The notes beneath the pieces are model-generated. The model worked only from the letters and a program-made list of their open reading frames with translations. It had not been told where the DNA came from and searched no databases. This document shows, in pieces, positions 1-64,000 of a stretch of 64,000 bases of DNA. Location of the stretch: positions 1 to 64,000 of the IMG/VR virus record IMGVR_UViG_3300029841_000001; one strand, given 5' to 3'. Source of the DNA: a virus (Duplodnaviria > Heunggongvirae > Uroviricota > Caudoviricetes). How positions within the stretch are numbered: position 1 is the first letter of the stretch; every line of letters begins with the position of its first letter. Both the position numbers and the translations under genes were made by a program.

Positions 1-558
1 TCGTTTAGATTTATCCTTTTTGATAATATTCTCCATTTTTTTAATTGATTCTTCGATATTCCCATCGTTTAACACAAAATAATCAATCAGATTAGACTTT
101 TCAAATATTGTAAATTCTTCACTTTCTTTTTTATAATTAGCTTCCCATGTAGAAAAATCTCCACGTTTCTTTGCTCTTTTTCGCAGCTCACTGAATGGAA
201 CATTAACCATAATAGTAACTAAATGAACATCCATTCCTTTTGTTTTAAGTTTTAATTCATAATATCCAGTGGGATTGATAATGTAGAAATCATTATCTAA
301 GATTTGTTGTTTCGTTGCAAAGCTGCAATAATTTACACGTTCCGTATAAGCAATCATATCATTACGATATTTTTCTACTTCATTGGAAGAGATAAATATA
401 TGATCGCAATTCTCATCTGTTTCGTTCTCTCTTCTTTGTCGAGTAGTATACGATTTTAATACTTTCATGTTCAGATTATTCGCTGTTTTTTGGGTAATGG
501 TTGATTTACCCGAAGATGTTCTTCCCAATACACAATATACTGTATGTATAATAATCAC
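1..558 (-). CDS. Guanylate-kinase-like (d)NMP kinase, partial; C-terminus runs off the window start
   Basis: Minus-strand frame reads ...GRTSSGKSTITQK (P-loop) then KSYTTRQRRENETDENCDHIFIS, matching the guanylate-kinase S-x-TTR-x-x-R motif. A GTG start follows an AGGAGG RBS at ~558-566. No stop before position 1. The ORF track omits it because it is open-ended with a GTG start. Confidence 0.5.
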   Translation of the reverse strand, partial: MIIIHTVYCVLGRTSSGKSTITQKTANNLNMKVLKSYTTRQRRENETDENCDHIFISSNEVEKYRNDMIAYTERVNYCSFATKQQILDNDFYIINPTGYYELKLKTKGMDVHLVTIMVNVPFSELRKRAKKRGDFSTWEANYKKESEEFTIFEKSNLIDYFVLNDGNIEESIKKMENIIKKDKSKR

Positions 559-562
559 CCTC

Positions 563-733
563 CTATTCTTCTGTATAATCGGTTGCAATTATTCCGAAAC
601 AAATTTTATACATTCTTTTCTGAAACCAATTTAAATGTTTGTCTACTTTAATTGTTAATACGTATTTATTACTTCCGAGTTTTAATAAAGTTCCATTTTT
701 TATTTTTGATGGTGATTCAATAGTTCCAATCAT
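563..733 (-). CDS. Small hypothetical protein (56 aa)
   Basis: ATG..TAG ORF read by hand (MIGTIESPSKIKNGTLLKLGSNKYVLTIKVDKHLNWFQKRMYKICFGIIATDYTEE) filling the gap between the kinase and the ThyA-like gene. Confidence 0.25.
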   Translation of the reverse strand: MIGTIESPSKIKNGTLLKLGSNKYVLTIKVDKHLNWFQKRMYKICFGIIATDYTEE

Positions 734-735
734 AT

Positions 736-1605
736 TTATACTCCCAATTCAAGTTTAAGTTGTGGTTTAATTGGATTATAATTTTCAAGGGAAAAATCTT
801 CGATTGAGAAATCATAGAAATTATTAGACTTAGGATTAAAATTCATTTTGACTGGTTCAAATTCATAATCATAATGTCCATTAGATGTAGATAAATCTAG
901 TTTTTGTGCATTCGCTCTATTAATAAGTTCATTCGCAGCATCAATGTGACGATCATAAATCTGCTCATTCGCTACGAAGTGTGTAAATTTACCTGCTTTA
1001 TATCCTGTTGCTTTTGCAATCATCATATGTAAACAAGCGTATTGTACTTCATTAACACCACCTGCTCCACTAGCAGTAATCATATCTCCACTTCTCTGAA
1101 TAAGACACATATCAAGATATTCACCCCTTACATTCCAAATAGTAAGGAATGCACATGGCGCAAGTCCGTCAGTTTCTCTCAGATCATTTTCTTGCCATAG
1201 CGATATGATTTTTCTTCTTCCGTATGGATTAGTTTTAATATCATTAATTAGATTATTAATTAGATCATATTTTTTTACTGTATATCCGTATCTATGACCA
1301 ATTGTTCCGTCACCAATATTCCAGTCGTTCCACCATCTTACACCCATATCTTCCATCTCAGAAATTACATTTGTAGGCTTTTGATAAATGGTAAAAATTT
1401 CTCTAATCGCACTTTTCCACGCAATAGGACGTAATGTACAAATTGGAAATTCAGTTTGAAGATTGTAAGTTCTCACAACATGATTCACAAAATATGTATA
1501 AGCTGGTGTGCCATCTTCATATTTAGGACGAGGATTTTCGTCTTTTGTTCCATTTGCAAGAATGTTACGAATATCATTCACAAGTAATAAATCTGCTCTT
1601 GTCAT
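736..1605 (-). CDS. Thymidylate synthase family protein (ThyA fold), divergent; possibly a dUMP hydroxymethylase
   Basis: The fold can be aligned to ThyA: RRKIISLWQ (ThyA RR.I.SAWNP), catalytic-Cys segment LAPCAF (ThyA PCH with His replaced by Ala), GGVNEV retaining the Asn that specifies dUMP, and NEQIY where ThyA has DTHLY. Confidence 0.6.
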   Translation of the reverse strand: MTRADLLLVNDIRNILANGTKDENPRPKYEDGTPAYTYFVNHVVRTYNLQTEFPICTLRPIAWKSAIREIFTIYQKPTNVISEMEDMGVRWWNDWNIGDGTIGHRYGYTVKKYDLINNLINDIKTNPYGRRKIISLWQENDLRETDGLAPCAFLTIWNVRGEYLDMCLIQRSGDMITASGAGGVNEVQYACLHMMIAKATGYKAGKFTHFVANEQIYDRHIDAANELINRANAQKLDLSTSNGHYDYEFEPVKMNFNPKSNNFYDFSIEDFSLENYNPIKPQLKLELGV

Positions 1606-1608
1606 ACA

Positions 1609-1878
1609 TTATTCCTCCACAATCCATTCTTTTATTGCTTCTTTATATTTATTACATAATTCTATATTATCGCAATGATAAATAACTCTGCATGGTTTGC
1701 CAATACCTACACTAAGAACTCCGAGAATACTACAAAAATCAATAACATACCGCCCGAAAATATAATCTCCATCATAATCTTTAAATCTACTATTCTTTTG
1801 CACAAATTTATTTGCATCATCTGTGCTTTTAATACACACTTTAAATTCAATCATATAAAATCCTTTCTTAATATTCAT
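1609..1878 (-). CDS. Hypothetical protein
   Basis: 89-aa ORF in the minus-strand array with a tight overlap (stop/start) with ligA. Confidence 0.4.
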   Translation of the reverse strand: MNIKKGFYMIEFKVCIKSTDDANKFVQKNSRFKDYDGDYIFGRYVIDFCSILGVLSVGIGKPCRVIYHCDNIELCNKYKEAIKEWIVEE

Positions 1879-3827
1879 TCTCCAATTAGCTGCATAAACT
1901 GTTCTTCATTGATAATTTGTACACCTAATGATTTTGCTTTCTTATTTTTACTAGAAGAAGATTCAATATCGTTGTTAATAAGAGCAAATGTCTTAGCAGA
2001 TACAGAACCAGACACTTTTCCACCATAAGATTCAATAACAGATTTTAGTTCATCTCTATTACTGTATTTCTCCAATGATCCTGTAATAACGAATGTTTTC
2101 CCTTGTAAGGTATTTTGAGTATGATTGGATTCATTAGGAATTTTAAATGTAAATTCTTTACTTAACTCAAAAACTTTATCCATGTATGTTATAGCAAATT
2201 TTTGAATATTATTACTTGCAACTACACCGATACCACCTACTTTAAGATTCCAAAAATATCCATATCCGCAAGAGAAACAATGATAAAATTTACCAAAGTT
2301 ATATTTAAAATGTTTAGCAATATCTTTACTTGCACTTTTACCAATCAGGGGTACGGAAAGTGCATAAATAAATCTGTCAAGTGTAGTTTCTCTGCTCTTT
2401 TCAATAGATTCTAATAATTTATCTACTGATTTTTTGCCGAATCCTTCAAGACTATACATTTTACCCTTATAATCAGATAGATGATAAATACTCTTAATGG
2501 AGTTTAACCAACCAAGAGAAATAAATTTCTCAAGTGTAGCTTCTGATAAATTATCCACATTTAAAGCATTTCGTGAAACTGCGTTGGAAAGTTTTCCTAA
2601 TAACTTACCTTGACAATCATCATTCATACACATAAGAACTTCTGAATCATTCTCTTTCACAATTTTAGTTTCTCCACCACAAATAGGACATTTATCTGGA
2701 ATTGTAATTTCTTCTCCGTAATTATTTTCAACTGAATCGCATTGTGGAATAATCATATTTGCTTTGTATAAATTACAAGTACATCCTTTTGTAAAACGAA
2801 ACTGTTTGAAGATACTTACATTATGAACTGATGCTCTATTAACAATCGTGCCATCAATTTCTACTGGTTCTGTTACAATTGTAGGTGTAAGAACTCCTGT
2901 TTTACCAATTGTCCATTCAATATTAATTAACTTTGTAGGATATGTTTCATCTTTCCATTTAAGAGCCATGCGACAATTTTCATGATGTGATGTACTTCCT
3001 AATTGCTTAGAAATCTCTTTATTATTTACTTCAAAAATAAGACCATCAACAGGATATTCGTAATACTCTGGCTTCATTTTTTCTACACATTTCGACACGT
3101 TAATAGATGTTGAAATATCTGTTAATCTTCGTACGGTTTCAAATCCAATACTATCAAGATAATCTAATTCTTCTGTTTTCCAAGTAAAAGACGGATGAAC
3201 CATTTCAAATACTACAAATGACAACTTTCTTTGTTTTAATATATTCAGATCGAGATTTCTAAGAGTTCCTGCCGCAAGATTTCGTGGATTAGAGTATGGG
3301 GTATCCAGAGTAGAATTAACTCTTTTAAATTCATTCCATGACATCACACATTCTCCACGCACTTCAAAAAAATGTTTATTTGGAATTGTCATTGGAATAT
3401 TATCAATAAACTTACACTGTTCTGTTACATCTTCTCCAATGATTCCATTGCCACGTGTAATTCCTTGAACAAATTTACCATCATTGTATCGAAGAACTAA
3501 TGTTAATCCATCTAGTTTATAAGAGCAATACCAATCGTAATCACGTAGAAATTTGATAATATCATTAATATCTTTTGTTTTATTTGCACTAAGCATTGGT
3601 TTACTATGAGTTACTTTTGTAAAACCATCAAGAACATAACCTTGTACTTTTTGTGTTGGTGATCCTGCGAGCGTAGTTCCCGTTTCTTTCTGAATCATCA
3701 TTAATTCATCATATAATGCATCGTATTCTTTATCACTCATAATAGGACTATCTTTCCCGTAGTATGCGTATGATGCCTTATTGAGTTCCTGGATTAACTT
3801 TTTCATTTTTTTAATATTATCTACCAT
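1875..3827 (-). CDS. ligA: NAD-dependent DNA ligase
   Basis: Adenylation motif CSYKLDGLTL (KxDG), Cys4 zinc finger (CPICGGE...CMNDDC), C-terminal BRCT-like segment (TFVITGSL...GGKVSGSVS), 650 aa. Confidence 0.85.
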   Translation of the reverse strand: MVDNIKKMKKLIQELNKASYAYYGKDSPIMSDKEYDALYDELMMIQKETGTTLAGSPTQKVQGYVLDGFTKVTHSKPMLSANKTKDINDIIKFLRDYDWYCSYKLDGLTLVLRYNDGKFVQGITRGNGIIGEDVTEQCKFIDNIPMTIPNKHFFEVRGECVMSWNEFKRVNSTLDTPYSNPRNLAAGTLRNLDLNILKQRKLSFVVFEMVHPSFTWKTEELDYLDSIGFETVRRLTDISTSINVSKCVEKMKPEYYEYPVDGLIFEVNNKEISKQLGSTSHHENCRMALKWKDETYPTKLINIEWTIGKTGVLTPTIVTEPVEIDGTIVNRASVHNVSIFKQFRFTKGCTCNLYKANMIIPQCDSVENNYGEEITIPDKCPICGGETKIVKENDSEVLMCMNDDCQGKLLGKLSNAVSRNALNVDNLSEATLEKFISLGWLNSIKSIYHLSDYKGKMYSLEGFGKKSVDKLLESIEKSRETTLDRFIYALSVPLIGKSASKDIAKHFKYNFGKFYHCFSCGYGYFWNLKVGGIGVVASNNIQKFAITYMDKVFELSKEFTFKIPNESNHTQNTLQGKTFVITGSLEKYSNRDELKSVIESYGGKVSGSVSAKTFALINNDIESSSSKNKKAKSLGVQIINEEQFMQLIGE

Positions 3828-4057
3828 AACCCTCTATAGCTCCTTAATCCAATATCCATAATCCTGTCAAATGGGTGTTCATCTTCTTTACATTTAATAA
3901 CTCCAATAAACACAACATCATTACCTGTATGATAAGTTTGTTTGTATTCTAAAAGCCAGTCCCATGCATTTTGCATATTTTTGAATTTGTTTCCCATCAC
4001 ACCGCCATTATGACCATATTTAATACATGGAACATATACATAATGCTTTTTACTCAT
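3821..4057 (-). CDS. Hypothetical protein
   Basis: 78-aa ORF contiguous in the operon array. Confidence 0.35.
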   Translation of the reverse strand: MSKKHYVYVPCIKYGHNGGVMGNKFKNMQNAWDWLLEYKQTYHTGNDVVFIGVIKCKEDEHPFDRIMDIGLRSYRGLW

Positions 4058-4272
4058 TTATTCTCCTTATAATACGGACTTTTCTTTGCATATTCTTTCA
4101 AATACTTTAACATCTCTGCTTCTTCTGGAAAGAATGGATCTCGTTTATATTCAAATGCAACATAATTAAAAAAATTCACCATAAACTGACCAAATCTCCA
4201 ATCTGGATAGCATTGTATCCATATTCTTTCTAATTCTTTTATAAACACTGGTATTCTATTAGTATCTCTCAT
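4054..4272 (-). CDS. Hypothetical protein
   Basis: 72-aa ORF, start/stop overlap with neighbours. Confidence 0.35.
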   Translation of the reverse strand: MRDTNRIPVFIKELERIWIQCYPDWRFGQFMVNFFNYVAFEYKRDPFFPEEAEMLKYLKEYAKKSPYYKENK

Positions 4273-4289
4273 GTTTTCTCCTATGAAAT

Positions 4290-4601
4290 TTATTCATCAT
4301 CTACTTTTACAAACTCAAATATTGAGTTTTCGGTTTCTATCGTAATATATTTTACGATCCCTTCTAAATCATTAATAGTAATATAGTTTTTAACACAACT
4401 TGTTTTCAAAAGACTAAACTTCATTGAAGTACCATCAGAATCTATTATGTATTGAATGATCAGTGGATAACCAATCTCGATATAATCAATATCAAGTTTT
4501 ACAACTCTACCAATCCGTTGAGGATATCTATCATCTATTCTATCAGTGCCACGTTCACCGCATGTACCACTATGTTTGATACTTGTAATTTTGCATAACA
4601 T
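4290..4601 (-). CDS. Hypothetical protein
   Basis: 103-aa ORF. Confidence 0.35.
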   Translation of the reverse strand: MLCKITSIKHSGTCGERGTDRIDDRYPQRIGRVVKLDIDYIEIGYPLIIQYIIDSDGTSMKFSLLKTSCVKNYITINDLEGIVKYITIETENSIFEFVKVDDE

Positions 4602-4615
4602 TTTATTTTATTCTC

Positions 4616-4897
4616 CTAATCTTCTACAGTAATCCATTTCTTAACTTTGACTTCTTTAAGTTCTACTTCTGTGCATTCAATTTCATCATCATATTCCCAA
4701 GGTCTTTCATCCTGACATTCTGTTGCACCTTCTGAATATGTAGTCATGTAAAACTTTCCATTATCTTCAAATACAATCTCATGGATAATCGACCACCGAG
4801 TAGTATTTACAATCCTATCAACAATAGTATTGTCATACGGTAAATCAAGTTCATCCATTAAATAATCTTTACTAAATACTTTTGTTCTTGTCATCAT
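4616..4897 (-). CDS. Hypothetical protein
   Basis: 93-aa ORF. Confidence 0.35.
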   Translation of the reverse strand: MMTRTKVFSKDYLMDELDLPYDNTIVDRIVNTTRWSIIHEIVFEDNGKFYMTTYSEGATECQDERPWEYDDEIECTEVELKEVKVKKWITVED

Positions 4898-4898
4898 A

Positions 4899-5810
4899 TT
4901 ATTCTCCTTCTACAATTCCCCAACCTTTACAAGTAGGGCATTCACAATATTTTTTGTTAATCTGTGACATAAGCTCTGTTAAAAATTTCTCTACTTTATT
5001 TTGTAAATCTTGATAATTTTCTCCGATAATAGATGGAGCTTTTACACAATCTTTTCCAAAATCTGTAGATGTTGAATTTTTAAAATCAATAATCGTTTCT
5101 GTTTTATGTGAAATCATACGATTAACCCACTTAGGCTTTCTTTTTCTTTTACTGAATAGATTATTATTTGTATCAATTAAAATATTGTATGGATCAGCCA
5201 ATGCGATTTTCTTCTTTACTTCAAAATGAAAATCATAATCAGATGTGATATCAGCAACATTAGTATCAATATTTGCTTTAACATAATTTCTTATAATCTT
5301 TAACATTTCATCACAATCTAGTTTGCAAGGTTTGTCTTGATATGCTTCTTCTGGATATTCAATTTGTGTGAGTAAATCTGTTTTTGCATTATATTTATTG
5401 GGAACAAACTCAAAATTTTCTCTTGAGTAAATTTCTTTAATTTCAAATTCAATTGGTTCATATTCTCCTGGAATAGTGTCATACTTATAGTTATATAATC
5501 CAATTACTTCATCGTATTCTTCACTTTGTTCCATTTCTTGTGTGATAATCTGTGGCATGAGTTCTGTTGCAGTATATCCTGCTTTCAGTTCATACCTAAC
5601 ATTAATACGTTTATCTTCTTGCTTTGCTGCTACAACTTTAGGAATACTATTAAGTTTAAACCATCTATCTTTATTTGTTTTCTCTGGTACTTCACCATCA
5701 AATAAGTATCTAGTTAAGTCTGTAACTCCATAATAATCTTCATCTGCTATGTAAATATAGTTTTTACAGTTAATTACTTTAAGTTTTAATAGATTTTCTT
5801 TACTATACAT
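4899..5810 (-). CDS. Hypothetical protein with C-terminal zinc ribbon
   Basis: 303 aa, C-terminal CECPTCKGWG. Confidence 0.4.
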   Translation of the reverse strand: MYSKENLLKLKVINCKNYIYIADEDYYGVTDLTRYLFDGEVPEKTNKDRWFKLNSIPKVVAAKQEDKRINVRYELKAGYTATELMPQIITQEMEQSEEYDEVIGLYNYKYDTIPGEYEPIEFEIKEIYSRENFEFVPNKYNAKTDLLTQIEYPEEAYQDKPCKLDCDEMLKIIRNYVKANIDTNVADITSDYDFHFEVKKKIALADPYNILIDTNNNLFSKRKRKPKWVNRMISHKTETIIDFKNSTSTDFGKDCVKAPSIIGENYQDLQNKVEKFLTELMSQINKKYCECPTCKGWGIVEGE

Positions 5811-5812
5811 AT

Positions 5813-6094
5813 TTATTCTCCCATATCATGAAATTCTCTACCATTAAGAATATTAATTAGTGCATTTTTATCTCTTTCTAATGCAAGCGAATATGAACAT
5901 TTTGCAATAGAATCAGATTGGGACAATGGTTTTCTTTCTAATTCTTCATTAATTTTCTTATCAAGAAAATCTACAAATCTCCATAAACGATCTTCAATAG
6001 AAGGAATTAATTTGCCATGAATGTTACCATTTGTATCAAGCTGTATATCAGCAACGTTGCACTTATTGAAGTTGGCTACTTCTTTCTTACTCAA
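5813..6094 (-). CDS. Hypothetical protein
   Basis: 93-aa ORF. Confidence 0.35.
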   Translation of the reverse strand: MSKKEVANFNKCNVADIQLDTNGNIHGKLIPSIEDRLWRFVDFLDKKINEELERKPLSQSDSIAKCSYSLALERDKNALINILNGREFHDMGE

Positions 6095-6204
6095 CCATTT
6101 AATCCATTTGTTGCATTTTTTACAATACAGTCCTGTCTGTGTACCACTTTCTTTTGTGTAAAACTCCTCACATCCACACTTATTACATTTTTCTGGAATA
6201 ATAG

Positions 6205-6278
6205 TTGTTCACCTCTTTTCTTATATACTATATATAGTGTTTATTTTAGTTTAATACACTATATATAGCATTGTTTTT
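6205..6278. promoter_or_regulatory. Intergenic inverted-repeat element (TATACTATATATAGTGT ... ACACTATATATAGCAT)
   Basis: Palindromic CTATATATAG-containing arms separated by ~20 nt in a non-coding gap between two minus-strand genes. The same core recurs at 42930-43000. Confidence 0.4.
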
Positions 6279-6299
6279 GCCATGAAATTCTGCTTTCAT

Positions 6300-6569
6300 T
6301 TAGTTATTTTCTTTTATTAGATTTATTGTCATCATGCTTCCAGGGGTTTCATAATATGAATCCTCTAAATATGCTATTTTATATTCATAATACGGTTGCA
6401 AAGCACTATCTATAATTCTTACCTCAGATAATTCAATTGGTTCTTTTAAGTTTGCTTCGTGTATAATCACATTTACATAAATTTTATCATCATACCCCAT
6501 TAAGAATAATTGAATTAAATCTGCTAGTCTAACATTAGGTTGTAAATCAAGTAAATTATCGAATGTCAT
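6300..6569 (-). CDS. Hypothetical protein
   Basis: 89-aa ORF. Confidence 0.35.
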   Translation of the reverse strand: MTFDNLLDLQPNVRLADLIQLFLMGYDDKIYVNVIIHEANLKEPIELSEVRIIDSALQPYYEYKIAYLEDSYYETPGSMMTINLIKENN

Positions 6570-6603
6570 ATCTTATACTCCTTTAAACTTTATAAAATAA
6601 GAA

Positions 6604-7128
6604 TTATCTAATTCTCAAACTTTCTCTCTGTGGTTCTAAATGACACCATTCACAATTAAGTGATCCATCTTGTCCTTCTAGCCCATTTTCCTTTAAATAA
6701 TCTCTCAGCTTTTCTCCATCAACAGCATCAGGTTGTTTAATTCTATATTCCTCTGGAATATTTTCTACATCAACATCAATTGTGAGTTTACGCTTCCCAC
6801 CATTTTTCTGAATATTAAATGAGAATAAATCTGTTGTAAATTTCTTCTTTCCAATTGTTCTCATGCACATTTCAAGATTTTGTTTTAACCACTTGATTCT
6901 ATTTTCATATGTTTTCTTTCTTGCCGTTAATCTATCATTCTCTTTTGAAATCCCATCAATATCAGATTCAAGAGATCGAATAATCTTAGCGTAGTTATCT
7001 GCTTTATTTTCGATTTCTCCGTCCAATGCTTCAAGTGTGTCAATGATTGTTTGCTCATCAACTTCCTCATCTTCTAACATATTCATAAGTTCCAGATATT
7101 CTCCTGTGAGTTCATAAATACTTGACAT
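6604..7128 (-). CDS. Siphovirus Gp157-family protein
   Basis: N-terminus MSSIYELTGEYLELMNMLEDEE...DTLEALDGEIENKADNYAKIIRSLE followed by coiled coil is characteristic of the Gp157 family. It sits immediately upstream of the RecD-like helicase, as is usual. Confidence 0.6.
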   Translation of the reverse strand: MSSIYELTGEYLELMNMLEDEEVDEQTIIDTLEALDGEIENKADNYAKIIRSLESDIDGISKENDRLTARKKTYENRIKWLKQNLEMCMRTIGKKKFTTDLFSFNIQKNGGKRKLTIDVDVENIPEEYRIKQPDAVDGEKLRDYLKENGLEGQDGSLNCEWCHLEPQRESLRIR

Positions 7129-7131
7129 ATA

Positions 7132-9489
7132 TTAATTCTCCTTTTCTTTTAATCTTTTTGCATTTTCAAGTAACATATCTTTTAAAAATGTTTGTTTGGT
7201 TTTAACTTCTTTTGTTTGAATAGCTTTTACAACAGCATAATTATTTGCAACGAGAATACAATATTTTTTAGCTCTGGTAATTGCAGTATAAAGTAATTCT
7301 GAATTATTCATTATGTAGCTGCTATTATCTAATCCAACAATTGTTGAACAGAATCCAGATCCTTGAAGTTTATGTACGGTACACGCATACCCTAGCTCAA
7401 GATTTTTACAATCGGATTTTGTAAATAATACTTCTCCAACACCAATAAAATCTATTGTACACATTCCATTCTTTTCAATTTCTTTTACAATTCCCATGTT
7501 TCCATTGAATACAGGAGTTGTATCACCTTCTGAATTAATACACTTGTAATTGTTTTTTGTATTAATAACCTTATCTCCTGCTCTAATAATATATTTTTTT
7601 GCTTCGTCATTTTTCTTTTCTAAGAAAATTTCAATTTCATTGCAATTACTTAATTTGGGGTTGTAAATGGATTGAATTTTAGAATTTAGATTATAACAGG
7701 ATAATTCTCCACGCAATCTCATAGGAACACACACTTGAACTTCCATAACGTCGTGAAATTTTTCTAATTCTATTTGAAAATGTTTTATGATTTTATCTGA
7801 TATAGATTCTTCATTTCTTTTTCCAGAAATGTCAAACTCCATATCTTTTAATTCTCCAATAACTGTATTTCCTGTATAATCCCCATCAAAGATTTGTTGC
7901 TGATTGGCAATTTTGATCGAAGTTGGAATGATGCCACTTCTCAAGGCTTGTCTATGTGGTTTACTTAATTTCACTACTGGTAAAACATTACTATCAAGAA
8001 TATCAGCAAATACTTGACAATTACCAATTGGTGTAAGCTGTTGTACATCACCCATGATAATTACTTTTGCACCTGTTGGAATTGCTTCAAGCAAGGATAA
8101 AAACAATGTACCATTTATCATAGTTGCTTCATCAATCAAAACAATATCAACTGCTAATTTATTATCTTTGTTAAACATAAATTCACCATTTTGATATCCT
8201 AAAGCTCTATGAATTGTACTAGCTGGAAGTCCCGTAGCTTCGGTAATTCTTACACTGGCTTTTCCCGATAACGCACAAGCCAAAATACTATACCCACTGT
8301 ATAATGAACATATTCCATTTGCAGTTGAAGTTTTACCTGATCCTGCTCCACCAGTTAGAGTCATAACATGATTATCCAGGCTAAGTTTAATTGCGGCTCT
8401 TTGTTCATCAGTAAACATAAATCCTTGTTCTTCTTCTACCTTTTCTGTAATTGTTTCCCAATTTCCTATATTAAATGATTTAGGAACATAATCATCATGA
8501 ATACTATCAAGAATACTATCAACTTTATTTGAATCATTTTCTACTACTTTTACAAGTCCAATTTGAAGTCTAAATAATTCATTCATGATATTTTTCTCCA
8601 AATCGTAGAATTTTTTTAATGCTATTTTAGAACCATTATCAAGTACAACTACATCCTTATTATCAATCATTTGCTTTGCTGTACTGTTGATAATCTCTTC
8701 TGGAACAAAACCTAATGTATCGTATAAAGCTTTCATGAGTTCTTGATAGTTTAAATAACTTTTACCAGCTTCTCCTCGATCATTCAAATAGTATAATAAA
8801 AATCCTTTGATTCTTCTAATGTCATATTGAGTTATTCCAACTTTACAAGCAACCTCATCAGCTTTCTTAAAACCGATTCCGTCAACACGAAGCAAATCGT
8901 ATGGATTATTTTTTACAATATCAATCACTGTGTCTGGTGATTTATAAAAATCTACAAGCTTTTTGATAAATGTATGTGTGAATCCTAACTGACCTAATTC
9001 CATATAAATAGAACTATAATCTTTAGATTCCTCATATTCATCAATCATTCTTAAAGCTACTTGATTCCCAATTCCTTTTATTTTCATTAATGATTTAACA
9101 TCTCTATTTTCAAGTAATTTAATGACATCATCATATTCATCAAAAAGTTTTTCTACTAAATTTTCATTCAAAACATTTTTCAAAAACTCTTTTTGTTTAT
9201 CCTTACTTGAAATATCAATACATTTACTAATATAAATTAATCCATATGTATCTCCGTATATTTCATGAGTTTCTGCTAATTTGCAAAATACTTTATATGT
9301 AGTTCCATATTCAAGTGTACATGTTGTTCCTTTTAATTTAATGGTTTCGATTTCATCAATTTTATTATCTATCCATTTCGTTATTCTCATGCTGAATATT
9401 GCAAAGTCACCAGATTGTACTTTTTTACTATACTTTGGATAGATAATTCTATCCAAAGCACATTCAAATTTTAAAATTTTCTCTTCCAT
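7132..9489 (-). CDS. RecD-like SF1 DNA helicase
   Basis: Walker A TLTGGAGSGKT, Walker B LIDEATM, SF1 helicase C-terminal motifs (CTVHKLQGS), N-terminal HhH-like region; 785 aa. Confidence 0.8.
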   Translation of the reverse strand: MEEKILKFECALDRIIYPKYSKKVQSGDFAIFSMRITKWIDNKIDEIETIKLKGTTCTLEYGTTYKVFCKLAETHEIYGDTYGLIYISKCIDISSKDKQKEFLKNVLNENLVEKLFDEYDDVIKLLENRDVKSLMKIKGIGNQVALRMIDEYEESKDYSSIYMELGQLGFTHTFIKKLVDFYKSPDTVIDIVKNNPYDLLRVDGIGFKKADEVACKVGITQYDIRRIKGFLLYYLNDRGEAGKSYLNYQELMKALYDTLGFVPEEIINSTAKQMIDNKDVVVLDNGSKIALKKFYDLEKNIMNELFRLQIGLVKVVENDSNKVDSILDSIHDDYVPKSFNIGNWETITEKVEEEQGFMFTDEQRAAIKLSLDNHVMTLTGGAGSGKTSTANGICSLYSGYSILACALSGKASVRITEATGLPASTIHRALGYQNGEFMFNKDNKLAVDIVLIDEATMINGTLFLSLLEAIPTGAKVIIMGDVQQLTPIGNCQVFADILDSNVLPVVKLSKPHRQALRSGIIPTSIKIANQQQIFDGDYTGNTVIGELKDMEFDISGKRNEESISDKIIKHFQIELEKFHDVMEVQVCVPMRLRGELSCYNLNSKIQSIYNPKLSNCNEIEIFLEKKNDEAKKYIIRAGDKVINTKNNYKCINSEGDTTPVFNGNMGIVKEIEKNGMCTIDFIGVGEVLFTKSDCKNLELGYACTVHKLQGSGFCSTIVGLDNSSYIMNNSELLYTAITRAKKYCILVANNYAVVKAIQTKEVKTKQTFLKDMLLENAKRLKEKEN

Positions 9490-12074
9490 TAATTGTCCTC
9501 ACTATCAACAATCAGGGATTTTCCCTTTCCATAGTTTCTATACAAAATCTCATATTGTGTTATGATATCCAATTCTTTATATATATCGGCAGCGATTATG
9601 TTTTTACCTTCTTCATCCTTTCCAATAATCTTTTTTGCAAATTCCTTTTTAGAATTTTTAATTTCAATAATATCGCCATCTTGCAAAGGTAGTATTTTAA
9701 ATATCTTCTTGTCTACCTTTCTATATTGTATTTCTCCATTTTTAATGTTATATATTATTAAATTAGGAGCAATTACGTTTCTTGTATTTAATACAAACCA
9801 CATATCATTTTTCAGCAATGGATCAATATACCTAACGGAATCAAATTTATTTATTTGCATAGTCATTATTTCGTATGGATTTATATTCTCATTTGGGATA
9901 ATATCGAAAATTTCTAATAAAGATTTCTCATAATTGATATTGTTATAAGATTTTCCAGATTTAGATATTTCAGAATTAGATATGATAATATTTTTTACAT
10001 TATCATCTTTTATTTTTTTGTTTAGTGTATTTAGAGTCATTTTATCTTTTCCATTCAGAATCATAAAATAATCTCTAAATACCAATAGTTTCTTTGTTTT
10101 TCCATATATATTACAACAATCAGCAATTAAATATTGTTCTAAAACTTTCTTTGTTATTTTTTTCTCTAAGCATTTTTTAAGAAATTCATAAAATGTTGAA
10201 CTCTGATTCATACAATCAAATAATATATATGGAGTTTCATCTATCTTTTCTTCATCTTTAGTTAGGAACATATCAATTCTTTTCTTTGCTTCATTGATAT
10301 AATATTCTTTATCCAAATACTCAGGAATTGATTTATCATGTACATCTTCATTATCAATAAACAAATGAGTAGGTGTATTTGCAAACTGTTCATAGGATTT
10401 TATACCTTTTTCAATTTTCAATTTATAAATAGATCCATCTGATTGTCGTTTACTAGCAAATACTCTATGTACTTTACCTTTTAAAAGTTCTCCGTTTATA
10501 GATGTGATCTTGTTATCTTTTCCTGATACTCCATTTCCATACCATATTTCTTTGTATTTCGCAGACAATTTAATAACTTTTTGAAACTTGATATACTCTT
10601 TACATTCGTTGATAGTTTGTTCAACTGGAATATCATATGCTAGATAATTTCTAACAGCATCATTCAAAATTGGCAAATCATTATCAATTGGTTTATTGAA
10701 TTTAACCATAGCACCTTTACATTCCAATTCCCCATTTTTCTTAACTGCAATGTAGTTATTTACATCTTTTTGAATGAGTTTTGTATATTCGTCTATCTCA
10801 AACTCCATTTTAAGTCTTTCACCCACTTGATTAGTAATTTCAATTACTTTGTTTTTCATTTCTTCATTCTCACAAAGAACAAAAATACCATCAGTATTAG
10901 TCTGTAATAATTTACAGTATGGTTCAAGTTTATCAATCAAATCAAGAATGAACATTTGACCAAAAATACAAGTGAGATTTGCCATGAGTGGATCATACGA
11001 TGGATTATTTCTATCTTTTCCTGCTCCATACACACCATTAATCATAGGTTTAAGAGCTTTATTTTTTGGATTCTTTTCTGATTTTAATTTTAATCTAAAA
11101 TCTCTCATTTGCTTAAAGTCATCAGGATTCTTAAATTTTCTACTCAACAAACCATATTCAATATCTGTTGTAGGGTACATTGAAGCTACGTCAGCATGTA
11201 GAATAATTCCTTCAAATACAGCTTCTTTGTCATCAGCCCCATGACATCCTCCCCATGCAAATACATGGGGAATACCTGCGACTGTACAACATAACTGATT
11301 ATTATGTTGGTTATCTTCTGACCGAAGATGTTCTTTATACCTCCAATTTTTAGGATTCATATACCATTCTGGAATAAATCTGTATTTATCTGATAATTGA
11401 ATCGTATCTGGAAGACGAATATCAAATTCATCATCGAGAGTATGTTGATCTACAGCATTAAGAATTTTAGGGGAAACTGCCAATTGAACTTTTGTTTTAG
11501 TGAAATACGACATATCAAGTCCATATAATTCAATGATATCTAGCTGACCTTCAAAATCATCCCAACAATAATCAAGAACTCTTAATACCTCTATTACATC
11601 ATGGTGATTGTAATAGAGTGTTTGTTCTATTTCTTCTTGCGTGAGAGGTCTATCAATATTAAAGTCTACTTCTGTTTCTCTAATGTCATCTCCCATAAAT
11701 GCTTCTAACTGCTTCAATGATTTATCTTTTAAAATGGTATCATAATCATTTAATGGATATTTCTTTGCATTTTTTACAACTTGAAAAGGTTTTTTACCTT
11801 CTTTGATGAGTTTATCATTTACATATCCGACATTCATTCCATCCAGGATTCCTTTAAAAATTCCTGTATCATATTGTCGTCCATTGTAAGAAATAAAAAT
11901 ATAATTTTTATATGCGTTATAAAATTTTATTAATTTCGCTCTGTTATTTACTATAACTACTTCTTTATTTCTATCTTCGTAATTTATAAATGTAACGCAA
12001 AACCAGTTAATCTTACTGTATACCTCGAAGTCATATCCAAAAATTTTACTTTTGTCTATTATATCAATCACCAT
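9489..12074 (-). CDS. DNA polymerase, family B, with 3'-5' exonuclease domain
   Basis: Exo I YDFEVY, Exo II YNGRQYD, PolB motif A DVASMYPT (DxxSLYPS), motif B KPMINGVYG (KxxxNSxYG), motif C TNTDGIFV (DTD-like); 861 aa. Confidence 0.75.
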   Translation of the reverse strand: MVIDIIDKSKIFGYDFEVYSKINWFCVTFINYEDRNKEVVIVNNRAKLIKFYNAYKNYIFISYNGRQYDTGIFKGILDGMNVGYVNDKLIKEGKKPFQVVKNAKKYPLNDYDTILKDKSLKQLEAFMGDDIRETEVDFNIDRPLTQEEIEQTLYYNHHDVIEVLRVLDYCWDDFEGQLDIIELYGLDMSYFTKTKVQLAVSPKILNAVDQHTLDDEFDIRLPDTIQLSDKYRFIPEWYMNPKNWRYKEHLRSEDNQHNNQLCCTVAGIPHVFAWGGCHGADDKEAVFEGIILHADVASMYPTTDIEYGLLSRKFKNPDDFKQMRDFRLKLKSEKNPKNKALKPMINGVYGAGKDRNNPSYDPLMANLTCIFGQMFILDLIDKLEPYCKLLQTNTDGIFVLCENEEMKNKVIEITNQVGERLKMEFEIDEYTKLIQKDVNNYIAVKKNGELECKGAMVKFNKPIDNDLPILNDAVRNYLAYDIPVEQTINECKEYIKFQKVIKLSAKYKEIWYGNGVSGKDNKITSINGELLKGKVHRVFASKRQSDGSIYKLKIEKGIKSYEQFANTPTHLFIDNEDVHDKSIPEYLDKEYYINEAKKRIDMFLTKDEEKIDETPYILFDCMNQSSTFYEFLKKCLEKKITKKVLEQYLIADCCNIYGKTKKLLVFRDYFMILNGKDKMTLNTLNKKIKDDNVKNIIISNSEISKSGKSYNNINYEKSLLEIFDIIPNENINPYEIMTMQINKFDSVRYIDPLLKNDMWFVLNTRNVIAPNLIIYNIKNGEIQYRKVDKKIFKILPLQDGDIIEIKNSKKEFAKKIIGKDEEGKNIIAADIYKELDIITQYEILYRNYGKGKSLIVDSEDN

Positions 12075-12076
12075 CC

Positions 12077-13816
12077 TTATCCAAATGCAAATCCAGAAAT
12101 TTTATCACTCTTATAGAACATCCAATCATCAATCAAAACTTGTGCAGATTTTGTTTTATAATCAATTGAAAATCTACCAATAATATCAAATTCAACATTA
12201 TCTCCAATATCTATAATTTCTTTATATTGTGATGCTAAAGAACTTCCTTTGGTTTGTTTTATGAATTTGATATTGTGATATGTAAATTCGATTCTATTTT
12301 GTTTAGAACCAAATAGATACAAATTGTATTTATTACATGGAATATTTTTGATAAGAAATATCGGTTCACTAATCGTATTACCCCAAATGTAGTTGTATTT
12401 CGCTACATTTTTGATAATCTGATCATGAATTTGATTTGATTCATAGACGTTATAGACATGATATGTAGGTTCATTAATACTTTTCATAGTTGATAATAAT
12501 TCAAATAATCTATTTGTATTATCAACACTTATTTCACAACCAAATGCTCCTGAATGACCTTCTACTTTATTAAATAAACCTGTATTTTTACACCATTCAT
12601 TAAAATCTAGTATTTCGCATTTGTCGCTTCCTCTTCCACTTCCTCTACATATATCACCTTTTCTTCTCATTAATAAACATGGACGTTGATATTGGTCAGC
12701 AAGTCTATTAGCAATTAAACCAGTGGAATTACCGTCAACATCATCTTTTGCATTACATACTAGAATTGGAAATTTATCAAGATTGTATTTTGATATTTCT
12801 TCCGATAATATTGCAGCACTTTCTTCTGTTTGTTTTTTCTGTTTACGGTTGCTTGATTGACACGCTTTTAACACATAATCTTGAATCGGCATATTTACAA
12901 TTCCTTGACCTCTAACTTTTCTATCAAGAAATTTATCAGAATTACATAACGCTTCAAACATATAACATTTATCTTGATAATCTCCAAGTCTAATCATTGA
13001 ATTGATTAATGGACATACATAGAAACCCATACCATTGATCGTAACTTTATTATTCATTGAATACATTTGAGCTTCTACAAATGTATTAATCAACTTATTT
13101 TTATTAGTATGATTTCTAATCTCTTCAAGACCTTTTAATATTAAATATCGTGTTTGAAGATTTAAAACATCCGCTCTATCGCCAATCATACCAAGAGCCA
13201 CTAAATCTAAATAATCATCAGCATAATTTACTTTATAATATTTGTCTAATAATTTTGTAAATTTGTATGTAATTCCAACTCCTGTCATAGCTTTATCTGT
13301 AATATTTTTTGATGATTGATTATTAATTACAATTGCAGGATTTCCAGATGTGTCAATCGCATGATGATCCAAAATAATCACATCTTTACCAGAGTTAATT
13401 AATCGCTTACATTCATTCCAATCACCGCTACCAGCATCAGGAACAATAACTAAATCTGAATTATCTGAACACATAGAATCTATAAATTCAGATAATCCAT
13501 GTACTTTCCCACTGTGAATAAAACATCTAATTTCTATTGATGGATTTATTCTTTTGGTATATTGATATATATTTGCACCAGATGTATATCCATCAACATC
13601 ACAGTCAACAAGTAAATCAATTGTATGATTCTGCGACACATGCTGTACATATACATCTCTTGCTTTTTTTATATTGTCAAATAATTCTTCACTCTCAACA
13701 TGTTTAATGGTTGGATGTAAAAATGAATCAATATCTTCAATACCTTTTAATGTCAAAATATCATTTAATTCATATTCAAACCTCACATGTCCAAGTACAT
13801 CATATTTAAAACTCAC
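12077..13816 (-). CDS. RecJ-like DHH-family ssDNA exonuclease
   Basis: DHH motifs: LLVDCDVDGYTSG (motif I), IVPDAGSG, ILDHHAID (DHH); 579 aa. Confidence 0.7.
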   Translation of the reverse strand: MSFKYDVLGHVRFEYELNDILTLKGIEDIDSFLHPTIKHVESEELFDNIKKARDVYVQHVSQNHTIDLLVDCDVDGYTSGANIYQYTKRINPSIEIRCFIHSGKVHGLSEFIDSMCSDNSDLVIVPDAGSGDWNECKRLINSGKDVIILDHHAIDTSGNPAIVINNQSSKNITDKAMTGVGITYKFTKLLDKYYKVNYADDYLDLVALGMIGDRADVLNLQTRYLILKGLEEIRNHTNKNKLINTFVEAQMYSMNNKVTINGMGFYVCPLINSMIRLGDYQDKCYMFEALCNSDKFLDRKVRGQGIVNMPIQDYVLKACQSSNRKQKKQTEESAAILSEEISKYNLDKFPILVCNAKDDVDGNSTGLIANRLADQYQRPCLLMRRKGDICRGSGRGSDKCEILDFNEWCKNTGLFNKVEGHSGAFGCEISVDNTNRLFELLSTMKSINEPTYHVYNVYESNQIHDQIIKNVAKYNYIWGNTISEPIFLIKNIPCNKYNLYLFGSKQNRIEFTYHNIKFIKQTKGSSLASQYKEIIDIGDNVEFDIIGRFSIDYKTKSAQVLIDDWMFYKSDKISGFAFG

Positions 13817-13831
13817 TCTGCACCACCTTAA

Positions 13832-14911
13832 TTATTGATTTGTTCCTACATATATTTTGTTCTCCATAAGTTTCAACAAAGTTTCTTTACCTCTATCTGT
13901 TGGAGAATCTTTATAACCTAACAAATTTGTACTATCCCATAGTACAGATACAGAAACAAATGGACTTAATTTATCTATGATTTTATCTTTTATATGTTGT
14001 GACCAGTTTTTACATTCATCTGAATCAAGAGTTTGATATTGTTTATCCAATGCAATAATAACTTCTCTAACTCCCAACATAAGAATCATTCCTTTTTGAT
14101 AATCAGTTAAATTACTTCCACATAAAGCAACTGTAAAATTATCTTCACCAAACATAGTATCAGTTTGAAATACTGATTTTTCAGCTTCTACAAGCATTAC
14201 CTTTCTCTTTTTTTGAATTGCATTTATATTATGATTTAAACCAAATAAATTCAATCCAAGAGAATGATTATAAAATTTATTGCCAATTTTAAACGGTGCA
14301 TATTTACCGAATAATTCAATATCATCAGGTAGTAATGCTCTCGATCTTACACCAACTAAATTATTTTTCATATCATAATGCGGAATGATGATTTTTTGTT
14401 GCCATGTCGAATAAAGAATATTGTACTTTTTCATTGTTTCTACAGAAATTCCTTCTTCTATCCATGATTGACAATAAAAGTGCTGAAATATATTAAGAAC
14501 GTTTTTATCGTAAGGAACTAATATTTTATCTTTTGGTTTTACCTTTTTATTTTTCTTATATTTTTTAATAAACTCCCAATCGGAAATTTGTTCCTGTTTA
14601 CCAAATCCATACACATGATTGTCAAGATTTAATTTTACAGAAATCCAATTGATAGCTTTTTGAAATTCTTCTTGTTCATATCCTTTATATCCCATAACTA
14701 CGCCAATAATATCTAATTGACCGCATTCTGTATAACAATGAAATGACATAGAATCTTTATAAAAATATAATTTAGGTTTAGTTCCATGATGACATATTGT
14801 ATCTGTAATCCACATATCATCATCTTCGTAATAAAAAGTAGCTCCCATTAATTCAAGAAGTTTCTTAATATCATCTTCTGTAAGTTTACTTTTTAATTCC
14901 TGGGCGGTCAT
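13832..14911 (-). CDS. DnaG-like DNA primase (zinc-binding domain + TOPRIM)
   Basis: N-terminal zinc-binding CHHGTKPKLYFY...FHCYTCG; TOPRIM-like LVEAEKSVFQTD...; position between helicase and RecJ. Confidence 0.6.
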   Translation of the reverse strand: MTAQELKSKLTEDDIKKLLELMGATFYYEDDDMWITDTICHHGTKPKLYFYKDSMSFHCYTECGQLDIIGVVMGYKGYEQEEFQKAINWISVKLNLDNHVYGFGKQEQISDWEFIKKYKKNKKVKPKDKILVPYDKNVLNIFQHFYCQSWIEEGISVETMKKYNILYSTWQQKIIIPHYDMKNNLVGVRSRALLPDDIELFGKYAPFKIGNKFYNHSLGLNLFGLNHNINAIQKKRKVMLVEAEKSVFQTDTMFGEDNFTVALCGSNLTDYQKGMILMLGVREVIIALDKQYQTLDSDECKNWSQHIKDKIIDKLSPFVSVSVLWDSTNLLGYKDSPTDRGKETLLKLMENKIYVGTNQ

Positions 14912-14923
14912 ATAAGTACCTCC

Positions 14924-16543
14924 CTACTTAGATAATTGCATTGCTAAATCTGATCCAGACACATCAATATCAGTTTCAATAATACCAACATCTCCAACAT
15001 CATCTAATCTAAAATCAATCAACGTTTTCTCAATATCAGTAATTAATTTGTAATTGTAATCCGTCACAAAACAATCTACTTCCCTCATAGTTCCCATATT
15101 GAGTTTTGTCCAAATTATGATAGTTTTCCATTTTCCACCACGATTTTTAAATATATAGTAAGACATATTGGGGATTAATGATCCGAATGAACCATCTGAC
15201 TCAAGAATTGGTTTTAATCTTTTTAAATCTTTGTGTGTTACAGGAAGTGCAAGTATACCACCATCAGCTTTTTCGATAATAGCTTTAGATCCTTTTAATG
15301 CGCCTGCATCTTTATTGTTATCTTCTTTATAATTATCATTTAACTGTGTAGCTGAACCAAGATATACATTAAATTTATTACAAACTGATTTTAATGCTGC
15401 ACTGAATAAGAAAAGAATCTGGTCTGTTCTAAGTCTTGTGTGTGTTTTATTATAATAATATTCATAAAGCGATGGTGAATCATTGATGTAATCAAAGAAA
15501 CAAGCTACTATTCCATAGTTTAAAACATATTTCTCAATAGTTTCAGAAATCAAATCAATTGTAAAATCTGGCATATACTCTATATAATAATTATAATTCT
15601 CTATGTATTTTGCAGATTCATCAAGAATTGATTCTTCTTCTGGCGTAATATCACTCCATTCTTCAATTCTATCCTGATCAACTCCACTAACATGAGCTAA
15701 AATAATATCTTGAATTTCCTCTTTTTCAAGCTCTGTTGAAATAAATAACACTGGTTGGCTTTCACCTGTTGGAATCCATTCTTTTTTATTCCAATCATAA
15801 ATTCTATCTGATACCATATTACATCCATCTGCTAATGAAGATCTTGATTTTCCTCCACCAGATACAGAACTTCTTAAAATGTATTTTTTAGGTCGCATTC
15901 CTCGATATACTGTAGTTAAATATCCAGATTGAAACGGATAACCATATACATTTTGCTGATTCTTATGTTCATTTAATCTTTCTACAATACCTTCACCTGC
16001 TCTAAATGAATAGTTATCACCAAAAACATTCTTCCATTTAGATTTAAAATCCATAAATTTATTATTTATTTCATTTAAAACTTCTATGCTTGTTAATTGG
16101 TTGAAGTGTTCCAATTTTTCATCATCGTCTTCATCATATATAAATGATGTATCCATTTTAAGTGATTCTGTAGCATTCCTAATGATTGAATATTTTCTTA
16201 CATCGTCATAATATTTACCTACGTTTGATATTTTATCCGATGACATATCAATCGCAGACTCAATATAACCCCACCCATCATTATTTTTCCATAAAGACAA
16301 AGCGGTATCAAATTGTGATATTTCATTTTCAATATCTATGGGTGTAATTTTTTCAGCCGTTCTTTTCTTAGCAATATTAATAATTGCACCCCATATCATT
16401 TTATGAAAATTCTCAGGATAATCATTTGTATTAGTTGCATATTTTTCATCCAATGCTAATCTTGGATTCAAACAATAACAACCAAATAATAAAAATATAG
16501 CTTTCTTATCTACCTGTTGATTAAAATTAATTTGAATCACCAC
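14924..16543 (-). CDS. DnaB-like replicative helicase (RecA-fold ATPase)
   Basis: N-terminal DnaB-like helical domain; P-loop SVSGGGKSRS; overlaps the primase and the downstream gene, operon-like; 539 aa. Confidence 0.5.
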   Translation of the reverse strand: MVIQINFNQQVDKKAIFLLFGCYCLNPRLALDEKYATNTNDYPENFHKMIWGAIINIAKKRTAEKITPIDIENEISQFDTALSLWKNNDGWGYIESAIDMSSDKISNVGKYYDDVRKYSIIRNATESLKMDTSFIYDEDDDEKLEHFNQLTSIEVLNEINNKFMDFKSKWKNVFGDNYSFRAGEGIVERLNEHKNQQNVYGYPFQSGYLTTVYRGMRPKKYILRSSVSGGGKSRSSLADGCNMVSDRIYDWNKKEWIPTGESQPVLFISTELEKEEIQDIILAHVSGVDQDRIEEWSDITPEEESILDESAKYIENYNYYIEYMPDFTIDLISETIEKYVLNYGIVACFFDYINDSPSLYEYYYNKTHTRLRTDQILFLFSAALKSVCNKFNVYLGSATQLNDNYKEDNNKDAGALKGSKAIIEKADGGILALPVTHKDLKRLKPILESDGSFGSLIPNMSYYIFKNRGGKWKTIIIWTKLNMGTMREVDCFVTDYNYKLITDIEKTLIDFRLDDVGDVGIIETDIDVSGSDLAMQLSK

Positions 16544-17030
16544 CCTCTATCAAATCACCTAAATTAATCAATGATGTAGATGATTTTGTTTTATTCATAT
16601 TTACAGATTTTCTATTTACAATTTTTGTTTTAATATCCAATTTAGAGATTTTATCAGCTTGTTCTTTTTGTTTTTCTTGTTGTATATAAAAGTCACAGGC
16701 TTCATTGTAATAATCCTCTATTATGTAAATTCCGTATTTTATATCAAATGACTTACCTAAAATTTCTTTACAATACCATAATGTATATGTCATTGCAGCA
16801 TATGGATAATTATAATCTTTTTTAAATTTCTTTATTTGCTTTAGAATTAATCCATTTGCTTTATCTAAATGAAAAATATCGAAAATATAACGCATAAGTT
16901 CTTTGTATTCATTAGCGTCCCTTTCGACTTTTTTGTAACAATCTACGCAATAACTATTATTATCATATTTATATCTTTCTTCTGGTAATAGTGTTTTACC
17001 ACAACGTTTACATTTTATTGATCTAGCCAT
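16527..17030 (-). CDS. Zinc-ribbon protein, hypothetical
   Basis: CKRCGK...CVDCY at N-terminus, 167 aa. Confidence 0.4.
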   Translation of the reverse strand: MARSIKCKRCGKTLLPEERYKYDNNSYCVDCYKKVERDANEYKELMRYIFDIFHLDKANGLILKQIKKFKKDYNYPYAAMTYTLWYCKEILGKSFDIKYGIYIIEDYYNEACDFYIQQEKQKEQADKISKLDIKTKIVNRKSVNMNKTKSSTSLINLGDLIEGGDSN

Positions 17031-17043
17031 AATATACCTACTT

Positions 17044-17068
17044 AAAATTGGGAGGGAATTACCCTCCC
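17044..17068 (-). terminator. Rho-independent terminator (minus strand)
   Basis: GGGAGGG-AATTA-CCCTCCC perfect 7-bp GC stem. On the minus strand it is followed by AATTTT, and it lies just downstream of the stop of the AAA_24 gene. Confidence 0.5.
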
Positions 17069-17083
17069 GTCAATTAGTTATAT

Positions 17084-18064
17084 TTATTTGATGTTATATT
17101 TACCAACAAGTTCTTCAAGTTCCATTACAATTACTTTTGTAAGATCAATCTGTGTATCTCTAAGATCATTGAACATCTTTACATTACCATTATCATCAAG
17201 ACCAAGATTTCTCTGAAGAACGGCTGTTGCTTCTGCAAGATGACCATTTGATGCAAGTAAACTACCAAGTTCAATACCCTTTGCTTTGATTGATTCAAAG
17301 TCTTCAACTGGTGCAGTCTTATCAATTGTTTTCTCCTTAGTAGTGAAATCTCCACCTAAATCTTCAACCGCATTCGTCCATGCCTTTTTAAGATCTTTAA
17401 CATTAATCTCATCTGGAAGACCGAATGTATCCTTTAAATCTGGATACTTCTCTGTCTTCTTAAAGGTAATGAATCTTTCATCCTTTTCTCTGTACATATA
17501 TCCAACAAGATAAGCAGCTTCTCTACAGTAAGAAAATGTATTCTTATTAAGTTTTAAAGTATCGCTTTCTTTCTTTGTATCGAAATCCTTACTATGTGTT
17601 GACTGTGCGATGAAATGTACTGTATATCCAAGGCTCTGAATGATGCCAATGTTTCTTAATGCACTCTTAAAACGAAGTGAACCTTCACCAAATGCACCAA
17701 CATCTTTTAAGATTTCCGCATCTCTGTTTTCAAGTACATATCTCTCGCAACTTTCTTCAAATTTATCGAGCGTATCAATTACAATACATGAAAATCTTTT
17801 TTTAAATTCAGGGTTTCTTAACTGACCAATAACTGATTTTAAATCTGCCATTGTATCAATTTTTACAGCCATAATTCCTGGAATATTTTGGAATCTATCC
17901 TCAAATTCTAAGAATAATGGCTGTTTATCTGGATATAAACTCTTTAAGAAATTCATTAAAGTTGTAGTCTTACCTACACCAGTATCACCCATCCAAACCA
18001 TTGAATACTGAGTTAAATCCACAGATACCTTATTTGGCTGTAAATCTAATAAATTAATCATCAT
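17084..18064 (-). CDS. AAA_24/Sak4-like RecA-fold ATPase (recombination-associated)
   Basis: Walker A GDTGVGKTT, Walker B IVIDTLD; size and context with the replication genes. Confidence 0.55.
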   Translation of the reverse strand: MMINLLDLQPNKVSVDLTQYSMVWMGDTGVGKTTTLMNFLKSLYPDKQPLFLEFEDRFQNIPGIMAVKIDTMADLKSVIGQLRNPEFKKRFSCIVIDTLDKFEESCERYVLENRDAEILKDVGAFGEGSLRFKSALRNIGIIQSLGYTVHFIAQSTHSKDFDTKKESDTLKLNKNTFSYCREAAYLVGYMYREKDERFITFKKTEKYPDLKDTFGLPDEINVKDLKKAWTNAVEDLGGDFTTKEKTIDKTAPVEDFESIKAKGIELGSLLASNGHLAEATAVLQRNLGLDDNGNVKMFNDLRDTQIDLTKVIVMELEELVGKYNIK

Positions 18065-18990
18065 AATTTTGTTTCTCCTTTTATGTTATTATTTAAAATT
18101 TTCTCAATATTATCAAAATCCCAATACCAAATCTCTAATAGTTTGATATTATGTTTTTTTGCATATTTACGTTTTCTTTCATCATGTTCTTGTTGAATTT
18201 CCAATCTTTCCTTTGTGAAAAAATCTCCAACAAAACTACTTCCATCATGAAAATTACCTTGATATTCAATTAATAAATCAAAATCCGGTAAATAAAAATC
18301 ATACCTTAATTTTCTACCACCAACGCCAAACAAATCTTCATATGATTTTTGAGATTCATAATTAATATCGTTGTTATTAAAATAATTTGATATTTTAACT
18401 TCACCCTTATATTTCTTTTCACATCTAGGGCATCCGTGATTTTTGTATATTGCATTTATTGGATACGAATTCCACACATTTCCACATTTTTCACACAATA
18501 CTTCTGCCTGTGTTTTATTATTCATATATTTTCCAATAACTTTTATGTTTGGATGAGTATTTCTCATATCCTCTTCATATTGACATTGACTTTTTAAAAA
18601 ATGACCGTTACAATTTAAACAACCATGATTTCTTAAAAGATTATTGGGTGTAGCTCCCCATTCTTTTCCACAATTTAAACATTTCACATTTATTAAAGTA
18701 TGATTATTTACATATTTACCAATTATCTCAATTTGTGGATTTATAAGTTTTATTTCTTTAACAAATTGTTCATGTGATTTAGTTTGAGATTTTATTCTCT
18801 TCTTATATCCACAAATGGGACATCCTTGACCCCTAACTAACTGATCTGGTCTAGGATTCCAAACATTACCACATATACAACAATTGCACTTGATAGGAGT
18901 TTTATTATTTATATAATCTCCTTGGATTTCTATATTTGGTTGTTTAATTTTCATTTCATTTATGAAATCTTCTGTAGATTTTCTTTTCAT
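18061..18990 (-). CDS. Homing-endonuclease-like protein: four zinc-ribbon repeats + C-terminal Vsr/DUF559-like nuclease domain
   Basis: Four repeats of C-x2-C...W...P..L...GCP-x-C (~45 aa each). The C-terminus YDFYLPDFDLLIEYQGNFHDG resembles the PD-(D/E)xK Vsr-like fD..lp...IEvdG..H motif. Free-standing between replication genes. Confidence 0.5.
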   Translation of the reverse strand: MKRKSTEDFINEMKIKQPNIEIQGDYINNKTPIKCNCCICGNVWNPRPDQLVRGQGCPICGYKKRIKSQTKSHEQFVKEIKLINPQIEIIGKYVNNHTLINVKCLNCGKEWGATPNNLLRNHGCLNCNGHFLKSQCQYEEDMRNTHPNIKVIGKYMNNKTQAEVLCEKCGNVWNSYPINAIYKNHGCPRCEKKYKGEVKISNYFNNNDINYESQKSYEDLFGVGGRKLRYDFYLPDFDLLIEYQGNFHDGSSFVGDFFTKERLEIQQEHDERKRKYAKKHNIKLLEIWYWDFDNIEKILNNNIKGETKL

Positions 18991-19009
18991 AAAACTCCTT
19001 TCTTATTAT

Positions 19010-19047
19010 CCACCTACTCAAGATTACTCTTGAGTAGGCTTTTTTGT
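19010..19047 (+). terminator. Rho-independent terminator oriented on the plus strand
   Basis: CCTACTCAAGA-TTA-CTCTTGAGTAGG perfect 11-bp stem followed by CTTTTTTGTTTT on the plus strand only. Confidence 0.5.
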
Positions 19048-19048
19048 T

Positions 19049-19999
19049 TTATTGTAAAAATGGATTGTATGTAGTTGCAGGAGCAGGAGTTGGATTTTTC
19101 TCAAATCCTTCTGCTGTTTCTGTATGTGCTGATTCTCCCATTTCAATCTCTTTGAGTTTTGCTTTTCTCTTAGATTTCAGAGTATCTACAACATCTTCTG
19201 TAAGATCATGCTCATAAATAGTTGATACTGCAACACCAGATTTAATTTCATTTCTTCTGATATTTCTCTTTACTTTTTTAACAATATCTGTTCCAAACGC
19301 AGCCTTCTCAACTTCTTCTGTGATTTCAACAGTATTAATTACAACACCTGTGAATTTAGTAAAGCATCCATCATAATATCCTGCATCTCGGAAATCTGTA
19401 GCCATTGATTTATCAACAGTCATTCTAATTGGAATTAGGTGATCAGCTTCATATTTAGCATCTTTTCCAAATCCATCAGCCATTTGACCAATAGCATTCA
19501 TTGTAACTACGAGATTTCCAGTAGGAACATCTTTCACAATCTCATCTGTAATCTTTTCTACAATTCCTTCTACTTCAAATTTAGCTTCCAGAACTGTACT
19601 CTCATAATCTTTCGGCTCAATTTTATTAATAAATTTAGCGTTGATTTTGTTTGAAGATACTACTTTTCCATTAATCTTGAAGTCGTTATCTGTGAATGTA
19701 CCATCTGTAATAGATACAATATCTGGTGATTCTCCTTCTGAGCAATGTTCAATATCTTTCAGATTGTTTTTTGCATCCATATACTGTTTATAGAAGTAAC
19801 TTTCTTCTGTTGTAAACTCTTTCTTTTCATTTTTCTTGTATTTATTCGCATAGAAATTAATCTCATGTTCACTATTGTCAGCAGTTCTTAATACAAGACT
19901 TCCTCCGATTGCGTCTACACCTTTTTTTGTTTTAAACTCTTCAATATTATTTTTTACAAGTTTTCCTGTTACTGTTACTAGATTCTTTAATTCTTTCAT
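19049..19999 (-). CDS. Putative OB-fold ssDNA-binding protein
   Basis: N-terminal VTVTGKLV...GGSLVLRTAD pattern typical of OB-fold SSBs, C-terminal aromatic tail (NPFLQ), position in the replication module; weak. Confidence 0.3.
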   Translation of the reverse strand: MKELKNLVTVTGKLVKNNIEEFKTKKGVDAIGGSLVLRTADNSEHEINFYANKYKKNEKKEFTTEESYFYKQYMDAKNNLKDIEHCSEGESPDIVSITDGTFTDNDFKINGKVVSSNKINAKFINKIEPKDYESTVLEAKFEVEGIVEKITDEIVKDVPTGNLVVTMNAIGQMADGFGKDAKYEADHLIPIRMTVDKSMATDFRDAGYYDGCFTKFTGVVINTVEITEEVEKAAFGTDIVKKVKRNIRRNEIKSGVAVSTIYEHDLTEDVVDTLKSKRKAKLKEIEMGESAHTETAEGFEKNPTPAPATTYNPFLQ

Positions 20000-20075
20000 G
20001 TGTTTTTCTCCTTAATAATTGTTTATTTAATTTTTAATTTGTTTATGATAAACGCCCTATCGGACGGAACATGGA

Positions 20076-20105
20076 ATTAAATCTATAAGATAAATTCTAT
20101 GTCAA
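20076..20105 (-). promoter_or_regulatory. Sigma-70-like promoter for the SSB-like gene (minus strand)
   Basis: On the minus strand: TTGACA, 18-nt spacer, TTTAAT, ~90 nt upstream of the SSB-like start. It lies in a 250-bp non-coding gap. Confidence 0.35.
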
Positions 20106-20247
20106 CAGTGGTTTATGGGTACAAAATCCCAAGGGTATGCTGCTAACCACCCATATTTTATTTCTCTATTTAATTTCAATTTATTTGGAAAATTCGATTC
20201 GATTGAATCTACAAGATTTATTTCTCCGATGAAATTTGGATTTCCTG

Positions 20248-20541
20248 TTATTTATCTCTTTCAGATAATGTAATTGTATCAATGTTGACTCCAAGCAATC
20301 TCTGTAATACCATTGGTGCTTCATCAATTAAAAACTTTTTACTTGAAACCAATGATCTGTCTTTAAGTAACTCTTGTACTGTCATTGGTTCAGGAATAGT
20401 TAAGCCAATTCTTGTAGCAATATCTTTAACAACTCCTACCCCGGTATAATCTGCACATACAACTGGATATTGTGTAATATGACTTCTATATGTTAAATAT
20501 GTTGTTTTACCTTTGCCTCTTTCTAAATTACAAATTTCCAT
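20248..20541 (-). CDS. Hypothetical protein with P-loop-like GKGKTT
   Basis: 97 aa, ERGKGKTTYL. Confidence 0.35.
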   Translation of the reverse strand: MEICNLERGKGKTTYLTYRSHITQYPVVCADYTGVGVVKDIATRIGLTIPEPMTVQELLKDRSLVSSKKFLIDEAPMVLQRLLGVNIDTITLSERDK

Positions 20542-20910
20542 TTAATTATTCTCCTTTTCATCATCCTCATTCACAACTTTGTCAATCTGCTCTGTAATAT
20601 AATCAACTACATCTTTACCAGTTTTACCAATCGCTTGAATGTTATCTGTGGTTACATTATCTAAAACAACCATTGTATATACTGTATCTTTTGATGGTGT
20701 CATAACCACTATTGCTACACTAATACAAAACCATATAAACGATTTTTTCAAACATTGTTTAAGAGTTTCATCTTTTTTATTATCCATATATGGAATAAAT
20801 GCAAATGCCATTATAATAAATGCAATAAATGTAACAAATAAGAATGCCATGTTAATGCTATCTGCTAGTTCTGCAAAATAAATTAACCACGGACTAATAA
20901 TCGGTTTCAT
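20542..20910 (-). CDS. Membrane protein
   Basis: Two hydrophobic helices (LIYFAELADSINMAFLFVTFIAFIIMAFAFI). Confidence 0.4.
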   Translation of the reverse strand: MKPIISPWLIYFAELADSINMAFLFVTFIAFIIMAFAFIPYMDNKKDETLKQCLKKSFIWFCISVAIVVMTPSKDTVYTMVVLDNVTTDNIQAIGKTGKDVVDYITEQIDKVVNEDDEKENN

Positions 20911-20961
20911 AATGCCTCACCTCCTACCTATTTATTCTCTAACTTAAAACGAAAGATCCAT

Positions 20962-21576
20962 CTACATTTTACATTCAATCTCCTTTAACTCATCTTGCAT
21001 CCTCTTAATCTCATTTTGTAGAAACTCAATTCTAATCTTACTCTCTTTCTTTATTCTTTCTCTTTTAGCCTTATCATTCTTATCGAAAAATTCATCTTCA
21101 AAATTCCAATATTCATGTTGAGTACCTTCCCAATCATGTTTTGATACAATCTGAACTTTTCTAACTTCTACCGTAGGATAATCCCAATCACAATCATACC
21201 CACAACATTGTTTATCTTCTCTATATCCTTTATCAGTTTTTATACATTCACAGTAACCTAAATATGATGTATCTGAATCAAATATGATTTCATAATAATA
21301 CTTCTCTTCTTCGTCAATATAAATATTTGCTTTCACTTGATCTTTATAATCGTTACTTATAACTTCTGCACAAACCAAACCCAAATATCTAAGATCTTCC
21401 GCAAAATCCGCATATTTCTCAAAATGATAATTAATATCCTGAGCTAAAGGAGCAATAAGAAATGCTGTGTTAAGTTTATCTTTAGCTTTTCTCTTATCGT
21501 TAAGTTCTTCAACCTCATTGATTAATAACTTGAAAAACTTTGTTACAATCGGTTTATAAAAATCCTCTATGTACAT
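20962..21576 (-). CDS. Hypothetical protein, coiled-coil C-terminus
   Basis: 204 aa ORF. Confidence 0.4.
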   Translation of the reverse strand: MYIEDFYKPIVTKFFKLLINEVEELNDKRKAKDKLNTAFLIAPLAQDINYHFEKYADFAEDLRYLGLVCAEVISNDYKDQVKANIYIDEEEKYYYEIIFDSDTSYLGYCECIKTDKGYREDKQCCGYDCDWDYPTVEVRKVQIVSKHDWEGTQHEYWNFEDEFFDKNDKAKRERIKKESKIRIEFLQNEIKRMQDELKEIECKM

Positions 21577-21587
21577 TTATTCTCCTT

Positions 21588-21764
21588 TCAATATCCTTTT
21601 ATCTCAAATAATTCTTCTTCATATGAGATACACTCATATTTCTTACAATTATCTATGGTGCATTGAAATTCTTTACACCAAGGACTTCCATCTCCCATAT
21701 GATCATATGGACAGTGATAATCTTTTCTACAATATTCACAATTTGTATATTTCTCACACGCCAT
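21588..21764 (-). CDS. Small cysteine-rich protein (58 aa)
   Basis: Read by hand: MACEKYTNCEYCRKDYHCPYDHMGDGSPWCKEFQCTIDNCKKYECISYEEELFEIKGY; RBS TGGAGAA upstream; below the ORF-track size cut-off. Confidence 0.4.
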   Translation of the reverse strand: MACEKYTNCEYCRKDYHCPYDHMGDGSPWCKEFQCTIDNCKKYECISYEEELFEIKGY

Positions 21765-21779
21765 TTATTTATTCTCCAT

Positions 21780-22115
21780 TTACTTTTCAAATCTATTCCA
21801 CTTTTCAAATCTATATTTTTGTTTAATATCAGGATATTTTTGATGATCCACTTCACTCATAAACATCTCATAAGGTCTTGCATAGATTTTAAACTGTCCA
21901 TACAATGCTTGATACACAACCATATATTCATCTTTCTCTGTATGCTTTGCAATACATAAGATTTTATAAAGATATTCATTTGGTGAATTTACTGTATTTG
22001 TTATTTCTCTTTTAAAATGCTGAACAATATCACCTTGATTAAAACTATTTCGATAACTCCTATCAAGCCTACCATATTGCTCAAGAAGTTCTTTCATATA
22101 ATTTTTCTTCGCCAC
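21780..22115 (-). CDS. Hypothetical protein
   Basis: 111 aa. Confidence 0.4.
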
Positions 22116-22129
22116 TAATAATTTCTCCT

Positions 22130-22390
22130 TTATGATAATTTATTCGCAAGAACATTTAATGCTTTTACAACTTCAATATTTTCTTGAATATATTGAGGGG
22201 CTGGAACATTTTTATAATCACCATATAAACTACATTGTTCTTGATAATAGACTTGTTCATCTTCACCAATGAAATAATCATTTCTACCAAGTAATTGCAA
22301 CTTTAACTCTCTGATTACATCTAATGGATTAATCTCAACAGGTTTTTCAATTTTACCAGTTACTTTAATGTTCATATATGTATTCTCCAT
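22130..22390 (-). CDS. Hypothetical protein
   Basis: 86 aa. Confidence 0.35.
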
Positions 22391-22654
22391 TTACCAAGAA
22401 ATTTGAATTATACTATGGTCTTTTTCATATTTTACAGCAAAATCATAACCATTTCTTCTTAAAACATCTTCTAAATCTTTTGATAATGTTTTAAATGGTT
22501 CTGGTTTTGAAATTGTCCATTGAATTGCATTATCTTCTGAGTATGAAGCATGTTTTCGTATTTCCTTGTCTATTTTATCAATATAATTTTTTAATTTATT
22601 ATTATATTCTGTATTTCTTTTAATTAATTCTCTTGCTTCTTTTGCACTAATCAT
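22391..22654 (-). CDS. Hypothetical protein
   Basis: 87 aa. Confidence 0.35.
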   Translation of the reverse strand: MISAKEARELIKRNTEYNNKLKNYIDKIDKEIRKHASYSEDNAIQWTISKPEPFKTLSKDLEDVLRRNGYDFAVKYEKDHSIIQISW

Positions 22655-22659
22655 AATTC

Positions 22660-23019
22660 TTATTCTCCTAACATTTTCTTTACATCAAGTACGTCAATCT
22701 TCTGGTAATGATACTCATATGGTGATTCAATATAATCTTTATTTAATTTATCAGTAACATCATTGACGCAATATGCGGCACATCTACTACCATATCCATT
22801 GCTACTAAAATAGATTTCCGCTTTATCACACGTTTCTTCACCAATTTTAAAATTGCTTTTTCTACACTCAAGACATTTATTTACTTTTTTACATCTTTCA
22901 TTGAGCTTATCTACCAGGAATTTTGCGGAAGATTCATCCCAAGTGATTCCGTCTATTACTTCTCCATAAGAATGTGTGATTAGATATGCTCCATCTACTT
23001 CACTTTTGATCATTTTCAA
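22660..23019 (-). CDS. Cys-rich hypothetical protein
   Basis: 119 aa, CKKVNKCLECRK. Confidence 0.35.
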   Translation of the reverse strand: MKMIKSEVDGAYLITHSYGEVIDGITWDESSAKFLVDKLNERCKKVNKCLECRKSNFKIGEETCDKAEIYFSSNGYGSRCAAYCVNDVTDKLNKDYIESPYEYHYQKIDVLDVKKMLGE

Positions 23020-23210
23020 CCTCCAATGATTGCTTTAGCTAATTTATCCCAATCAGATTCATAATCTTCTTTAGATAATTCTCTCAGCACATCTTCTGTT
23101 GACAAATCAATAATATCTGATTCTTTCGCAGCTTCGATTGCTGTTTTGCCTTTAATAATCAATTCTACAAATTTTGCAATTTTAACATCTTTCATAGCAT
23201 CATTCTCCAA
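23016..23210 (-). CDS. Hypothetical protein
   Basis: 64 aa. Confidence 0.3.
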   Translation of the reverse strand: MENDAMKDVKIAKFVELIIKGKTAIEAAKESDIIDLSTEDVLRELSKEDYESDWDKLAKAIIGG

Positions 23211-23703
23211 ATAGTTCTCTTAATTTATCAAAGTCATAATCAAACATATTATGCTCATTGCAAACTCTACATAAATATACAGGTATTTCATAATATGTAG
23301 AATCTTCATCCCTATGAGAACATAACTGACAAGAATCTTTAATAAGATATCTTAATTCAGGCGTTGGATATTTCTTTAATAACCTGTACAACTCTTCTAA
23401 TTCTGTATTTCTCTCTTTAATCTTTTTCTCAATCACTCGATCACGTTGTTTTTTGCTATATTTGTATAACTGTTGAATCTGATATTTTTCTGCTTCTTCC
23501 TTTGTAAAGAAAATACTCTCACCTAATTCAGACACTCTATAATTCTCTGGAAGACACATCATCCATTTGTGTTGCTTTCCATATTGAATTCTACGAATTG
23601 CGTAATTTTTAATCCCTTGCCGTGGGAGTATTAAAAACACTTCTCTACCAATTAATTCTTCCATATTAGAAATTCCGTTTTTCGATAAGTAATCACTTAA
23701 CAT
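23200..23703 (-). CDS. Hypothetical protein with C-terminal CxxC pair
   Basis: 167 aa. Confidence 0.35.
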   Translation of the reverse strand: MLSDYLSKNGISNMEELIGREVFLILPRQGIKNYAIRRIQYGKQHKWMMCLPENYRVSELGESIFFTKEEAEKYQIQQLYKYSKKQRDRVIEKKIKERNTELEELYRLLKKYPTPELRYLIKDSCQLCSHRDEDSTYYEIPVYLCRVCNEHNMFDYDFDKLRELFGE

Positions 23704-23901
23704 TTAGTTCTCCTTATGATATTCTTTATCTAGCCAATGAATACAATTTTCAATCGCAGCATCTTTATTACTAAATGTATATCCACTAGGACTACACCAA
23801 ACTTCTGATTTATTGATCATAGTTTTATGCACTAAATATGGCGCAATTTCTTCAAGTGACATTACTCTAAGTCTATCTATATTTCTCATAATCCACCTCA
23901 C
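23704..23901 (-). CDS. Hypothetical protein
   Basis: 65 aa. Confidence 0.3.
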   Translation of the reverse strand: MRWIMRNIDRLRVMSLEEIAPYLVHKTMINKSEVWCSPSGYTFSNKDAAIENCIHWLDKEYHKEN

Positions 23902-24686
23902 ATATTAGTTTCTATACCATGCCATTTCTTGTGCTTTGTACAGTCTCGCAATTCGAGATTACCAAAATGGATTCTTACTTCTACATTCTCTATATTATCC
24001 TGTGCTAATATCCAATCACGATACTGTTTTACTTCACTATCCGTCAAATTATAAATGTTCTTATAATAACTTAACACCTTATCTATCTGCTCAACAGACC
24101 AATCATAATCAGATAAGGCAGCTTGACGTTTATATTCCGCAATATGTTCATCTACTTCTTTCTGTGCTTCATCATATGAACGATATACTTTTGAGCAGGT
24201 TACAGTAGTATAATTAGGTGTTCTATTGATCCCCCAATCTTGCGAATATCCCTTATGTATTCTCCAACCATCTTTTGTGATTTCTGATTCAATAGATCCA
24301 TGAAAGATTTTCGCACGTTTCACTAAGAATCCTTTATCATATGCTTCTTTTAATGTTTCTGGTTTGTTAATGTCTAATTTGAAATTAATCTCTTCATCTG
24401 TTAATGGATCTTGTTTAATCTCAAATAACTTTGTATCATAACTCCAATTCTTAGGAAGTTTGTGAAATCTCTGTTCAGTGTTAAATTCATCAATCGGAAC
24501 ACCTTTTACATAGTCAGAATAAATTCTTCTACGTTCTCTTGGTGCAAGATAGTCAATATAAACATCAAATTTATACTGTTCATCTACCATCCCATAGTGG
24601 ACTGAATATTCATGTCCACATTGGTGACACCAAAATACAATTTCACCGCTTTCAAATCTCTTATTCTTTGGCGGTACATTTGCCAT
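23898..24686 (-). CDS. Hypothetical protein with N-terminal zinc ribbon
   Basis: 262 aa, CHQCGHE; strong RBS AAGGAGAACAGTC-ATG. Confidence 0.4.
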   Translation of the reverse strand: MANVPPKNKRFESGEIVFWCHQCGHEYSVHYGMVDEQYKFDVYIDYLAPRERRRIYSDYVKGVPIDEFNTEQRFHKLPKNWSYDTKLFEIKQDPLTDEEINFKLDINKPETLKEAYDKGFLVKRAKIFHGSIESEITKDGWRIHKGYSQDWGINRTPNYTTVTCSKVYRSYDEAQKEVDEHIAEYKRQAALSDYDWSVEQIDKVLSYYKNIYNLTDSEVKQYRDWILAQDNIENVEVRIHFGNLELRDCTKHKKWHGIETNM

Positions 24687-24715
24687 GACTGTTCTCCTTT
24701 CAATATTTATTAGAA

Positions 24716-24782
24716 TGTGTAGGTAGGGAATCGAACCCTACCATTCTATATTTCTCTATATAGAATCACACCATGTCTACAC
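24716..24782 (-). ncRNA. tRNA-like element; T-arm and acceptor stem present, D-arm truncated, 8-nt anticodon loop
   Basis: Minus-strand reading: GTGTAGA-CA-TGGTGTGATT-CTATA-TAGAGAAA-TATAG-AATGG-TAGGG-TTCGATT-CCCTA-CCTACAC-A. It has a canonical GGTTCGATTCC T-arm and a 6/7 acceptor pairing, but is only 67 nt and has no proper D-arm. It is intergenic. Confidence 0.35.
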
Positions 24783-24785
24783 TAT

Positions 24786-25715
24786 TTACTTCTTTGTTGC
24801 ATCAACAACTGTACTATTTGTACCTTTTACAGTTACCCAACCATGTTTAAGTCTTGCTTCTGCTTCTTTCATCTTAATGAGATCTTCTGTAATAGATGCA
24901 CTAAGTTCTTTATTAGCTTCTGCTTGCGCTTTTGCCTTCGTTCTAGTATTCTCCGCATCGGCTTCTGTTTTGATTTTTGCCTTTTCTGCATCAGCTTGAG
25001 CCTTTGTAATTTCAATCTGAGCATCAGCTTCTGCTTGTAGCTGCTCAGTCTGTTTCTGTACCTTTACTTTCTCCTGTTCAGCTTGAGCTTGCTGTTTCTC
25101 CTGTAGTGCTGTAACACGATTGTCAATAGCTTGTTTTAGCTTTTTATCTGGATGTACATCAACGATAGAAGCATCAAGGACTTCAATTCCGTATTTCTTA
25201 TGGAAATCTTTATTAAGATATTCCGTGATTGCATTATTCAGTTTAGATCTGTTTCCAGAATAAATATCCATCATAGAATAATCTGTTGTCACTTCTGAGA
25301 TTTTAGATTTCAGAACAGTCTTAACACGATTTTCTACAATATCATTTCCATCCATACCTTTAAATTTCTTATATGTATCAATAACTGTTTCAGGATCGTA
25401 ACGATAACTCATCTGGAATGAAACTGCGATGCTAGCATCATCAGATGTTGCCACTTTAAAAGAATCATCTTCTTTACTACCTTCTCTTTTATCTTTCGTA
25501 AGAACAAGAATCTCATTACTTGTAGAAAATTCTTTGGATTTATTCATAGGTGCAATAAAATGTGCGCCTGGTGGAAGTACCGTATCTTGTACTCCATCTT
25601 TGTAATTGTAAACAATACCAACTTTACCAGTTCCAATAAACTTAATATGAGATACTGTAAAAACTCCACCAATAACCGCTGCTGCGATAACAATTCCTGC
25701 AATAAGTTGTTTCAT
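24786..25715 (-). CDS. SPFH/band-7 domain membrane protein
   Basis: N-terminal TM helix, SPFH-like core, long Ala/Gln/Lys/Glu-rich coiled coil (QAQAEQEKVKVQKQTEQLQAEADAQ). Confidence 0.55.
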   Translation of the reverse strand: MKQLIAGIVIAAAVIGGVFTVSHIKFIGTGKVGIVYNYKDGVQDTVLPPGAHFIAPMNKSKEFSTSNEILVLTKDKREGSKEDDSFKVATSDDASIAVSFQMSYRYDPETVIDTYKKFKGMDGNDIVENRVKTVLKSKISEVTTDYSMMDIYSGNRSKLNNAITEYLNKDFHKKYGIEVLDASIVDVHPDKKLKQAIDNRVTALQEKQQAQAEQEKVKVQKQTEQLQAEADAQIEITKAQADAEKAKIKTEADAENTRTKAKAQAEANKELSASITEDLIKMKEAEARLKHGWVTVKGTNSTVVDATKK

Positions 25716-25718
25716 AAA

Positions 25719-25913
25719 TTAATCCTCTTTCTTAATATTATTTTTAATTTTTGTATAAACTTCTTTTTCGATATTAAATTTTTCATCATCTCTGTGCATT
25801 TCAGACTCCATTTTGTGAATAACCCACCATGCAATTAATGATATGATTAGTGCTACAAGAGCAAAAGCACATGCACTAAGCAAAAATATAACCCACATGT
25901 ATATCATCACCAC
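25719..25913 (-). CDS. Small membrane protein (possible SPFH partner)
   Basis: Single TM helix followed by a charged tail; immediately upstream of the SPFH gene. Confidence 0.35.
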   Translation of the reverse strand: MVMIYMWVIFLLSACAFALVALIISLIAWWVIHKMESEMHRDDEKFNIEKEVYTKIKNNIKKED

Positions 25914-25952
25914 CTTTCTAATATTTATTTCTCCATGAAATCAGAGTTTTAA

Positions 25953-26177
25953 TTAGTCCCATAATCCATCAATTTTTACTGTCCTATGATTGATCCATCT
26001 ATATCTGATTTCACTACCATATCCGCACGATTCATCACAATTATTATTTGTACATATTGGTAAAAGTTCTGTTACTTCTGGTTCATCCATATATGAAAAT
26101 TCATAACATAATAAACCCATCTCTAATTTAGAACCACATCTAGGACATTTACCTTTGATTTTAATTTTCTTACTCAT
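25953..26177 (-). CDS. Zinc-ribbon protein
   Basis: CPRCGSK...CTNNNC; 74 aa. Confidence 0.35.
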   Translation of the reverse strand: MSKKIKIKGKCPRCGSKLEMGLLCYEFSYMDEPEVTELLPICTNNNCDESCGYGSEIRYRWINHRTVKIDGLWD

Positions 26178-26294
26178 GCATAATCCTCATCTTCAAGAAC
26201 TGATCCGCAATTTTCACATTTTTATTTTTACTTTTTCTATCATTGGTTTAGTTTGCTCTGGTAATTGATGCGGATTTTGAATTACTTTCATATT

Positions 26295-26891
26295 CTATTC
26301 TTTTCCTATATAAATCCATTCTAATTTCTTGCGAATATCTATATCATCAATTGGAAAATAAATCACACATGGATATTTGTCTGGTATATTAGTAAATTCT
26401 CCACCACGCTCATGATATTCTCTAATTGTTTCTAATACTTTTCCTGTATTATCATTTGCATTTGGAGTGAATCCAAAATATTCTTCAAGAGATTCAGGAC
26501 AATCAAAATATTTTTCAACCATTTCCATAAAGTCAACCATTTCATTTATATCGTGAATAATATTGAGACATTCAATAGGATCATACGCATCACAATTTGC
26601 AACAGAATTTGCGAAAAGTTTAATAGATGAATTTTCAAGACGTGTTCTTAAAAGACAACGATCATGACAAGCACGATCTTCTGGTTCACAATGTTTACAT
26701 CTATAGCAATTATGTTCAAGTTCATTATGATTATGTACGCCTGTATTTACAAAATGAACAGAATTGTTAGTATCACCAGGTATACATCTATGTGCTAGCC
26801 TAAACGTACCATCGTCATTTCTGATTATATCTTTATACTTATTCAATAGAAAATTTATATTATCTTGTTCTACTGTATTCGTACCATACAT
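26295..26891 (-). CDS. Cys/His-rich hypothetical protein
   Basis: 198 aa, HNCYRCKHCEPEDRACHDRC. Confidence 0.35.
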   Translation of the reverse strand: MYGTNTVEQDNINFLLNKYKDIIRNDDGTFRLAHRCIPGDTNNSVHFVNTGVHNHNELEHNCYRCKHCEPEDRACHDRCLLRTRLENSSIKLFANSVANCDAYDPIECLNIIHDINEMVDFMEMVEKYFDCPESLEEYFGFTPNANDNTGKVLETIREYHERGGEFTNIPDKYPCVIYFPIDDIDIRKKLEWIYIGKE

Positions 26892-26917
26892 AACATCTCC
26901 TCCATGAAATGAAAATT

Positions 26918-27829
26918 TTAATGCATTTCCTTATCGGCTTTATGTAATCTCATTACATTATTATAAAGTTTATCTCCAAGCAATTTTTGATATTTATGTT
27001 TTGTTTTATCTCCGTATTCTTTATCTTTTTCCCAGAAATGAGGTTGCATATGTAAATTAATAATAATAGAAACATCCAATCTATTTACACTTTGTGGATA
27101 ATCAAAGAACAAACTATCATATGAACCTGTACAATGATGCTGATAATAATGTGCTATATCTGTTATTTCTCCTTTTGAGTTAACAAAGCTTTTAACAAAT
27201 GGTTTACCGCAATCATGAAGCGATCCCGCATAGTATAGTAAAGAATTATCTTTTAATTCCTCTCCAACTAATTTGCAATGTTGTCCAAGTGTATATACAT
27301 GATGTGGATTATCCTGGTTAAATTCCATATGTTTATCAATCCAATTTTCAACAGTATCCACAATTTTATAATTTTGCGGGAACACGATCCTAATATCATC
27401 CCATCCTTCAAACCAATATGGAGTATTCCAATTTTTATACATTCTATCAATTACTTCATATGGAACAATTCTACTTCTTGACTCATTCTGTTTATAGCAC
27501 ATATGAAACGGAGTAGCCATTATTATACATTTTTTAATACATGGAATATTTTTAAGTTCAGACAAAAACGCCCTACGTCTTTTAGATTTAATATTTGTTG
27601 CGTCATAAATTGTATTCTTACCATTTTTTAAATTATTTTTAATTCTTTTGTGCAATACACGAAATACTTCTTCGTTTTGATTTTGTATATTTTCATTACC
27701 AAATAATTCTTCTCTAATAGCATCTGAATTACAAATTATTGCATTAATGTCATCCGATAATTGTTTTGCATAAGTGGACTTGCCTGACCCAACAAGACCA
27801 ACCATCATAATAAAAATAGGTTTATTCAT
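26918..27829 (-). CDS. Polynucleotide kinase-HD phosphohydrolase (Pnk-HD-type end-healing enzyme)
   Basis: N-terminal P-loop kinase (MVGLVGSGKSTYAKQ, downstream D and R as in polynucleotide 5'-kinases). C-terminal HD domain (H..H...LHDCGKP...H). Adjacent to the RNA ligase. Confidence 0.6.
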   Translation of the reverse strand: MNKPIFIMMVGLVGSGKSTYAKQLSDDINAIICNSDAIREELFGNENIQNQNEEVFRVLHKRIKNNLKNGKNTIYDATNIKSKRRRAFLSELKNIPCIKKCIIMATPFHMCYKQNESRSRIVPYEVIDRMYKNWNTPYWFEGWDDIRIVFPQNYKIVDTVENWIDKHMEFNQDNPHHVYTLGQHCKLVGEELKDNSLLYYAGSLHDCGKPFVKSFVNSKGEITDIAHYYQHHCTGSYDSLFFDYPQSVNRLDVSIIINLHMQPHFWEKDKEYGDKTKHKYQKLLGDKLYNNVMRLHKADKEMH

Positions 27830-29144
27830 TTACAGTTTCCTCATATAATTCTTCTGCTTCTTCAATATCGGGAGTATCTGATGTATCTTTTGCAATACCT
27901 TCAACAACTTTAAATTCAAAAACTTTATCTTTAAAAGCAGTAAATGTTTCCCTATTATCAATACGGACGACTACTCCTTCTGCGATATGTGTCTTTCCAA
28001 TCTCATCCACTGGCATCCCGTCAAGATATTTATTTACTCTCATTTTTAAATCTTCTGGGGTTGTATAAATAAATTTCTCTAAATCTGGTACATGTTTAAC
28101 GCCTAATTTGTCACACCATATTTTAGTTACTTCCCAAGGGACTTCAACAACTGTTCCATCTGCGGTAGTCATAGTCATTCTATACACATACATTTCTGAT
28201 TCACCAGGTTTACATCCATATGAAAATATAGTAGTGTCACCGAATTTCTTTATAAATGCTTTATCTTTTACACTTTTATTTGAAACGGAACTCATAATAG
28301 GAGTAGACTCATTTACATATCCAACAATCTCATAAAAGATTTCACATCCTTCTGGTAATTTATCTTTTAAAATATCATGATATTTTCTTCTGAATCCATT
28401 GTCTGAATAATATCCATCATTCTTTGCCATATCTTTTAATACAACTCTTCTACTTCCAGATACAACGGAAACTTCTCTAATTGTCTTTGGACACATTCGA
28501 AATAATCTTCTTAGTAAATTATTTTTCTTGGTTACTTTTACAGTTTTCATTGTACGTGCAGATGTTCCATGCATTTTTCTTGTAATATAAATTGTATCTC
28601 CTGGTTTAAACGCAGATATATTATATGCAAGCTGTGCAGTATCCTTATGCTCTTCAAAAAATGGATACGATATAGATTCTTGTTTATATTTATTTTTCTT
28701 ATTTTTTGAATTAGGTATATTTGAATTTGAACGTCTTTTACTTCTTGGAATATATTTCTTACAAATCTCATGTCCTCCAAGAATTGTAATTTGATCACCA
28801 TCTTTTAATTTTGAAATATCAGTATATTTAGAAAGTGTTTCAACTGGTAAAACAAGTCCTTCTGATTTCTCGCCACGGAGTCTTATAGCGGTAACATTTC
28901 TTTTTTCTGCGTCCATATAACCGCCGATGTTATTACCATTTTCATCTTTCTTTCGCACAAGATTATTATCTATAGCAAATTCAATAGAAAGCTGTCCATC
29001 GGAAGGAAAGAATATTACTTTTTGTCCTTCTTTATAGCTTAAATCTACAATTACATTTTGACCAAATACTTCCGCACACTGTAATCTATCAGCATTACTA
29101 TGTTTCCTTAGACCTTTTAGCGTTGTTATATATGCACAATACAT
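27822..29144 (-). CDS. ATP-dependent RNA ligase (Rnl2/DraRnl-like)
   Basis: Adenylyltransferase motif I RKMHGTS (T4 Rnl2 KIHGTN); N-terminal extension upstream of the nucleotidyltransferase domain; 440 aa. Confidence 0.55.
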   Translation of the reverse strand: MYCAYITTLKGLRKHSNADRLQCAEVFGQNVIVDLSYKEGQKVIFFPSDGQLSIEFAIDNNLVRKKDENGNNIGGYMDAEKRNVTAIRLRGEKSEGLVLPVETLSKYTDISKLKDGDQITILGGHEICKKYIPRSKRRSNSNIPNSKNKKNKYKQESISYPFFEEHKDTAQLAYNISAFKPGDTIYITRKMHGTSARTMKTVKVTKKNNLLRRLFRMCPKTIREVSVVSGSRRVVLKDMAKNDGYYSDNGFRRKYHDILKDKLPEGCEIFYEIVGYVNESTPIMSSVSNKSVKDKAFIKKFGDTTIFSYGCKPGESEMYVYRMTMTTADGTVVEVPWEVTKIWCDKLGVKHVPDLEKFIYTTPEDLKMRVNKYLDGMPVDEIGKTHIAEGVVVRIDNRETFTAFKDKVFEFKVVEGIAKDTSDTPDIEEAEELYEETVNE

Positions 29145-29425
29145 CTATTTAACCTCCTTTTTATGAAAGGGAACTTTCATCTGTTCTAAATTTCTCCCTT
29201 TGCTCCACAATTATCCGCAATAGTCCAGTCGTCACACGCCATGTTCTCGATTGTATATGTAATGTCTTCTGAATCCCTAATGTTAATAACTCTACCATCA
29301 TGACAGTGCATCATAACTTCATTACCATCCAATTCCCACCATCCTGTCCAATGTTTTCTCTTGATCTTATGTCCTCTTTTAAGTTAAAATAGTGCGCTTG
29401 CGAAATTCATAATTTACATCCCCCT

Positions 29426-29692
29426 TTATTCATTTACTATTTCAAACATATCCTTAAATTCTTCATCTGTATAACTTTTCAACGTTGCTTCGTCCCAATC
29501 GAAAACATACCAATTATTGTAAAAATAATATTTCTCCACTTCAAAACGTTTAACAAGACAATATTTATCATTATCATCTTGGATAAAGACATATTTACTA
29601 TCAAGATAAGGTTCAACTATTCTTAAAAATTCTTTTAAATTTTCCTTTGTTAATTTTATGCATTCATATTGTTTCTTACTTACACATCTCAT
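29426..29692 (-). CDS. Hypothetical protein
   Basis: 88 aa. Confidence 0.35.
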   Translation of the reverse strand: MRCVSKKQYECIKLTKENLKEFLRIVEPYLDSKYVFIQDDNDKYCLVKRFEVEKYYFYNNWYVFDWDEATLKSYTDEEFKDMFEIVNE

Positions 29693-29803
29693 TGTTGTAC
29701 CCTTCTTTCCACTTCATCTGTTTACAGAATTCTCTATATCTTCTTGTATACTCATAAGATTCTCCAAATATATTATTTACTGTCTTGAAAGAAATATTTT
29801 ATG

Positions 29804-30127
29804 CTACTTCTTATCTTCGTTTATTACTCTTGTTAAGGCTTCGATTAATACTTGTGTATTAACATACATTTTAATTTTTGATTCATTCTCTAATATATTT
29901 GTGAGTGCAATTTGATATTTTGTTCTTGTTTCTTCAAAAGACACACAATTCCCATATTGATCACATGCATACTCAGATGGAATATCATAATCTATATGTC
30001 CTAAATCATCTTTGAAATGATAACCGCAATCTCCATTATATTTCTTGCATACTTTACATTGTTCACTCATAATTCTATAGCATCTCCGCAACTTTCTTCG
30101 CAAAAATATCTTTGATATTCTTATCAA
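29804..30127 (-). CDS. Cys-rich hypothetical protein
   Basis: 107 aa, CKVCKK...CGYH. Confidence 0.35.
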   Translation of the reverse strand: MIRISKIFLRRKLRRCYRIMSEQCKVCKKYNGDCGYHFKDDLGHIDYDIPSEYACDQYGNCVSFEETRTKYQIALTNILENESKIKMYVNTQVLIEALTRVINEDKK

Positions 30128-30386
30128 TTACATCACAAATAACTTTTTCTGTCGCTTCTTTTACATACGTTTCTAATGTTTTATCTTTAATTTTTCGATT
30201 TGGATTCCATCTATCTGCTGATACTAACGCTCCAATTCTTTTAGTGACAATCTTTTCAATCTCATCATCAAGATTCCCTACAATTACATCTTCTATATAT
30301 TTATCCATTGCAAGTTTAACTTTCTGATCAAGTTCTTCACTATCAACTTGTAGATTTAAAATTAATTTTGGTTCTGATTTCTTCAT
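30075..30386 (-). CDS. Hypothetical protein
   Basis: 103 aa. Confidence 0.3.
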   Translation of the reverse strand: MKKSEPKLILNLQVDSEELDQKVKLAMDKYIEDVIVGNLDDEIEKIVTKRIGALVSADRWNPNRKIKDKTLETYVKEATEKVICDVIDKNIKDIFAKKVAEML

Positions 30387-30401
30387 ATTTTTAATCCTTT
30401 C

Positions 30402-30671
30402 TTATTCCTCAGTAATACAAGTATTTGTCACTTTCTTATACACATCTTCATAAAGTTCCTGCTTATCACCATTGTATGTATACTCAACATAGATTCCATC
30501 ACCAGAAACCGTAGTAGAAGCAAGACATTTATAGTTTTGTAGAGTCTTACATGACCAAACAATAAATACATCATTCAAATCAACTTCATATTCTGGATAA
30601 TTTTTATAATACCATTCTACTAATTTCTTTAAACATACTTTCTGAAAGTGATTCATTCCTGTAATAATCAT
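30402..30671 (-). CDS. Hypothetical protein
   Basis: 89 aa. Confidence 0.35.
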   Translation of the reverse strand: MIITGMNHFQKVCLKKLVEWYYKNYPEYEVDLNDVFIVWSCKTLQNYKCLASTTVSGDGIYVEYTYNGDKQELYEDVYKKVTNTCITEE

Positions 30672-30673
30672 AA

Positions 30674-31129
30674 TTAATCCTCCACTGATTCATATTTTTT
30701 AAATAATCTACCCATTGTTAAATGATTGAATTTAGCTAGATCCATTGCACAAGCCACAACATTATGAGGTGTAGAAGCTCCAATAAATTCACAAAGATAC
30801 TCTGATAATGATTCATAATTAATATCTTTTGATATTTCTTCATCCCAAGGTTTTCTAATCCATCCAATCATTTTCTGATTATTGATTGTTACTTCTCCTT
30901 TATCAAGTGAATATAATACACTACCGTTACTACTTCTCCACCAAGCATCTTCACCTGCGAATTTCACAAATTTTTCTTCTGATATATCTGAAATCATATC
31001 AAATATTTCATCATCCATTAACCAAACTTCATATCTATTACTCTTGTATGTGCATATTGCTCCATATTCTTTTGGATAATCTAATACGAAAAAGAATTGT
31101 TTAAGATTATTTCCTAAAATTTCTTTCAT
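30674..31129 (-). CDS. Hypothetical protein
   Basis: 151 aa. Confidence 0.4.
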   Translation of the reverse strand: MKEILGNNLKQFFFVLDYPKEYGAICTYKSNRYEVWLMDDEIFDMISDISEEKFVKFAGEDAWWRSSNGSVLYSLDKGEVTINNQKMIGWIRKPWDEEISKDINYESLSEYLCEFIGASTPHNVVACAMDLAKFNHLTMGRLFKKYESVED

Positions 31130-31133
31130 TTGC

Positions 31134-31562
31134 TCACCACCCTAAATGTTGAAACCATTTTGCAAATAATAGCAACCCTTCTTGAATCTTATCATTAGTT
31201 TCCTTATATTTTTCTTTCCAATCTGAATTGTTACAATCTATCGACTCATATATCTCATAATAATTAGCAGCTTGCTCAAATGACCAGATCATCTTATCTA
31301 ATAATTCATCCCATTTCTCAGGTGTATTTGCTTCATCATATCCAGGATAAGCAATGGTTAGTTTCTTATACATTTTTAATCTTGGAAGAATATATTTTGC
31401 AACATTACAATCAAGATTCCATATTTCTTTTGGACTAACATATAATCCTTGCTTCTTTAACCATTTCTTTCTTACTCGTTTATTCAATATTTGAACCTCT
31501 CGTATAATATTTCTCCGTAATTTCTTGTTTAATCTTAGAAACTCTTTGTTTTGATATACCAA
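31134..31562 (-). CDS. Hypothetical protein (true start probably downstream of the sigma gene stop)
   Basis: 142-aa ORF whose first ~27 codons overlap the 3' end of the sigma-factor gene. Confidence 0.35.
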   Translation of the reverse strand: MVYQNKEFLRLNKKLRRNIIREVQILNKRVRKKWLKKQGLYVSPKEIWNLDCNVAKYILPRLKMYKKLTIAYPGYDEANTPEKWDELLDKMIWSFEQAANYYEIYESIDCNNSDWKEKYKETNDKIQEGLLLFAKWFQHLGW

Positions 31563-31974
31563 TAATTTTAGATATTTCGCATTGTGTATATCCTTCTCTT
31601 AATAAAAGAAAAACCTTTTTCTTATTACCAACCAATTCATTTTCAATATTTTCTAATGATAGTGCTGATATTATTTCATTTTCAATATCTTGTTTACTTG
31701 GAATATAATTAAGAAATGTAGATGTGTCATTATCTTTAGATGATTCGTTGACTTGATTCTCATAATAAACTATCTGATTTTGTGGAATTGTACGCATTGC
31801 ATTTTCTTTACGTTTCTCCATTATTATAGTTGTATACATACATTTATAGGCATAGGTAGAAAATCCCGATTTATCATTGTTATATGTATTTGCAGCTTTA
31901 CATAAGCCTATTGCTGCAATATCATACCATTCTTCTACATCTAAATGATATTTATACAAAAAGGAATATATCAA
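31480..31974 (-). CDS. Sigma-70-family RNA polymerase sigma factor (phage-encoded)
   Basis: Region-2-like WYDIAAIGLCKAANTYNNDKSGFSTYAYKCM; region-4 HTH LLLREGYTQCEISKIIGISKQRVSKIKQ; 164 aa. Confidence 0.6.
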   Translation of the reverse strand: MIYSFLYKYHLDVEEWYDIAAIGLCKAANTYNNDKSGFSTYAYKCMYTTIIMEKRKENAMRTIPQNQIVYYENQVNESSKDNDTSTFLNYIPSKQDIENEIISALSLENIENELVGNKKKVFLLLREGYTQCEISKIIGISKQRVSKIKQEITEKYYTRGSNIE

Positions 31975-32062
31975 ATTGTGATTCTCTTCTACTAATTCCC
32001 TTGCTTCATCTGTAATTTATATCACCTCCATAAAATCGAGAATTCAAATTAAATAATACTAC

Positions 32063-32344
32063 TCATCCAATTCCTCTCTTTTTAAACAATTTTCTTAATG
32101 ATTCTTCTGTGTATAATATATCATTATCTTGTAGCCATTTAAGAAAATTATTTTTATTAGGAAAACATTGAGCACAACCATAATAATTGTTGTAAATACC
32201 ACAATTACAACGATACATTAGTTCTCTTCTATATTCTTTATGGCATTTCTCACATTGACACCTTAAAGATAAAGGTCTTATTTTCTTTACACTAATAGAA
32301 TCCATATGCTCTTTTATGTATCTTTCTGCTGGATCACGTTTCAT
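32063..32344 (-). CDS. Cys-rich hypothetical protein
   Basis: 93 aa. Confidence 0.35.
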   Translation of the reverse strand: MKRDPAERYIKEHMDSISVKKIRPLSLRCQCEKCHKEYRRELMYRCNCGIYNNYYGCAQCFPNKNNFLKWLQDNDILYTEESLRKLFKKRGIG

Positions 32345-32658
32345 TTCTTATCACCATCTTTCTTTATACCTATATTCGCTATTTTATAAATGAATTTTGT
32401 GAACATTCTATTACTCTTTCGTTTTTCATATATTTTTTGAAGAATATCAACTATGATAAGATAAAAGACAATTAAAAATGACACCCCTCCCGTAAGAATA
32501 AGAACTATAGTATGCAGTATTTCTCCTTTAAAATAATTCTCATCATATGGTTCTCCTCTCATATCGTATACACATATACTTATTACCGATAATAAGCCAA
32601 TCAGCAACCATATGACTGCAATTATAATATACTCTTTACGTCCAAACATTATCATCAC
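32341..32658 (-). CDS. Membrane protein
   Basis: Two TM helices. Confidence 0.4.
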   Translation of the reverse strand: MMIMFGRKEYIIIAVIWLLIGLLSVISICVYDMRGEPYDENYFKGEILHTIVLILTGGVSFLIVFYLIIVDILQKIYEKRKSNRMFTKFIYKIANIGIKKDGDKK

Positions 32659-32687
32659 CTGCCTTAAAACGTTTGTTTCATGTGATG

Positions 32688-33023
32688 CTAAACCATCACT
32701 TTATCATTGATTTCTTCAATTTTAGTTCTCATATAATATCTTAAATCTTCTCTAAGTTCACGATTACACATAATTTGTTTAATATCATTTGAAAATTCCG
32801 TGATGATTTTATTTACGATCTTATCTGCCATTTCTTCTTCTAATCGTGATATAATTTTCTCTTTTACTTTTTCAATATCAATTTTTTCATAACATTCTTT
32901 AATGATTTCGTATGGAACTTCATACCTATTATCATAATTGATTTTAATAAGATCCTGTTTTGAAATGTCATTGATAATCTTTTTCTGGATTAAATCATTA
33001 AATTTCTCTTCAAAATTTACCAT
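32688..33023 (-). CDS. Hypothetical protein
   Basis: 111 aa. Confidence 0.35.
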   Translation of the reverse strand: MVNFEEKFNDLIQKKIINDISKQDLIKINYDNRYEVPYEIIKECYEKIDIEKVKEKIISRLEEEMADKIVNKIITEFSNDIKQIMCNRELREDLRYYMRTKIEEINDKVMV

Positions 33024-33640
33024 TTCGTATTCTCCAAACTATCTAAAAATTGTTTCATCCATAGATTCTTTTCTTCTACTCTCTTTAATTCTGCTTGATA
33101 TTTTTCATATGCCCTATTAACTTGCATATCCTTTTGATCTTTTAAATCATCAATATATTTCCTAATTGCATCATCAGAAGTATCTAATTCCTTATTTATA
33201 TCTTCTTCACACCATTTATATAAAGATGTATTCAATGACATATCAATTTGTTCTAAACAAAATTTCTTTAAATTTTCATGTTCTGGTGTTGGAGGAATCC
33301 ATTTTTCAACTTCTTCTCGTACTTTTAGGTACTTTTTATCTTCATCTTTATAATCTTTAAGACATCTTTTTGCACTAGCTTTATTATTCTTAAATTTAGA
33401 AATCATGTCTTCTTTCGCTTCTTCAAGAGTCATGCTATATGCTTTTTCTCTTGACACTAAAGAATCTTTGTATGCTTTTTCATAATAAGGATCTGGCTCA
33501 AAATGATTTGGTGTTGGAACATCTAAAGATTCATCTTTTAAGTCAACAGCAATTCCAAATGCTCTTGTACATAGTTTCAAAAACTCTTTACCAGATGTTA
33601 TTTCTCCATCATTAATGTAAGACGTATATCCTGTTGGCAT
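33017..33640 (-). CDS. Hypothetical protein
   Basis: 207 aa. Confidence 0.4.
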   Translation of the reverse strand: MPTGYTSYINDGEITSGKEFLKLCTRAFGIAVDLKDESLDVPTPNHFEPDPYYEKAYKDSLVSREKAYSMTLEEAKEDMISKFKNNKASAKRCLKDYKDEDKKYLKVREEVEKWIPPTPEHENLKKFCLEQIDMSLNTSLYKWCEEDINKELDTSDDAIRKYIDDLKDQKDMQVNRAYEKYQAELKRVEEKNLWMKQFLDSLENTKW

Positions 33641-33694
33641 CTAATCACCTCTCTAGTCAGTTATATTTTTATGGAATCTTGAGCAGAAATGCTC

Positions 33695-34723
33695 TTAGAT
33701 TTCACCTTTAACTACTCTTTCATTTACAGAAGCTACAAACTCATTAATCTTTTTATAATCTGGACTATCTGGTAAATCGGTATTCTCTTTTGCGTAGTCT
33801 AATCTCTTTTCATATTCATCTACCATTTCATAAAATTCTGGAACAGGTTGCCTATTTTCATCTAAATATTTACCATTACGAATATCCATAAGTAAATCAT
33901 GCTCTTTATCTCTATAGGTATTGATTTCTCCTTTTTCAAGAATATCCAGGCACATCATATATAATCTAATCAAATGCATCATATGTTTACCTAATTTATT
34001 TGCTTCAATCGCTTTTTGATTGCGTTTACCAATCTTGCCATATGCTTTTACGATAGATTGCATTTCAGAAATCATACCAGAATAATCTCTTAGAGGATAA
34101 TGTGTTAAATTCACATCCATAAAAATTTCCGTATCATATCCCTCTTGAACTGCTTTATCAATATATAATTTAATCGCATCATCTGGCATTGTAAAATGTT
34201 TTTGTTTAAAGTCAAACATTGCATGATCAATTGTCTTAAAGATATGTTCTTCGTTTTTAGCCTGTCCAACTAATCTATTTGACTTATTCTCCAACCTACG
34301 GAGCTGCTGATTAGCATAGCCACCAAAAGAATAAATTGCTTTCTTCGATAGAAATAAATCTTTATTATAAATAAATTCTCTACCAATTGGCGATACATAG
34401 AAATAATGTTCTGGTTTATTACCGAGCATTTCAATTGTGTTAGGATTACAATTGCATAACAGTGAAATCAATTTATTAAACGCATAAATGGTTGTATCTG
34501 TTTTTTCATTTACAAATTGCTCAAAATTTTCATTCGTAAGAATTTGCATTTTACTATTCAATGCACATCCTCTAATATCCAGATCACTTGTTTCTGTATT
34601 TGTACCATAAGCATGACTTCCACCAAGTGTAAGAATAATAATATTATTACCTAAATTCTTATCTTTTCGTAAGAAATCGTATTCTTTACTTCTTAATTTC
34701 TCTTTAATCTGCTCTATTGTCAT
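33695..34723 (-). CDS. Pol-beta-superfamily nucleotidyltransferase
   Basis: LTLGGSHAYGTNTETSDLDIRG matches hG[GS]-x9-13-[DE]h[DE]h; 342 aa with a helical C-terminal domain. Confidence 0.5.
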   Translation of the reverse strand: MTIEQIKEKLRSKEYDFLRKDKNLGNNIIILTLGGSHAYGTNTETSDLDIRGCALNSKMQILTNENFEQFVNEKTDTTIYAFNKLISLLCNCNPNTIEMLGNKPEHYFYVSPIGREFIYNKDLFLSKKAIYSFGGYANQQLRRLENKSNRLVGQAKNEEHIFKTIDHAMFDFKQKHFTMPDDAIKLYIDKAVQEGYDTEIFMDVNLTHYPLRDYSGMISEMQSIVKAYGKIGKRNQKAIEANKLGKHMMHLIRLYMMCLDILEKGEINTYRDKEHDLLMDIRNGKYLDENRQPVPEFYEMVDEYEKRLDYAKENTDLPDSPDYKKINEFVASVNERVVKGEI

Positions 34724-34759
34724 AAAAATTCACCTCTTTTTATGAATGAAAGTTTACTT

Positions 34760-35014
34760 TCAACTGTTAATTTTTTGACTACCTGCAATCTCCTCTAAAC
34801 ATCTATTCCAACCGTCACGATACCCAGTATAATATTCCTCATAGGGATCGTCAAAATCATCTTTCTCCGGCAGTGGCTGCAATGGACACCAATCGGGGAT
34901 TACATCATTGTTTGGAACTCTCCTGCAATGTATTGCTCTGCACCAGAAATCACTTATAAATTTACATTTTCCACAGTCCTCTGGTGTATCCATAACTAAT
35001 ACTGATTTACTCAT
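34760..35014 (-). CDS. Cys-rich small protein
   Basis: 84 aa, CGKCKF...C..C. Confidence 0.35.
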   Translation of the reverse strand: MSKSVLVMDTPEDCGKCKFISDFWCRAIHCRRVPNNDVIPDWCPLQPLPEKDDFDDPYEEYYTGYRDGWNRCLEEIAGSQKINS

Positions 35015-35162
35015 CTTATCTTCCTTCTTTTCTGTAAAAATGCTCCATACTGTGCGGGGCTGATAATGTCTTCCTTCTCTCTGGTAGCTAGACCGTATCC
35101 GAATCTTCCGTTCTTTTTGTTTTCTTCCTTTGTGAACATAGTGGAAATGTCTTTTCCTTTAC

Positions 35163-35426
35163 TCATTTGATTCCTCCACTTTTCACAATTTCGATCAAAT
35201 CATCAATAAGAGCATCTGAGCAATCTTCACTGCATACTGTTTTCCCATCATCATTATATTTACATAATTTACAATCAAAATTTGCTCTTCTATATTCAAT
35301 CTGTTCAATAACTTTTTCCACATCAAAAGCTGTCGGCTGCTCATCAATCTTTTCAAGAATTTCTAAATCATCAGAATACGCACAATGTATCACATGTTTC
35401 AATTTATCTGCATCAATTAATCTCAT
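35163..35426 (-). CDS. Hypothetical protein
   Basis: 87 aa, CxxC pairs. Confidence 0.35.
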   Translation of the reverse strand: MRLIDADKLKHVIHCAYSDDLEILEKIDEQPTAFDVEKVIEQIEYRRANFDCKLCKYNDDGKTVCSEDCSDALIDDLIEIVKSGGIK

Positions 35427-35509
35427 CTTTTATTTCTCCAAATTAACACACATCCGCTAAGTAACACCATAAATAACAATTCTACAATTACTGTAAATCT
35501 ATCCATTTA

Positions 35510-35866
35510 TTATTCCTCATTTTCTTTAAACGCATATTGAATAGCTTCACTAAAACAACATCCACCGTTGTAATATCTAACATTGTATTTATATTCTTCA
35601 TCCTGTAACTTTGTCAGATCAAAAGTAGACTCATTATAATCAATTTGTTGTTTTGACATAATCCTATACACATTTTCATTAACAACAACATAATAATCAT
35701 AAAATTCATATATAAGATATTCTTCCCATGTGTCATAATAACTCGGCAAATTCTCATCACAACCAGGACAAGTTAATGCAACTCTTTTACAAAAATCACC
35801 ATATGTTTCATTTTCTTTTTTGTGAATTAATTTTAGTTTACCTCTATAATTTACATACTCACTCAT
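35510..35866 (-). CDS. Hypothetical protein
   Basis: 118 aa. Confidence 0.35.
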   Translation of the reverse strand: MSEYVNYRGKLKLIHKKENETYGDFCKRVALTCPGCDENLPSYYDTWEEYLIYEFYDYYVVVNENVYRIMSKQQIDYNESTFDLTKLQDEEYKYNVRYYNGGCCFSEAIQYAFKENEE

Positions 35867-35869
35867 ATT

Positions 35870-36175
35870 CTAATGCTCCTCATTTTTATCCGTATAATAT
35901 CTACCAAAAACCATATTAAATAAATAGCCTAAAATTAATATCCTCTTTAATTGATTTGGAGATACTGGACGTAAATCCATAAATGCACCTAAAATTTCAG
36001 TTGTTTCAAAATCCATCATATGATAATCGCAACTATTTGGATCAGATATTCCATGTTTAAAATATAAATCATCTTCACTTTGTAATCTTTGTGGTTCAAA
36101 AGTTTGTTCATAAATTGATTTATAAACAGACATTGGAATTTTATCAAATAATTCTAATTCAAACATATTTCTCAC
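35870..36175 (-). CDS. Hypothetical protein
   Basis: 101 aa. Confidence 0.35.
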   Translation of the reverse strand: MRNMFELELFDKIPMSVYKSIYEQTFEPQRLQSEDDLYFKHGISDPNSCDYHMMDFETTEILGAFMDLRPVSPNQLKRILILGYLFNMVFGRYYTDKNEEH

Positions 36176-36192
36176 CTCATGAAAGACGCATT

Positions 36193-37080
36193 TTATCGTG
36201 TAATAACATTAAACATATCATCTACAGAATCAAGTAAATCATATCTTTTATCAAACGGAGCAGTTGAACTTTTTGCAAATTTTTTCTCTACCATATCAAT
36301 GTAATATGTAAATTCAGAATCTCGTCCCATATAAAACTCATCCCATTCTTCCTGAGTTAATAATCTTTTTACATTCAACTGCTCAATTGCAAGATTATCA
36401 AAACTTACAACTTTAAATTTCTGAATAATATCTTCAAGATTTTCATATAACCATTGCTGCTTAGTCTCAATATCATTCTGTTCTTCTTCAAAATACTCAT
36501 TACCTCTACGCAAATGTTTATACCCAAGAATTAACATCTTTAAATTATTATTCTCTAATGCTTTTATATCAGATGGTTTTAATACACCATTAATTACATG
36601 AATAACTGCATTTGGATATTGTTTTATAAGTTCAATAAAATGTTTTGTGGGATTTACTAGCGAAACGCCAAGACCATAGATTAATTTCTCGTCAACTAAC
36701 TTTTTGATTAATTCATGCTTCTTTTCAAAATGGATCTGATTAACAGTCATATTTGCAATAACTTTTCGTTCTTTTAGTTTTTGTAAGAATGGAATTAAAT
36801 CAGGATGACTGGTTGCATCACCACCGCCAATTGCAATTTCTTGATATGGATGTAAAGTATCAATAAATTTTTCATTTAAAATATCTCCAAATTTACCATG
36901 TAAAGAGCTACCCTCATGACAAAATTTACATCCCCTATCACAGTAATTACAAATTTTTACATCCATGTTTTCAGCAAAACTAGGAATAAATTCATCATCT
37001 TTTGTTTCTCTAATTTTTGTTCCGTCACTCAAAATAGTTGTCACAAAGTTACCGTTTTTATATCTTCCTAATAATCCCAT
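36193..37080 (-). CDS. Radical SAM enzyme
   Basis: CNYCDRGCKFC contains the CxxxCxxC [4Fe-4S] motif near the N-terminus; glycine-rich AIGGGD SAM-binding-like motif; 295 aa. Confidence 0.55.
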   Translation of the reverse strand: MGLLGRYKNGNFVTTILSDGTKIRETKDDEFIPSFAENMDVKICNYCDRGCKFCHEGSSLHGKFGDILNEKFIDTLHPYQEIAIGGGDATSHPDLIPFLQKLKERKVIANMTVNQIHFEKKHELIKKLVDEKLIYGLGVSLVNPTKHFIELIKQYPNAVIHVINGVLKPSDIKALENNNLKMLILGYKHLRRGNEYFEEEQNDIETKQQWLYENLEDIIQKFKVVSFDNLAIEQLNVKRLLTQEEWDEFYMGRDSEFTYYIDMVEKKFAKSSTAPFDKRYDLLDSVDDMFNVITR

Positions 37081-37095
37081 TCTTAACCCTCCTAA

Positions 37096-37389
37096 TCAAT
37101 CATGACCGTAATATCCAAATGCAACTACTGTATCACCATTTTTTGTCGTAAATGTATCTTCAAAAGTTTTATAATCAAGTGCGCCATACTCATTAAAACG
37201 ATCATATGTATAATATCTGTCATCATCATCATGATCTGTATCATCTAGTGGAATTAATTTATCTTCCCAATAATCATAAATAAGTTCTCCATTTTTCCAT
37301 CTATCATAATCTGATTGTGTACACATTGTTAAACTATGTACGCTTGATGAATTAGTTTCAAATACACCTCGTCTAATTTGTCTCTTCAT
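37096..37389 (-). CDS. Hypothetical protein, paralog A (N-terminal MKRQIRRGVFETNSSSVH motif)
   Basis: Shares a near-identical 20-aa N-terminus with the next gene. Confidence 0.4.
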   Translation of the reverse strand: MKRQIRRGVFETNSSSVHSLTMCTQSDYDRWKNGELIYDYWEDKLIPLDDTDHDDDDRYYTYDRFNEYGALDYKTFEDTFTTKNGDTVVAFGYYGHD

Positions 37390-37394
37390 ATAAT

Positions 37395-37973
37395 TTAATT
37401 TCCTTTCATATAAACTTCATAATTGTCAAACACTGGTTTTAATCCACCATAATTTGTATATGTACCCCAACTTGTTTCTTCTTCACCTTCGTTGACATAC
37501 ATTGTGTCTCTAAAAGCATTCGAGTTATCATTGCCAGTAATCACTATTGAATTACCAAACAAATACCTAAATAATTTATCTGAATCTGCTAATACATCAT
37601 TAACAAAATCTTGTGTTTCTTCTGAATGATCAATATACCCATCAATATCATAGTAGTATCTTGTTTTACCATCATATTTATATGTATCAACTTTTAATTC
37701 CGGAAGAGTATATTCAATATTATTATCATCTAAAATATCTTTTAATTTCTGTAAATTTTCATCTGCCTTATTCTTATCAAAACTTAGAATCGCCGTGATT
37801 AAATATGATGCCTTATCATATGATGCCCCATAAGTAATATTCTCCCAACCAAACTCTCCTACTACAAAATCAATATGACTTAAAGGATTGTAATTCCCTT
37901 TAGTGATACAAATTGCATGTGTACTACTCGAATTAGTTTCAAAAACACACCTTCTAATCTGTCTCTTCATTTT
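37395..37973 (-). CDS. Hypothetical protein, paralog B (MKRQIRRCVFETNSSSTH motif)
   Basis: The listed ORF extends to 38012. The internal Met at 37973 has a good RBS (AGAGAGGAAAAT) and aligns with paralog A. Confidence 0.4.
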   Translation of the reverse strand, partial: KMKRQIRRCVFETNSSSTHAICITKGNYNPLSHIDFVVGEFGWENITYGASYDKASYLITAILSFDKNKADENLQKLKDILDDNNIEYTLPELKVDTYKYDGKTRYYYDIDGYIDHSEETQDFVNDVLADSDKLFRYLFGNSIVITGNDNSNAFRDTMYVNEGEEETSWGTYTNYGGLKPVFDNYEVYMKGN

Positions 37974-38012
37974 ATTTTCCTCTCTTTCTTCTTTATGAAA
38001 ACAACATTTCAT

Positions 38013-39113
38013 TTATCTTAAATCTACATCATTTCGGGTTTCTCCATCAGAATAATAAATATTCCAATCATTAAATAAATTTATAAGCAAATCATTATCC
38101 CATTTGTCATATTCATTACAATGGGTAATTGCAATTGATTTTGTATTTCCAAAATCTCCAATATCATCAGAACATCTATTATATAGTTCTCTTAGATTAA
38201 GATGTCCATATCTTAATATATCTTGAAAAGGATTTGGAACATTTGTTTTATCATACATATATTCGTTAATAAAATTTTTATTGCATTCTGATGGAAATTT
38301 CCCTGCGCCATGTCTTGTTAAATAAGTACGAGATACATAACAAGTTTCAATATTTATATCATCATTCCATTCAATATTTTCAATTATTTTCTTGGGATTT
38401 TTAATTCCAGTGTTAGATGGGGTAAGATGTGGAAAATAATCAATATTATTTTGATCAAGTAAAAGCCCTTGTGCTGCTTCAAAAATAATATTGTCATACT
38501 GATTTAAGAAATATTCATCTGAAATACACAATGAATGGCTATTCATAAAATCCAAGTCTTCTAAGAAATGTTCAAATATACCATTATCAAAAAAGATTTT
38601 CAACCATTCGCCTGATAATTCAATGTCCTCCTTTTTAAATTGTTCCAAATAGTATTCTTTAATATTGTAATCTAAATCAGTTACACCAGCTCTATATCTT
38701 TTAATTGTCTCAAAAACCCCTAATCCACAACTACCATGTTTATTTTTACCACGGCTTTCCTCAACGATTTGATTAGCTATCATATCAAATGGAGTTGTTA
38801 TCATGCAATTTTGATTAATATATACATTTAGATTATGATTAAGTTTTACTAACTCATCATATTCTTGTTTAAAAATAATTGGATTAAGAATAAAATCCTC
38901 AGATAAATATGTACTTGCGTTATTAAATGTACCTGATCCAAAATGATGAAAGACATGTCTAATTGCAGTTGGCGTTGTTACAGTATGTCCTCTTTGCGCT
39001 CCACCATTTGAACACACAACAATGCTATTGGATTTTTGCGAAAAATAATCTGTCATCAAGCCCTTTCCTTCATCCCCAAAATTTGCTCCAATTACAATCT
39101 TAATGTCTTTCAT
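38013..39113 (-). CDS. Adenylosuccinate-synthetase-like enzyme (PurA family; PurZ candidate)
   Basis: GANFGDEGKGLMTD (PurA GDEGKGK P-loop) and NGGAQRGHTV (PurA GG.NAGHT). 366 aa is shorter than cellular PurA and within the phage PurZ range. Confidence 0.55.
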   Translation of the reverse strand: MKDIKIVIGANFGDEGKGLMTDYFSQKSNSIVVCSNGGAQRGHTVTTPTAIRHVFHHFGSGTFNNASTYLSEDFILNPIIFKQEYDELVKLNHNLNVYINQNCMITTPFDMIANQIVEESRGKNKHGSCGLGVFETIKRYRAGVTDLDYNIKEYYLEQFKKEDIELSGEWLKIFFDNGIFEHFLEDLDFMNSHSLCISDEYFLNQYDNIIFEAAQGLLLDQNNIDYFPHLTPSNTGIKNPKKIIENIEWNDDINIETCYVSRTYLTRHGAGKFPSECNKNFINEYMYDKTNVPNPFQDILRYGHLNLRELYNRCSDDIGDFGNTKSIAITHCNEYDKWDNDLLINLFNDWNIYYSDGETRNDVDLR

Positions 39114-39130
39114 CTTTTAATTCTCCTATT

Positions 39131-40009
39131 CTACCATGTAATTTCTTCTGAACCAGAAGATGTTGTAACTGAATTTACTACATTATTTTCTGCTTCATTA
39201 ATGATAATGTCTACAATTTCATTCGTAATACTATCCATAGTCACTTTTCTAAAATGAACATCATCAAGATATTTTCTATAAGATGTTTCAATCTCATCTT
39301 CGTCCCATCTACGACCATGATTTACATCTAAATGATAAATATTAAATTTTTTAGAAACTTCATTATATAAATCTTTTGTTTCTACATCATCTTGAAGATT
39401 ATCCCCTGTTGCTTCAATCAATCCGCTATAACAACCTCTTAACGGAAGATATGGATTAAGCTGTTCATCTCCCATAGTGATGATAATTCCTTTTCTTCCA
39501 CGATTTAAACAATCAAGCTTTGTATGACGAGAACCAAAATACCATGCTGCGGTATAAGACTCGTAATTATTTCCACCACCACCAAATTCAAAATAAATTT
39601 TATCAAGCTGTTCAGCAATACGAATATCTGATTCAAACTGAGAAGCTTGAATAGGGTAAATGTCACATGCTAAATCTCCAATCCCCATAATGAGAAATTC
39701 AACATCTGTTACTTTCTCATATAATTTAGTCATAATTACATTGAGTTTCTTTGCTACTTCAACGGCAGCTTGTCCCATAGATCCAGTAACATCTAATGCT
39801 AAAATAACTGGAACTGTATTTGGATGTTCTTCTGTGTCGCAACATTCCCTGATTACATTTTTAGGATTCAGTGCAGGATCAATATTTGTAGCTTTGAACA
39901 TATCCTGATTAGAATAAGAACCACTAATTGTTCCATCTTTTGAAACACTTCTTCCTACTGATTTTGAATAACTTGTATAACTAGCTCTTGTCCATGATCC
40001 ACATCCCAT
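39131..40009 (-). CDS. von Willebrand factor A (VWA) domain protein
   Basis: MIDAS motif ILALDVTGSMG. Confidence 0.55.
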   Translation of the reverse strand: MGCGSWTRASYTSYSKSVGRSVSKDGTISGSYSNQDMFKATNIDPALNPKNVIRECCDTEEHPNTVPVILALDVTGSMGQAAVEVAKKLNVIMTKLYEKVTDVEFLIMGIGDLACDIYPIQASQFESDIRIAEQLDKIYFEFGGGGNNYESYTAAWYFGSRHTKLDCLNRGRKGIIITMGDEQLNPYLPLRGCYSGLIEATGDNLQDDVETKDLYNEVSKKFNIYHLDVNHGRRWDEDEIETSYRKYLDDVHFRKVTMDSITNEIVDIIINEAENNVVNSVTTSSGSEEITW

Positions 40010-40010
40010 A

Positions 40011-40619
40011 TTATGCTTCCTCCTCTTCTTCTACATCTGTATCATTGTCTGTATCAAAATCAAACATTCCATCAAACATTTCTCCCATATTTCCACCCAT
40101 CATCATAAATGGTAACATGGCACTCATTCCTCCACTATTTCCATTTAGCATTCCAGAAGAATTGTTTTCACCTTTCATCATTTGTGAAAGCATCATATAT
40201 TTAAAAATATTGTTTGTGCCTTTCTTTCCTTTTAAAATATCACATCCAAACATTGAAACAATTTTCCCATAAAAATATGTATTACCCATAAATACATGTC
40301 TCTCAGGTAAAATAGTTTCTACTGTTGAATCTTCATAGTTGATTACAGTAATTTTAGTTTTATCAGATTCAATGACACATTTTGGTTTATTATTAACTAA
40401 AATAATATCACCTTTTTCTACTTTATTTGTTGGAATTACAAAGAAAAATTCTTCTCCAATATCAAACACAAAATTGCTACAATTAGTAAGTTTACTTGTT
40501 TTAACATTGTAGCTTTTGTACCCGTTTGATGTTTTTACTGCAATTCCTCCATTCATTGAAAGCCTACACATTCCACTTCCAACTTTCCCAAACATCCCGT
40601 TTAAAAAATTGTTCATCAT
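40011..40619 (-). CDS. Hypothetical protein with Gly/Met-rich and acidic C-terminal tail
   Basis: 202 aa; ...GMLNGNSGGMSAMLPFMMMGGNMGEMFDGMFDFDTDNDTDVEEEEEA; overlaps the VWA gene (operon). Confidence 0.4.
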   Translation of the reverse strand: MMNNFLNGMFGKVGSGMCRLSMNGGIAVKTSNGYKSYNVKTSKLTNCSNFVFDIGEEFFFVIPTNKVEKGDIILVNNKPKCVIESDKTKITVINYEDSTVETILPERHVFMGNTYFYGKIVSMFGCDILKGKKGTNNIFKYMMLSQMMKGENNSSGMLNGNSGGMSAMLPFMMMGGNMGEMFDGMFDFDTDNDTDVEEEEEA

Positions 40620-40688
40620 TTTTTATTCCTCCTGTTTTATATATTATTTATTGTTATGTGCTTTATTTCTCCAAATGAAACTGCCGTT

Positions 40689-40874
40689 TCAAGATTCCCT
40701 TGCAACCAGTTCCGTAATAGCATAAATCAAATCATCTAATAGTTCTTCCTTATCTTCCGCACTCAAAGATTTCGTGACTTCTTTTTGTCCACTATGATTT
40801 CTTGTGAATACTCTATATTTATTGTTATCAAAATCATACTCTACTCTAAATCTGCTTCCTACTAGACTAATCAT
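40689..40874 (-). CDS. Hypothetical protein
   Basis: 61 aa. Confidence 0.3.
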   Translation of the reverse strand: MISLVGSRFRVEYDFDNNKYRVFTRNHSGQKEVTKSLSAEDKEELLDDLIYAITELVARES

Positions 40875-40884
40875 TTTCTATTCC

Positions 40885-41190
40885 TCATATTTCCTCAAAC
40901 ATATTTTTGTTTATACACGCTTGACACTTTCTCCCTACAACATCTTTCTGTCCATACTTACACTCAGTACAATTAGCCAGCTCAAAATATTCTCGCTCCC
41001 ATTGAAGAACATTATGGAAATCATATGAAGCATATCCCATATGATAATTGTCTTCTCCAACTTCCTTGTATTTTAATAAATAACATGGTTTATCGTCTAT
41101 AATCTCGAAAATTTGTTCTATATCGGTTACTTTTGTTTTTGGATTATGTTTAATATTTGTACTTGTTTTACACATTGCTATTACTCCCAA
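40885..41190 (-). CDS. Cys-rich hypothetical protein
   Basis: 101 aa. Confidence 0.35.
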   Translation of the reverse strand: MGVIAMCKTSTNIKHNPKTKVTDIEQIFEIIDDKPCYLLKYKEVGEDNYHMGYASYDFHNVLQWEREYFELANCTECKYGQKDVVGRKCQACINKNMFEEI

Positions 41191-41540
41191 TCAAGTTTCT
41201 GTCCGCATTTATCACAATAAATAAAAGATCTATTAAGTCCTTCTCCGCAACAAGGACAATTTCCTCTTGAAGTATAATAGTTTCCAGAAAAATCGAGAAT
41301 GGATTTCATATTTGTGATTTTCTTAGGAATTTGTTTTTCCAATGCTTTAATGGCTTTCATTCTAACTTCGTAAGTACATTTACCACCATAAGCTGTGTCG
41401 TCATAACTTAATTCTTTTAATGCTTCTTCTGGTTTCATATTAGTCCTCCTAATGAAATTTCTCCTTAATGGAAACATAATCAATGAATACTCGCTTTCTT
41501 TTACCACATTTCTTACATTCCAGAACAGCTTCCTCAGCAT
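41181..41540 (-). CDS. Zinc-ribbon protein
   Basis: CPCCGEG...CDKCGQKL. Confidence 0.35.
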   Translation of the reverse strand: MLRKLFWNVRNVVKESEYSLIMFPLRRNFIRRTNMKPEEALKELSYDDTAYGGKCTYEVRMKAIKALEKQIPKKITNMKSILDFSGNYYTSRGNCPCCGEGLNRSFIYCDKCGQKLDWE

Positions 41541-41715
41541 CCTTCCAATACCAAACCAATTTGTATTTATGTGGTTTGCAGAGACATTTTATTTTGCATC
41601 CATTCTTTCGCCATCTATTGAATTTATTGATTATTGTGCAGAGTAATCCGTAAATAATAGCGGCAACTACGTATATCCCCAACATCATAAGAATTTCTTT
41701 TATCACTTCGATCAT
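41449..41715 (-). CDS. Membrane-anchored zinc-ribbon protein
   Basis: N-terminal TM helix, C-terminal CKKCGK. Confidence 0.3.
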   Translation of the reverse strand: MIEVIKEILMMLGIYVVAAIIYGLLCTIINKFNRWRKNGCKIKCLCKPHKYKLVWYWKDAEEAVLECKKCGKRKRVFIDYVSIKEKFH

Positions 41716-41733
41716 TTCTTATCTCCATTTATC

Positions 41734-41934
41734 TTATATTTTCTCTATTACTTCCAACTTTTTTCCACAATACGGACAATAATTATAATTATCCGCATAA
41801 TCTTCACAACCGTCTTGAAATGAATTGAGATAACTTGCACCATACGGTTTACTGTTTGCGACATTACACCAAATGAATACTGTTCCATACGGATTTATGT
41901 ATTTGAAGCAATTCAGGTGCTTTTTATTTCCCAT
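41734..41934 (-). CDS. Small zinc-ribbon protein
   Basis: CPYCGKKL. Confidence 0.3.
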   Translation of the reverse strand: MGNKKHLNCFKYINPYGTVFIWCNVANSKPYGASYLNSFQDGCEDYADNYNYCPYCGKKLEVIEKI

Positions 41935-42361
41935 TCTTCTTCATCTCCTCCAGCTTCTTCTCGGCTTCTTCACGAGTGAGGAAAATAGATTTTCCTATAG
42001 AATTCTTCATAATTGAAGTAAACTTAATTTCTTTTACATAATATTTCTTCTTTTCATACTCGCATTGAACATATTCTTCACATTTCCATTTTTGAGTAGC
42101 TTCACAATGTTCATAATCATAAATACAATCAAGAAATGATCCTACTACATACACATTAGTTCCTGTCGCAACTGGCAATCTCACAAGCAAGCCCTGTTCT
42201 TCTAAGTCTTCATAAGTGGCAAGCTTTTCAATCGCAGGATATAAATATTCTCCGCTTAATACTTTAACAAGAGGTATTTTATTCTTAGATTCAAATACTT
42301 TTATCCCTGAAATTCCATTCTTTTCATCATTTGGAACATATCTTTCTGTTAATCTCTCCAT
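41924..42361 (-). CDS. Hypothetical protein
   Basis: 145 aa. Confidence 0.4.
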   Translation of the reverse strand: MERLTERYVPNDEKNGISGIKVFESKNKIPLVKVLSGEYLYPAIEKLATYEDLEEQGLLVRLPVATGTNVYVVGSFLDCIYDYEHCEATQKWKCEEYVQCEYEKKKYYVKEIKFTSIMKNSIGKSIFLTREEAEKKLEEMKKNGK

Positions 42362-42374
42362 TTATTTCAACCTC

Positions 42375-42605
42375 TTAAAAAATCATATCTTCCAAGTATT
42401 CATAAATTTTATATGGGATAAAACAAATTACCATAAGTACAAATCTTAATATTACAATTGGAATCTGTGCTATCATACATAACAAACACCAACTACACGC
42501 CCATTTATTTTTCCTCCACCAATCAACAGGGGAACCATTGATGTATCCGTTTTCATCTTCTAACGATCTCTTAGCCATTCTACTTATTGCAATCAACCGC
42601 TTCAC
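42375..42605 (-). CDS. Small membrane protein
   Basis: 76 aa, hydrophobic core. Confidence 0.3.
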   Translation of the reverse strand: MKRLIAISRMAKRSLEDENGYINGSPVDWWRKNKWACSWCLLCMIAQIPIVILRFVLMVICFIPYKIYEYLEDMIF

Positions 42606-42925
42606 CTCTCAAACTTAATCTTCTTACCAATGTATTTCTCTATAATCGCACCTAATTCATCAGAATATGTTTTCACAACATAATCTGTATCAACTTTAAT
42701 CGCAATAATTACATTATGATCGTCTACCAAAATTCCACCAACTGTACCACCAGGAACACGAATTGGATAATTATGAAATCTATCTCTATCCCTATAATCC
42801 AATAGATAATGCTTATAATATGGATATTCTCTTATATCAAATCCTGCACATCGGTCTAATTCTTCTGTGAATTTACAATAATACTGTTTATTATTACCTA
42901 AACTATATTTCTCTTTTAGAATCAT
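42602..42925 (-). CDS. Hypothetical protein
   Basis: 107 aa. Confidence 0.35.
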   Translation of the reverse strand: MILKEKYSLGNNKQYYCKFTEELDRCAGFDIREYPYYKHYLLDYRDRDRFHNYPIRVPGGTVGGILVDDHNVIIAIKVDTDYVVKTYSDELGAIIEKYIGKKIKFER

Positions 42926-42929
42926 ATTT

Positions 42930-43000
42930 TGTCCTCTTTACATATACCATATATAGCATTTAAAAATGTTATATATACTATATATGGTATTTAATTAACC
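42930..43000. promoter_or_regulatory. Intergenic inverted-repeat element (ATACCATATATAGCAT ... TATACTATATATGGTAT)
   Basis: Palindrome built on the same CTATATATAG core as the 6205-6278 element, in a non-coding gap. Confidence 0.4.
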
Positions 43001-43018
43001 ATGAAACTCGTGTTTCAT

Positions 43019-43228
43019 CTAATAGCGTTTATATGTCACAAATTCTCCATTCTCAAACTCCACTTCAATTCTTGTAGGATATCCAGTATTATCTCCTTTG
43101 AATGAGACATATTTCTTTCCTATAATTTTTAAATTTGTTTTATGATTCTCTTCACACTGTTTACATTTGTTTTTGTCTGAATATTCTGTTCCACAAACTT
43201 CACACTGATATCTGGTACTTGTTTTCAT
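43019..43228 (-). CDS. Zinc-ribbon protein
   Basis: CEVCGTEY...CKQCEE; 69 aa. Confidence 0.35.
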   Translation of the reverse strand: MKTSTRYQCEVCGTEYSDKNKCKQCEENHKTNLKIIGKKYVSFKGDNTGYPTRIEVEFENGEFVTYKRY

Positions 43229-43275
43229 AACATTAAACCTCTTTAAATTATATTTTGTATAAGGAATATAGCCGC

Positions 43276-44184
43276 TTATGCGACTACATCCTCAATACTC
43301 TTTTCTCCAACTGGAAATACTTCTGGTTCTTCGGCAGCCACAGACTCTACATTTTTCTTTAACTGCTCAAAATAACTATCTTTTAATTCACTTGCAATTC
43401 CTCTTCTTCCTAATTTAAGTGCAACATATGGAGTAGAACCAATTCCACCAAACGGATCAAACACAATATCGTTTGGATTCGTCCATAATTCAATACATCT
43501 CTGAATTACTTCAAGCTGTAATGGACAAATATGTTTCTCATCCTGTTCAGATCTTGCTGATTTTCTCTGTAATGTATCACTCTGCCTAATGTCCATCCAT
43601 ACAGGTGAAGCGTAATTTTGCCATACATTAACAGGAAATGATTCATTTGTGTGTTCAACTCGTTCTGGATTATCACCAGGCTTCCTAACCGTAATTACAT
43701 AATCTGGAAGTCCTTGACGACTCATACTACTATCTTTCTTAATCTGTTTATGTAAAAGCCCAAGTGCTTTTGTTCTTTGCATTTCCGTAACAGGATTCTT
43801 CCAAATAGTTACTTTACTATGGTAAATGAATCCACAATCCTGAAAGATTTTAAGCATGAGCGCAGGAAAATCTTTTAATCCAATAACACCATCTCTTGAC
43901 TTCATGAGAGGTAAATCCATACAGTGAAAACTCAGAAGTCGTCCAGGCATTGTAATTCTATATAATTCTTTTGCAAGATATTTGAAATGGTTATAAAATT
44001 CTTCATCGCCCTTACAGTTACCCATATCTCTATCTGAATTGGAGTACACATATAACTGTGAAAATGGTGGTGAAAAGATAGTGTAGTGGATGCTATTATC
44101 TGGAATCTCCTTAGTAATTTCTACACTATCTCCATGATAAAGTGCATATCTGTTTGCTACTGCTTGATCAATTACATTCATCAT
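43276..44184 (-). CDS. DNA N6-adenine/N4-cytosine methyltransferase (beta class, PF01555-like)
   Basis: Motif IV FSPPF (D/S-PP-Y/F) near the N-terminus, then motif I VFDPFGGIGSTP near the C-terminus; this order defines beta-class amino-MTases. Confidence 0.7.
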   Translation of the reverse strand: MMNVIDQAVANRYALYHGDSVEITKEIPDNSIHYTIFSPPFSQLYVYSNSDRDMGNCKGDEEFYNHFKYLAKELYRITMPGRLLSFHCMDLPLMKSRDGVIGLKDFPALMLKIFQDCGFIYHSKVTIWKNPVTEMQRTKALGLLHKQIKKDSSMSRQGLPDYVITVRKPGDNPERVEHTNESFPVNVWQNYASPVWMDIRQSDTLQRKSARSEQDEKHICPLQLEVIQRCIELWTNPNDIVFDPFGGIGSTPYVALKLGRRGIASELKDSYFEQLKKNVESVAAEEPEVFPVGEKSIEDVVA

Positions 44185-45548
44185 TATTTAAATTCCTCCC
44201 AGTTTGGTAATTTCATTGTTGTATTTGCTTCATATGGTGTAGTAAGCCTACACGTTGATTTAAGCTCTTTCTTAGTAATTTCTTTAGTCAGATTAATCAT
44301 TGCATCTCTCATAGTAATGAAATCTAATTGTTTTCTTTCGATATTCTCTTTTACACAACCTTCTTTTGCTGAAATGATTATGTATACATTGACTTCTTTT
44401 GTCTGACCAAAACGCCAACATCTTCTTACAGCCTGATAATACTGCTCAAAACTATCAGAAAGTCCAGTAAAAATAACATTGTGGCAATTCTGCCAATTCA
44501 TGCCATACCCTGCGAGCTGTGGCTTACTGATAAGACATTTTAATTTTTCATCAGAAAATGATAGCATTGTTTCACTCTTGTATTTATTCTTATCACTTCC
44601 TTGAACGTTTTTACTTTCCTCAATCAGTTCATTTAACCTATCACCTTCGGCATTAAGATCACACCATACTAACCACTGTTCATCAGAATTATTCACTAAC
44701 TCCGCTGCTTTTTGGCATCTTAATTCAAGAGTATCTTTTCTTGCATTTCTACGCTCTGTTAATGTGAGTGATTCAGTAATTGGTTCATTTCCATCAACTA
44801 TAATTTCGTGAATATTCAAATTAGGTAATTCATAATCTGTACCGTCATATCCTAAATTTGATGGATTATCAATAAATACAGACCAACTTGCCATCCATTG
44901 CCAAAATACATCTTTTGCATGACCTTTCAATCTCCACTTAGATGTTTGACCACCATCATGAACAAAGAACATTGATAACATCTCTGAACGTGTCATAACT
45001 CCACAAAATTCAGAATGATTTCCCAACTCCATATAATCATTTGGGGCAGGTGTTGCAGTACAAGCTAATTTATAGGGAACATTTTGGAAATTCTCGATAA
45101 TAGAAGTCCTCACTTTACCAGTGTAGGATTTAAGAATTGAACTCTCATCTAAGACTACTCCAACAAATTCATTTGCTACGAATTTATCTAGTTTCTCATA
45201 GTTTGTAATATTAATTCCATTAATACAATCTTCCTGTTTCTCACATACTTTTGAATTATAATGGAATTTTTCAGCTTCTCTCTTTGTCTGATCCGCAACC
45301 GATAGAGGTGCAAGAATCAAAACTTTACCGCCCGTATGTAGATGTACTTGATGCGCCCATGATAATTGCATTAGTGTTTTACCAAGCCCACATTCTGCAA
45401 AAATACAAGCTCTACCTTTTGCTAAAGCCCATCTTACTACATCTTTCTGAAAGTCAAATAACATGGGATTTAGTTTATCTTTATCAATATTAAATCCGCT
45501 ACTTTCCAGAACATAATCCTTTTGTTTTAGAAAATCTTCGTAATTCAT
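44184..45548 (-). CDS. SNF2/DEAD-like superfamily-2 helicase
   Basis: Motif I ECGLGKTL, motif II VVLDESS, motif VI QAVRRCWRFGQ; its stop overlaps the MTase start. Confidence 0.65.
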   Translation of the reverse strand: MNYEDFLKQKDYVLESSGFNIDKDKLNPMLFDFQKDVVRWALAKGRACIFAECGLGKTLMQLSWAHQVHLHTGGKVLILAPLSVADQTKREAEKFHYNSKVCEKQEDCINGINITNYEKLDKFVANEFVGVVLDESSILKSYTGKVRTSIIENFQNVPYKLACTATPAPNDYMELGNHSEFCGVMTRSEMLSMFFVHDGGQTSKWRLKGHAKDVFWQWMASWSVFIDNPSNLGYDGTDYELPNLNIHEIIVDGNEPITESLTLTERRNARKDTLELRCQKAAELVNNSDEQWLVWCDLNAEGDRLNELIEESKNVQGSDKNKYKSETMLSFSDEKLKCLISKPQLAGYGMNWQNCHNVIFTGLSDSFEQYYQAVRRCWRFGQTKEVNVYIIISAKEGCVKENIERKQLDFITMRDAMINLTKEITKKELKSTCRLTTPYEANTTMKLPNWEEFK

Positions 45549-45570
45549 TCAATCTCCTTTTAATTATTTA

Positions 45571-45960
45571 TTATTGTTTATATTTTTCTATAAAATCTAA
45601 TTCTCCATTAGACTTTAATCTTTCATATTCATCAATCCAATATTGAGCTTTGTATCTATTATTGTTTGTTGATTTCCACATATTGTAATCAAACTTTTGA
45701 TGTGGCTCTTGTGAACTTAATACACGTTTACAAAATCCATATAGATAAATAGCATATTCATTAGACAATTTTCTTATATATCCGTTATGTATAAAAGCAC
45801 TTGTATTATCCCAAGGCTCCCGTTCATCAGTAAGTGTTCTATCATACAACTCAGTTTGTGCATTATAATAACAACGCACTTTATAATATAGTTCTTCTAT
45901 TGGACTCTTTTTTACTGATTCAGCGAATACTTTACTTCTCCATTCATAAGGTTCAAACAT
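45571..45960 (-). CDS. Hypothetical protein
   Basis: 129 aa. Confidence 0.4.
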   Translation of the reverse strand: MFEPYEWRSKVFAESVKKSPIEELYYKVRCYYNAQTELYDRTLTDEREPWDNTSAFIHNGYIRKLSNEYAIYLYGFCKRVLSSQEPHQKFDYNMWKSTNNNRYKAQYWIDEYERLKSNGELDFIEKYKQ

Positions 45961-45961
45961 T

Positions 45962-46225
45962 TTATTTAATCTCCAACGGAATATTTTCCATAACCGCTCT
46001 CATCTGTAACACCGCATAATAATCTTTCATAGCTCTTAACTGTAAATCATATGTACTCCTAGGACAAGTTGGCTTGAAATTCAATTCATTATGATCCCAG
46101 TTGTCTAACATTCTCTCAAGCCCTAAAATTCTAATTTCTAATTGTTTATATTCAGCAATAAATCTTTCTTTATAATCTGTGCTGCACATAATATCTACCG
46201 TATCTTTTAAAGTTTTATATTCCAT
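45962..46225 (-). CDS. Hypothetical protein
   Basis: 87 aa. Confidence 0.35.
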   Translation of the reverse strand: MEYKTLKDTVDIMCSTDYKERFIAEYKQLEIRILGLERMLDNWDHNELNFKPTCPRSTYDLQLRAMKDYYAVLQMRAVMENIPLEIK

Positions 46226-46562
46226 AATCTTATATTCTCCTTTGAAATAAATTTTTTATTGAGTCAAGATTGAAACTGCTAAAGGAATCATCATAATCCA
46301 TATTGATTCTAAATCTTTTGTGATTGCTATTCCTGCAATCGCAACAATCGCACTTGCAATCCACATAATACATTCAGGTACGTTATTCATACGTTTTACT
46401 CCTATCTGATGTTGTTCTATTGGTAAAACTCATCTTAATATTTCGTGAATCATAACCACATGTACATGTAAAATAAACTATTGGAGATCCACAGAAATAT
46501 CCAATAGTTTGTTTTAAAGTTTTATAACATATCGGACATGTATTCATAGTTTTATTTCTCCT

Positions 46563-47108
46563 TTAATGTTCATATTTGTCTTTTAACCTTTGTAATTCAG
46601 CTAATTCTTTTTCTCTTAGTTGTTTCTCTTTTTCTAATCTTTCTTTTTCTTTAAAAGGTCTTACAAATTTTTTATTCATCAACTTAATATTTTCATCATA
46701 AATTTTACCATCACCGTAAGAACGTAATTCTGCCAAATAATCTTGTGCAATTTTTTCAGCAAGTTTTCTATCATTATGACTAATATTAATTTCAAATTTT
46801 ATCCAGTTACACAATCTATTACTTTTCGTTATGCTATTGCAATGCAATTCATTATCTATATAATATCTATATCTATCGGGTTCTTTTCTCATAGTGTATT
46901 TATTATTTTTATCATAATCAAAAAGAACCTCATGAGTATACTTTAATTCTACTTTCGACAGATCTTTTTCATTTGTTAAATTTTTTAATGGTTCTACATA
47001 ATAATCAGCATGAGAGATACAACAATATTTTTCTGCATCATCACGATTATCAAAATAACCAACTATATACCAGTCGCTATAACAACCACCAAATACTCCA
47101 TATACCAT
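46563..47108 (-). CDS. Hypothetical protein with C-terminal coiled coil
   Basis: 181 aa. Confidence 0.4.
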   Translation of the reverse strand: MVYGVFGGCYSDWYIVGYFDNRDDAEKYCCISHADYYVEPLKNLTNEKDLSKVELKYTHEVLFDYDKNNKYTMRKEPDRYRYYIDNELHCNSITKSNRLCNWIKFEINISHNDRKLAEKIAQDYLAELRSYGDGKIYDENIKLMNKKFVRPFKEKERLEKEKQLREKELAELQRLKDKYEH

Positions 47109-47153
47109 AATTCCCTCCTATTTATCCATTCTATGAAAGATTTCTTTCAACTG

Positions 47154-47333
47154 TTATCGGCTTTTATATTTCTTCTCTATTCCACATTTTTTACAACGAT
47201 AAGTTTTCATACGATATAATGGATATTTGTAAGGTGTTCCATCTAAATGTTCTCCATATGCATAAGTATCAAAAATTAATTCCCAGTCATGTTTACAAAA
47301 ACAACTTCGTATATAATTAATTAACCTTTTCAT
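47154..47333 (-). CDS. Small zinc-ribbon protein (59 aa)
   Basis: Read by hand: MKRLINYIRSCFCKHDWELIF...YRCKKCGIEKKYKSR. Confidence 0.3.
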   Translation of the reverse strand: MKRLINYIRSCFCKHDWELIFDTYAYGEHLDGTPYKYPLYRMKTYRCKKCGIEKKYKSR

Positions 47334-47501
47334 TTAAAATCCACCTTCCATTGCCAAGCAACACATTAATATTGTTATAATTATTGAAGTTGTACATGAG
47401 ATAATGACATTTTCTAATTTATTTCGATTAGCGTACCATTTTGCCGCAATCATATTTAGAATAATCAACGCACCCATTATACAATACCTAATGTCATTCA
47501 T
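47334..47501 (-). CDS. Small membrane protein (55 aa)
   Basis: Read by hand: MNDIRYCIMGALIILNMIAAKWYANRNK...; two hydrophobic segments. Confidence 0.3.
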   Translation of the reverse strand: MNDIRYCIMGALIILNMIAAKWYANRNKLENVIISCTTSIIITILMCCLAMEGGF

Positions 47502-47820
47502 TATTATTCCCTTTCATCTCATCGGATTCCCTGTTTATGCTCCAATATTGCAAGAAATTGTATTGAAAGCATTCAGCAGAAAAGTCTGAATAACTCTGCA
47601 ATTTGTCTGGTTTAGCTTGTGCCCTGTAGCAATGACTACGTTTTGGACAGTCACTACTACGGCACATAGTAATATCAGGCATTTTTATTACTATCTTTCT
47701 TCTTACGTTTCACGGAATCAGCTTTAATTTTAAGCTGCTCATTCTCAATTTTTCTCATCATCCCTCTGAATTTTCCTGTCTGTTTACTTGTAATTCCCAT
47801 AATGCTTTCTCCTTTTCTTA

Positions 47821-48032
47821 TTATGAATTAAAATATTTTACAATCTGTTTGCCAATCCAACGTCCCATTGGAACAGCAACAGCATTACCAATCTGTCTAT
47901 AAGCATCATTATCTGTTCACAGAACTCAAACCAATCTGGAAAACCTTGTAGTCTAGCATATTCCCTTACTGTATATGGTCTAATTCTATTTTCATTTTTG
48001 ATTAATCTTGTTCTTGGAAATAATTTGGATGA
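47821..48032 (-). pseudogene. C-terminal remnant of a DNA (cytosine-5)-methyltransferase, frameshifted
   Basis: One frame reads ...RPYTVREYARLQGFPDWFEFCEQ. After a -1/+2 shift near 47905-47925 the frame continues DNDAYRQIGNAVAVPMGRWIGKQIVKYFNS*. This is C5-MTase motif IX/X (ENV...QIGNAV). No N-terminal motifs (FxGxGG, PCQ) are present upstream. Confidence 0.6.
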
Positions 48033-48061
48033 TCACCCATAGAAATTTACTTAGATATGTA

Positions 48062-48217
48062 TTATTCCTCCCAATAATCATAATTAGGATTCATAAGACA
48101 TTCAGGACATCTACAGACTAATTCTCCATCTTCGTCCTCGTAATAATCGTCACCATAACCACTACATTCATAGCAGTAGTCATATGGATCTTCTTCATAA
48201 TTGTCTAAATCATTCAT
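48062..48217 (-). CDS. Small acidic zinc-ribbon protein (51 aa)
   Basis: Read by hand: MNDLDNYEEDPYDYCYECSGYGDDYYEDEDGELVCRCPECLMNPNYDYWEE. Confidence 0.35.
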   Translation of the reverse strand: MNDLDNYEEDPYDYCYECSGYGDDYYEDEDGELVCRCPECLMNPNYDYWEE

Positions 48218-48686
48218 CTTTCACCTCTAGTTTCTTTAAATCTTCAATGCTCCAAGGTTTTTCATTTTCCCATTTTATAAAATCAAACATACCGCCAAAT
48301 GGCTTTTTAGAAATATAACAATAGTCACACATTGATATATTTTCGAGACACCAACCATCATATCCTTTACTTGGCAGTGAATCAAAAACATATAAATTTT
48401 TATCTTCACCTCTTGCTAAATATTTCCATTTAGCTACAATCAAATCAAGGAACGTTTTCTCTTTTGATGTGATTGTAGGTTCCTCTACATATTCTGATTC
48501 AGACCATTCACGTAATTGATCGAGGCATACCTGTGAACGTCCAATATGTTCAACCATATCAAACATGCATGATTCACAATTAATATTATCACAACAAACA
48601 ACTTCATTATCTTTTGTTACTGCTATACTCCTACCATTACAAGCAATATCTACAATTTCTTTAGCGAATTTCTCTCTATTTTTCAT
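48210..48686 (-). CDS. Cys-rich hypothetical protein
   Basis: 158 aa. Confidence 0.4.
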   Translation of the reverse strand: MKNREKFAKEIVDIACNGRSIAVTKDNEVVCCDNINCESCMFDMVEHIGRSQVCLDQLREWSESEYVEEPTITSKEKTFLDLIVAKWKYLARGEDKNLYVFDSLPSKGYDGWCLENISMCDYCYISKKPFGGMFDFIKWENEKPWSIEDLKKLEVKDE

Positions 48687-48957
48687 TTATATCCTCCAAA
48701 TATTCTTTATTATATACTTCATTTACTTCTTCATCTTTTGGCATTTGAAACACGATACATATAAAACCTGTCTCAAAATTATTATAAGCTTGACCAATCA
48801 AATCTAAAACTTTGAGAGCCTTTTCTTTACTCGTATATTTTCCTAACAAAACATTACTGTTTGCATACGTTATTTCAATTGCATTCGCACGATCAATAGC
48901 AATTGTTTTACCTGCAATATCTACCAATTTAGTTCTATCCTGGCTTCTAATTAACAT
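48676..48957 (-). CDS. Hypothetical protein
   Basis: 93 aa. Confidence 0.35.
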   Translation of the reverse strand: MLIRSQDRTKLVDIAGKTIAIDRANAIEITYANSNVLLGKYTSKEKALKVLDLIGQAYNNFETGFICIVFQMPKDEEVNEVYNKEYLEDINEK

Positions 48958-48992
48958 ATTTTCTCCTTTGAAATGCCAAATTCATCATTAAG

Positions 48993-49379
48993 CTACTTTT
49001 TAAATCCAGAACTATACTCAAAATCATCATCATTAAATACAATAACTTCTTTATCACTCATACCACAAAATTCCATTTCATATTTTCTGATATAATCATC
49101 AATAGATTTCTGATGCATCTCACCGAAAAATGGATATGGAAATGTACTCACTTCATGATTTTTGACTTTATCATAATCAATTCCTTTTGATACACTAATA
49201 TGTTTACAAAATGCTTCTTCATTAATTCTCACCCAGTCTATGATTGAGTTCATATTAAATGTATAGGCTGTTTCAGATCCTCTAGTGTACGAAACAAAAT
49301 CAATTACAAAATCTGTCCAGGGATCTTTCTTGCTTCTGAATATCATTCCTGTCTTATATTTCTCTTTATACTTTTTCAT
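48993..49379 (-). CDS. Hypothetical protein
   Basis: 128 aa. Confidence 0.4.
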   Translation of the reverse strand: MKKYKEKYKTGMIFRSKKDPWTDFVIDFVSYTRGSETAYTFNMNSIIDWVRINEEAFCKHISVSKGIDYDKVKNHEVSTFPYPFFGEMHQKSIDDYIRKYEMEFCGMSDKEVIVFNDDDFEYSSGFKK

Positions 49380-50023
49380 TTTCCCCTCTCATATTTCATT
49401 CTTCTCTCTACTTCTTTATCATTTTCTTTATCATTGAAGTATTTATAAGCTAACATCATGGGATAATCAGAATCTTTAGCTCTTGGATATAACATATATT
49501 CACACCAATTAACTTCTCCATCATCTTTAACCCAGCTTGTGCCTTCAAATAGATTCAAGAAAACATTCTGATATGAATACTTTTCATTCTGCACACGATA
49601 ATCTTTGATGATTGTAGACTTATCATATCCACTAATTTTTACAAGAATATTATCAATCATGACTCTTTTACCTAATCGTACAAGCCATTTCGTAAACTCT
49701 TTATATGTTTGATTATATTCTCTATCTCTTAATGCAGCATCTACAACTAAGATGTATTCATCTTGTGTACGCAACATCCCTCTACTTCTTGTTCTATTAC
49801 CATACCTATCAACAAGATTATTAGTTCTTTCTCCAAATTCATCACAAGAACAGGAACTATTATGTCCATTCTTTTGAATTACATATACATCCATGTCTTT
49901 CTCTGAACCAGAAACTATCGGTAAATGTGCTAAGACGGTATCAAGAATATATCTTTTCTCTGCTTGTGTACGCCCTATTGGAGATACTGTTATTGTTCCC
50001 TGTATGTAAGTCCAACTACTCAT
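49376..50023 (-). CDS. Hypothetical protein
   Basis: 215 aa. Confidence 0.4.
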   Translation of the reverse strand: MSSWTYIQGTITVSPIGRTQAEKRYILDTVLAHLPIVSGSEKDMDVYVIQKNGHNSSCSCDEFGERTNNLVDRYGNRTRSRGMLRTQDEYILVVDAALRDREYNQTYKEFTKWLVRLGKRVMIDNILVKISGYDKSTIIKDYRVQNEKYSYQNVFLNLFEGTSWVKDDGEVNWCEYMLYPRAKDSDYPMMLAYKYFNDKENDKEVERRMKYERGK

Positions 50024-50221
50024 TTATAGCCCTTCCTCAGGATAATGTCCCTTAAATTTTTTAAATCCTAAATCTAAAGTACAAACATCGTTTTCTATAG
50101 TTTTATATCTAACATAATATTTCTCTTCAAAATCATCACCAACATTCGGAAAGGTGTTTTTGTCCAAATCTTCAAGATATTCTCTCGAATATGAAAGTGG
50201 TACATTTATAATTAATTTCAT
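50024..50221 (-). CDS. Hypothetical protein
   Basis: 65 aa. Confidence 0.3.
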   Translation of the reverse strand: MKLIINVPLSYSREYLEDLDKNTFPNVGDDFEEKYYVRYKTIENDVCTLDLGFKKFKGHYPEEGL

Positions 50222-50249
50222 AAACTATCTCCATAAAAGCAAGATTTCA

Positions 50250-50675
50250 TCAGTCACCACACAACTTTTCGGCATAAGTTTTTAATTCTACTACTTTACT
50301 ACGAGGAATTTTTACTGTCACTTTTTCATATACGTCAATGCTATTTAAAAATTCTGCGATTTCTTCTTGCTCAGATTCATAATCTAAATCATTATCTTTA
50401 TAAACACTCTCTAACTCCCATCTTAAATTCTCACCATCACATTCTAATTTCCCTTCAATGGCATATTCTTTATCTGATTTAAAGCTTTCTTTTACTGTAA
50501 CTTTTCCTTCTGTTTCGCTATATTTTCCATCAATGTCAGCAACATATACTTCGGTTGGAAAACACTCTTTGATTTTTTCATATGAAGATTTTTTAATCCA
50601 AATATTTTCCTCATATTCTACTCCGCTATAATATGCATAAGCGTATAAATTTGCCTTTACTAATTCCATTTTCAA
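50250..50675 (-). CDS. Hypothetical protein
   Basis: 141 aa. Confidence 0.4.
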   Translation of the reverse strand: MKMELVKANLYAYAYYSGVEYEENIWIKKSSYEKIKECFPTEVYVADIDGKYSETEGKVTVKESFKSDKEYAIEGKLECDGENLRWELESVYKDNDLDYESEQEEIAEFLNSIDVYEKVTVKIPRSKVVELKTYAEKLCGD

Positions 50676-51172
50676 TTCCTCCCATAATTTGATCTTCTGC
50701 TAATAACAACGCAATCTACTATATCATCTAGCATCTTTGATATTTCGCTATAAGTCCCACTAAATGCAGTTCCAGTTGTCTTTAATTCATATGTCCATTT
50801 ATCTTTATCTTTTGTACAAATAACTGGGATACTCATATATGTAACTGTTCCTTTCGGTATGATAACTGGACAATATTCATACGCATAATCTTCTTTTAAT
50901 ACTTTTAACCATGTTTGACAATTTTTATTGTATGATTTATATTTTGCTCTACTCATATGCACACGAATATATTCTTTTGTCTTATCAGAATAATCAATAG
51001 AAATAAACTTATTCACAACAAGTAAAACTCCATCTGTAATTCTATAAATGTCCTGATAATCTGTTTGTGCTACTACTTCCATATTTTCACCTCTATTCAT
51101 TTTTATTCGCTTTGGAAATTTCGACTTGAACAAGTCTAATAGATTTAATAGATTTTGATGAATAATTATCAT
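50672..51172 (-). CDS. Hypothetical protein
   Basis: 166 aa. Confidence 0.4.
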   Translation of the reverse strand: MIIIHQNLLNLLDLFKSKFPKRIKMNRGENMEVVAQTDYQDIYRITDGVLLVVNKFISIDYSDKTKEYIRVHMSRAKYKSYNKNCQTWLKVLKEDYAYEYCPVIIPKGTVTYMSIPVICTKDKDKWTYELKTTGTAFSGTYSEISKMLDDIVDCVVISRRSNYGRN

Positions 51173-51174
51173 TT

Positions 51175-51843
51175 CTATCCAAGCAGCTCTTTATATACTT
51201 TTAATTTCTCCGCTAACTCAGGATTGTCACTTGCGTACATCTCATACAGCTTTGTCTGATCCATTCTTGCAATCATTTTATCCATCTGTTTTTTAATTTT
51301 ATCTGCTTCTTTATTACGTTCTTTCTCTTTGCGTTCCTTCACACGTTTGTCATAAGACGATGTATCAACTTTGCATATGACCTCAGCGGTAATATCTTTT
51401 CTTCCTTTTTCTTTCGCTTCTTCTGGTGTAATAATATTCTTAATTGTTAGAACATTTTTATTTACTCCACTAACTAATATATTATCACCAATCGCATATG
51501 TGTTCCCATCATTAAATATTGCATAATGATAATCCTTTGTCATTCCATAATATCCTGTTTCTTCTTCCGTTACTGCAACTGCATAATATCCTTCTAATTT
51601 TGCCATGTTATTATTCTCACTTTCTATTTCTATAAGATGACCTTTATGAACTTCATCAATTATTCCATCATCAAAATATACTGTTACATACTTATAACTA
51701 TTTTCATCTCTTTCTTTTATAATCCCTGTCTTTCCTTGCAAAGGAGATAAAGGATACATATATTTAACTCTAATATCGCCCATTGTTTGTTTTTCCTCTA
51801 CAGCTTTCATCGAAAGCATAATCACTACAAGTCCACTTCTCAC
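51175..51843 (-). CDS. Hypothetical protein (probable true start at internal MGDIRVKY)
   Basis: 222-aa ORF. The internal Met is preceded by GAGGAAAAACAAACA. Confidence 0.4.
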   Translation of the reverse strand: MRSGLVVIMLSMKAVEEKQTMGDIRVKYMYPLSPLQGKTGIIKERDENSYKYVTVYFDDGIIDEVHKGHLIEIESENNNMAKLEGYYAVAVTEEETGYYGMTKDYHYAIFNDGNTYAIGDNILVSGVNKNVLTIKNIITPEEAKEKGRKDITAEVICKVDTSSYDKRVKERKEKERNKEADKIKKQMDKMIARMDQTKLYEMYASDNPELAEKLKVYKELLG

Positions 51844-51957
51844 TTTTATACATCAATCCATGCATTCCTCTAAATCTAGGATGTGGATATACGTCTACGA
51901 CAGCACCTTGAACTTATACAGCCACACCTATGTTTTCTCCTTGCTTAATATGTTTCA

Positions 51958-52368
51958 TCATTCCAGGTCAATATCCTTTCCATCAAAATCAGATAAGTCA
52001 ATAATCCATTCATATTTATCAGTTTCTTCGTTATAATGTTTTACGGATATCATAGCAACCCAATTCAGAATCTTTTTAAATAAGTTCTCATCATAATTAC
52101 ATTCTCTATTCCAAAATAAATTATTGCTAAATATGTAATACAGAAATGAATGTAACTTATTGTCTCTATGATTCTCCAATACCCATTCAACCATAGGAAA
52201 TAAAAATATCTGATTAGCAAGTTGATAAGTAATGTCAATGTCATCACAATAATATTTGTGATAATATCTATTCATTGCATTAAATACTGACCCGTACTTT
52301 TCATAATTGTATCTTCCCTTGCAAATAAGAAATATCTCTTTAGAAAATTTTTCTTTCTCCTTATCCAT
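51958..52368 (-). CDS. Hypothetical protein
   Basis: 136 aa. Confidence 0.4.
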   Translation of the reverse strand: MDKEKEKFSKEIFLICKGRYNYEKYGSVFNAMNRYYHKYYCDDIDITYQLANQIFLFPMVEWVLENHRDNKLHSFLYYIFSNNLFWNRECNYDENLFKKILNWVAMISVKHYNEETDKYEWIIDLSDFDGKDIDLE

Positions 52369-52690
52369 TATAATTCTCTCCGTAAACTGCTATTTCTGGT
52401 TTACCATCTTCATCCAATATGTAATATGGTGTAATGCCACCATAATGATCTGAACCTTGTACTACATATACAATTTTAGTGGTTTTATCATATACAAAAT
52501 ATTGACTGAATATACACCCATCATTTGATGCGATTTTTGTTTTCTTAATTTCAATAAATTGACCGAATGATTGAACTTTTTCACCTTTATCATTTATCAC
52601 TTTGTCACCACATCCAGTAAACGAAAGTGTCAGTCCAGATACAAGTAATCCAATTAATAGTTTCTTAACTTTCATTCTGTCCCCTCTCAA
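52361..52690 (-). CDS. Lipoprotein
   Basis: Signal peptide and lipobox MKVKKLLIGLLVSGLTLSFTGC; start probably at the internal MKVKK. Confidence 0.5.
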   Translation of the reverse strand: MRGDRMKVKKLLIGLLVSGLTLSFTGCGDKVINDKGEKVQSFGQFIEIKKTKIASNDGCIFSQYFVYDKTTKIVYVVQGSDHYGGITPYYILDEDGKPEIAVYGENYNG

Positions 52691-52693
52691 AAC

Positions 52694-53473
52694 TCACATT
52701 TCAACAATTCTGTATAATTGCCTATTCAGATAATGTTCAAGTAAATAATCATTATCTAGCCCAGTACCATGATAAAATTCTTCTGCAATTCCACCACCTA
52801 TAGCACATAATGTATCCATATCACATTTCAACGAGAATACATTTCGCAAGAAACTTTCATAATCATCACTTTCCAGAAAACATCTTATTGCAACAGGTAC
52901 ACTTCCTTGACAAGTTTCATTCCACTGATATGTCTTTCTATAGTCTTCAATTTTATATTCAACACTATATTGATAATCGTCTTTTGGGTAATTCTTCTTC
53001 ACATATTCATAGATTTCTGCTTTTGTAGCACCTGTTCTTGCCATATAAATGCACATTGCTGTTACAACTGCTCCTTTGATTCCCTCTGAATGATTATGTG
53101 TACACTCAGCAGATTTTGTAGCCCATTCGATAACTTCTTTTTCTGTATTAAAATGTTCTCCGACATAAGAACATCTCATTGCAGATCCATTACCAAAACT
53201 TCCATATGTAGTTTCATCATCGTATCTTAACCACGTTTCAAAATTGTTTCCATATCCTGCATTTGGATATTTTCTTCCCCATTCTCTATATGATTCTGCG
53301 AAAGATTTATTATTAAGAATTGCTAATTTAGCAGCAAGTGTCATTACAGTATCATCTGTAAAATAACATCTATCAGTAAATAACTTACAATTCTTCCAGT
53401 CTAAATCAATCGGTCTACCAAATTCATATTGTGAACCTGCAATATCTCCTAAAATTGCGCCAATGATAGCCAT
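52694..53473 (-). CDS. ADP-ribosylglycohydrolase family protein (ARH/DraG-like)
   Basis: N-terminal AIIGAILGDIAGSQYEF (GDALG.p.E motif) and FTDDTVMTLA (DDT motif); 259 aa. Confidence 0.6.
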   Translation of the reverse strand: MAIIGAILGDIAGSQYEFGRPIDLDWKNCKLFTDRCYFTDDTVMTLAAKLAILNNKSFAESYREWGRKYPNAGYGNNFETWLRYDDETTYGSFGNGSAMRCSYVGEHFNTEKEVIEWATKSAECTHNHSEGIKGAVVTAMCIYMARTGATKAEIYEYVKKNYPKDDYQYSVEYKIEDYRKTYQWNETCQGSVPVAIRCFLESDDYESFLRNVFSLKCDMDTLCAIGGGIAEEFYHGTGLDNDYLLEHYLNRQLYRIVEM

Positions 53474-53558
53474 AGTATTAATCTCCTTTATATTAAATTG
53501 TAATTTTTATGGGATTTTATTAAGAAATATTAGAAATTTTTACCATGAAACCACGATT

Positions 53559-53756
53559 CTATGTATTTACTTCTTCAAAAATATTTCCAATCTGATGTCC
53601 AATCATCTTCCTGTCTTTTATCTTCTTACATTTCGTACACCGACATTTACCAATCACAACTTCGCAACCATCATAATCATATTTAATATGTCGAGGTCTT
53701 TCGATCAATACCCACTCATGTTTACACATTAGCTGATCCATCCTTATCAATCTCAT
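53559..53756 (-). CDS. Zinc-ribbon protein
   Basis: CKHEW...CRCTKCKK. Confidence 0.3.
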   Translation of the reverse strand: MRLIRMDQLMCKHEWVLIERPRHIKYDYDGCEVVIGKCRCTKCKKIKDRKMIGHQIGNIFEEVNT

Positions 53757-54312
53757 ATTTTAATAATTCTCCATTTCTAATGATTATTCTTGAGCAAACA
53801 AATTTTACTTTCAAATCTGTATCCCATGAATCACGTTTCTCAATTCTTGTTATAATCACAGGAGCAATTCCATTCTTTGTACCGCAATAAATCAAATCTC
53901 CTGGCAGCAACACATCATACATATTCTCTTTTGATTTTGGCAATCTCCAAACATATTCTTTATTAATAATTCCATTTGGATGTTTACCATAAATATATAC
54001 AGTTGGTTTCTCTTTATATGTAAGAACTTTCTCAGGTGGAACTAAACGTCCATATCTTACACGTTGTTTATCAGTATATTTATGTTTTCTTAACGTGATA
54101 CGTTTTGCATCACAACTCTCAGCATTATGACTTTTTAACACCAGATACATTATGTAGCCATCTACTAAAACATTCTTCTCATCTACTACTATGTACCTAT
54201 CCTGATTTCCTATTTCTTTATAATATCTACAACATTTTTCATATTTGTATAAACTTGGTACACTATTTTCAAAACTCTCTGGAATTTTGATTTCTGAAAG
54301 ATTCATCTTCAT
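53722..54312 (-). CDS. Hypothetical protein
   Basis: 196 aa. Confidence 0.4.
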   Translation of the reverse strand: MKMNLSEIKIPESFENSVPSLYKYEKCCRYYKEIGNQDRYIVVDEKNVLVDGYIMYLVLKSHNAESCDAKRITLRKHKYTDKQRVRYGRLVPPEKVLTYKEKPTVYIYGKHPNGIINKEYVWRLPKSKENMYDVLLPGDLIYCGTKNGIAPVIITRIEKRDSWDTDLKVKFVCSRIIIRNGELLKYEIDKDGSANV

Positions 54313-56582
54313 TATGCAGTAGCCCCTTTCTTATTGAATCTAATGAAGTCGTTCCTCATATGTAAATAATTTCTCTTCTGATCAATCTCATATGTATTTG
54401 TTCTTTTAAAGTAGTCCTTAAACCAATCGTCAATATCCTCATCCATCTTATAAGCATAAGCAATAAGAGCAATAAGAGATTTATGATTTACTCCATCTAA
54501 GAGTTTTGAATTATTATCAACATCAAGTGTTACAACATCCAAATCTTCCTCATAATCCAGGATATCGGCATCTGTCACATCATCATCAACACACATTTTT
54601 ACAAATTCTAAAGTATCTTTATCTACTACTTCTCCACTAACATGCTCGATTTCTTTGTTTCCAATAGCTGAATACTCTGTTACTTCTGCAATAATTGGCT
54701 TCTTATCATCAGATTCTTCTACTACTTCTGTATCAAATAAATCATCTTCGATTACATCTAATTCTGATTCTTCAACAGAATCTTCTATATGTAAGTATTC
54801 TTTCATCAGAGTAAGTAAATGATTGAATCTTTTTGTTACAGAAGAGCGATCCTTTGTACCTTTCTGACCATTTAAACAATCATATGTAATACCGTCAATT
54901 TCCTTGCTATGTAATGTTTCTTTAAACTCCTGAATAAAATCATTGAATTTATTATCTTCAACGCCATATTCTATGAATTTATCAAATAACGCAAACCATA
55001 AAAATGAATTTTTGTTATTAAAAATATCCGATGTATCACCTCTTAACACATTAGATAATTTCTCCAATGTCAAATAGAAATCAATAAATACTGATTCATT
55101 TGCATTTTCTGTTAAGTAAATACACATTTTCCCAAAGTCTTTATCAAAATGGCTAAGATATTTAGATGTCATTATTGCTTCAATAATGACTCTTCTAAGT
55201 GATCCATTCTTGATATTCGTATTTGAATAACTTGACTTATCACAATCAACCTTAAAGAAGTCCATCTTTAAAATCTTATCTACATATTCGGCATAGGATT
55301 CTTCCAATCCTAGCCATCCTGACTGAGAAACGTTCATTGGTCTACATCTATTGAATCGTGCAATATCATAAGCAATATCTTTCTTTGTACAATTCAGATT
55401 AAGCATTACAGGAACTTGATAATCCTTAAATTTATCCTGTAATTCTTCTGGTAACTGAGAAAATTTCTTTCCACGAATATCAAATGTTTTACTTTCGGGT
55501 ATTGGAAATCCATCTTCATTCAAAATCACATTACCATCTTCATCTGTCTTATCAGTCTGATATTCAATCATATATCTCTGTACATTCTTTGAAACAGCAA
55601 ATCCATCTTCCAGATAATCTTTTAAATTTGTAGAACGCTGTTTGCCATCAATTAACCAGTGCATCGTAATTCCGGCTTTGATTTCTTCTGAAATTACAAT
55701 CTGTAAAAGTGAATTACCTTGTAAAATATCAGAAATTAATTCACTTTTTGTAAGTAAATTCCATTGTCCAGAAGTTCTTTGCAATGGATGATTATCTCTT
55801 AATCTGTGCTGTCTTAACTGTTTACTAAGAGATTCTATTGAATAACTGGTAGACTTTGTTCTTTCTGATGTTGTCGTTTTTGTTTCCATTGGTAATTCCT
55901 CCTCAATATTTACATTCTCGCATTCTTCTGTTTTTAGAAGTTTTCTTTTGTCATATTCTTTCATATCAGAAAGATATGTATAATATTCCTTATCGGAAAT
56001 ATGTAAAATCTCTTTGATCTCTGTAGAATTGTATCCTTGCATTATTAAATCCGCAATTTGACGTTGTATAGTTCCAAGAGAATTAATATATCTAATTACA
56101 TTTTCCCCAAGATTCAATAATTCTCCGACATCAATATTACTTTCAATATCAAAATCCGAAGGAATCACATCCATATATTTTGTTTCTCCATCATCTGTCA
56201 TTAAATTATCTAATGATGTTGGATAAATATATTGTTTGACTTCTTTATTACCTTCTTTTGATGTTACAATCTGACATCTCTTTCCTCTGTTTTTACGTGT
56301 TATATAGGTTTTTATCTTATTCGTAATTCCAAAATACATATAACCATTGAATTTATCTTCATCAAAATCTTCAATGTTCTGATCTAATTGACTTTTTATA
56401 TACTTTGAAATATATAAATTTGCTATTGAGTAACATTCTTCTCTATCAAAATCGGTGATACCACCAAACTGCGAAAGAATTTTATCTACCATAGTATGTA
56501 ATTTTTTTGCTGATTCTTCTGGTTTATCCTCGTTTACTTTATAGTACGATTCCAGAATTTCTTTGTAGTGCATCTGTACCAC
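54312..56582 (-). CDS. Sigma-70-like HTH (regions 2/4-like) fused to a DUF262 (ParB/DGQQR-type) domain and a long acidic C-terminal region
   Basis: N-terminal ~210 aa include LGTIQRQIADLIMQGYNSTEIKEILHIS (sigma region-4-like HTH). The middle has HPLQRTSGQW ... WLIDGKQRSTNL, i.e. the DUF262 [FY]QR..W + DGQQR motifs. The C-terminus is D/E-rich. Confidence 0.5.
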   Translation of the reverse strand: MVQMHYKEILESYYKVNEDKPEESAKKLHTMVDKILSQFGGITDFDREECYSIANLYISKYIKSQLDQNIEDFDEDKFNGYMYFGITNKIKTYITRKNRGKRCQIVTSKEGNKEVKQYIYPTSLDNLMTDDGETKYMDVIPSDFDIESNIDVGELLNLGENVIRYINSLGTIQRQIADLIMQGYNSTEIKEILHISDKEYYTYLSDMKEYDKRKLLKTEECENVNIEEELPMETKTTTSERTKSTSYSIESLSKQLRQHRLRDNHPLQRTSGQWNLLTKSELISDILQGNSLLQIVISEEIKAGITMHWLIDGKQRSTNLKDYLEDGFAVSKNVQRYMIEYQTDKTDEDGNVILNEDGFPIPESKTFDIRGKKFSQLPEELQDKFKDYQVPVMLNLNCTKKDIAYDIARFNRCRPMNVSQSGWLGLEESYAEYVDKILKMDFFKVDCDKSSYSNTNIKNGSLRRVIIEAIMTSKYLSHFDKDFGKMCIYLTENANESVFIDFYLTLEKLSNVLRGDTSDIFNNKNSFLWFALFDKFIEYGVEDNKFNDFIQEFKETLHSKEIDGITYDCLNGQKGTKDRSSVTKRFNHLLTLMKEYLHIEDSVEESELDVIEDDLFDTEVVEESDDKKPIIAEVTEYSAIGNKEIEHVSGEVVDKDTLEFVKMCVDDDVTDADILDYEEDLDVVTLDVDNNSKLLDGVNHKSLIALIAYAYKMDEDIDDWFKDYFKRTNTYEIDQKRNYLHMRNDFIRFNKKGATA

Positions 56583-56604
56583 CGATCCTCTCTGTTAATA
56601 GTTA

Positions 56605-57285
56605 CTATCGAAGCATATCCAATGCCAAGTCATAGTATTCAGTTCTTCCCTGATACTTCTCATATGTAGCTTTACTTAATTCAAACTTTAATTTTTCTAA
56701 TGTGTAATGATATGTAATAGCATCTTGCATTACTTTTATATAACATTGACATTGTTTGATCCGCTTATGTTTATCTCTTACATCATCAAGTAGATAACCA
56801 ACTTTTGCCATCTTATGCGCTTGTGGTTTCTTGCCACCAGATTCTTCCTTGTAAGTCTGTAATGCATGTTCAATATCTGCTTCTGCCGAATCATATTTAG
56901 ATAATGCTGTGGAAAGCATATTCTGATATGTAGTAAGCTGCGCCATATTCCATCCAGCAATACCTAAAAGATTATTTGTTTCTTGCATAATCTGATCAAG
57001 AATAGACACATCAAAATCAATATCATTCTTACCTACAAATACACCTTTATTACTTCTACTTCTTACTTCCTGTTCCGCAATTTTCTCTCCCGAAGAATCA
57101 TCCACCATATTGAAACTTCTAATCCAAGATAACTTCTTACTTTTATTATTCAACAAGGCTCTTGCTTGTTTAAAAGTAAATTTCTTTGCGTTTACCGGTG
57201 AAGTGCTGTACATGACCCTTCCTGGATGAATAGGATCATCCATGACATAGTTCTTACCATCTGTCAAAATGTACAATTTTAGCAT
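56605..57285 (-). CDS. Hypothetical protein
   Basis: 226 aa. Confidence 0.4.
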   Translation of the reverse strand: MLKLYILTDGKNYVMDDPIHPGRVMYSTSPVNAKKFTFKQARALLNNKSKKLSWIRSFNMVDDSSGEKIAEQEVRSRSNKGVFVGKNDIDFDVSILDQIMQETNNLLGIAGWNMAQLTTYQNMLSTALSKYDSAEADIEHALQTYKEESGGKKPQAHKMAKVGYLLDDVRDKHKRIKQCQCYIKVMQDAITYHYTLEKLKFELSKATYEKYQGRTEYYDLALDMLR

Positions 57286-57324
57286 CTCCTTTCATTCTTA
57301 TAAGTTTTACTTCTCTTCTGTAAA

Positions 57325-57398
57325 TGGAAATTATGGGATTTGAACCCATCATTAATCACAAAATAGTGATTTCTCAGTCCAATTTGAGCTAAATTTCC
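57325..57398 (-). tRNA. Probable tRNA gene with atypical anticodon loop (6 or 8 nt); no encoded CCA
   Basis: Minus-strand reading: GGAAATT-TA-GCTC-AAATTGGACT-GAGA-A-ATCAC-TATTTT-GTGAT-TAATG-ATGGG-TTCAAAT-CCCAT-AATTTCC-A. It has a perfect 7-bp acceptor stem, U8/A9, a D-arm with GG, a 5-nt variable loop and a canonical T-arm (GGTTCAAATCC). The anticodon stem-loop cannot be drawn with a 7-nt loop. Confidence 0.5.
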
Positions 57399-57517
57399 CG
57401 AAAATGAGTACAAAAACTACGATGAAACATGACTTTCATGTATCTCTTATTTATACATTCTCCATATTCAGTTGTATTATTATTGGAATAATCGCTGAAA
57501 TGCTATGAATTAATATA

Positions 57518-57655
57518 GAAACTACTTGACTTTTAATGCCAGACCAACTAAACTAATTAATAGCATTTCTGGGATTCCCGTCCCTCATGCTAAATCATTA
57601 TGTAAGAGGTTCTTATCTCATTATGGTGCGCCAACACCGAGATAAGAGCCTTTTT
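57518..57655 (+). ncRNA. Candidate small RNA on the plus strand (promoter-like element plus intrinsic terminator)
   Basis: TTGACT-17 nt-TAAACT promoter-like element at ~57518-57546. Downstream is a stem (A)GGTTCTTATCTC / GAGATAAGAGCC(T) followed by TTTTTTATTTT at 57598-57655. There is no ORF, and it sits in a ~500-bp non-coding gap. Confidence 0.3.
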
Positions 57656-57838
57656 TATTTTGCCTTTCGACTTTCTTATAATATAGCAAACATTTGTTTG
57701 TGTCAATACTCATCAGAACATTTGTTTGCATTTTTTTAATTATACCAAAAATTAGGTATAAATCCTATATTTACCATTGTTTATGTTTATATGTTACTAC
57801 CTTAGTATAGGAAATCGAGCGGTAATTTTTGGAAATTT

Positions 57839-58120
57839 TTATTCCAATTTTTTGATTCCCTTCTCCGCAAATAGAATAGTTTTTTCTTTGTTTTTATCAT
57901 GTGTTTTTAATGATGAAACAATGATGTTTCTATCATACATTATCGGAAATCCTGTAGATATAGCTTTGATCCCATGTGTGATGCTAATTGGAATAGCTTC
58001 ACAATCAGGAGATCTGCTATCTAAATCAAATGAGGAAAATAACACATTCTCTCCACCGTTTTTCTTATACTCAGTTAATAATTTTATAGCTTCGTCTACA
58101 GACACAATCTTTCCATTCAT
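57839..58120 (-). CDS. Hypothetical protein
   Basis: 93-aa ORF with protein-like composition; preferred over the overlapping low-complexity plus-strand ORF 57777..58139. Confidence 0.4.
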   Translation of the reverse strand: MNGKIVSVDEAIKLLTEYKKNGGENVLFSSFDLDSRSPDCEAIPISITHGIKAISTGFPIMYDRNIIVSSLKTHDKNKEKTILFAEKGIKKLE

Positions 58121-58179
58121 GCCAATTCCTCCACCCTAATCTTCTTTTTGCCAAATAAGTTTGCAAGGAAACATTTCTC

Positions 58180-58330
58180 TACCAATTCTCTTTCCTCTTT
58201 ATTGTCAACATTTCCCCATTTTTCTACTACGTCACGCTTGTCAATGGTAAAAATCTGCTCTCGTGAACTACCACGAAGCTAAAGACTTCGTAGCTTCTTG
58301 GGACTATACTCTTATGAGCATTTCATTACC
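58180..58330 (-). ncRNA. Predicted omega-RNA (reRNA) region at the 3' end of tnpB / right end
   Basis: Inferred from TnpB biology: the guide RNA scaffold derives from the tnpB 3' end and RE, and this region contains the RE hairpin. Boundaries are not determinable from sequence alone. Confidence 0.3.
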
Positions 58331-59680
58331 AAGCTAATAACCGTGTTCCACAGTCTCTTATATTCATCGCTGCATTATAATCTCTATCGTTTTCATATCC
58401 ACAATCACAAGTATACCATCTGTCTGATAATTGCAAATCTTCTTTAATAGTGCCACAACAATGACACATTTTAGAAGACGGAAACCATTTATCAATCTTA
58501 ATAAATTGTTTTCCTTGTTCTTCCAACTTATATTTCAAAAAAGTCCTAAACATTCCAAATCCATTATCATGAACATTCTTTCCAAGTTTTAGACATTGAG
58601 CCATATTTCTTAAATCAATATCTTCTACTATAACAGCGTCATATTCGCCAGCTATTCTTCTCGATTCTTGGTGTAACCAATTAAGTCTTTGATTTGCAAT
58701 ATGTCTTTGTAATGTTGTAATTTTTTGTTTTTGTTTATACCAGTTTTTAGATTTAAGTTTTTTTCTTGACAATCCTCTTTGGATTTTTTTTAATTTTTCT
58801 TCTGATTTCCTATAATAGTGAGGATAATTGGCTTTCTTACCATTGCTATCAACATAGAAATCATGTTGAGAATAATCTAATCCAAGAACTTTTTCTGATT
58901 TCTTTGATTCAATATCAATTACATATTTAACACATAAACTGACATAAAATACACCCTTATTATCCATTGAAACAGTACAATTCTTAATAATTGAATTATT
59001 TGGCAATGGACGATGTTGTTTTACTTTAATCAATGTTTTAAGTTTTGGAATTTTTAACATAGAATTTTCCAATGTAATTAAATTCCATTTTTCACCTTGT
59101 GACTGATTATATGTTCTATATGAAAAATCATTGTTCTTAATACTCTTAAATCTTGGCATTCCTTTTAAGTCTCTGAAAGTAAGTTTAATTCCTAATGTCT
59201 TTTCTCTTTTTCGACTGCTTTTGGTATATGTCTTTTTATCATATTCTGTATTAAATTTTTTAATGGCATTATTAAAATCCATTTTTGCACTTGATAAACA
59301 CTGAGCATCAACATTTTTCATATAATCAAACTGTCTTGAAAAATCAGTATATTTACTCAAATGCAATTCCGATTTTTTAATTATTCCATTCTGATAACTA
59401 GACTCTTCGAGTTTTCTATATAACTCATCAACATACATATTGTATATTTTTCTTGCACAACCAAATGATTGTAAGAAAAACTCTTTCTGATCTTTAGTTG
59501 GAGCAATTTTAAACTTATAACCTCGATTAATGATAGTTTCCATCGTCTCACCACCTTTCTATGGATATTTTAGTTCCTACATATTTTTCTTTGATTTATT
59601 CTTCTTTATGTTGGTATATTCTCTATTCACATTCATTCACTAGGCTAAAGACCTAGTGGATTTCTGCTCTAGAAGTTTTA
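58260..59680 (-). mobile_element. IS200/IS605-family (IS1341-type, tnpB-only) insertion sequence with subterminal hairpins
   Basis: Intact TnpB ORF flanked by two hairpins in the same orientation with identical CTAAAGA loops and different, compensatory stems: ACGAAG/CTTCGT at 58273-58291 and CACTAGG/CCTAGTG at 59638-59658. This is typical of IS200/IS605 LE/RE structures. The element ends are approximate. Confidence 0.6.
58326..59543 (-). CDS. tnpB: TnpB (OrfB) RuvC-like RNA-guided nuclease/transposase-associated protein
   Basis: N-terminal OrfB-type HTH (GYKFKIAPTKDQKEFFLQSFGCARKIYN), C-terminal RuvC-III plus zinc ribbon CHCCGTIKED...CDCGYENDRDYNAAMNI; 405 aa. Confidence 0.75.
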   Translation of the reverse strand: METIINRGYKFKIAPTKDQKEFFLQSFGCARKIYNMYVDELYRKLEESSYQNGIIKKSELHLSKYTDFSRQFDYMKNVDAQCLSSAKMDFNNAIKKFNTEYDKKTYTKSSRKREKTLGIKLTFRDLKGMPRFKSIKNNDFSYRTYNQSQGEKWNLITLENSMLKIPKLKTLIKVKQHRPLPNNSIIKNCTVSMDNKGVFYVSLCVKYVIDIESKKSEKVLGLDYSQHDFYVDSNGKKANYPHYYRKSEEKLKKIQRGLSRKKLKSKNWYKQKQKITTLQRHIANQRLNWLHQESRRIAGEYDAVIVEDIDLRNMAQCLKLGKNVHDNGFGMFRTFLKYKLEEQGKQFIKIDKWFPSSKMCHCCGTIKEDLQLSDRWYTCDCGYENDRDYNAAMNIRDCGTRLLAW

Positions 59681-59689
59681 AATATTCTT

Positions 59690-59824
59690 TTTTTAGATTC
59701 ATATGCTTCTTTTCTATAAGCTAATGTTTGATTATAAAACAAATCTACAACATCCAAACGTCTTATTAATTTGTTCTTCTTGTTGTTTATTTGGATAAAT
59801 TCTATACTTATAAGCTTTTAACAT
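59690..59824 (-). pseudogene. N-terminal fragment of a second TnpB-like gene, frameshifted
   Basis: Reads MLKAYKYRIYPNKQQEEQINKTFGCCRFV, then after a +1 shift YNQTLAYRKEAYESKKR.., the canonical OrfB N-terminus. The frame runs directly into the LE hairpin of the intact element. No downstream remainder is found. Confidence 0.5.
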
Positions 59825-59864
59825 TACCTATCATCTTCTTTCTAACTTTTAACAACTTTAAGTT

Positions 59865-60161
59865 TTATTCTAACATAGGATATGGAAACATTATATTTCT
59901 CATTAATTCTCCTTCTTTTTCGTTTGACAAACATCCAATTACACCAAAGAAATCATTGTCTTGATATCCAATTTCTTTAGCTAATTCAATTAATTCTTTA
60001 CCTATCTTTTTCTTATTTCTTAAAGTAGGTTTATGGATCATTGTAGATTTATTGTAAATTGCAATAGTAACGCTATCTCCTGGCGCTGCATCAATCATTT
60101 TTTTTGCTTCTTCTTTAGAAACTGTTAAATATCCTTCAATCATGCTAATACTTCCTCCCAA
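59865..60161 (-). CDS. Small protein, possible MazE/AbrB-like partner of the MazF-like toxin
   Basis: 98 aa. GYLTVSKEEAKKMIDAAPGDSVTIAIYNKSTMIHKP loosely resembles a swapped-hairpin antitoxin segment. Overlaps the toxin gene by 22 nt, but lies downstream of the toxin rather than upstream. Confidence 0.3.
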   Translation of the reverse strand: MGGSISMIEGYLTVSKEEAKKMIDAAPGDSVTIAIYNKSTMIHKPTLRNKKKIGKELIELAKEIGYQDNDFFGVIGCLSNEKEGELMRNIMFPYPMLE

Positions 60162-60544
60162 TTAATATTTTCTCCAAAGAACATTGTATTCCAACATACT
60201 TTATTTACAATGTTTCTCTGTTCTTTATCTACAACGGCTCCAAGCTTTCTTTTGATCTCACATTTTTTATCTAGTGTATAAGGTTGCTCACCAAGAACCA
60301 TTGAGTATAAAGACAAACCAGTATCACTATTTGCACTGATACATCCATGAGTAGGAAGTCCAGTTCTTTTTATAATATGAGTCAAAGGCATGGCAATAAC
60401 TGTTGGAGCTGTAGTAGTCCCTTTTTCATTTCCCACAATCACATATGGACGTTTCTTTTTCTGCACAGAGCCAGATGGTGTTGTCATCTTAATCTCAGCT
60501 TCAATAATATCATATCTGTGATATTCATTTCTCATACCTTCCAT
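60140..60544 (-). CDS. MazF/PemK-family endoribonuclease toxin
   Basis: KRPYVIVGNE...VIAMPLTHIIKRTGLPTHGCISANSDTGLSLYSMVLGEQPYTLDKKCEIKRKLGAV matches the PemK/MazF pattern (RP..V..., PLT, TLDK); 134 aa. Confidence 0.6.
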   Translation of the reverse strand: MEGMRNEYHRYDIIEAEIKMTTPSGSVQKKKRPYVIVGNEKGTTTAPTVIAMPLTHIIKRTGLPTHGCISANSDTGLSLYSMVLGEQPYTLDKKCEIKRKLGAVVDKEQRNIVNKVCWNTMFFGENINWEEVLA

Positions 60545-60635
60545 ATATGTAACCTCCTCTCTGTTGTGGTATGTATTCCTTACCTTTGATAGTTCTTATT
60601 ATAGCGTGTACGCTAATTATTGTCAAGACTAATTA

Positions 60636-60664
60636 TTGCAAAAAATAAATATTTTTGATATAAT
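60636..60664 (+). promoter_or_regulatory. Sigma-70 consensus promoter for the XRE gene
   Basis: TTGCAA (60636-60641), 17-nt spacer, TATAAT (60659-60664); RBS GGAGGG 8 nt before the ATG at 60693. Confidence 0.6.
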
Positions 60665-60692
60665 CTATTCATCAAAAATTGGAGGGAAATTC

Positions 60693-60902
60693 ATGAAAGT
60701 AATTCTCAAAGAAACCCTTGAAAAGAAAGGTAAATCACAATATTGGCTTGCAAAAGAAACAGGAATAGCTGCATCTACTTTAAGCAATATGTGTTCAAAT
60801 AAAACAACTAAAGTAGATTTTGTTGTTCTCCAAAAAATATGTAATGCTTTAAAATGTGATATTACTGACATTCTTTCAACAGCAAAGGACGATGATAAAT
60901 AA
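60693..60902 (+). CDS. XRE-family (Cro/CI-type) helix-turn-helix transcriptional regulator
   Basis: MKVILKETLEKKGKSQYWLAKETGIAASTLSNMCSNKTTKVDFVVLQKICNALKCDITDIL is a classic HTH_XRE. The ORF track starts it at 60636, but the RBS supports the internal Met. Confidence 0.7.
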   Translation: MKVILKETLEKKGKSQYWLAKETGIAASTLSNMCSNKTTKVDFVVLQKICNALKCDITDILSTAKDDDK

Positions 60903-60923
60903 TCATCGCCCATACATATATCA

Positions 60924-61568
60924 TTATATTAAATTAATTTGTAAAAGATCTTGTTTTATTTTATTCAATCCATCTGGTGAATGTGAAATATTAGTATTAA
61001 ATTCCTTTGTACATTTCATTAAATATTTTATTTGCTCAAAATCATTATCTTTTATCTTGTTGTTAACTGCAATATTATAATTATGCACACTTTCTTTCAA
61101 TATAAATACTGTTTCCAGTGGAACATCTGCATTTAACAAATAACCATTTCCTTCCACATATGTAAAATCACATTCCTTACTAACTCTACAATAATCCAAT
61201 AAATTATAGTATAATATATCTTTTAAGAATATTAACACAGAATATTCAAAATCATATTTTTGAACAATGACACTACCTGTTTCTTTAAACCATTTGTAAA
61301 AACATTCTTCCTTGATTTTACTTTTTTCTCCAAACATATTATACAATTCATTAAAAAAATCACTTATGCAATTTAACAGCTTTGATTTTAACCTTTTAAA
61401 ATCAACGTTCATTCTGTCTTCTTCATTAAGATTATTATAATTAGATTCAATCAAATAATAAATCAAGCTAGCTAAATCCCATGTACTTACATCTTCATCT
61501 TTTGATATTCTATCGTATATTTTCCAAAAGTCTAAATCATCTGGAAAAACAAAACCATTATCTACCAT
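60924..61568 (-). CDS. Hypothetical protein
   Basis: 214 aa. Confidence 0.4.
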   Translation of the reverse strand: MVDNGFVFPDDLDFWKIYDRISKDEDVSTWDLASLIYYLIESNYNNLNEEDRMNVDFKRLKSKLLNCISDFFNELYNMFGEKSKIKEECFYKWFKETGSVIVQKYDFEYSVLIFLKDILYYNLLDYCRVSKECDFTYVEGNGYLLNADVPLETVFILKESVHNYNIAVNNKIKDNDFEQIKYLMKCTKEFNTNISHSPDGLNKIKQDLLQINLI

Positions 61569-61748
61569 ATCACTTATCCTCTAAAATATTATTCATTCGA
61601 TATTTCATTATTTAATATGATTATTGTACAAAATTTATTGTCCTTAAAGTATGATATATTGATTATATAATAATTTAATTTTCACAAATTCTTTTCCACA
61701 ATAATAACAATTTACATATTTTTCATAAAAGCAACCTTTCATCTATAT

Positions 61749-61979
61749 TTAAACATATCCAGGACGCACTCGAATAGTTCCCTTTTTAGTTTTATGCGCA
61801 TCCATACATTGATCATTGCAAAAAATTAACGTTCTTCCTCTATTAAGATCAATACATCCTAACATTCCTGCGTTATTTGCAATATTATATAGTTCAAATC
61901 CAAATGTAATTTGTCCATCAATTAAAACATTTTTTTCTTTTCCACAATGGAAACATTTTAATGTAATTATATTCTCCAT
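61749..61979 (-). CDS. Zinc-finger protein
   Basis: CFHCGK...CNDQC..H; 76 aa. Confidence 0.35.
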   Translation of the reverse strand: MENIITLKCFHCGKEKNVLIDGQITFGFELYNIANNAGMLGCIDLNRGRTLIFCNDQCMDAHKTKKGTIRVRPGYV

Positions 61980-61984
61980 TTTAT

Positions 61985-62524
61985 TTACTTAACCTCAAAT
62001 TTAAGAATCATTTTCTTAACTCTATCAATTTCTTCTGTTGTATGTGGTGTTCCACCTGCGTTCATATCAATATACCACTGTAACACTTCTCGTTCTGTCT
62101 TTAAATCATTCACATTCAATTTTACAGTATGACTATTTAACATTGCTAAATCCGTATACTCATTGAAATATGATCCAAATACTTTGATTTCGTTATTGAT
62201 AAATCTGCAAATAGCAGTCAATCTTTGCAACCCATCTACACACACAAACTCATTGTATGCTCCATCTTGAACAGACCAATGCCATGATGGACAATTAAAG
62301 TATATGATATTTCCGCTTTTACCGCCTTTAAGAAAGAACTCTAACCATGCAATCTGCTGTTCCTCTGTCCATACATGTCCTCTCTGGAAATCTGGGTTAA
62401 GCTGCAAGTTCATATCTTCTTCCATGTCTTTTATCCATCTAGGAACTCTACTGATATTTACATCACATTGATAGTTACCATCCCTGGTAAATTGTGGTAT
62501 GTATTTAAATTTTGTATACTTCAT
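61985..62524 (-). CDS. DUF262 (ParB/DGQQR-type) domain protein
   Basis: NPDFQRGHVW ... CVDGLQRLTAI; 179 aa. Confidence 0.55.
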   Translation of the reverse strand: MKYTKFKYIPQFTRDGNYQCDVNISRVPRWIKDMEEDMNLQLNPDFQRGHVWTEEQQIAWLEFFLKGGKSGNIIYFNCPSWHWSVQDGAYNEFVCVDGLQRLTAICRFINNEIKVFGSYFNEYTDLAMLNSHTVKLNVNDLKTEREVLQWYIDMNAGGTPHTTEEIDRVKKMILKFEVK

Positions 62525-62544
62525 AACAATCTCCTTTTATAAGA

Positions 62545-63354
62545 TTATTCCTGACACAAGTTGTTATACATCTGTTCTACTTTATCCAAATGCTTTTGAT
62601 CCATCACTTTTCCTGTACGATTAAGCATTAAAAAATATTTTAATATTACTTTTTTGTCTGATTCTTCAATATTACCAACAGATATATGGTGATCTTTAAA
62701 CGTATATTTGTCCATACCACTTAAATCACTATAATATTTTCCCATATACGGAAATCTATCTTCATAAAATTCTACCAATGCATTTAATCGCTGTTTACCG
62801 TCAAGAATTTCATATCCATATCCATATTCCATCCATTTAGATGTAGAATGATGAACTAAAGCTATTTTACCAATATCAATATTATTAAAAATACTGTCAA
62901 TTAAAAGCAATTTATCTTCCATCGTCCATACATAATCTCTTTGATAATCTGGATTCATATTAATACCGAAATTATAATAAGTGTGTAGTAAACTCTCAAT
63001 CGTAGAATTATTAAAATTTATTCTTACATCTTGATTCTTTGAAAAATTACTATCATTATGTTTGATTGCTCGAATATCCATCCATGCAGTAACAATATAT
63101 TTCTGATAATCATATGGACTTCCATAGTTATTATCTGTTGCGGTGCATAATAACCCATATACCTTGCCATCATACAATACTTCTTTTATTACAGATTTCT
63201 TTAAAGAACCATATATAACCTCGTCACCAATATTAAAAGAATAAGTTGGCTCATTAATATATTGTACTCGATCTTCGATAAATGATAACTCTCTATCTCT
63301 TTCTTGTTTTAATCTCTCTTCTAATGTTAATTCTTTCTTTGTTTTTCTTGCCAT
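62545..63354 (-). CDS. DUF262 (ParB/DGQQR-type) domain protein with N-terminal extension
   Basis: NPDYQRDYVW ... ILDGKQRLNAL; 269 aa; tandem with the previous gene. Confidence 0.55.
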   Translation of the reverse strand: MARKTKKELTLEERLKQERDRELSFIEDRVQYINEPTYSFNIGDEVIYGSLKKSVIKEVLYDGKVYGLLCTATDNNYGSPYDYQKYIVTAWMDIRAIKHNDSNFSKNQDVRINFNNSTIESLLHTYYNFGINMNPDYQRDYVWTMEDKLLLIDSIFNNIDIGKIALVHHSTSKWMEYGYGYEILDGKQRLNALVEFYEDRFPYMGKYYSDLSGMDKYTFKDHHISVGNIEESDKKVILKYFLMLNRTGKVMDQKHLDKVEQMYNNLCQE

Positions 63355-63390
63355 GACAATATCCTTTCTTTAAAGCTGGATTTCAGCTTA

Positions 63391-63600
63391 TTAATGATAG
63401 TAATCTTTGCCTACGTTAAATCCAATTTCTAATAATTTTGCCTTTCCAGCTGCACTATTCAATGATTTTCCACTTGTAACTTCTTTACCATATCCATCGA
63501 ATACCGCAAAATAATTATTTGATAGCTTAATGACAGTAAAATGATCAAAATCCATACGTCCAGATTCTAAATCCACACGCCTTGCTTTAATTTTTTCCAT
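63391..63600 (-). CDS. Hypothetical protein
   Basis: 69 aa. Confidence 0.3.
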   Translation of the reverse strand: MEKIKARRVDLESGRMDFDHFTVIKLSNNYFAVFDGYGKEVTSGKSLNSAAGKAKLLEIGFNVGKDYYH

Positions 63601-63601
63601 A

Positions 63602-63844
63602 TTAATCTCCCACTCCTTCTAATTTTACTCCACAATTAGGGCAATACCCTTCAACATCTTTAATTAAAATCTGATCTTTACAATTTGAACATTTCATAAA
63701 ACTGTAAATATCGTCATTTACAAACATCCATCTTCCACAATGATTTTCTATAATCATTCTATACCCTGTATCTTTTACTTTTGCCATTTGTAACACTATC
63801 TTTCTCATAAAATGAAAGTTTGATTTCAGCGTTGTATTATTCAA
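63602..63844 (-). CDS. Zinc-ribbon protein
   Basis: CSNCKDQ...CPNCG; 80 aa. Confidence 0.35.
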   Translation of the reverse strand: MNNTTLKSNFHFMRKIVLQMAKVKDTGYRMIIENHCGRWMFVNDDIYSFMKCSNCKDQILIKDVEGYCPNCGVKLEGVGD

Positions 63845-64000
63845 TTCTAATGTCTGTTACACTACCATGCATTTCGTCATATAACTGAGAAGCAATAGTT
63901 TCTAAATCATCAAAATAATAATCCCATAAATCACATTGAAATCCATTTGGTGTGTCATTAATATAATATGTCGTGTCTAAATTCGTATCAATTGCCACAA
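63837..64000 (-). CDS. Hypothetical protein, partial (N-terminus beyond window end)
   Basis: Open minus-strand frame ending ...MHGSVTDIRIE* with the stop at 63837-63839 and no start within the window. Confidence 0.3.
   Translation of the reverse strand, partial: VAIDTNLDTTYYINDTPNGFQCDLWDYYFDDLETIASQLYDEMHGSVTDIRIE

What the first reader, a model, noticed from the sequence alone, without database searches (positions are those of the whole stretch)
43276..45548. SNF2-type helicase translationally coupled to a beta-class amino-DNA-methyltransferase
The helicase stop overlaps the MTase start. Beta-class (SPPF ... FGGIGST) MTases methylate N6-A or N4-C. A helicase partner suggests processive or replication-coupled genome methylation for anti-restriction, or a DISARM/BREX-like self-marking function co-opted by the phage. 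The pair is separate from the frameshifted C5-MTase remnant 3.5 kb away.
Basis: partly seen in the sequence, partly recalled or inferred. Interest (0 to 1): 0.5.

Follow-up and report, generated by a model that had tools for sequence, protein, structure and literature searches.

The report
Split phage helicase–DNA methylase enzyme pair
Two overlapping phage genes encode an SNF2-type DNA motor and an amino-DNA-methyltransferase that many other phages make as one fused protein; this enzyme is common and already annotated, probably methylates the phage's own DNA, and has not been characterised biochemically in any paper I found.

Summary
On the minus strand, a 454-aa SNF2-type ATPase (45548..44184) ends in TAA, and the last A of that stop starts the ATG of a 302-aa beta-class PF01555 methyltransferase (44184..43276). 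The MTase has SPPF (motif IV) before FDPFGGIGST (motif I).

The overlap itself is ordinary: 24 of 97 same-strand junctions in the window overlap. The comparative evidence is what shows a real link. In all 234 testable related loci (phages, prophages, an archaeal virus; helicase identity 31-99%), the helicase is either fused to this MTase (34) or followed by it (200). It was never found alone.

The pair is therefore the split form of a widespread fusion enzyme. That enzyme is PHROG 16, annotated "DNA helicase/methyltransferase fusion protein" in mycobacteriophages.

Split helicases carry a conserved C-terminal tail (Y-x-P…Φ-P-x-W) that fused forms lack. It may be a docking peptide.

The motif IV Ser (SPPF in 70 of 72 relatives) points to N4-cytosine rather than N6-adenine. 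There is no nuclease and no DISARM or BREX partner.

The most likely role is motor-assisted protective methylation of replicating phage DNA. This is inferred, not shown.

Verdict: new member of a known but uncharacterised kind, of modest interest.

The parts
44184..45548 (-). SNF2-type SF2 ATPase/translocase, 454 aa. It is a minimal two-lobe motor with no nuclease or other accessory domain.
   Evidence: ORF. Pfam SNF2-rel_dom, ResIII, Helicase_C and DEAD. phrog_62 6.4e-66 and phrog_16 1e-47. Best PDB sequence matches are SNF2 remodellers and SsoRad54. The AF2 model of a fused homologue matches BRG1, Mot1, CSB, Chd1, ISWI, RapA and ZorD.
45375..45389 (-). Helicase motif I (Walker A), GLGKT, aa 54-58.
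   Evidence: The G-L-G-K residues are invariant in an 80-sequence alignment of fused homologues.
45138..45152 (-). Helicase motif II (Walker B), LDESS, aa 133-137.
   Evidence: D-E-S is invariant in the alignment.
44403..44435 (-). SNF2-type motif VI, QAVRRCWRFGQ, aa 372-382.
   Evidence: Q, R, R, R, G and Q are invariant in the alignment.
44187..44240 (-). Helicase C-terminal tail TPYEANTTMKLPNWEEFK (aa 437-454), containing the split-form-specific motif Y-x-P...Φ-P-x-W. It is a candidate docking peptide for the MTase subunit (inferred).
   Evidence: [LIVMF]-P-x-[WF] occurs in the last 30 aa of 100/122 non-fused cluster representatives. It occurs in 0/28 fused ones. Background is 0.5% per 30-aa window. 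It is present in 198/200 split loci, including those where another gene separates helicase and MTase.
44194..44200 (-). Shine-Dalgarno sequence GGGAGGA for the MTase. It is embedded in the W-E-E codons of the helicase tail, about 9 nt upstream of the ATG.
   Evidence: The same GGGAGGAATTT string is present in most Clostridia-type relatives.
44182..44186 (-). Stop/start junction TAATG, a 1-nt overlap at base 44184.
   Evidence: Among 200 split relatives, 153 overlap (93 by 4 nt as ATGA, 19 by 1 nt, 41 otherwise), 33 have gaps of 60 nt or less, and 14 have an inserted gene.
43276..44184 (-). Beta-class amino-DNA-methyltransferase, 302 aa, PF01555. It has a very short segment at the canonical TRD position.
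   Evidence: Pfam 3.1e-21. phrog_67 1.1e-40, and the C-terminal part of the phrog_16 profile. PADLOC MTase_II 1.7e-32. Full-length match to TTHA0409 (PDB 2zie) at 3.7e-18.
44062..44073 (-). MTase catalytic motif IV, SPPF (aa 38-41).
   Evidence: SPPF in 70/72 family members. Ser-Pro-Pro-Tyr/Phe is the signature of most N4-cytosine MTases, against DPPY for N6-adenine (PMC8885841).
43432..43461 (-). MTase motif I (SAM binding), FDPFGGIGST (aa 242-251).

Best explanation
The two genes encode the two halves of one enzyme. An SNF2-type, ATP-driven double-stranded-DNA translocase works with a beta-class amino-methyltransferase that probably makes N4-methylcytosine. Many phages, prophages and at least one archaeal virus make this enzyme as a single helicase-then-MTase polypeptide of about 730-840 aa. 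In this phage it is split and translated from overlapping cistrons, with the MTase ribosome-binding site lying inside the helicase's last codons. The subunits probably reassemble, possibly through the conserved C-terminal tail of the helicase.

The most likely job is to methylate the phage's own replicating DNA quickly and completely, with the motor carrying or loading the MTase along DNA. Progeny genomes would then be protected from host restriction.

Shown here: the identity of the domains, the intact catalytic motifs, the obligate linkage, the split/fused alternation, the tail motif, and the absence of a nuclease or defence partners.

Inferred: complex formation, translocation, the base modified, and the anti-restriction purpose.
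For: 1. Domain identity and intact motifs.
2. One PHROG profile (phrog_16, 986 positions) matches the helicase at positions 250-627 and the MTase at 800-915, so the family contains fusions.
3. Fused single ORFs exist in Flavobacterium phage FCV-3 (729 aa), Methanosarcinales virus vir525 (742 aa) and Mycobacterium phage Sarma624 gp65 (839 aa, annotated 'DNA helicase/methyltransferase fusion protein').
4. All 234 testable loci have the MTase fused (34) or downstream on the same strand (200). Helicase identity ranges from 31 to 99%. Hosts span Bacillota, Negativicutes, Fusobacteriota, Cyanobacteria, Bacteroidota, Actinomycetota, Verrucomicrobiota, Nitrospirota and Saccharibacteria.
5. Among the best 150 cluster representatives from 1.84 billion proteins, 28 are helicase-then-MTase fusions and none has the reverse order.
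6. The tail motif is specific to split forms. It is kept even where another gene separates the two cistrons, so it is not merely an RBS constraint.
7. The AF2 model of a natural fusion with an 80-sequence MSA gives pLDDT 81 and pTM 0.71. This is compatible with a defined three-lobe assembly.
8. No nuclease domain is present, and no defence-system hit appears in the pair or in 10 neighbours.
9. In smaller relatives the module sits among SSB, DnaD-like loader, primase/helicase, DNA polymerase and Sak4 genes. It is therefore expressed with the replication genes.
10. Precedent: SWI2/SNF2 ATPases coupled to MTases in phages and plasmids, with a proposed Type III-like translocation-assisted methylation (PMC5512222).
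Against: - No methylation data exist for this phage or, in the literature searched, for any member of this helicase-then-beta-MTase family.
- Orphan phage MTases normally work without a motor, so the need for one is unexplained.
- SNF2 enzymes in phage replication modules could have their own replication or recombination role.
- The neighbourhood in relatives (SSB, Sak4, ERCC4-type nuclease) fits that alternative equally well.
- In this large phage the pair lies about 28 kb from the replisome genes.
- The Ser-to-N4-cytosine rule has exceptions and was not tested.
- Physical association of the split subunits is unproven. Single-sequence AF2 of the concatenated pair failed (pLDDT 37.5).
Confidence: 0.55

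Rival explanations
1. The helicase is primarily a replication/recombination motor, acting in fork remodelling, branch migration or protein stripping at forks. The MTase merely rides on it so that nascent DNA is methylated as it is made. On this view the motor does not exist to serve the MTase.
For: In the 40-85 kb relatives the module is embedded among SSB (10/35 dereplicated groups), ERCC4-type nuclease (9), DnaD-like loader (7), primase/helicase (5), Sak4 (5), DNA polymerase (4) and primase (4). In Dulem virus 39 it lies between SSB and the replisome organiser. The helicase scores higher against the general phage helicase family phrog_62 (224 bits) than against phrog_16.
Against: The helicase was never found without the MTase in 234 loci, and repeated covalent fusion argues that the two activities act on the same substrate together. 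This phage has a separate full replisome about 28 kb away: DnaB-like helicase, primase, polymerase, RecJ-like, ExoV/Dda-like and ligase. SNF2 motors translocate on duplex DNA rather than unwind it (PMC5512222).
Confidence: 0.25
2. The methylation is regulatory rather than protective. For example, it could time packaging, replication initiation or late transcription, as with Dam-dependent pac cleavage in P1.
For: Orphan MTases can be regulatory (general knowledge). The module is conserved in both temperate and large phages regardless of host, and the DNA-contacting part of the MTase is highly conserved across the family, which suggests one common target.
Against: No associated regulator or target site was identified. 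The very broad host range and frequent horizontal movement between unrelated phages (variable neighbourhoods) fit a generic protective function better.
Confidence: 0.1
3. It is a defence or superinfection-exclusion system of the Type III, DISARM or BREX kind, carried by the phage. The MTase marks self DNA and the helicase is part of an effector against unmarked DNA.
For: The helicase-plus-beta-class-MTase composition resembles Type III Res+Mod. There are weak PADLOC/NCBIfam similarities to ZorD, DpdE and DrmD (14-48 bits against those defence-helicase models).
Against: The 454-aa helicase has no nuclease domain. No nuclease, DrmA/B/C, PglZ, BrxC or other PADLOC hit occurs in 10 flanking ORFs. 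Scores lie far below the curated cut-offs: DrmD 18.5 against 950 bits, ZorD 28 against 1500. The gene order is opposite to mod-res. The module occurs in lytic-type large phages and inside replication modules.
Confidence: 0.05
4. The two genes are functionally independent, and their overlap is just compact phage gene packing.
For: About 25% of same-strand junctions in this window overlap.
Against: There are 34 independent-looking covalent fusions and 100% co-occurrence across 234 loci and many phyla.
Confidence: 0.02

Closest known systems
Phage 'DNA helicase/methylase' fusion proteins (PHROG 16). Examples: Mycobacterium phage Sarma624 gp65, Arthrobacter phage Sakai gp72, Flavobacterium phage FCV-3 ASD51632, Methanosarcinales virus vir525_00007.
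   Same: Same two domains in the same order (SNF2 motor N-terminal, PF01555 MTase C-terminal). Same Ser-type motif IV (SPPF; SIPF in Sarma624). No nuclease. Phage early/replication-region context. Helicase identity 31-58%, MTase about 27-59%.
   Different: Here the enzyme is split into two overlapping cistrons, and the helicase has an extra conserved C-terminal tail that the fusions lack. None of these proteins has published biochemistry in the library searched.
Split helicase + MTase pairs of gut Clostridia phages and prophages. Examples: Dulem virus 39 XCD07460/XCD07459, and Lachnospiraceae, Blautia and Veillonella prophages.
   Same: Same split architecture, same tail motif, and an overlap or tiny gap at the junction. 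Protein identity 62-79%.
   Different: Those sit in 40-85 kb, mostly temperate phages inside replication modules. Here the pair is in a large phage of about 150-200 kb, among small unknown ORFs and about 28 kb from the replisome genes. In Dulem virus 39 the MTase is mis-annotated as a second 'helicase'.
DarB-type methylase-helicase dyad of polyvalent proteins (phage P1 DarB; Iyer et al. 2017, PMC5512222).
   Same: An MTase physically coupled to a SWI2/SNF2-clade ATPase in a mobile element. Proposed translocation-assisted methylation for anti-restriction.
   Different: DarB-type proteins have LPD36 plus a gamma-class EcoKI/TaqI-like NPPY adenine MTase N-terminal to the helicase. They are giant multidomain proteins packaged in the virion. 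Here the helicase comes first, the MTase is beta-class SPPF, and the total is only 756 aa with no other domains.
Type III restriction-modification (for example EcoP15I Mod2Res).
   Same: A beta-class, dimer-forming Mod-like MTase working with an SF2 ATPase that moves along DNA (PMC5512222; PMC10406627).
   Different: There is no PD-(D/E)XK nuclease. The ATPase is SNF2-type rather than a typical Res. The gene order is reversed. Motif IV is SPPF, not DPPY. PADLOC MTase_III scores (about 1e-8) are far weaker than MTase_II scores (1.7e-32).
TTHA0409, a putative DNA methylase of Thermus thermophilus HB8 (PDB 2zie/2zif/2zig).
   Same: Closest solved structure to the MTase. It aligns over the full length, has an SPPY-type motif IV and the same compact beta-class fold.
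   Different: Stand-alone bacterial protein with no helicase partner known to me. Only about 21-25% identical, with undetermined specificity.

Membership tests
Phage SNF2-helicase / beta-class MTase dyad (PHROG 16 type; 'DNA helicase/methylase') | SNF2-type SF2 ATPase core with intact motifs I, II, III and VI | tested here: met
   Pfam SNF2-rel_dom/Helicase_C. GLGKT, DESS, TATP and QAVRRCWRFGQ are present. PDB and Foldseek neighbours are SNF2 remodellers.
Phage SNF2-helicase / beta-class MTase dyad (PHROG 16 type; 'DNA helicase/methylase') | PF01555 amino-MTase with motif IV (SPPF) N-terminal to motif I (FxGxG) | tested here: met
   Pfam 3.1e-21. SPPF at aa 38-41 and FDPFGGIGST at aa 242-251. 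SPPF in 70/72 relatives.
Phage SNF2-helicase / beta-class MTase dyad (PHROG 16 type; 'DNA helicase/methylase') | Helicase first and MTase second, either fused or immediately adjacent on the same strand | tested here: met
   1-nt overlap here. 234/234 related loci are fused or have the MTase downstream, and none has the reverse order.
Phage SNF2-helicase / beta-class MTase dyad (PHROG 16 type; 'DNA helicase/methylase') | Both proteins match the single fused-family profile | tested here: met
   phrog_16: helicase 1e-47 at profile positions 250-627, MTase 1.5e-33 at positions 800-915.
Phage SNF2-helicase / beta-class MTase dyad (PHROG 16 type; 'DNA helicase/methylase') | The two parts form one physical enzyme and methylate DNA in an ATP-dependent way | not testable with these tools
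   Only indirect evidence: natural fusions, the split-specific tail motif, and pTM 0.71 for a fused homologue.
DarB-type methylase-helicase dyad (polyvalent proteins) | Gamma-class EcoKI/TaqI-like adenine MTase with NPP(Y/F), placed N-terminal to the SNF2 module | tested here: not met
   The MTase is PF01555 beta-class with SPPF and is encoded after the helicase. Definition from PMC5512222.
DarB-type methylase-helicase dyad (polyvalent proteins) | LPD36 domain and further effector domains in one giant polypeptide; virion packaging | tested here: not met
   The proteins are 454 aa and 302 aa, each essentially covered by its single domain. Packaging is not testable.
Type III restriction-modification | Res subunit carrying a PD-(D/E)XK endonuclease domain C-terminal to the helicase | tested here: not met
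   The helicase ends about 70 aa after motif VI (aa 372-382). That stretch aligns with a long helix plus linker in the model of a fused homologue and ends in the tail motif. No nuclease family appears in Pfam, PHROG or PADLOC.
Type III restriction-modification | Mod (beta-class, DPPY, with a TRD) encoded upstream of res | tested here: not met
   The order is helicase then MTase. Motif IV is SPPF. MTase_III models score about 1e-8 against 1.7e-32 for MTase_II.
DISARM | Core genes drmA (DUF1998 helicase), drmB (DUF499) and drmC (PLD), alongside drmD/drmMI | tested here: not met
   DrmD similarity is only 18.5-22.5 bits, against an NCBIfam cut-off of 950. No PADLOC hit in 10 neighbouring ORFs. 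Neighbours carry no DUF1998, DUF499 or PLD domains in Pfam or PHROG.
BREX | PglX-type (gamma-class) MTase with PglZ phosphatase, BrxC ATPase and related genes | tested here: not met
   The MTase is beta-class PF01555. No BREX model appears among the PADLOC hits shown for the pair (only the best 25 of 53 MTase hits were listed). No PADLOC hit in 10 neighbouring ORFs.
Hma (helicase-methylase-ATPase) system | HmaA helicase, HmaB C5-cytosine MTase and HmaC ATPase | tested here: not met
   The MTase is an amino-MTase, not C5, and there is no ATPase neighbour. No Hma model appears among the PADLOC hits shown for the pair or in the 10 neighbours. System described in PMC11705971.
N4-cytosine DNA methyltransferases | Ser-Pro-Pro-Tyr/Phe catalytic motif IV | tested here: met
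   SPPF here, conserved in 70/72 relatives. Rule from PMC8885841.
N4-cytosine DNA methyltransferases | Demonstrated 4mC product | not testable with these tools
   Requires SMRT/nanopore sequencing or a 4mC-specific chemical assay.

The most novel reading that the evidence does not exclude
The SNF2 motor and the SPPF methyltransferase form an obligate holoenzyme. They are held together either by covalent fusion or, in split forms like this one, by the helicase's conserved C-terminal Y-x-P…Φ-P-x-W tail docking onto the MTase. The holoenzyme uses ATP-driven duplex translocation to lay down N4-methylcytosine processively and densely on replicating phage DNA. This would be a 'motorised' orphan methylase, a mechanism not yet demonstrated for any stand-alone modification enzyme. 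The near-invariant DNA-contacting region and minimal TRD would then imply a very short or relaxed target.
Probability: 0.3. Interest if true: 0.55.

Novelty: new member of a known kind. Interest (0 to 1): 0.3.

Why it matters
This helicase-MTase dyad is one of the commoner two-domain enzymes in tailed phages. There are thousands of homologues, and 304 isolated-phage records hold a helicase match, including many mycobacteriophages. I found no biochemical or methylome study of it.

If the motor really drives methylation, it would explain how phages modify many genome copies within minutes. It would also provide a simple bacterial model for SNF2-assisted DNA methylation, which is otherwise known from eukaryotic DDM1/HELLS.

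The natural split and fused variants, together with the split-specific tail, give a ready-made handle for testing subunit docking. For this particular window, however, the pair is just one more member of that family.

Tried and rejected
1. DISARM, BREX, Zorya, Dpd and Hma membership. PADLOC and NCBIfam give only weak generic SNF2 similarity, and 10 neighbours give nothing. Rejected.

2. Type III R-M. No nuclease, wrong gene order, SPPF motif. Rejected as membership and kept as a mechanistic analogy.

3. DarB-type dyad. Different MTase class and different order. Rejected as membership.

4. Promoter and terminator scan of 41.5-47.5 kb. Counts are at the shuffled expectation, so it is uninformative.

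5. AF2 of the concatenated window helicase + MTase without an MSA. pLDDT 37.5 and pTM 0.27, unusable. The docking hypothesis could therefore not be tested structurally.

6. NJ tree of 149 helicase cores, to count fusion and fission events. Fused and split forms interleave (Fitch 20 or more changes, against about 26 when shuffled). The tree is too weakly resolved to count events reliably.

7. Literature searches for experimental work on helicase-MTase fusions. These found only comparative-genomic mentions (PMC5512222) and an intein survey (PMC5050341).

8. Treating the neighbouring PurA-like gene as PurZ, which would make an adenine MTase pointless. The PHROG label says PurZ, but PDB comparison puts the protein much nearer cellular PurA (61 bits) than characterised PurZ (13-16 bits). 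It was therefore not used as an argument.

9. Using sequence similarity to decide between m4C and m6A. PDB hits to both kinds score alike in the C-terminal SAM-binding part. Only motif IV discriminates.
Full report
**1. Observation**

The minus strand carries two ORFs at exactly the reported coordinates: 45548..44184 (454 aa) and 44184..43276 (302 aa). The junction is …CCAAACTGGGAGGAATTTAAATAATGATGAAT…. The helicase stop TAA and the methyltransferase ATG share base 44184. A strong Shine-Dalgarno sequence (GGGAGGA, 44194-44200) is formed by the helicase's Trp-Glu-Glu codons.

Pfam assigns the first protein to SNF2-rel_dom, ResIII, Helicase_C and DEAD, and the second to N6_N4_Mtase (PF01555, 3.1e-21). 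The helicase has GLGKT, LDESS, TATPAPND and the SNF2-type motif VI QAVRRCWRFGQ. The MTase has SPPF (motif IV, aa 38-41) ahead of FDPFGGIGST (motif I, aa 242-251), which is the beta-class order.

One caveat applies. Overlapping stop/start codons are routine in this genome: 24 of 97 same-strand junctions overlap. The overlap alone therefore carries little weight.

**2. What it is**

A single PHROG profile, phrog_16 ('DNA helicase', 986 positions), matches the helicase over positions 250-627 and the MTase over positions 800-915. That implies fused family members, and they exist:

- Flavobacterium phage FCV-3 has one 729-aa ORF.
- Methanosarcinales virus vir525 has one 742-aa 'DNA helicase, phrog_16' ORF.
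- Mycobacterium phage Sarma624 gp65 (839 aa) is annotated 'DNA helicase/methyltransferase fusion protein'.

FCV-3 and vir525 have SPPF followed by FxGIGS after the helicase part, and Sarma624 has SIPF.

A tblastn search of isolated phages finds 304 records, mainly Mycobacterium (145), Flavobacterium (85), Arthrobacter (27) and Pseudomonas (23). Many are labelled 'DNA helicase/methylase' or 'DNA methylase N-4'.

In a library of 1.84 billion cluster representatives the helicase has 6916 hits at E ≤ 1e-3 and 961 at E ≤ 1e-30. Of the best 150:

- 28 are helicase-then-MTase fusions;
- 55 are stand-alone proteins of about 455 aa;
- 67 carry insertions or extensions;
- none has the MTase first.

**3. 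Is the coupling conserved?**

I collected 238 loci:

- 80 viral contigs with helicase identity of 70-99%;
- 87 viral contigs reached through two distant stand-alone helicases;
- 66 bacterial genome contigs;
- five GenBank phage records (L001-L003, L237, L238), of which L001-L003 entered the tally.

In every locus with enough sequence to judge (234), an MTase homologue is either fused (34) or lies downstream on the same strand (200). The only two loci without a detectable MTase end at a contig edge.

Among the 200 split loci:

- 153 overlap (93 as ATGA, 19 by one base as here, 41 otherwise);
- 33 have gaps of 60 nt or less;
- 14 have a small gene inserted between the two, for example an HNH endonuclease.

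The hosts named in the genome records include Lachnospiraceae, Blautia, Clostridium, Ruminiclostridium, Peptostreptococcus, Veillonella and Leptotrichia. More distantly they include Nodosilinea, Nitrospira, Verrucomicrobiae, Saccharibacteria, Solirubrobacterales and Bacteroidales.

These loci are not all independent: the first 83 collapse to 35 groups at 95% DNA identity. The phyletic spread nevertheless makes chance adjacency untenable.

**4. A feature specific to the split form**

Stand-alone helicases end in a conserved tail, Y-(N/E)-P-x4-6-M-x-(L/I/V)-P-x-W-Φ. In the window it reads TPYEANTTMKLPNWEEFK.

- The core [LIVMF]-P-x-[WF] is present in the last 30 residues of 100 of 122 non-fused representatives.
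- It is absent from the 60 residues preceding the MTase domain in all 28 fusions.
- The background rate is 0.5% per 30-aa window.
- It is present in 198 of 200 split loci.

The tail is retained at variable distances from the stop codon. It is also retained in loci where another gene separates helicase and MTase. It is therefore selected as a peptide, not only because its codons supply an RBS in the Clostridia-type lineages.

In fusions the equivalent stretch is a (D/E)Y-x7-G-x-x-W-x-L-x-L-GD segment. In an AF2 model it forms the first beta-hairpin of the MTase domain.

I infer, without proof, that the tail docks the motor to the MTase in trans.

A crude NJ tree shows fused and split forms interleaved. 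It is too poorly resolved to count fission and fusion events.

**5. Structure**

An AF2 model of a natural fusion (P0129, 755 aa, with an 80-sequence alignment) has mean pLDDT 81.4 and pTM 0.71.

Foldseek against the PDB matches the N-terminal two lobes to SNF2 remodellers and relatives: BRG1, Mot1, CSB, Chd1, ISWI, RapA, SsoRad54 and ZorD. The C-terminal domain matches TTHA0409 of Thermus thermophilus. No solved entry covers both parts.

By sequence, TTHA0409 (PDB 2zie) is also the best match for the window MTase over its full length (3.7e-18).

The segment at the canonical beta-class TRD position, between ASPVWMDI and EKHICPLQL, is only about 16 residues. The preceding region, WK(N/D)P…Q(R)TK…HKQ…KDSS…QG.PDY, is nearly invariant across the family. 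This suggests one shared, possibly short or relaxed, target. That is an inference.

Single-sequence AF2 of the concatenated window pair failed (pLDDT 37.5).

**6. Which base?**

Motif IV is SPPF in 70 of 72 family members examined. SPPY/F is the signature of most bacterial N4-cytosine MTases, whereas N6-adenine enzymes have DPPY (PMC8885841; beta-group motif IV 'DPPY or SPPY' in PMC2890505).

Sequence similarity elsewhere does not discriminate. CcrM, DpnA and MboIIA (m6A) score like N4CMT and PvuII (m4C) over the SAM-binding half.

I therefore favour N4-methylcytosine at roughly 60:40, untested.

**7. Context**

In this window the pair sits in a long, tightly packed, single-strand run of small genes of unknown function. 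No promoter or terminator signal exceeds chance.

The phage's own replisome genes lie at 1.9-16.5 kb, about 28 kb away: NAD ligase, ExoV/Dda-like helicase, DNA polymerase, RecJ-like exonuclease, primase and DnaB-like helicase.

Near-identical modules (94-99%) occur in contigs of about 150-200 kb and in GenBank MT835469.1 (176 kb, human faeces).

At 70-79% identity the module is found in 40-85 kb phages. There its recurrent neighbours are SSB, an ERCC4-type nuclease, a metallo-hydrolase, a DnaD-like loader, PAPS reductase, primase/helicase, Sak4, DNA polymerase and primase. That is the replication/recombination module.

Neighbourhoods are otherwise variable, so the dyad moves as a unit. No nuclease domain and no defence-system component is present in the pair or in ten flanking ORFs.

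**8. Mechanism**

The best-supported reading is a two-subunit version of a motor-plus-methylase enzyme. The SNF2 ATPase translocates on duplex DNA. SNF2 proteins track the minor groove without strand separation (PMC5512222). In doing so it carries or loads the amino-MTase, giving rapid and complete methylation of replicating phage DNA and hence protection from restriction.

Beta-class MTases, including TTHA0409 and EcoP15I Mod, are dimers (PMC10406627). A (Hel-MT)2 assembly reminiscent of Type III Mod2Res, but lacking the nuclease, is therefore plausible.

- Shown: domain identity, intact motifs, obligate linkage, fusion/split alternation, the tail motif, and the absence of a nuclease.
- Inferred: complex formation, translocation, the base modified, and the protective purpose.

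The main rival is that the motor has its own replication or recombination role and the MTase rides along. The regulatory-methylation and defence-system readings are less likely.

**9. Comparison with known systems**

The closest known kind is the phage 'DNA helicase/methylase' fusion (PHROG 16). The window pair meets every sequence-level criterion for this family and differs only in being split.

- It is not a DarB-type dyad. That type has a gamma-class NPPY adenine MTase plus LPD36 N-terminal to the helicase, within giant virion proteins (PMC5512222).
- It is not Type III R-M. There is no nuclease, the gene order is reversed, and motif IV is SPPF.
- It is not DISARM, BREX or Hma.

[quoted passage not shown] The association is therefore known in general terms. 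I found no experimental study of this particular helicase-then-beta-MTase family.

**10. Verdict**

This is a real, correctly described gene pair. Its functional coupling is strongly supported by comparative genomics. It is a new member, in split form, of a known, widespread but biochemically uncharacterised phage enzyme family.

The DISARM/BREX suggestion is not supported. The anti-restriction, processive-methylation idea is plausible and remains to be tested. Interest is modest. The split-specific tail motif and the probable N4-cytosine specificity are the only points that go beyond existing annotation.

Noticed in passing
window 38013-39113 (-): A 366-aa adenylosuccinate-synthetase homologue (Pfam 5.7e-35). 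It matches phrog_1211, which is labelled as the PurZ-type enzyme of 2-aminoadenine (Z-base) genomes (2.7e-63). By PDB comparison, however, it is much closer to bacterial PurA (61 bits) than to characterised PurZ of phiVC8 or S-2L (13-16 bits). Only residues 6-280 align with PurA. Whether this phage makes Z-DNA is unresolved. No DatZ- or MazZ-like gene was seen next to it.
   Followed up: partly
window ~47790-48010 (-): Remnant of a C5-cytosine methyltransferase. Only the C-terminal motifs survive (RPYTVREYARLQGFPDWFEF, then after a frameshift YRQIGNAVAVPMGRWIG). No motif I, IV or VI is present. It lies about 2.2-2.5 kb upstream of the helicase start, which suggests past turnover of methylase genes in this region.
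   Followed up: partly
window 58326-59543 (-): A 405-aa TnpB/IS605 OrfB-type protein (HTH_OrfB_IS605, OrfB_IS605 and Cas12f1-like TNB domains), meaning a transposon-associated RNA-guided nuclease gene inside the phage genome.
   Followed up: no
window 26918-29144 and 33695-34723 (-): An RNA-repair gene set: RNA ligase (phrog_968), a polynucleotide-kinase-like ATPase, and an RlaP-family nucleotidyltransferase. These are probably countermeasures against host tRNA-cleaving defences.
   Followed up: no
window 1875-16543 (-): Replisome block: NAD-dependent DNA ligase, ExoV/Dda-like helicase, DNA polymerase (phrog_1252), RecJ-like exonuclease, primase and DnaB-like helicase. It lies about 28 kb from the helicase-MTase pair.
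   Followed up: partly
window 52694-53473 (-) and 36193-37080 (-): An ADP-ribosylglycohydrolase homologue (phrog_6572, 7.6e-46) and a radical-SAM/Fe-S oxidoreductase (phrog_16999), the latter close to the PurA-like gene. Roles are unknown.
   Followed up: no
homologues P0124-P0266 (representative library); for example P0130 and P0158: Many helicase homologues carry 150-340-aa insertions at fixed sites: after GKT, at DExx, and near query residues 288, 339 and 375. Some MTase parts carry an insertion of about 330 aa just before the conserved Cys of EKH-C-PLQL. P0130 matches Intein_splicing and P0158 matches Hint_2, so at least some of these are inteins, consistent with inteins reported in mycobacteriophage N6_N4_Mtase proteins (PMC5050341). 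Three tested insertions (P0124, P0125, P0143) gave no Pfam match.
   Followed up: partly
L001 (Dulem virus 39, PP511791.1) 5893-6819: The MTase half of the split pair is annotated in GenBank as a second 'helicase of the snf2 rad54 family'. This is probably annotation transfer from fused homologues.
   Followed up: yes
window 41924-42361, 41181-41540 and 48210-48686 (-): Three small ORFs of unknown function near the pair have homologues that recur near the helicase-MTase module in 6-9 of 35 dereplicated related phage groups. They tend to travel with it or belong to the same early-gene pool.
   Followed up: partly

Follow-up and report, generated by a model that had tools for sequence, protein, structure and literature searches.

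An orphan ARH3-like ADP-ribosylglycohydrolase of a large gut phage is a candidate eraser for counter-defence

The gene described here lies on the minus strand of a 64-kb stretch of DNA, henceforth termed the window, that forms the replication and accessory part of a gut phage of ca. 170 kb with 30% GC. The phage origin proposed in a first-pass annotation agrees with the gene content: 98 of 103 open reading frames (ORFs) are co-directional, the encoded products include Gad1, Sipho_Gp157 and DnaB/RecD-type helicases, and the window matches a 176-kb faecal phage record as well as many IMG/VR contigs. RNA-repair genes for RlaP, an RNA ligase and a PNK-like kinase are also present, and Gad1 provides counter-defence company in the same window. 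A tRNA scan of the 64 kb returned none, and reading the PurA-like gene as PurZ found no support in PDB matches. MAG labels leave the host ambiguous between Thomasclavelia, Lachnoclostridium and Lachnospiraceae; given 30% GC, Thomasclavelia is presumably a better fit than the other candidates. Three features define the locus:

52694..53473, minus strand: coding sequence of the predicted ARH3-like ADP-ribosylhydrolase (phage ARH), 259 aa, from ATG at 53473-53471 to TGA at 52696-52694
53483..53488, minus strand: ribosome-binding site AAGGAG, 9 nt 5' of the ARH ATG, read from the sequence
52361..52675 (ORF 52361..52690), minus strand: putative lipoprotein of 104 aa downstream of ARH, likely start ATG at 52675

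The ARH ORF coincides exactly with 52694..53473 and runs over 780 nt from ATG to TGA, a length that excludes a chance origin in DNA of 30% GC. Its GC3 of 18% matches that of phage genes (19±3%), and the gene is therefore regarded as settled rather than recently imported. Scanning for promoters and terminators revealed no signal exceeding chance level. The exact protein sequence is already annotated in NCBI, and the identical protein is present in 228 assembly blocks.

Profile and modelled fold both place phage ARH in the ADP-ribosylglycohydrolase superfamily (PF03747; ARH/ARG/DraG), in line with the first-pass annotation. Pfam PF03747 (ADP_ribosyl_GH) matches with 99.6 bits (E 3.3e-28; cutoff 26.2), aligning residues 2-230 to positions 2-275 of a profile of length 287, and phrog_6572 ('ADP-ribosylglycohydrolase') matches with E 7.6e-46. 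The structural comparison to ARH relatives suggested earlier likewise recovers the ARH fold. An AF2 model (pLDDT 91.8, pTM 0.92) is entirely helical, and Foldseek assigns it a probability of 1.00 to ARH3, MJ1187, 2cwc and DraG at TM-scores of at most 0.79, with ARH3, MJ1187 and DraG as top matches. The ARG/ARH domains covered by a 2022 survey of viral NAD/ADP-ribose (ADPr) proteins by Iyer, Burroughs, Anantharaman and Aravind (PMC9503650) and those of PHROG 6572 are the same kind of gene. By these comparisons the existing annotation of phage ARH as a family member is correct, and its function is a predicted one. The DraG equivalog was rejected as an identity (NCBIfam score 30.5 bits, cutoff 337), and PADLOC, which holds no related model, gave no match.

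Within the superfamily, phage ARH lies nearer to the ARH3 subfamily than to those of ARH1 or DraG. A family profile searched against the PDB retrieved ARH3 with E 5e-24 (88 bits), followed by Listeria Lmo0067 (5e-12), ARH1 (7e-5) and DraG (2e-4). ARH3/ADPRS (human 2foz, Latimeria 6g1p), the best match by sequence, profile and Foldseek, shares with phage ARH the all-alpha fold, the two-metal site (T-D-D, D-x-D-T), the Glu-flap glutamate, S-x-G-N-G and T-H. We nevertheless use the term ARH3-like instead of ARH3 orthologue, because the phage protein, an orphan of phages and bacteria, has 259 aa compared with 347-363 aa, misses ca. 90 residues of insertions, shares 21-26% identity and aligns strongly mainly over its N-terminal part (residues 2-155). 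The highest TM-score (0.79/0.71, rmsd 3.7 Å) belongs to DraG (2woc/2woe), which also possesses a two-metal site and whose comparable compactness (ca. 299 aa) probably explains the value. Resemblance to the ARH3 subfamily is what suggests a specificity for O-linked ADPr, such as Ser-ADPr, PAR, OAADPr or phosphate ends. It also speaks against the Tre1-like protein target proposed in the first pass, since an ARH3-like enzyme would address 1''-O-glycosidic bonds, unlike the arginine-acting DraG, Tri1 and ARH1.

Alignment to ARH3, for which the roles of the metal ligands have been described (PMC8141533), locates five active-site elements:

53423..53449, minus strand: N-terminal motif G9-D10-x-x-G13-S14-x-x-E17, 'GDIAGSQYE' against 'GDCVGSFYE' in the HMMER alignment to ARH3 2foz
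53348..53359, minus strand: T39-D40-D41-T42, aligned counterpart of the ARH3 MgA ligands Thr76/Asp77/Asp78
53186..53200, minus strand: S92-x-G94-N95-G96 loop, aligned with the ARH3 segment 'GSYGNGGAMR'
53096..53101, minus strand: T125-H126, the 'TH' motif conserved in the ARH/ARG domain
52811..52822, minus strand: D218-x-D220-T221, aligned counterpart of the ARH3 MgB/MgA ligands Asp314/Asp316/Thr317

The GDALG-type and DDT motifs noticed in the first pass correspond to G9-D10-I11-A12-G13-S14 ('GDIAGS') and T39-D40-D41-T42 ('TDDT'), and the 'TH' motif is described in the viral survey (PMC9503650). Conservation was assessed over 38 viral ARH lineages with 44-79% identity. The potential metal ligands T39, D40, D41, D218, D220 and T221 are retained in 38/38 lineages; G9, D10, G13 and E17 of the first motif, S92, G94, N95 and G96 of the loop, and H126 are likewise invariant, while T125 is found in 36/38. 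E17 ('GSQYE' against 'GSFYE') is placed opposite the ARH3 Glu-flap residue E41 from the sequence alignment alone. Loss of the metal-binding Asp and Thr residues had been named as the sign of an inactive homolog; all of them are kept, and since each metal ligand of ARH3, like its Glu-flap glutamate, has an invariant aligned counterpart, we rejected that option. Phage ARH is thus predicted to be catalytically competent.

Most settings of the homologs are mobile: large phages, phage-plasmids and temperate phages of Bacteroidota, together with one integrase island and one ICE-like island. The clade is at home in the gut, in large low-GC phages and other mobile elements, and relatives are abundant in human-gut phages, with 538 viral contigs in IMG/VR. 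One homolog with 71% identity resides in an ordinary chromosomal setting adjoining an HxlR regulator, for which reason the gene may serve housekeeping or metabolism.

Among window ORFs of at least 150 aa, Pfam searches detected no domain of the ADP-ribosyltransferase (ART), macro, NADAR, sirtuin or Nudix type, and the 6-10 kb flanking homologs in about eleven kinds of genomic context likewise yielded none. The ART searches used Pfam only, on 64 kb of the ca. 170-kb genome, and highly divergent ARTs could escape them. Phage ARH thereby differs from DraG and Tri1, which act on arginine-linked ADPr and have a cognate transferase, whereas here no transferase is adjacent. Toxin-antidote pairs are normally adjacent, and with no ART found in the window or in the neighbourhoods examined, such a pair was rejected. 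We consider it very unlikely that phage ARH acts as antidote or regulator for an ART encoded elsewhere in the same phage, as in DraT/DraG, even though ca. 110 kb of the phage genome lie outside the window and the viral survey reports ART-ARG pairs in some Aeromonas phages (PMC9503650).

On balance, we favour phage ARH being an orphan, two-metal ARH3-like eraser of 1''-O-linked ADPr that is used in counter-defence. The proposal builds on the observed fold, family, intact active site, orphan status, mostly mobile location and the counter-defence and RNA-repair genes with which the gene is co-located; activity, substrate class and role are put forward as predictions. ADP-ribosylation is a recurring weapon in the conflict between bacteria and phages, used for instance by DarTG, CmdTAC and in Thoeris signals. 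As in ARH3, two Mg2+ ions bound through T39/D40/D41 and D218/D220/T221 would position the distal ribose of ADP-ribose, and the bond at ribose C1'' would be hydrolysed with the contribution of E17 to yield free ADP-ribose. During infection, phage ARH would remove ADP-ribose that a host transferase, belonging to an immune system or a toxin, has put on phage or host macromolecules, and the cell, stripped of these marks, would therefore remain usable to the phage. A host-imposed mark is probably the target because phage ARH has no partner transferase, and a 1''-O-linkage is the most likely bond because the enzyme is ARH3-like. Candidate targets include RNA/DNA phosphate ends, serine-type protein marks, ribose-ribose bonds and small O-linked ADPr derivatives. 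Against counter-defence, we know of no Pfam-recognisable cognate host transferase that makes an O-linked mark and serves as a phage-defence effector in these hosts.

Precedents exist in the orphan erasers AdfN (NADAR; PMC11825919) and AdfM (also termed Tk.4; macrodomain) of T4, which were recently shown to neutralise DarTG. They follow the same logic of a stand-alone phage eraser without transferase, but have folds unrelated to that of phage ARH, which is not a member of either family, and address N-glycosidic base adducts. For the ARH fold, our literature search found no demonstrated counter-defence role in phages, and the viral survey describes direct evidence for such domains as lacking (PMC9503650). 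The first-pass label of candidate anti-defence factor is accordingly reasonable, with orphan status, mostly mobile settings and a Gad1 gene in the phage in its favour.

Since phage orphan erasers do defeat both DarTG1 and DarTG2, removal of base-linked ADP-ribose from phage DNA was weighed as a more specific role, as had been suggested with DarT-like DNA ADP-ribosylation in the first pass. The known DarTG-defeating erasers have NADAR and macrodomain folds, in contrast to the ARH fold of the phage protein. ARH3 shows trace activity on free thymidine-alpha-ADPr, yet gel-shift assays detected none on DNA modified by DarT, and ARH1 is inactive (PMC12879935). Among the RNA substrates tested in a further study, only NADAR enzymes removed ADPr linked to guanosine (PMC11833690). 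Reversal of DarT marks is therefore unlikely, and we regard an anti-DarTG role of phage ARH as highly improbable.

A protein substrate is suggested by the fold itself, which is that of classical protein ADPr erasers (DraG; ARH3 for Ser-ADPr). Phage ARH might in this case act as orphan immunity, shielding the infected cell or lysogen from protein-targeting ART toxins of host defence systems, competing bacteria or competing phages. Homologs on temperate elements, one of which adjoins a Colicin-DNase/WHH toxin and its immunity gene, and the position of Lmo0067 as second-closest solved relative are consistent with such a function. The viral survey notes that about 5% of jumbo phages have ARG domains, predicts that they deconjugate macromolecular ADPr, and argues that phage ARG/ARH domains prefer such conjugates (PMC9503650). 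On the other hand, neither a toxin partner nor a target was found, phage ARH is distant from the arginine-specific ARH1, DraG and Tri1 types, and a literature search on Lmo0067 gave nothing. Serine ADP-ribosylation is not known in bacteria. Protein de-ADP-ribosylation therefore remains a tentative and, in our judgement, unlikely account.

Small ADPr derivatives would suit the same chemistry, as ARH3 cleaves 1''-O-linkages (PMC8141533). Phage ARH could either degrade O-glycosidic immune signals, such as the 1''-2' or 1''-3' cyclic ADPR of Thoeris, or clear O-acetyl-ADPr or ADPr-1''-phosphate and return ADP-ribose to NAD+ recovery. Phages do degrade Thoeris signals enzymatically, albeit via the unrelated RyR fold (PMC13232231), and our literature search found no paper tying the ARH fold to gcADPR. 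Related phages carry NAD+ salvage genes in the equivalent accessory region, but none were found in the window. Fusions provide a further hint at nucleotide-centred roles: among 81 clustered fusion extensions of ARH, which are mostly singletons without a dominant partner, rare partners include a RelA/SpoT-type HD hydrolase domain, dUTPase and DUF1810, besides HAD and tandem ARH. Literature on DUF1810 offered nothing useful. The viral survey runs counter to this option, attributing the rarity of ARG domains in phages to precisely their preference for macromolecular substrates (PMC9503650). Overall, we find small-molecule hydrolysis improbable.

RNA emerged as a substrate candidate from the gene neighbourhoods. 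Unbiased clustering of neighbours at 102 loci, which amount to 38 ARH lineages, identified CCA-adding enzyme (16/38 lineages) and RlaP (15/38, in 14 within 3 kb) as the top co-located genes; one or the other lies at most 3 kb from ARH in 15/38 lineages. Gene orders vary (ARH-RlaP-u318-CCA, RlaP-ARH-CCA, RlaP-CCA-x-ARH and CCA-ARH) while the neighbourhood is kept, and Rnl1, a PNK-like kinase, Thg1 and a metallophosphoesterase adjoin ARH in some homolog loci. Phage ARH might hence clear ADP-ribose from 5'/3'-phosphate ends or another O-linked position of damaged tRNA or RNA, after which RlaP, CCA-adding enzyme, Thg1 and RNA ligase would restore the molecule. The components RlaP, RNA ligase and PNK-like kinase are encoded within the same window. 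Biochemical support comes from the findings that ADP-ribosylation of RNA phosphate ends is undone by ARH-type and macrodomain enzymes (PMC11833690) and that RlaP mends damaged RNA 3' ends (PMC12776372). The ARH-type enzymes include the ARH-like SCO5809 of Streptomyces coelicolor, which strips ADPr from 5'/3'-phosphate ends of RNA (PMC11833690) as the RNA-repair reading proposes; SCO5809 is, however, encoded on the chromosome, has no link to repair genes, and is likened to phage ARH by description, not by sequence.

Several observations weaken the link. Seen from the RlaP side, it is one-sided: ARH occurs within 8 kb in only 2/23 RlaP lineages, compared with 17/23 for CCA-adding enzyme, and in the window ARH and RlaP are 19 kb apart. 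Both values weaken the case for strict membership of ARH in an RNA-repair operon. The lineages counted are not phylogenetically independent, and small temperate phages and phage-plasmids have ARH without RNA-repair genes. In RlaP-CCA modules devoid of ARH, no macro, NADAR, 2H or Tpt1 gene was seen to substitute for it; what recurs beside these modules is Thg1, NamPT, nicotinamidase, a Prs-like gene, TerD, an integrase and a methylase. As the equivalent region of related phages holds NAD+ salvage, TerD and (orphan) methylase genes in addition to RNA-repair genes, it may be an accessory region of a general kind. We know of no host system that ADP-ribosylates tRNA ends. A tie between ARG domains and RlaP/CCA neighbourhoods was not found in the accessible part of the viral survey (PMC9503650). 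Taken together, we hold RNA-end healing to be unlikely.

Whichever substrate applies, under the favoured counter-defence role it would point to the opposed host system, perhaps an undescribed ADP-ribosylating defence of gut Bacillota. A bolder version makes phage ARH the ADPr end-healing step of a phage tRNA-repair toolkit. If true, it would imply undiscovered bacterial immunity systems or toxins that disable tRNA or other RNA by ADP-ribosylating termini or ribose hydroxyls, and ARH would become the third eraser fold, after NADAR and macrodomain, in phage orphan counter-defence; we rate this combined claim as speculative and quite unlikely.

The gene downstream of ARH, which the first-pass annotation had singled out as a lipoprotein of unknown role at 52361-52690, was rejected as a functional partner. 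By tblastn it is found beside ARH in lineage 0 only, that of this phage, with no sign of a functional link. The ORF itself exists, with a likely start at 52675, and its product has a signal peptide, an LSFTG|C lipobox and weak matches to DUF6440 (22.5 bits, below cutoff) and phrog_8801.

The gene that the first-pass annotation assigned to the ADP-ribosylglycohydrolase (ARH) family indeed belongs to it. One open reading frame (ORF) fills the reported interval exactly, Pfam PF03747 spans its whole domain (99.6 bits versus a cutoff of 26.2), phrog_6572 'ADP-ribosylglycohydrolase' matches it (E 7.6e-46), and the motifs that had been singled out are present as GDIAGS (residues 9-14) and TDDT (residues 39-42).

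52694-53473, minus strand: ARH coding sequence, 259 aa, ATG to TGA
9 nt upstream of the ARH ATG, minus strand: AAGGAG ribosome-binding site, from sequence reading
52361-52690, minus strand: putative lipoprotein ORF, 104 aa from the likely start ATG 52675

Identity as the DraG equivalog was rejected, the score of 30.5 bits lying far below the cutoff of 337. In composition the gene (GC 32.9%, GC3 18.1%) agrees with the remaining window genes (30.3±2.5% and 19.0±2.7%). In the assembly collection, 228 blocks contain the identical protein, on contigs of up to 173 kb and in one case with an integrase ca. 10 kb upstream. The protein is also deposited at NCBI as MFR0829864.1 (Thomasclavelia sp. MAG, 'ADP-ribosylglycohydrolase family protein'), with UVY35667.1 (Bacteriophage sp.) and DAZ10968.1 (Caudoviricetes sp.) as close relatives; the family is known, and its annotation in public databases precedes this analysis. 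The downstream gene carries a predicted signal peptide and an LSFTG↓C lipobox, in agreement with its earlier description as a lipoprotein, and most likely starts 18 nt past the ARH stop. It matches phrog_8801 and, below threshold, DUF6440 (22.5 versus 26.5 bits). Since tblastn places it beside ARH in this phage lineage only, nothing suggests a functional link.

Within the family, the phage protein is closest to ARH3. ARH3 ranks first in a single-sequence PDB search (E 3e-12), and the separation is sharper with a profile of 26 family members (ARH3 5e-24, Listeria Lmo0067 5e-12, MJ1187 3.5e-11, ARH1 7e-5, DraG 2e-4). An all-helical AlphaFold2 model (pLDDT 91.8, pTM 0.92) retrieved ARH3, MJ1187, Thermus 2cwc and DraG in Foldseek, each with probability 1.0; DraG gave the top TM-score (0.79), which probably reflects a compactness comparable to that of the modelled protein. 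In ARH3, T76/D77/D78 and D314/D316/T317 coordinate MgA and MgB and are needed for activity, while specificity for the 1''-O-linkage rests on the Glu flap (PMC8141533). HMMER alignment gives the human residues counterparts in the phage enzyme: T39/D40/D41 and D218/D220/T221 for the metal site, and E17 for the Glu-flap residue E41. These positions are invariant in 38 viral lineages of 44-79% identity, as are S92, G94, N95, G96, R100 and H126, so the loss of metal-binding Asp/Thr residues by which the first-pass annotation would have recognized an inactive homolog is not seen. Given that the phage protein is ca. 90 residues shorter than ARH3 and only 21-26% identical to it, its sequence is best described as ARH3-like, not as an ARH3 orthologue.

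Pfam detected no ADP-ribosyltransferase (ART), macrodomain, NADAR, sirtuin or Nudix domain in window ORFs of at least 150 aa, and precomputed Pfam annotation showed none within 10 kb of the identical ARH on other contigs. An adjacent transferase was likewise absent from every homolog neighbourhood examined (36-79% identity). Besides large phages, these settings comprise phage-plasmid-like elements in which ARH, two small genes, N6_Mtase and integrase form a conserved block adjoining LPD15, TubZ and ParAB; a small integrase island flanked by housekeeping genes; an ICE-like island encoding dynamin-like GTPases, an ATPase of the FtsK/HerA type, and a Colicin-DNase/WHH toxin together with the matching immunity gene; temperate Porphyromonas/Bacteroides phages, at the boundary of lysogeny and structural modules; and one plain chromosomal copy next to an HxlR regulator. 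The clade is a putative orphan eraser found mostly on mobile elements. It is rare among phages in GenBank (10 of 50,697 records) but frequent on viral contigs from metagenomes (538 in IMG/VR). That the protein is an antidote to an unseen transferase of the phage itself appears very unlikely.

Many of the 1,171 representatives (50% clustering, E<=1e-30) are fusions with very diverse, mostly singleton partners, including DUF1810, a RelA/SpoT-type HD hydrolase, dUTPase, HAD and tandem ARH, and 81 extensions are largely unrelated among themselves. Such diversity of fusion partners is typical of conflict-system modules.

L095 293-1600, plus strand, and proteins P0193, P0213, P0277, P0155 and P0222: fusions of the compact ARH domain, among them DUF1810-ARH and ARH with the RelA/SpoT-type HD hydrolase

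The HD hydrolase partner is like small alarmone hydrolases; by eye only, we also noted an ARH-dUTPase and a 1595-aa protein carrying the ARH domain twice.

As the best-supported reading we predict, with moderate confidence, that the phage protein is a catalytically active orphan of the ARH3-like type, a hydrolase that would strip ADP-ribose marks set by host or competitor transferases. Phage orphan erasers following the same logic are the NADAR protein AdfN, acting against DarTG1 (PMC11825919), and the macrodomain protein AdfM/Tk.4, acting against DarTG2, whereas fold and likely bond chemistry differ. The interpretation in the first-pass annotation is partly supported: the ARH identity and the general anti-defence idea stand, and the specific targets call for revision. 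As to DarT, gel-shift assays detected no ARH3 activity on DNA modified by it, and ARH1 was inactive (PMC12879935); guanosine-linked ADP-ribose in the RNA substrates tested was reversed by NADAR enzymes only (PMC11833690), which makes reversal of DarT modification extremely improbable. Small O-linked ADP-ribose derivatives, including the cyclic Thoeris signals (gcADPR), are unlikely substrates; phages do degrade gcADPR, yet the degrader has an unrelated RyR fold and ARH goes unmentioned in that work (PMC13232231). Protein marks, removed as a form of orphan immunity, are a tentative possibility.

A comparably tentative candidate, RNA or tRNA ends, is raised by gene neighbourhoods. In the first homolog contexts ARH directly follows tRNA-repair genes (T4 Rnl1-type ligase, PNK-like kinase, RlaP, CCA-adding enzyme, Thg1, metallophosphoesterase). 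For an unbiased neighbour test, ORFs were called in 102 loci, their proteins were clustered by all-against-all BLAST, and the loci were dereplicated to 38 ARH lineages at 85% identity. The commonest clusters near ARH were the CCA-adding enzyme (16/38) and RlaP (15/38, 14 within 3 kb); the unannotated 318-aa protein u318, which adjoins RlaP, usually between RlaP and the CCA-adding enzyme, followed in 11. In 15 of the 38, RlaP or CCA lay no more than 3 kb from ARH (naive binomial P 6e-11, the lineages not being independent), and the neighbourhood persists through shuffled orders (ARH-RlaP-u318-CCA, RlaP-ARH-CCA, RlaP-CCA-Metallophos-ARH, CCA-ARH). The biochemistry is compatible with this association: RlaP extends the damaged 3' ends of RNA by 1-2 nucleotides (PMC12776372), and enzymes of ARH type free RNA phosphate ends of ADP-ribose (PMC11833690). 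In the reverse test on 80 RlaP loci (23 lineages), however, a CCA-adding enzyme lay within 8 kb in 17 lineages and ARH in only 2, which weakens the RNA-repair case. No other ADP-ribose-processing gene took ARH's place in the ARH-less loci, where Thg1, NamPT, nicotinamidase, a Prs-like gene, TerD, integrase and methylase recurred. We conclude that RlaP-CCA is the core pair and ARH a facultative accessory that often shares its accessory or counter-defence region; the association offers a lead and falls short of proof. The sections searched of two comparative-genomic surveys (PMC9503650, PMC7824862) yielded no connection of ARG/ARH to RlaP/CCA repair genes. In the window, ARH lies 19 kb from RlaP, and a CCA-adding enzyme, Thg1 and tRNA genes were sought and not detected.

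26918-27829, minus strand: PNK-like AAA_33+HD kinase, domain matches
27822-29144, minus strand: RNA ligase (PF09414 plus PHA02142 OB domain), domain matches
33695-34723, minus strand: RlaP, domain match

ARH3-like chemistry and the one-sided RNA-repair association together provide a concrete, testable substrate shortlist.

Further genes of these neighbourhoods in related phages are as follows.

L026 6214-7170, plus strand: u318 representative (cluster c5, 26 members), no Pfam hit
L161 10393-10914; L163 11751-13214; L133 15464-16300; L139 6422-7003: genes around RlaP
c34(-), c35(-), c59(-): clusters directly upstream of ARH, divergently transcribed, 7-8 ARH lineages

By eye only, 'SIDMRKANFSSL' and 'FFSNDEIVV' in u318 look like motifs of a polymerase palm, and the RlaP/CCA module may have in this protein a third nucleotide-restoring enzyme. 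NamPT, an isochorismatase-type nicotinamidase and a Prs-like phosphoribosyltransferase (NAD+ salvage) surround RlaP together with tandem TerD, pointing to a common accessory or counter-defence island. Directly upstream of ARH, L068/L083 and others encode a Peptidase_M78 (ImmA/IrrE-type) and, by eye only, an HTH-like protein; in those lineages ARH-RlaP-u318-CCA is placed as an operon head next to a repressor/anti-repressor switch.

The window is phage DNA, with 98 of 103 ORFs on the minus strand and 29.9% GC. The region is 85% identical in nucleotides to a 176-kb human-faecal phage record and matches IMG/VR contigs of up to 177 kb. Pfam identified Sipho_Gp157, DnaB/RecD2-type helicases, AAA_24, NAD-dependent DNA ligase, thymidylate synthase, SNF2 helicase and DNA methylases, alongside the following.

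4899-5810, minus strand: Gad1 (anti-Gabija), 303 aa, Pfam E 1.7e-65, full profile
38013-39113, minus strand: truncated PurA-like (adenylosuccinate-synthetase-like) protein, 366 aa, Pfam positions 1-280 of 416
54312-56582, 61985-62524 and 62545-63354, minus strand: three GmrSD_N/DUF262-type proteins, Pfam
58326-59543: TnpB (IS605 OrfB/Cas12f-like), Pfam
60140-60544, minus strand: MazF/PemK-family toxin, Pfam
60636-60902, plus strand: small ORF divergent from the toxin gene, ORF call

Gad1 is a known counter-defence gene carried by ARH's own phage. The neighbours of ARH are a zinc-ribbon protein (65 aa), a protein of 196 aa weakly matching DUF5839 and, ca. 0.8 kb upstream with two small genes between, a 756-aa GmrSD_N protein matching the PADLOC model NsnA (E 1.6e-10); the three GmrSD_N/DUF262-type genes have the appearance of defence or exclusion functions carried by the phage. 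The PurA-like gene forms a trio with the unannotated 39131-40009 and 40011-40619 that is kept in four ARH lineages. Its best PDB matches were canonical PurA, with no PurZ entry appearing, and we neither claim nor exclude a 2-aminoadenine (Z-genome) role. The TnpB gene is present on some related contigs and missing from others, and on contigs with the identical ARH an HTH regulator occupies the position equivalent to the small plus-strand ORF.

Follow-up and report, generated by a model that had tools for sequence, protein, structure and literature searches.

In some groups of ECF sigma factors, a C-terminal extension regulates the sigma factor in cis, standing in for an anti-sigma factor. ECF sigma factors with C-terminal extensions have been described (ECF41, ECF42 and ECF56; PMC8999054, PMC7730460), among them the ECF56 protein SigG1 with its C-terminal SnoaL_2 extension (PMC7730460). 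As in these proteins, a minimal sigma2-sigma4 core is followed by a large C-terminal extension in the phage protein reported here, a fusion of a sigma factor with a DUF262 domain. However, the extension in those groups is SnoaL-like, TPR-type or similar and is not known to be DUF262, and the proteins are cellular stress regulators and not phage products. A sigma-70-family domain joined to a nucleotide-binding domain of the ParB/Srx superfamily is likewise found in a bacterial fusion of a ParB-CTPase-fold domain (PF02195) with Sigma70, which is reported to bind ATP (PMC12704722). In the bacterial protein, Box II is of the classical ParBc type, GEHRVRA (PMC12704722), whereas the phage fusion has the DUF262 motif DGKQR and a ParBDB domain, and is phage- or prophage-borne and widespread. 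The phage protein is a different branch and probably arose by an independent fusion. Large phages that encode small sigma factors of their own, together with partner proteins, are also known, such as SPO1 (gp28, gp34/gp33) and T4 (gp55/gp33/gp45) (PMC2988020); the phage studied here has two.

On the DUF262 side, NsnA of the Menshen system (PADLOC PDLC03877) has a similar core, DUF262 followed by a helical DNA-binding ParBDB domain, with the same three motifs (PMC12065111). The fusion differs in being phage-borne, in having no gene for the NsnB ABC ATPase or the NsnC effector nearby, and in its sigma2-sigma4 N-terminus, whereas the sigma-related sensors listed for NsnA are only sigma-70 region-1.1-like domains (PMC12065111). 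DndB, a ParB-like protein that represses the dnd operon in an ATP-dependent manner, also combines a ParB-fold NTPase with a helical domain and is a nucleotide-modulated DNA-binding transcription regulator (PMC12704722, PMC12065111). However, DndB has no sigma domain, and a DndB/DpdB-like identity, raised in a first-pass annotation of this DNA, found no support: none of the phage proteins matches a DndB/DGQHR model (NCBIfam/Pfam, E<=0.1) and no dnd or dpd genes are located nearby. The same annotation had pointed to type IV restriction enzymes of the GmrSD/BrxU/SspE type, in which DUF262 is accompanied by DUF1524. No DUF1524 or HNH nuclease, C-terminal or other, was detected in any of the three phage DUF262 proteins (Pfam, and the AF2 model for the fusion), and therefore they cannot act alone as restriction endonucleases.

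The window, i.e. the whole stretch of 64,000 nucleotides analysed, belongs to a large gut phage of Lachnospiraceae. Its relevant features are listed in Table 1. A GTG at 56582 would lengthen the fusion ORF to 756 aa; the ATG start is more likely and matches the public gene calls. Residues 1-215 comprise the sigma2 helices, a beta-hairpin linker and the sigma4 HTH. The family profile matches sigma factors in the PDB down to 6.3e-9, spanning sigma2 through sigma4, and the sigma part matches a PHROG sigma factor at 2.2e-5; its single-sequence Pfam score is under the gathering threshold. What had been annotated as a sigma-like HTH is thus indeed of sigma type, and was understated, because the N-terminus is a complete sigma2-sigma4 factor. 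In the AF2 model, built from a 63-sequence alignment (mean pLDDT 86), residues 600-650 of the linker are at pLDDT 29-36 and the C-terminal domain consists of helices only (pLDDT about 90). This last domain is optional: of 150 representatives, 30 contain the core without it (18 with sigma, 12 without), and many prophage copies stop near residue 600. The second, stand-alone phage sigma factor is matched by the HMM of the fusion N-terminus at 1.1e-16. It scores 59.7 bits (2.7e-16) with TIGR02937 sigma70-ECF (cutoff 42.9) and 25.6 bits with Pfam Sigma70_r2 (gathering score 24), and resembles sigma genes of SPO1-like phages and Bacillus phage G.

Table 1. Positions of the features discussed in the text
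Feature	Position	Strand	Remarks
Second phage sigma factor (stand-alone), 164 aa	31480..31974	-	paralogue of the fusion N-terminus
196-aa gene	53722..54312	-	start overlaps fusion stop; possible classical ParB-N-like domain (VLVDGY)
Sigma-DUF262 fusion gene	54312..56573	-	753 aa from ATG; ORF and public gene calls
Small five-helix C-terminal domain	54315..54623	-	residues 651-753; no nuclease fold
Acidic linker, predicted disordered	54624..54779	-	residues ~599-650; E/D-rich
All-helical domain	54780..55313	-	residues ~421-598; matches C-terminal 'ParBDB' half of NsnA
ParB/Srx-fold DUF262 NTPase-type domain	55314..55868	-	residues ~236-420
Sigma-70-family sigma factor	55929..56573	-	residues 1-215; ECF-like minimal architecture
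226-aa protein, function unknown	56605..57285	-	immediately upstream of fusion gene
TnpB (IS605-family OrfB / Cas12f-like)	58326..59543	-	Pfam; mobile insertion within operon
MazF/PemK-like protein	60140..60544	-	Pfam PemK_toxin 5.8e-14; first gene after divergent promoter
Putative sigma-70/sigmaA-type promoter, TTGACA-17-TATAAT	60598..60626	-	perfect 12/12 consensus match
Divergent XRE/Cro-C1-type HTH gene	60636..60902	+	Pfam HTH_26 3.3e-16
Stand-alone DUF262 protein, 179 aa	61985..62524	-	DUF262 domain only
Stand-alone DUF262 protein, 269 aa	62545..63354	-	~110-aa conserved N-terminal extension, then DUF262

The three DUF262 ORFs were all recovered, and the first-pass assignment to this family stands. 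The 179-aa and 269-aa proteins exceed the gathering score (33.2) of Pfam PF03235 (GmrSD_N, DUF262) with 50.4 bits (3.8e-13) and 62.2 bits (9.6e-17), respectively, and match phrog_1583 at 1.6e-27 and 9.9e-35. For the fusion, the whole protein has no Pfam match at E<=0.1, and its C-terminal 537 aa alone reach only 18.2 bits with PF03235, under the gathering threshold. Profile, motif and structure evidence nevertheless identifies residues ~236-420 as DUF262. PADLOC NsnA matches residues 220-594 at 1.3e-10 (model positions 33-383 of 385), and hhalign of the 269-aa against the 753-aa family gives 95.8% (E 6.9e-9) over the entire DUF262 domain. When the window is translated in six frames, the domain HMM of the large family recovers both small ORFs, at 1.6e-8 and 1e-4. 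The domain also matches the structures of BrxU and SspE, as does the following helical domain (residues ~421-598) with their middle domain. The motifs of the fusion are LQRTSGQW (I), IDGKQR (II) and RFNRCRPMN (III); among 63 family members of 28-87% identity, Q265, R266, D309 and N408 are invariant, and W271, G310, Q312 and R313 are at least 90% conserved. The motif pair noted at first pass is real. Its spacing had to be corrected (motif I reads QRxxxW in the two small proteins but QRxxxxW in the fusion), and DGxQR lacks the final L in the large protein. With this correction, the pair is found in these three ORFs and in no others of the 576 from six-frame translation. That the motifs are chance similarities, or the proteins recent duplicates of a structural gene, has a next to negligible probability: the lack of a Pfam hit for the whole fusion and a non-significant BLASTP between large and small proteins would fit chance, but the Pfam scores of the small ORFs, the profile-profile and structure matches and the confinement of the motifs led us to reject it, and duplicates of recent origin would not be merely 25% identical, as the small pair is.

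This divergence also speaks against the triplication seen at first pass. With 25% identity between the small proteins, similarity to the large one only at profile level, and the extra ParBDB-like domain of the latter, the three represent old, distinct lineages and not in-phage duplicates. The large protein belongs to a separate NsnA-like clade. The small ones are older paralogues in their own right; their motifs are intact, and they have no DNA-binding or effector domain. For the 269-aa protein 1037 homologues were found, mostly of 265-270 aa; its motifs are invariant. The pair lies between the integrase and the repressor, in a slot of variable content, and homologues are found in early accessory regions of strictly lytic T4-like phages, adjoining DNA methyltransferase and Alt-type ADP-ribosyltransferase genes. 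We tentatively suggest that the most likely role of the small proteins is that of NTP-dependent accessory factors in the conflict between phage and host (defence or counter-defence).

The fusion had been called unusual. On the contrary, sigma plus DUF262 is the norm in this clade of phages, being present in 106 of 108 related loci: the two are fused in 83 loci and are adjacent genes in 23, where a separate sigma gene is followed by a stop, an RBS and the ATG of the DUF262 gene; only two loci have no sigma. Among the best 150 representatives of 50% clusters, 83 have the sigma domain and 59 begin directly at DUF262. Carriers are gut phages of 80-180 kb and Lachnospiraceae prophages. Fusion in some loci and adjacency in others constitute a Rosetta-stone link between sigma and DUF262. 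Since the pairing recurs across relatives, fused or neighbouring, the fusion is most likely a regulator of phage transcription rather than a restriction enzyme. Transcription control, one of several roles listed at first pass, is the best supported one for this protein.

The genetic context is partly conserved. The putative promoter upstream of the MazF-like gene faces this gene and the downstream operon, and has an inverted repeat, TAGCG-N4-CGCTA, inside its spacer. The XRE gene, which likely starts at the ATG at 60693 (gene callers give 69 aa), has its own promoter-like site at 60636-60664 according to a promoter scan. In 39 of 78 viral loci the XRE gene is kept ahead of the fusion, and in 54 the MazF-like gene is, the latter also in Lachnospiraceae prophages. 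The pair keeps its upstream distance of about 2 kb from the fusion even in loci with only 30% identity. The order integrase, accessory genes, XRE, MazF, fusion is found both in the phage and in a Lacrimispora chromosome. Of the proposed TnpB/MazF/XRE island, only TnpB is inserted; the XRE/MazF-like pair represents conserved synteny. A TnpB gene separates MazF from the fusion only in the lineage of the window (L002 among inspected loci; L115/L117), and TnpB-like hits in 13 of the 78 loci sit at other positions. The 226-aa protein has no match in Pfam, PHROG, PADLOC or PDB. According to tblastn, 15 related viral loci encode it; its gene immediately precedes the fusion in about 10 of them, also in L085, and lies about 6 kb downstream in L057-L060 and L075. 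Of the 78 viral loci, 34 have the 196-aa gene downstream of the fusion. The best PDB match of its family profile is the pNOB8 ParB N-domain (E 0.069, marginal); DUF5839 matches weakly, below cutoff (9.3e-4), and hhalign detected no similarity to DUF262.

Other functions can be considered for these proteins. The DUF262 domains, especially those of the small pair, could be counter-defence decoys that form heterodimers with DUF262 defence proteins of the host (GmrSD/BrxU, SspE, Menshen NsnA, PD-T4-2, Dazbog) or compete with them, or that disarm them by consuming the nucleotide they need. The small proteins consist essentially of the DUF262 domain and match NsnA and PD-T4-2_A in PADLOC at their N-terminal domains, the 179-aa protein at these only. 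The presence of homologues in lytic phages, the position in a variable slot, and other counter-defence genes elsewhere in the phage such as Gad1, are in line with this. We regard it as possible but rather unlikely, as strictly conserved nucleotide-binding motifs are needless in a passive decoy and the obligatory sigma link of the fusion is left unexplained.

A role in prophage defence or superinfection exclusion, in which DUF262 would sense incoming, possibly modified phage DNA, as Menshen or type IV restriction does, and sigma would be an added DNA sensor or the output, appears improbable. The architecture equals that of NsnA, type II NsnA proteins bear varied N-terminal sensor domains (PMC12065111), and the Lacrimispora prophage has a TIR/SEFIR protein in the integrase-XRE slot where the phage has the small pair. 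However, none of the three proteins has an effector domain or NsnB or NsnC beside it, the promoter of the fusion operon points away from the repressor gene, as for lytic genes, and homologues of the small proteins occur in lytic phages. It is very doubtful that the proteins target or control a phage DNA-modification enzyme in the manner of DndB/DpdB. The phage encodes a PurA/PurZ-like enzyme, a radical SAM protein, an N6/N4 methyltransferase and a homologue of ThyA, all possibly serving modification or nucleotide pathways; in the Lacrimispora prophage the fusion is followed by a methyltransferase, and in phage Phi1 a DNA methyltransferase is located two genes upstream of the small DUF262 gene. 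Yet these candidates of the phage are 10-20 kb away from the DUF262 region, the scan of genes in and around 50000-64000 revealed neither dnd, ssp or dpdA/TGT nor any other gene for DNA modification, and, besides the missing DndB match, the motif is DGKQR and not DGQHR.

We consider it fairly probable that the fusion is an alternative phage sigma factor joined to an NsnA/DndB-like NTP-switch DNA-binding module, produced early and gated or targeted by this module. Several points weigh against it: the single-sequence Pfam scores of both its sigma and its DUF262 part are under the gathering thresholds, the position beside integrase and repressor in prophages is also a site of defence 'morons', and DUF262+ParBDB proteins are otherwise known mainly as defence-system sensors (PMC12065111). 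The operon appears to be driven by a consensus host-sigmaA promoter divergent from the XRE repressor gene, and thus the fusion is probably an early product, made soon after infection or induction. Its sigma part may bind host RNA polymerase and redirect it to phage promoters. A simple k-mer count revealed no repeated phage promoter motif in the intergenic regions of the window, so no regulon can be assigned to this sigma. The DUF262 domain would bind NTP and the helical ParBDB-type domain DNA, and the switch could gate sigma activity or target sigma to phage DNA. If the module activates sigma while bound to DNA, it would resemble the T4 sliding clamp, though by analogy only; in sequence, the DUF262 module showed no relationship to gp33 or gp45. 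For such nucleotide-switch control of a sigma factor, the bacterial ATP-binding ParB-Sigma70 protein provides a precedent (PMC12704722).

The three DUF262 ORFs described by the first-pass annotation, one of them joined to a sigma-like domain, were all recovered in the window (see the table). For the fusion the ATG start is most likely, rather than that of the longer 756-aa ORF. Both small proteins matched Pfam PF03235 (GmrSD_N, i.e. DUF262) above the gathering threshold of 33.2 bits: the 179-aa protein with 50.4 bits (3.8e-13) and the 269-aa protein with 62.2 bits (9.6e-17). The fusion as a whole protein gave no Pfam or PHROG match, and its core alone reached 18.2 bits against PF03235, below gathering. 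The PADLOC model of NsnA, the DUF262 + ParBDB protein of the Menshen defence system, matched residues 220–594 of the fusion (1.3e-10; model positions 33–383 of 385). In a 63-sequence alignment of the fusion family (28–87% identity), Q265, R266, D309 and N408 are invariant, and W271, G310, Q312 and R313 are conserved in at least 90%. These residues correspond to the DUF262 motifs QRxxxW, DGxQR and FxxxN-type (as defined in PMC12065111). Alignment of the 269-aa and 753-aa families with hhalign covered the entire DUF262 domain with the motifs in register (95.8% probability, E 6.9e-9). When run on the six-frame translation of the window, the fusion-family domain HMM matched both small ORFs and nothing else. 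Profile methods were needed because BLASTP of the fusion against the small proteins was not significant; phmmer searches of the fusion, 269-aa and 226-aa proteins against PDB sequences returned nothing meaningful. The predicted DUF262 fold of the fusion resembles BrxU, SspE, PadC and sulfiredoxin (ParB/Srx fold). Five independent lines of evidence identify the fusion as a DUF262 protein. The motif pair first used to recognize these proteins is real, but its literal patterns were slightly wrong. With the spacing corrected, the pair occurs in exactly three of the 576 ORFs of the window, all DUF262 ones. Motifs I and II and an equivalent of motif III are present in all three proteins, motif I of the fusion being longer by one residue and motif II reading DGKQR or DGLQR. 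Chance similarity of the motifs is refuted by the Pfam and profile–profile matches and by the uniqueness of the motif pair. Recent duplication of the three genes is refuted as well, the small pair being just 25% identical (BLASTP 3e-14).

Features of the window discussed in the text
Feature	Coordinates	Strand	Evidence or remark
Gad1 (Gabija anti-defence 1) homologue	4899-5810	(-)	Pfam 1.7e-65
DNA polymerase, 861 aa	9489-12074	(-)	tblastn, ~40% identical to DNA polymerases of Bacillus and Paenibacillus phages; no Pfam match
Second sigma factor, stand-alone, 164 aa	31480-31974	(-)	fusion N-terminal HMM 1.1e-16
PurA/PurZ-like adenylosuccinate-synthetase homologue	38013-39113	(-)	Pfam 5.7e-35
ADP-ribosylglycohydrolase	52694-53473	(-)	Pfam 3.3e-28; two genes downstream of fusion
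196-aa gene	53722-54312	(-)	downstream of fusion in 34/78 loci
Sigma-DUF262 fusion gene	54312-56573	(-)	ATG start, 753 aa, agrees with public gene calls
93-aa ORF	57839-58120	(-)	conserved; called by gene callers
TnpB (IS605 OrfB/Cas12f-like)	58326-59543	(-)	between MazF-like gene and fusion operon
98-aa ORF	59865-60161	(-)	overlaps MazF-like gene, often next after it in clade
MazF/PemK-like gene	60140-60544	(-)	first gene past the switch-like region
XRE/MazF-like intergenic region	60545-60692	divergent	two promoter-like sites
Perfect TTGACA-17-TATAAT promoter	60626 to 60598	(-)	faces MazF-fusion side; consensus match
Promoter-like site facing XRE	60636-60664	opposing	consensus match
Small DUF262 protein, 179 aa	61985-62524	(-)
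Small DUF262 protein, 269 aa	62545-63354	(-)

The family profile of the fusion (positions 36–183) matched PDB sigma factors from sigma2 through sigma4, among them sigma-H 3mzy (6.3e-9), SigA (9.3e-7) and FliA (7e-6), with dozens more. Sigma2 is followed by sigma4 as in the sigma-70 family, and by these profile matches the N-terminal part comprises an entire sigma factor. An AlphaFold model made with the 63-sequence alignment, together with the profiles, gives a minimal sigma2–sigma4 core with a fused extension, as in ECF sigma factors with extensions. In this extension, residues 421–598 are helical and equivalent to the ParBDB half of NsnA, residues 600–650 are acidic with disorder predicted, and residues 651–753 form a small helical bundle in the confident model. 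C-terminal extensions of ECF sigma factors can regulate the sigma factor in cis. Such extended ECF sigma factors are described in PMC8999054 and PMC7730460. Since the HMM of the fusion N-terminus also matched the stand-alone 164-aa protein, the phage encodes a free sigma factor besides the fused one, two in all. This paralog of the fusion N-terminus passes the TIGR02937 (59.7 bits) and Pfam Sigma70_r2 thresholds and has relatives in Enterocloster (E. bolteae) phages, SPO1-like phages and Bacillus phage G. The pair suggests a two-sigma transcription cascade.

The source is an abundant human gut phage of ~170 kb; the G+C content of the window is 30% and the minus strand carries nearly all of the genes. 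The 756-aa ORF shares 85% identity with that of an unannotated 176-kb 'Bacteriophage sp.' record from faeces, and identical or nearly identical copies are found on 160–175 kb contigs. Cluster representatives at 50% identity, searched exhaustively, yielded 954 relatives, of which 245 fell below 1e-30. Among the best 150 of the 954, 83 have the sigma domain and 59 start directly at DUF262. We compared 77 loci from viral contigs of 80–180 kb and 34 from bacterial genomes; the viral scan was built on a 15-sequence alignment, the 63-sequence alignment being too diverse. Where the core match was strong (108 loci), sigma domain and core form a single ORF in 83 cases and two adjacent genes in 23; two loci are without sigma. 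At the split loci the sigma gene has its own stop codon (TAA, TAG or TGA), and the core gene begins at an ATG within the next 3–55 nt, behind an RBS-like spacer. This rules out stop-codon recoding, and from their sequence the split loci are genuine two-gene operons, produced neither by recoding nor by frameshift. Such a fusion/fission pattern is classic evidence that sigma and the DUF262 core work together. The bacterial matches are nearly all in Lachnospiraceae, a dominant group of gut bacteria. Carriers include isolates of Faecalicatena contorta, Eubacterium plexicaudatum ASF492 and Lachnospiraceae bacterium 28-4, and the complete chromosome of Lacrimispora sp. HJ-01. In the latter the order is integrase, TIR/SEFIR protein, a reverse-strand small ORF, MazF-like gene and fusion-family gene. 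From these hosts and the integrase-led layout, the fusion family is one carried by large temperate Lachnospiraceae phages. On one F. contorta contig (L087), a 912-aa protein encoded at 2329–5067, divergent from the fusion gene and at the prophage edge, has a weak match (1.2e-5) to the eukaryotic-type RdRP family PF05183. This protein may be a two-barrel RNA polymerase of the YonO type known from SPbeta.

In the direction of transcription, the region starts with a tyrosine integrase gene (outside the window), small ORFs and the 269-aa and 179-aa DUF262 genes. These are followed by a 76-aa ORF, a 214-aa ORF, a hairpin (60887–60911) and an XRE gene on the opposite strand. Beyond XRE are the MazF-like gene, the 98-aa ORF, TnpB, the 93-aa ORF, a 226-aa gene and the fusion, and then the 196-aa gene, whose start overlaps the fusion stop, and the ADP-ribosylglycohydrolase gene. 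The TTG listed as the start of XRE is probably incorrect, ATG 60693 being more likely; the XRE/MazF intergenic region was measured as 91 bp. The perfect promoter in this region has an inverted repeat (TAGCG-N4-CGCTA) inside its spacer. From consensus matches and layout, the region looks like a lysis–lysogeny switch under repressor control, which would place the fusion in an early lytic operon and have it expressed early. A further strong promoter-like site (11/12 match) is located upstream of the 226-aa gene (57706–57678). K-mer counting over the 27 intergenic regions of the window revealed no convincing repeated phage promoter motif, the recurring words being only AT-rich or Shine-Dalgarno-like. 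A T-arm-like hairpin (57333–57349) is not a tRNA, as ARAGORN found none in the window, and a 120-aa plus-strand ORF (57777–58139) is probably spurious, the conserved gene being the 93-aa ORF on the minus strand.

In most relatives, down to 30% identity, the XRE/MazF-like pair precedes the fusion by ~2 kb; among the 78 viral loci, 54 have MazF there and 39 have XRE. The TnpB/MazF/XRE island initially proposed is therefore not a unit: only TnpB is an insertion, since relatives outside the window's own lineage have no TnpB at the MazF–fusion position. The same phage has TnpB a second time (1591–2805 on its contig L115), ~8 kb away from the small DUF262 pair on the upstream side; the gene immediately preceding this copy encodes an 80-aa Lar_restr_allev (PF14354) protein (L115 1337–1579). 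The position directly after the switch is unusual for a 'toxin' such as a MazF/PemK-like protein. The 196-aa gene is probably translationally coupled to the fusion. The N-terminus of its product resembles a classical ParB N-domain (VLVDGY; best PDB match pNOB8 ParB, marginal E 0.069), and there is a weak DUF5839 match at the C-terminus. This protein was rejected as a fourth DUF262 protein for want of hhalign similarity. The ADP-ribosylglycohydrolase may have a role in counter-defence or host takeover. The PurA/PurZ-like protein is 35% identical to products of Vibrio and Rhizobium phages, of which a few carry a PurZ-type annotation, and scores just 39 bits with the NCBIfam PurZ model (cutoff 300). 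Its sequence might indicate 2-aminoadenine DNA or altered purine pools. The phage also encodes a radical SAM protein.

The two small DUF262 proteins belong to phrog_1583 and match just the DUF262 part of PADLOC NsnA. The 269-aa type, with 1037 homologues of very constant length and invariant motifs, has a conserved N-terminal extension of ~110 aa. Related phages usually carry one small type or the other between integrase and repressor. The tandem pair was observed only on contigs of the window's own phage (L115–L117), and none of the 78 viral loci has both types within the 8-kb flank. Small DUF262 homologues are also encoded by many Klebsiella and other phages and by lytic T4-like Krischvirus phages; in the latter, a DNA methyltransferase is found two genes upstream of the homologue and Alt-type ADP-ribosyltransferases three genes downstream.

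DUF262 is mostly known as the sensor half of anti-phage nucleases. The first interpretation of the three proteins is partly supported: of the roles suggested, transcription control is favoured for the fusion and one like that of the GmrSD, BrxU or SspE restriction enzymes is excluded. None can be a GmrSD-type nuclease, since no C-terminal DUF1524/HNH (His-Me) nuclease was matched in any of them by Pfam, the small proteins terminate directly after DUF262, and the C-terminal region of the fusion is all-helical in the model, with no beta-beta-alpha/HNH fold. Prophage defence would fit the NsnA-type DUF262 + ParBDB architecture that the fusion shares with Menshen. However, NsnB (ABC ATPase + DUF3696) and NsnC effector genes were not found beside the fusion, and the flanking 226-aa and 196-aa proteins had no ATPase or NsnB/NsnC match in Pfam or PADLOC. 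A defence role is weakened by this absence of any effector, and the operon position of the fusion also speaks against it. The small proteins may plausibly act as decoys or otherwise in counter-defence.

A DNA-modification role, also raised by the first-pass annotation through the DndB/DpdB-like regulators, lacks both family membership and neighbours. The three proteins gave no NCBIfam match to DndB/DGQHR models at E<=0.1 and no Pfam DndB match, their motif II differs, and no dnd/dpd genes were found in the region. DndB itself is a ParB-like protein with a helical domain and an ATP-dependent transcriptional repressor, and a bacterial ParBc–Sigma70 fusion binds ATP (PMC12704722). The published fusion has a classical Box II GxxR (GEHRVRA; PMC12704722 supplement), whereas the phage fusion has DGKQR and no match to the ParB-CTPase fold (PF02195). 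The DUF262-type fusion is therefore a separate branch, and no account of it or of the small phage DUF262 family was found in the papers searched.

We propose that the fusion is a phage sigma factor that would bind RNA polymerase, and that its NTP-dependent DNA-binding module would control its activity or DNA targeting. Control would run from the module to sigma. Precedents are the ATP-dependent repressor DndB, the ATP-binding ParBc–Sigma70 fusion and the extended ECF sigma factors. The sequences show which domains are present, how their motifs are conserved, the fusion/fission link and the setting in phages and prophages; early expression, dependence on NTP, binding to RNA polymerase and the way control runs are inferred. 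A more specific version, which we consider rather unlikely, is that sigma is tethered to an NTP-gated clamp. It is allowed by the layout of NTPase, DNA-binding domain, flexible linker and small helical C-terminal domain, which resembles ParB-type clamps and parallels the ParB/KorB CTP clamps. The DUF262 domains would engage upon NTP binding, the ParBDB domain would hold DNA and the C-terminal helical domain behind the acidic flexible linker would dimerise. The clamp would load on phage DNA, perhaps modified or replicating, and carry RNA polymerase along the DNA. In T4, the late sigma factor is activated by the sliding clamp (gp45–gp33–gp55, PMC2988020), of which the fusion would be a one-polypeptide analogue. 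If this were true, the phage could confine transcription to its own genome.

As a caution, phage DUF262 proteins should not be annotated as 'GmrSD restriction endonuclease'. Here the partner of the DUF262 module is a phage sigma factor and not a nuclease, and this coupling is conserved over many large Lachnospiraceae phages and prophages. The system is compact and testable, with fused and split forms as natural controls. Should the module gate or target sigma, a nucleotide switch would here be wired into transcription initiation in a new manner, which would tie the ParB-fold field to phage gene-expression programmes.
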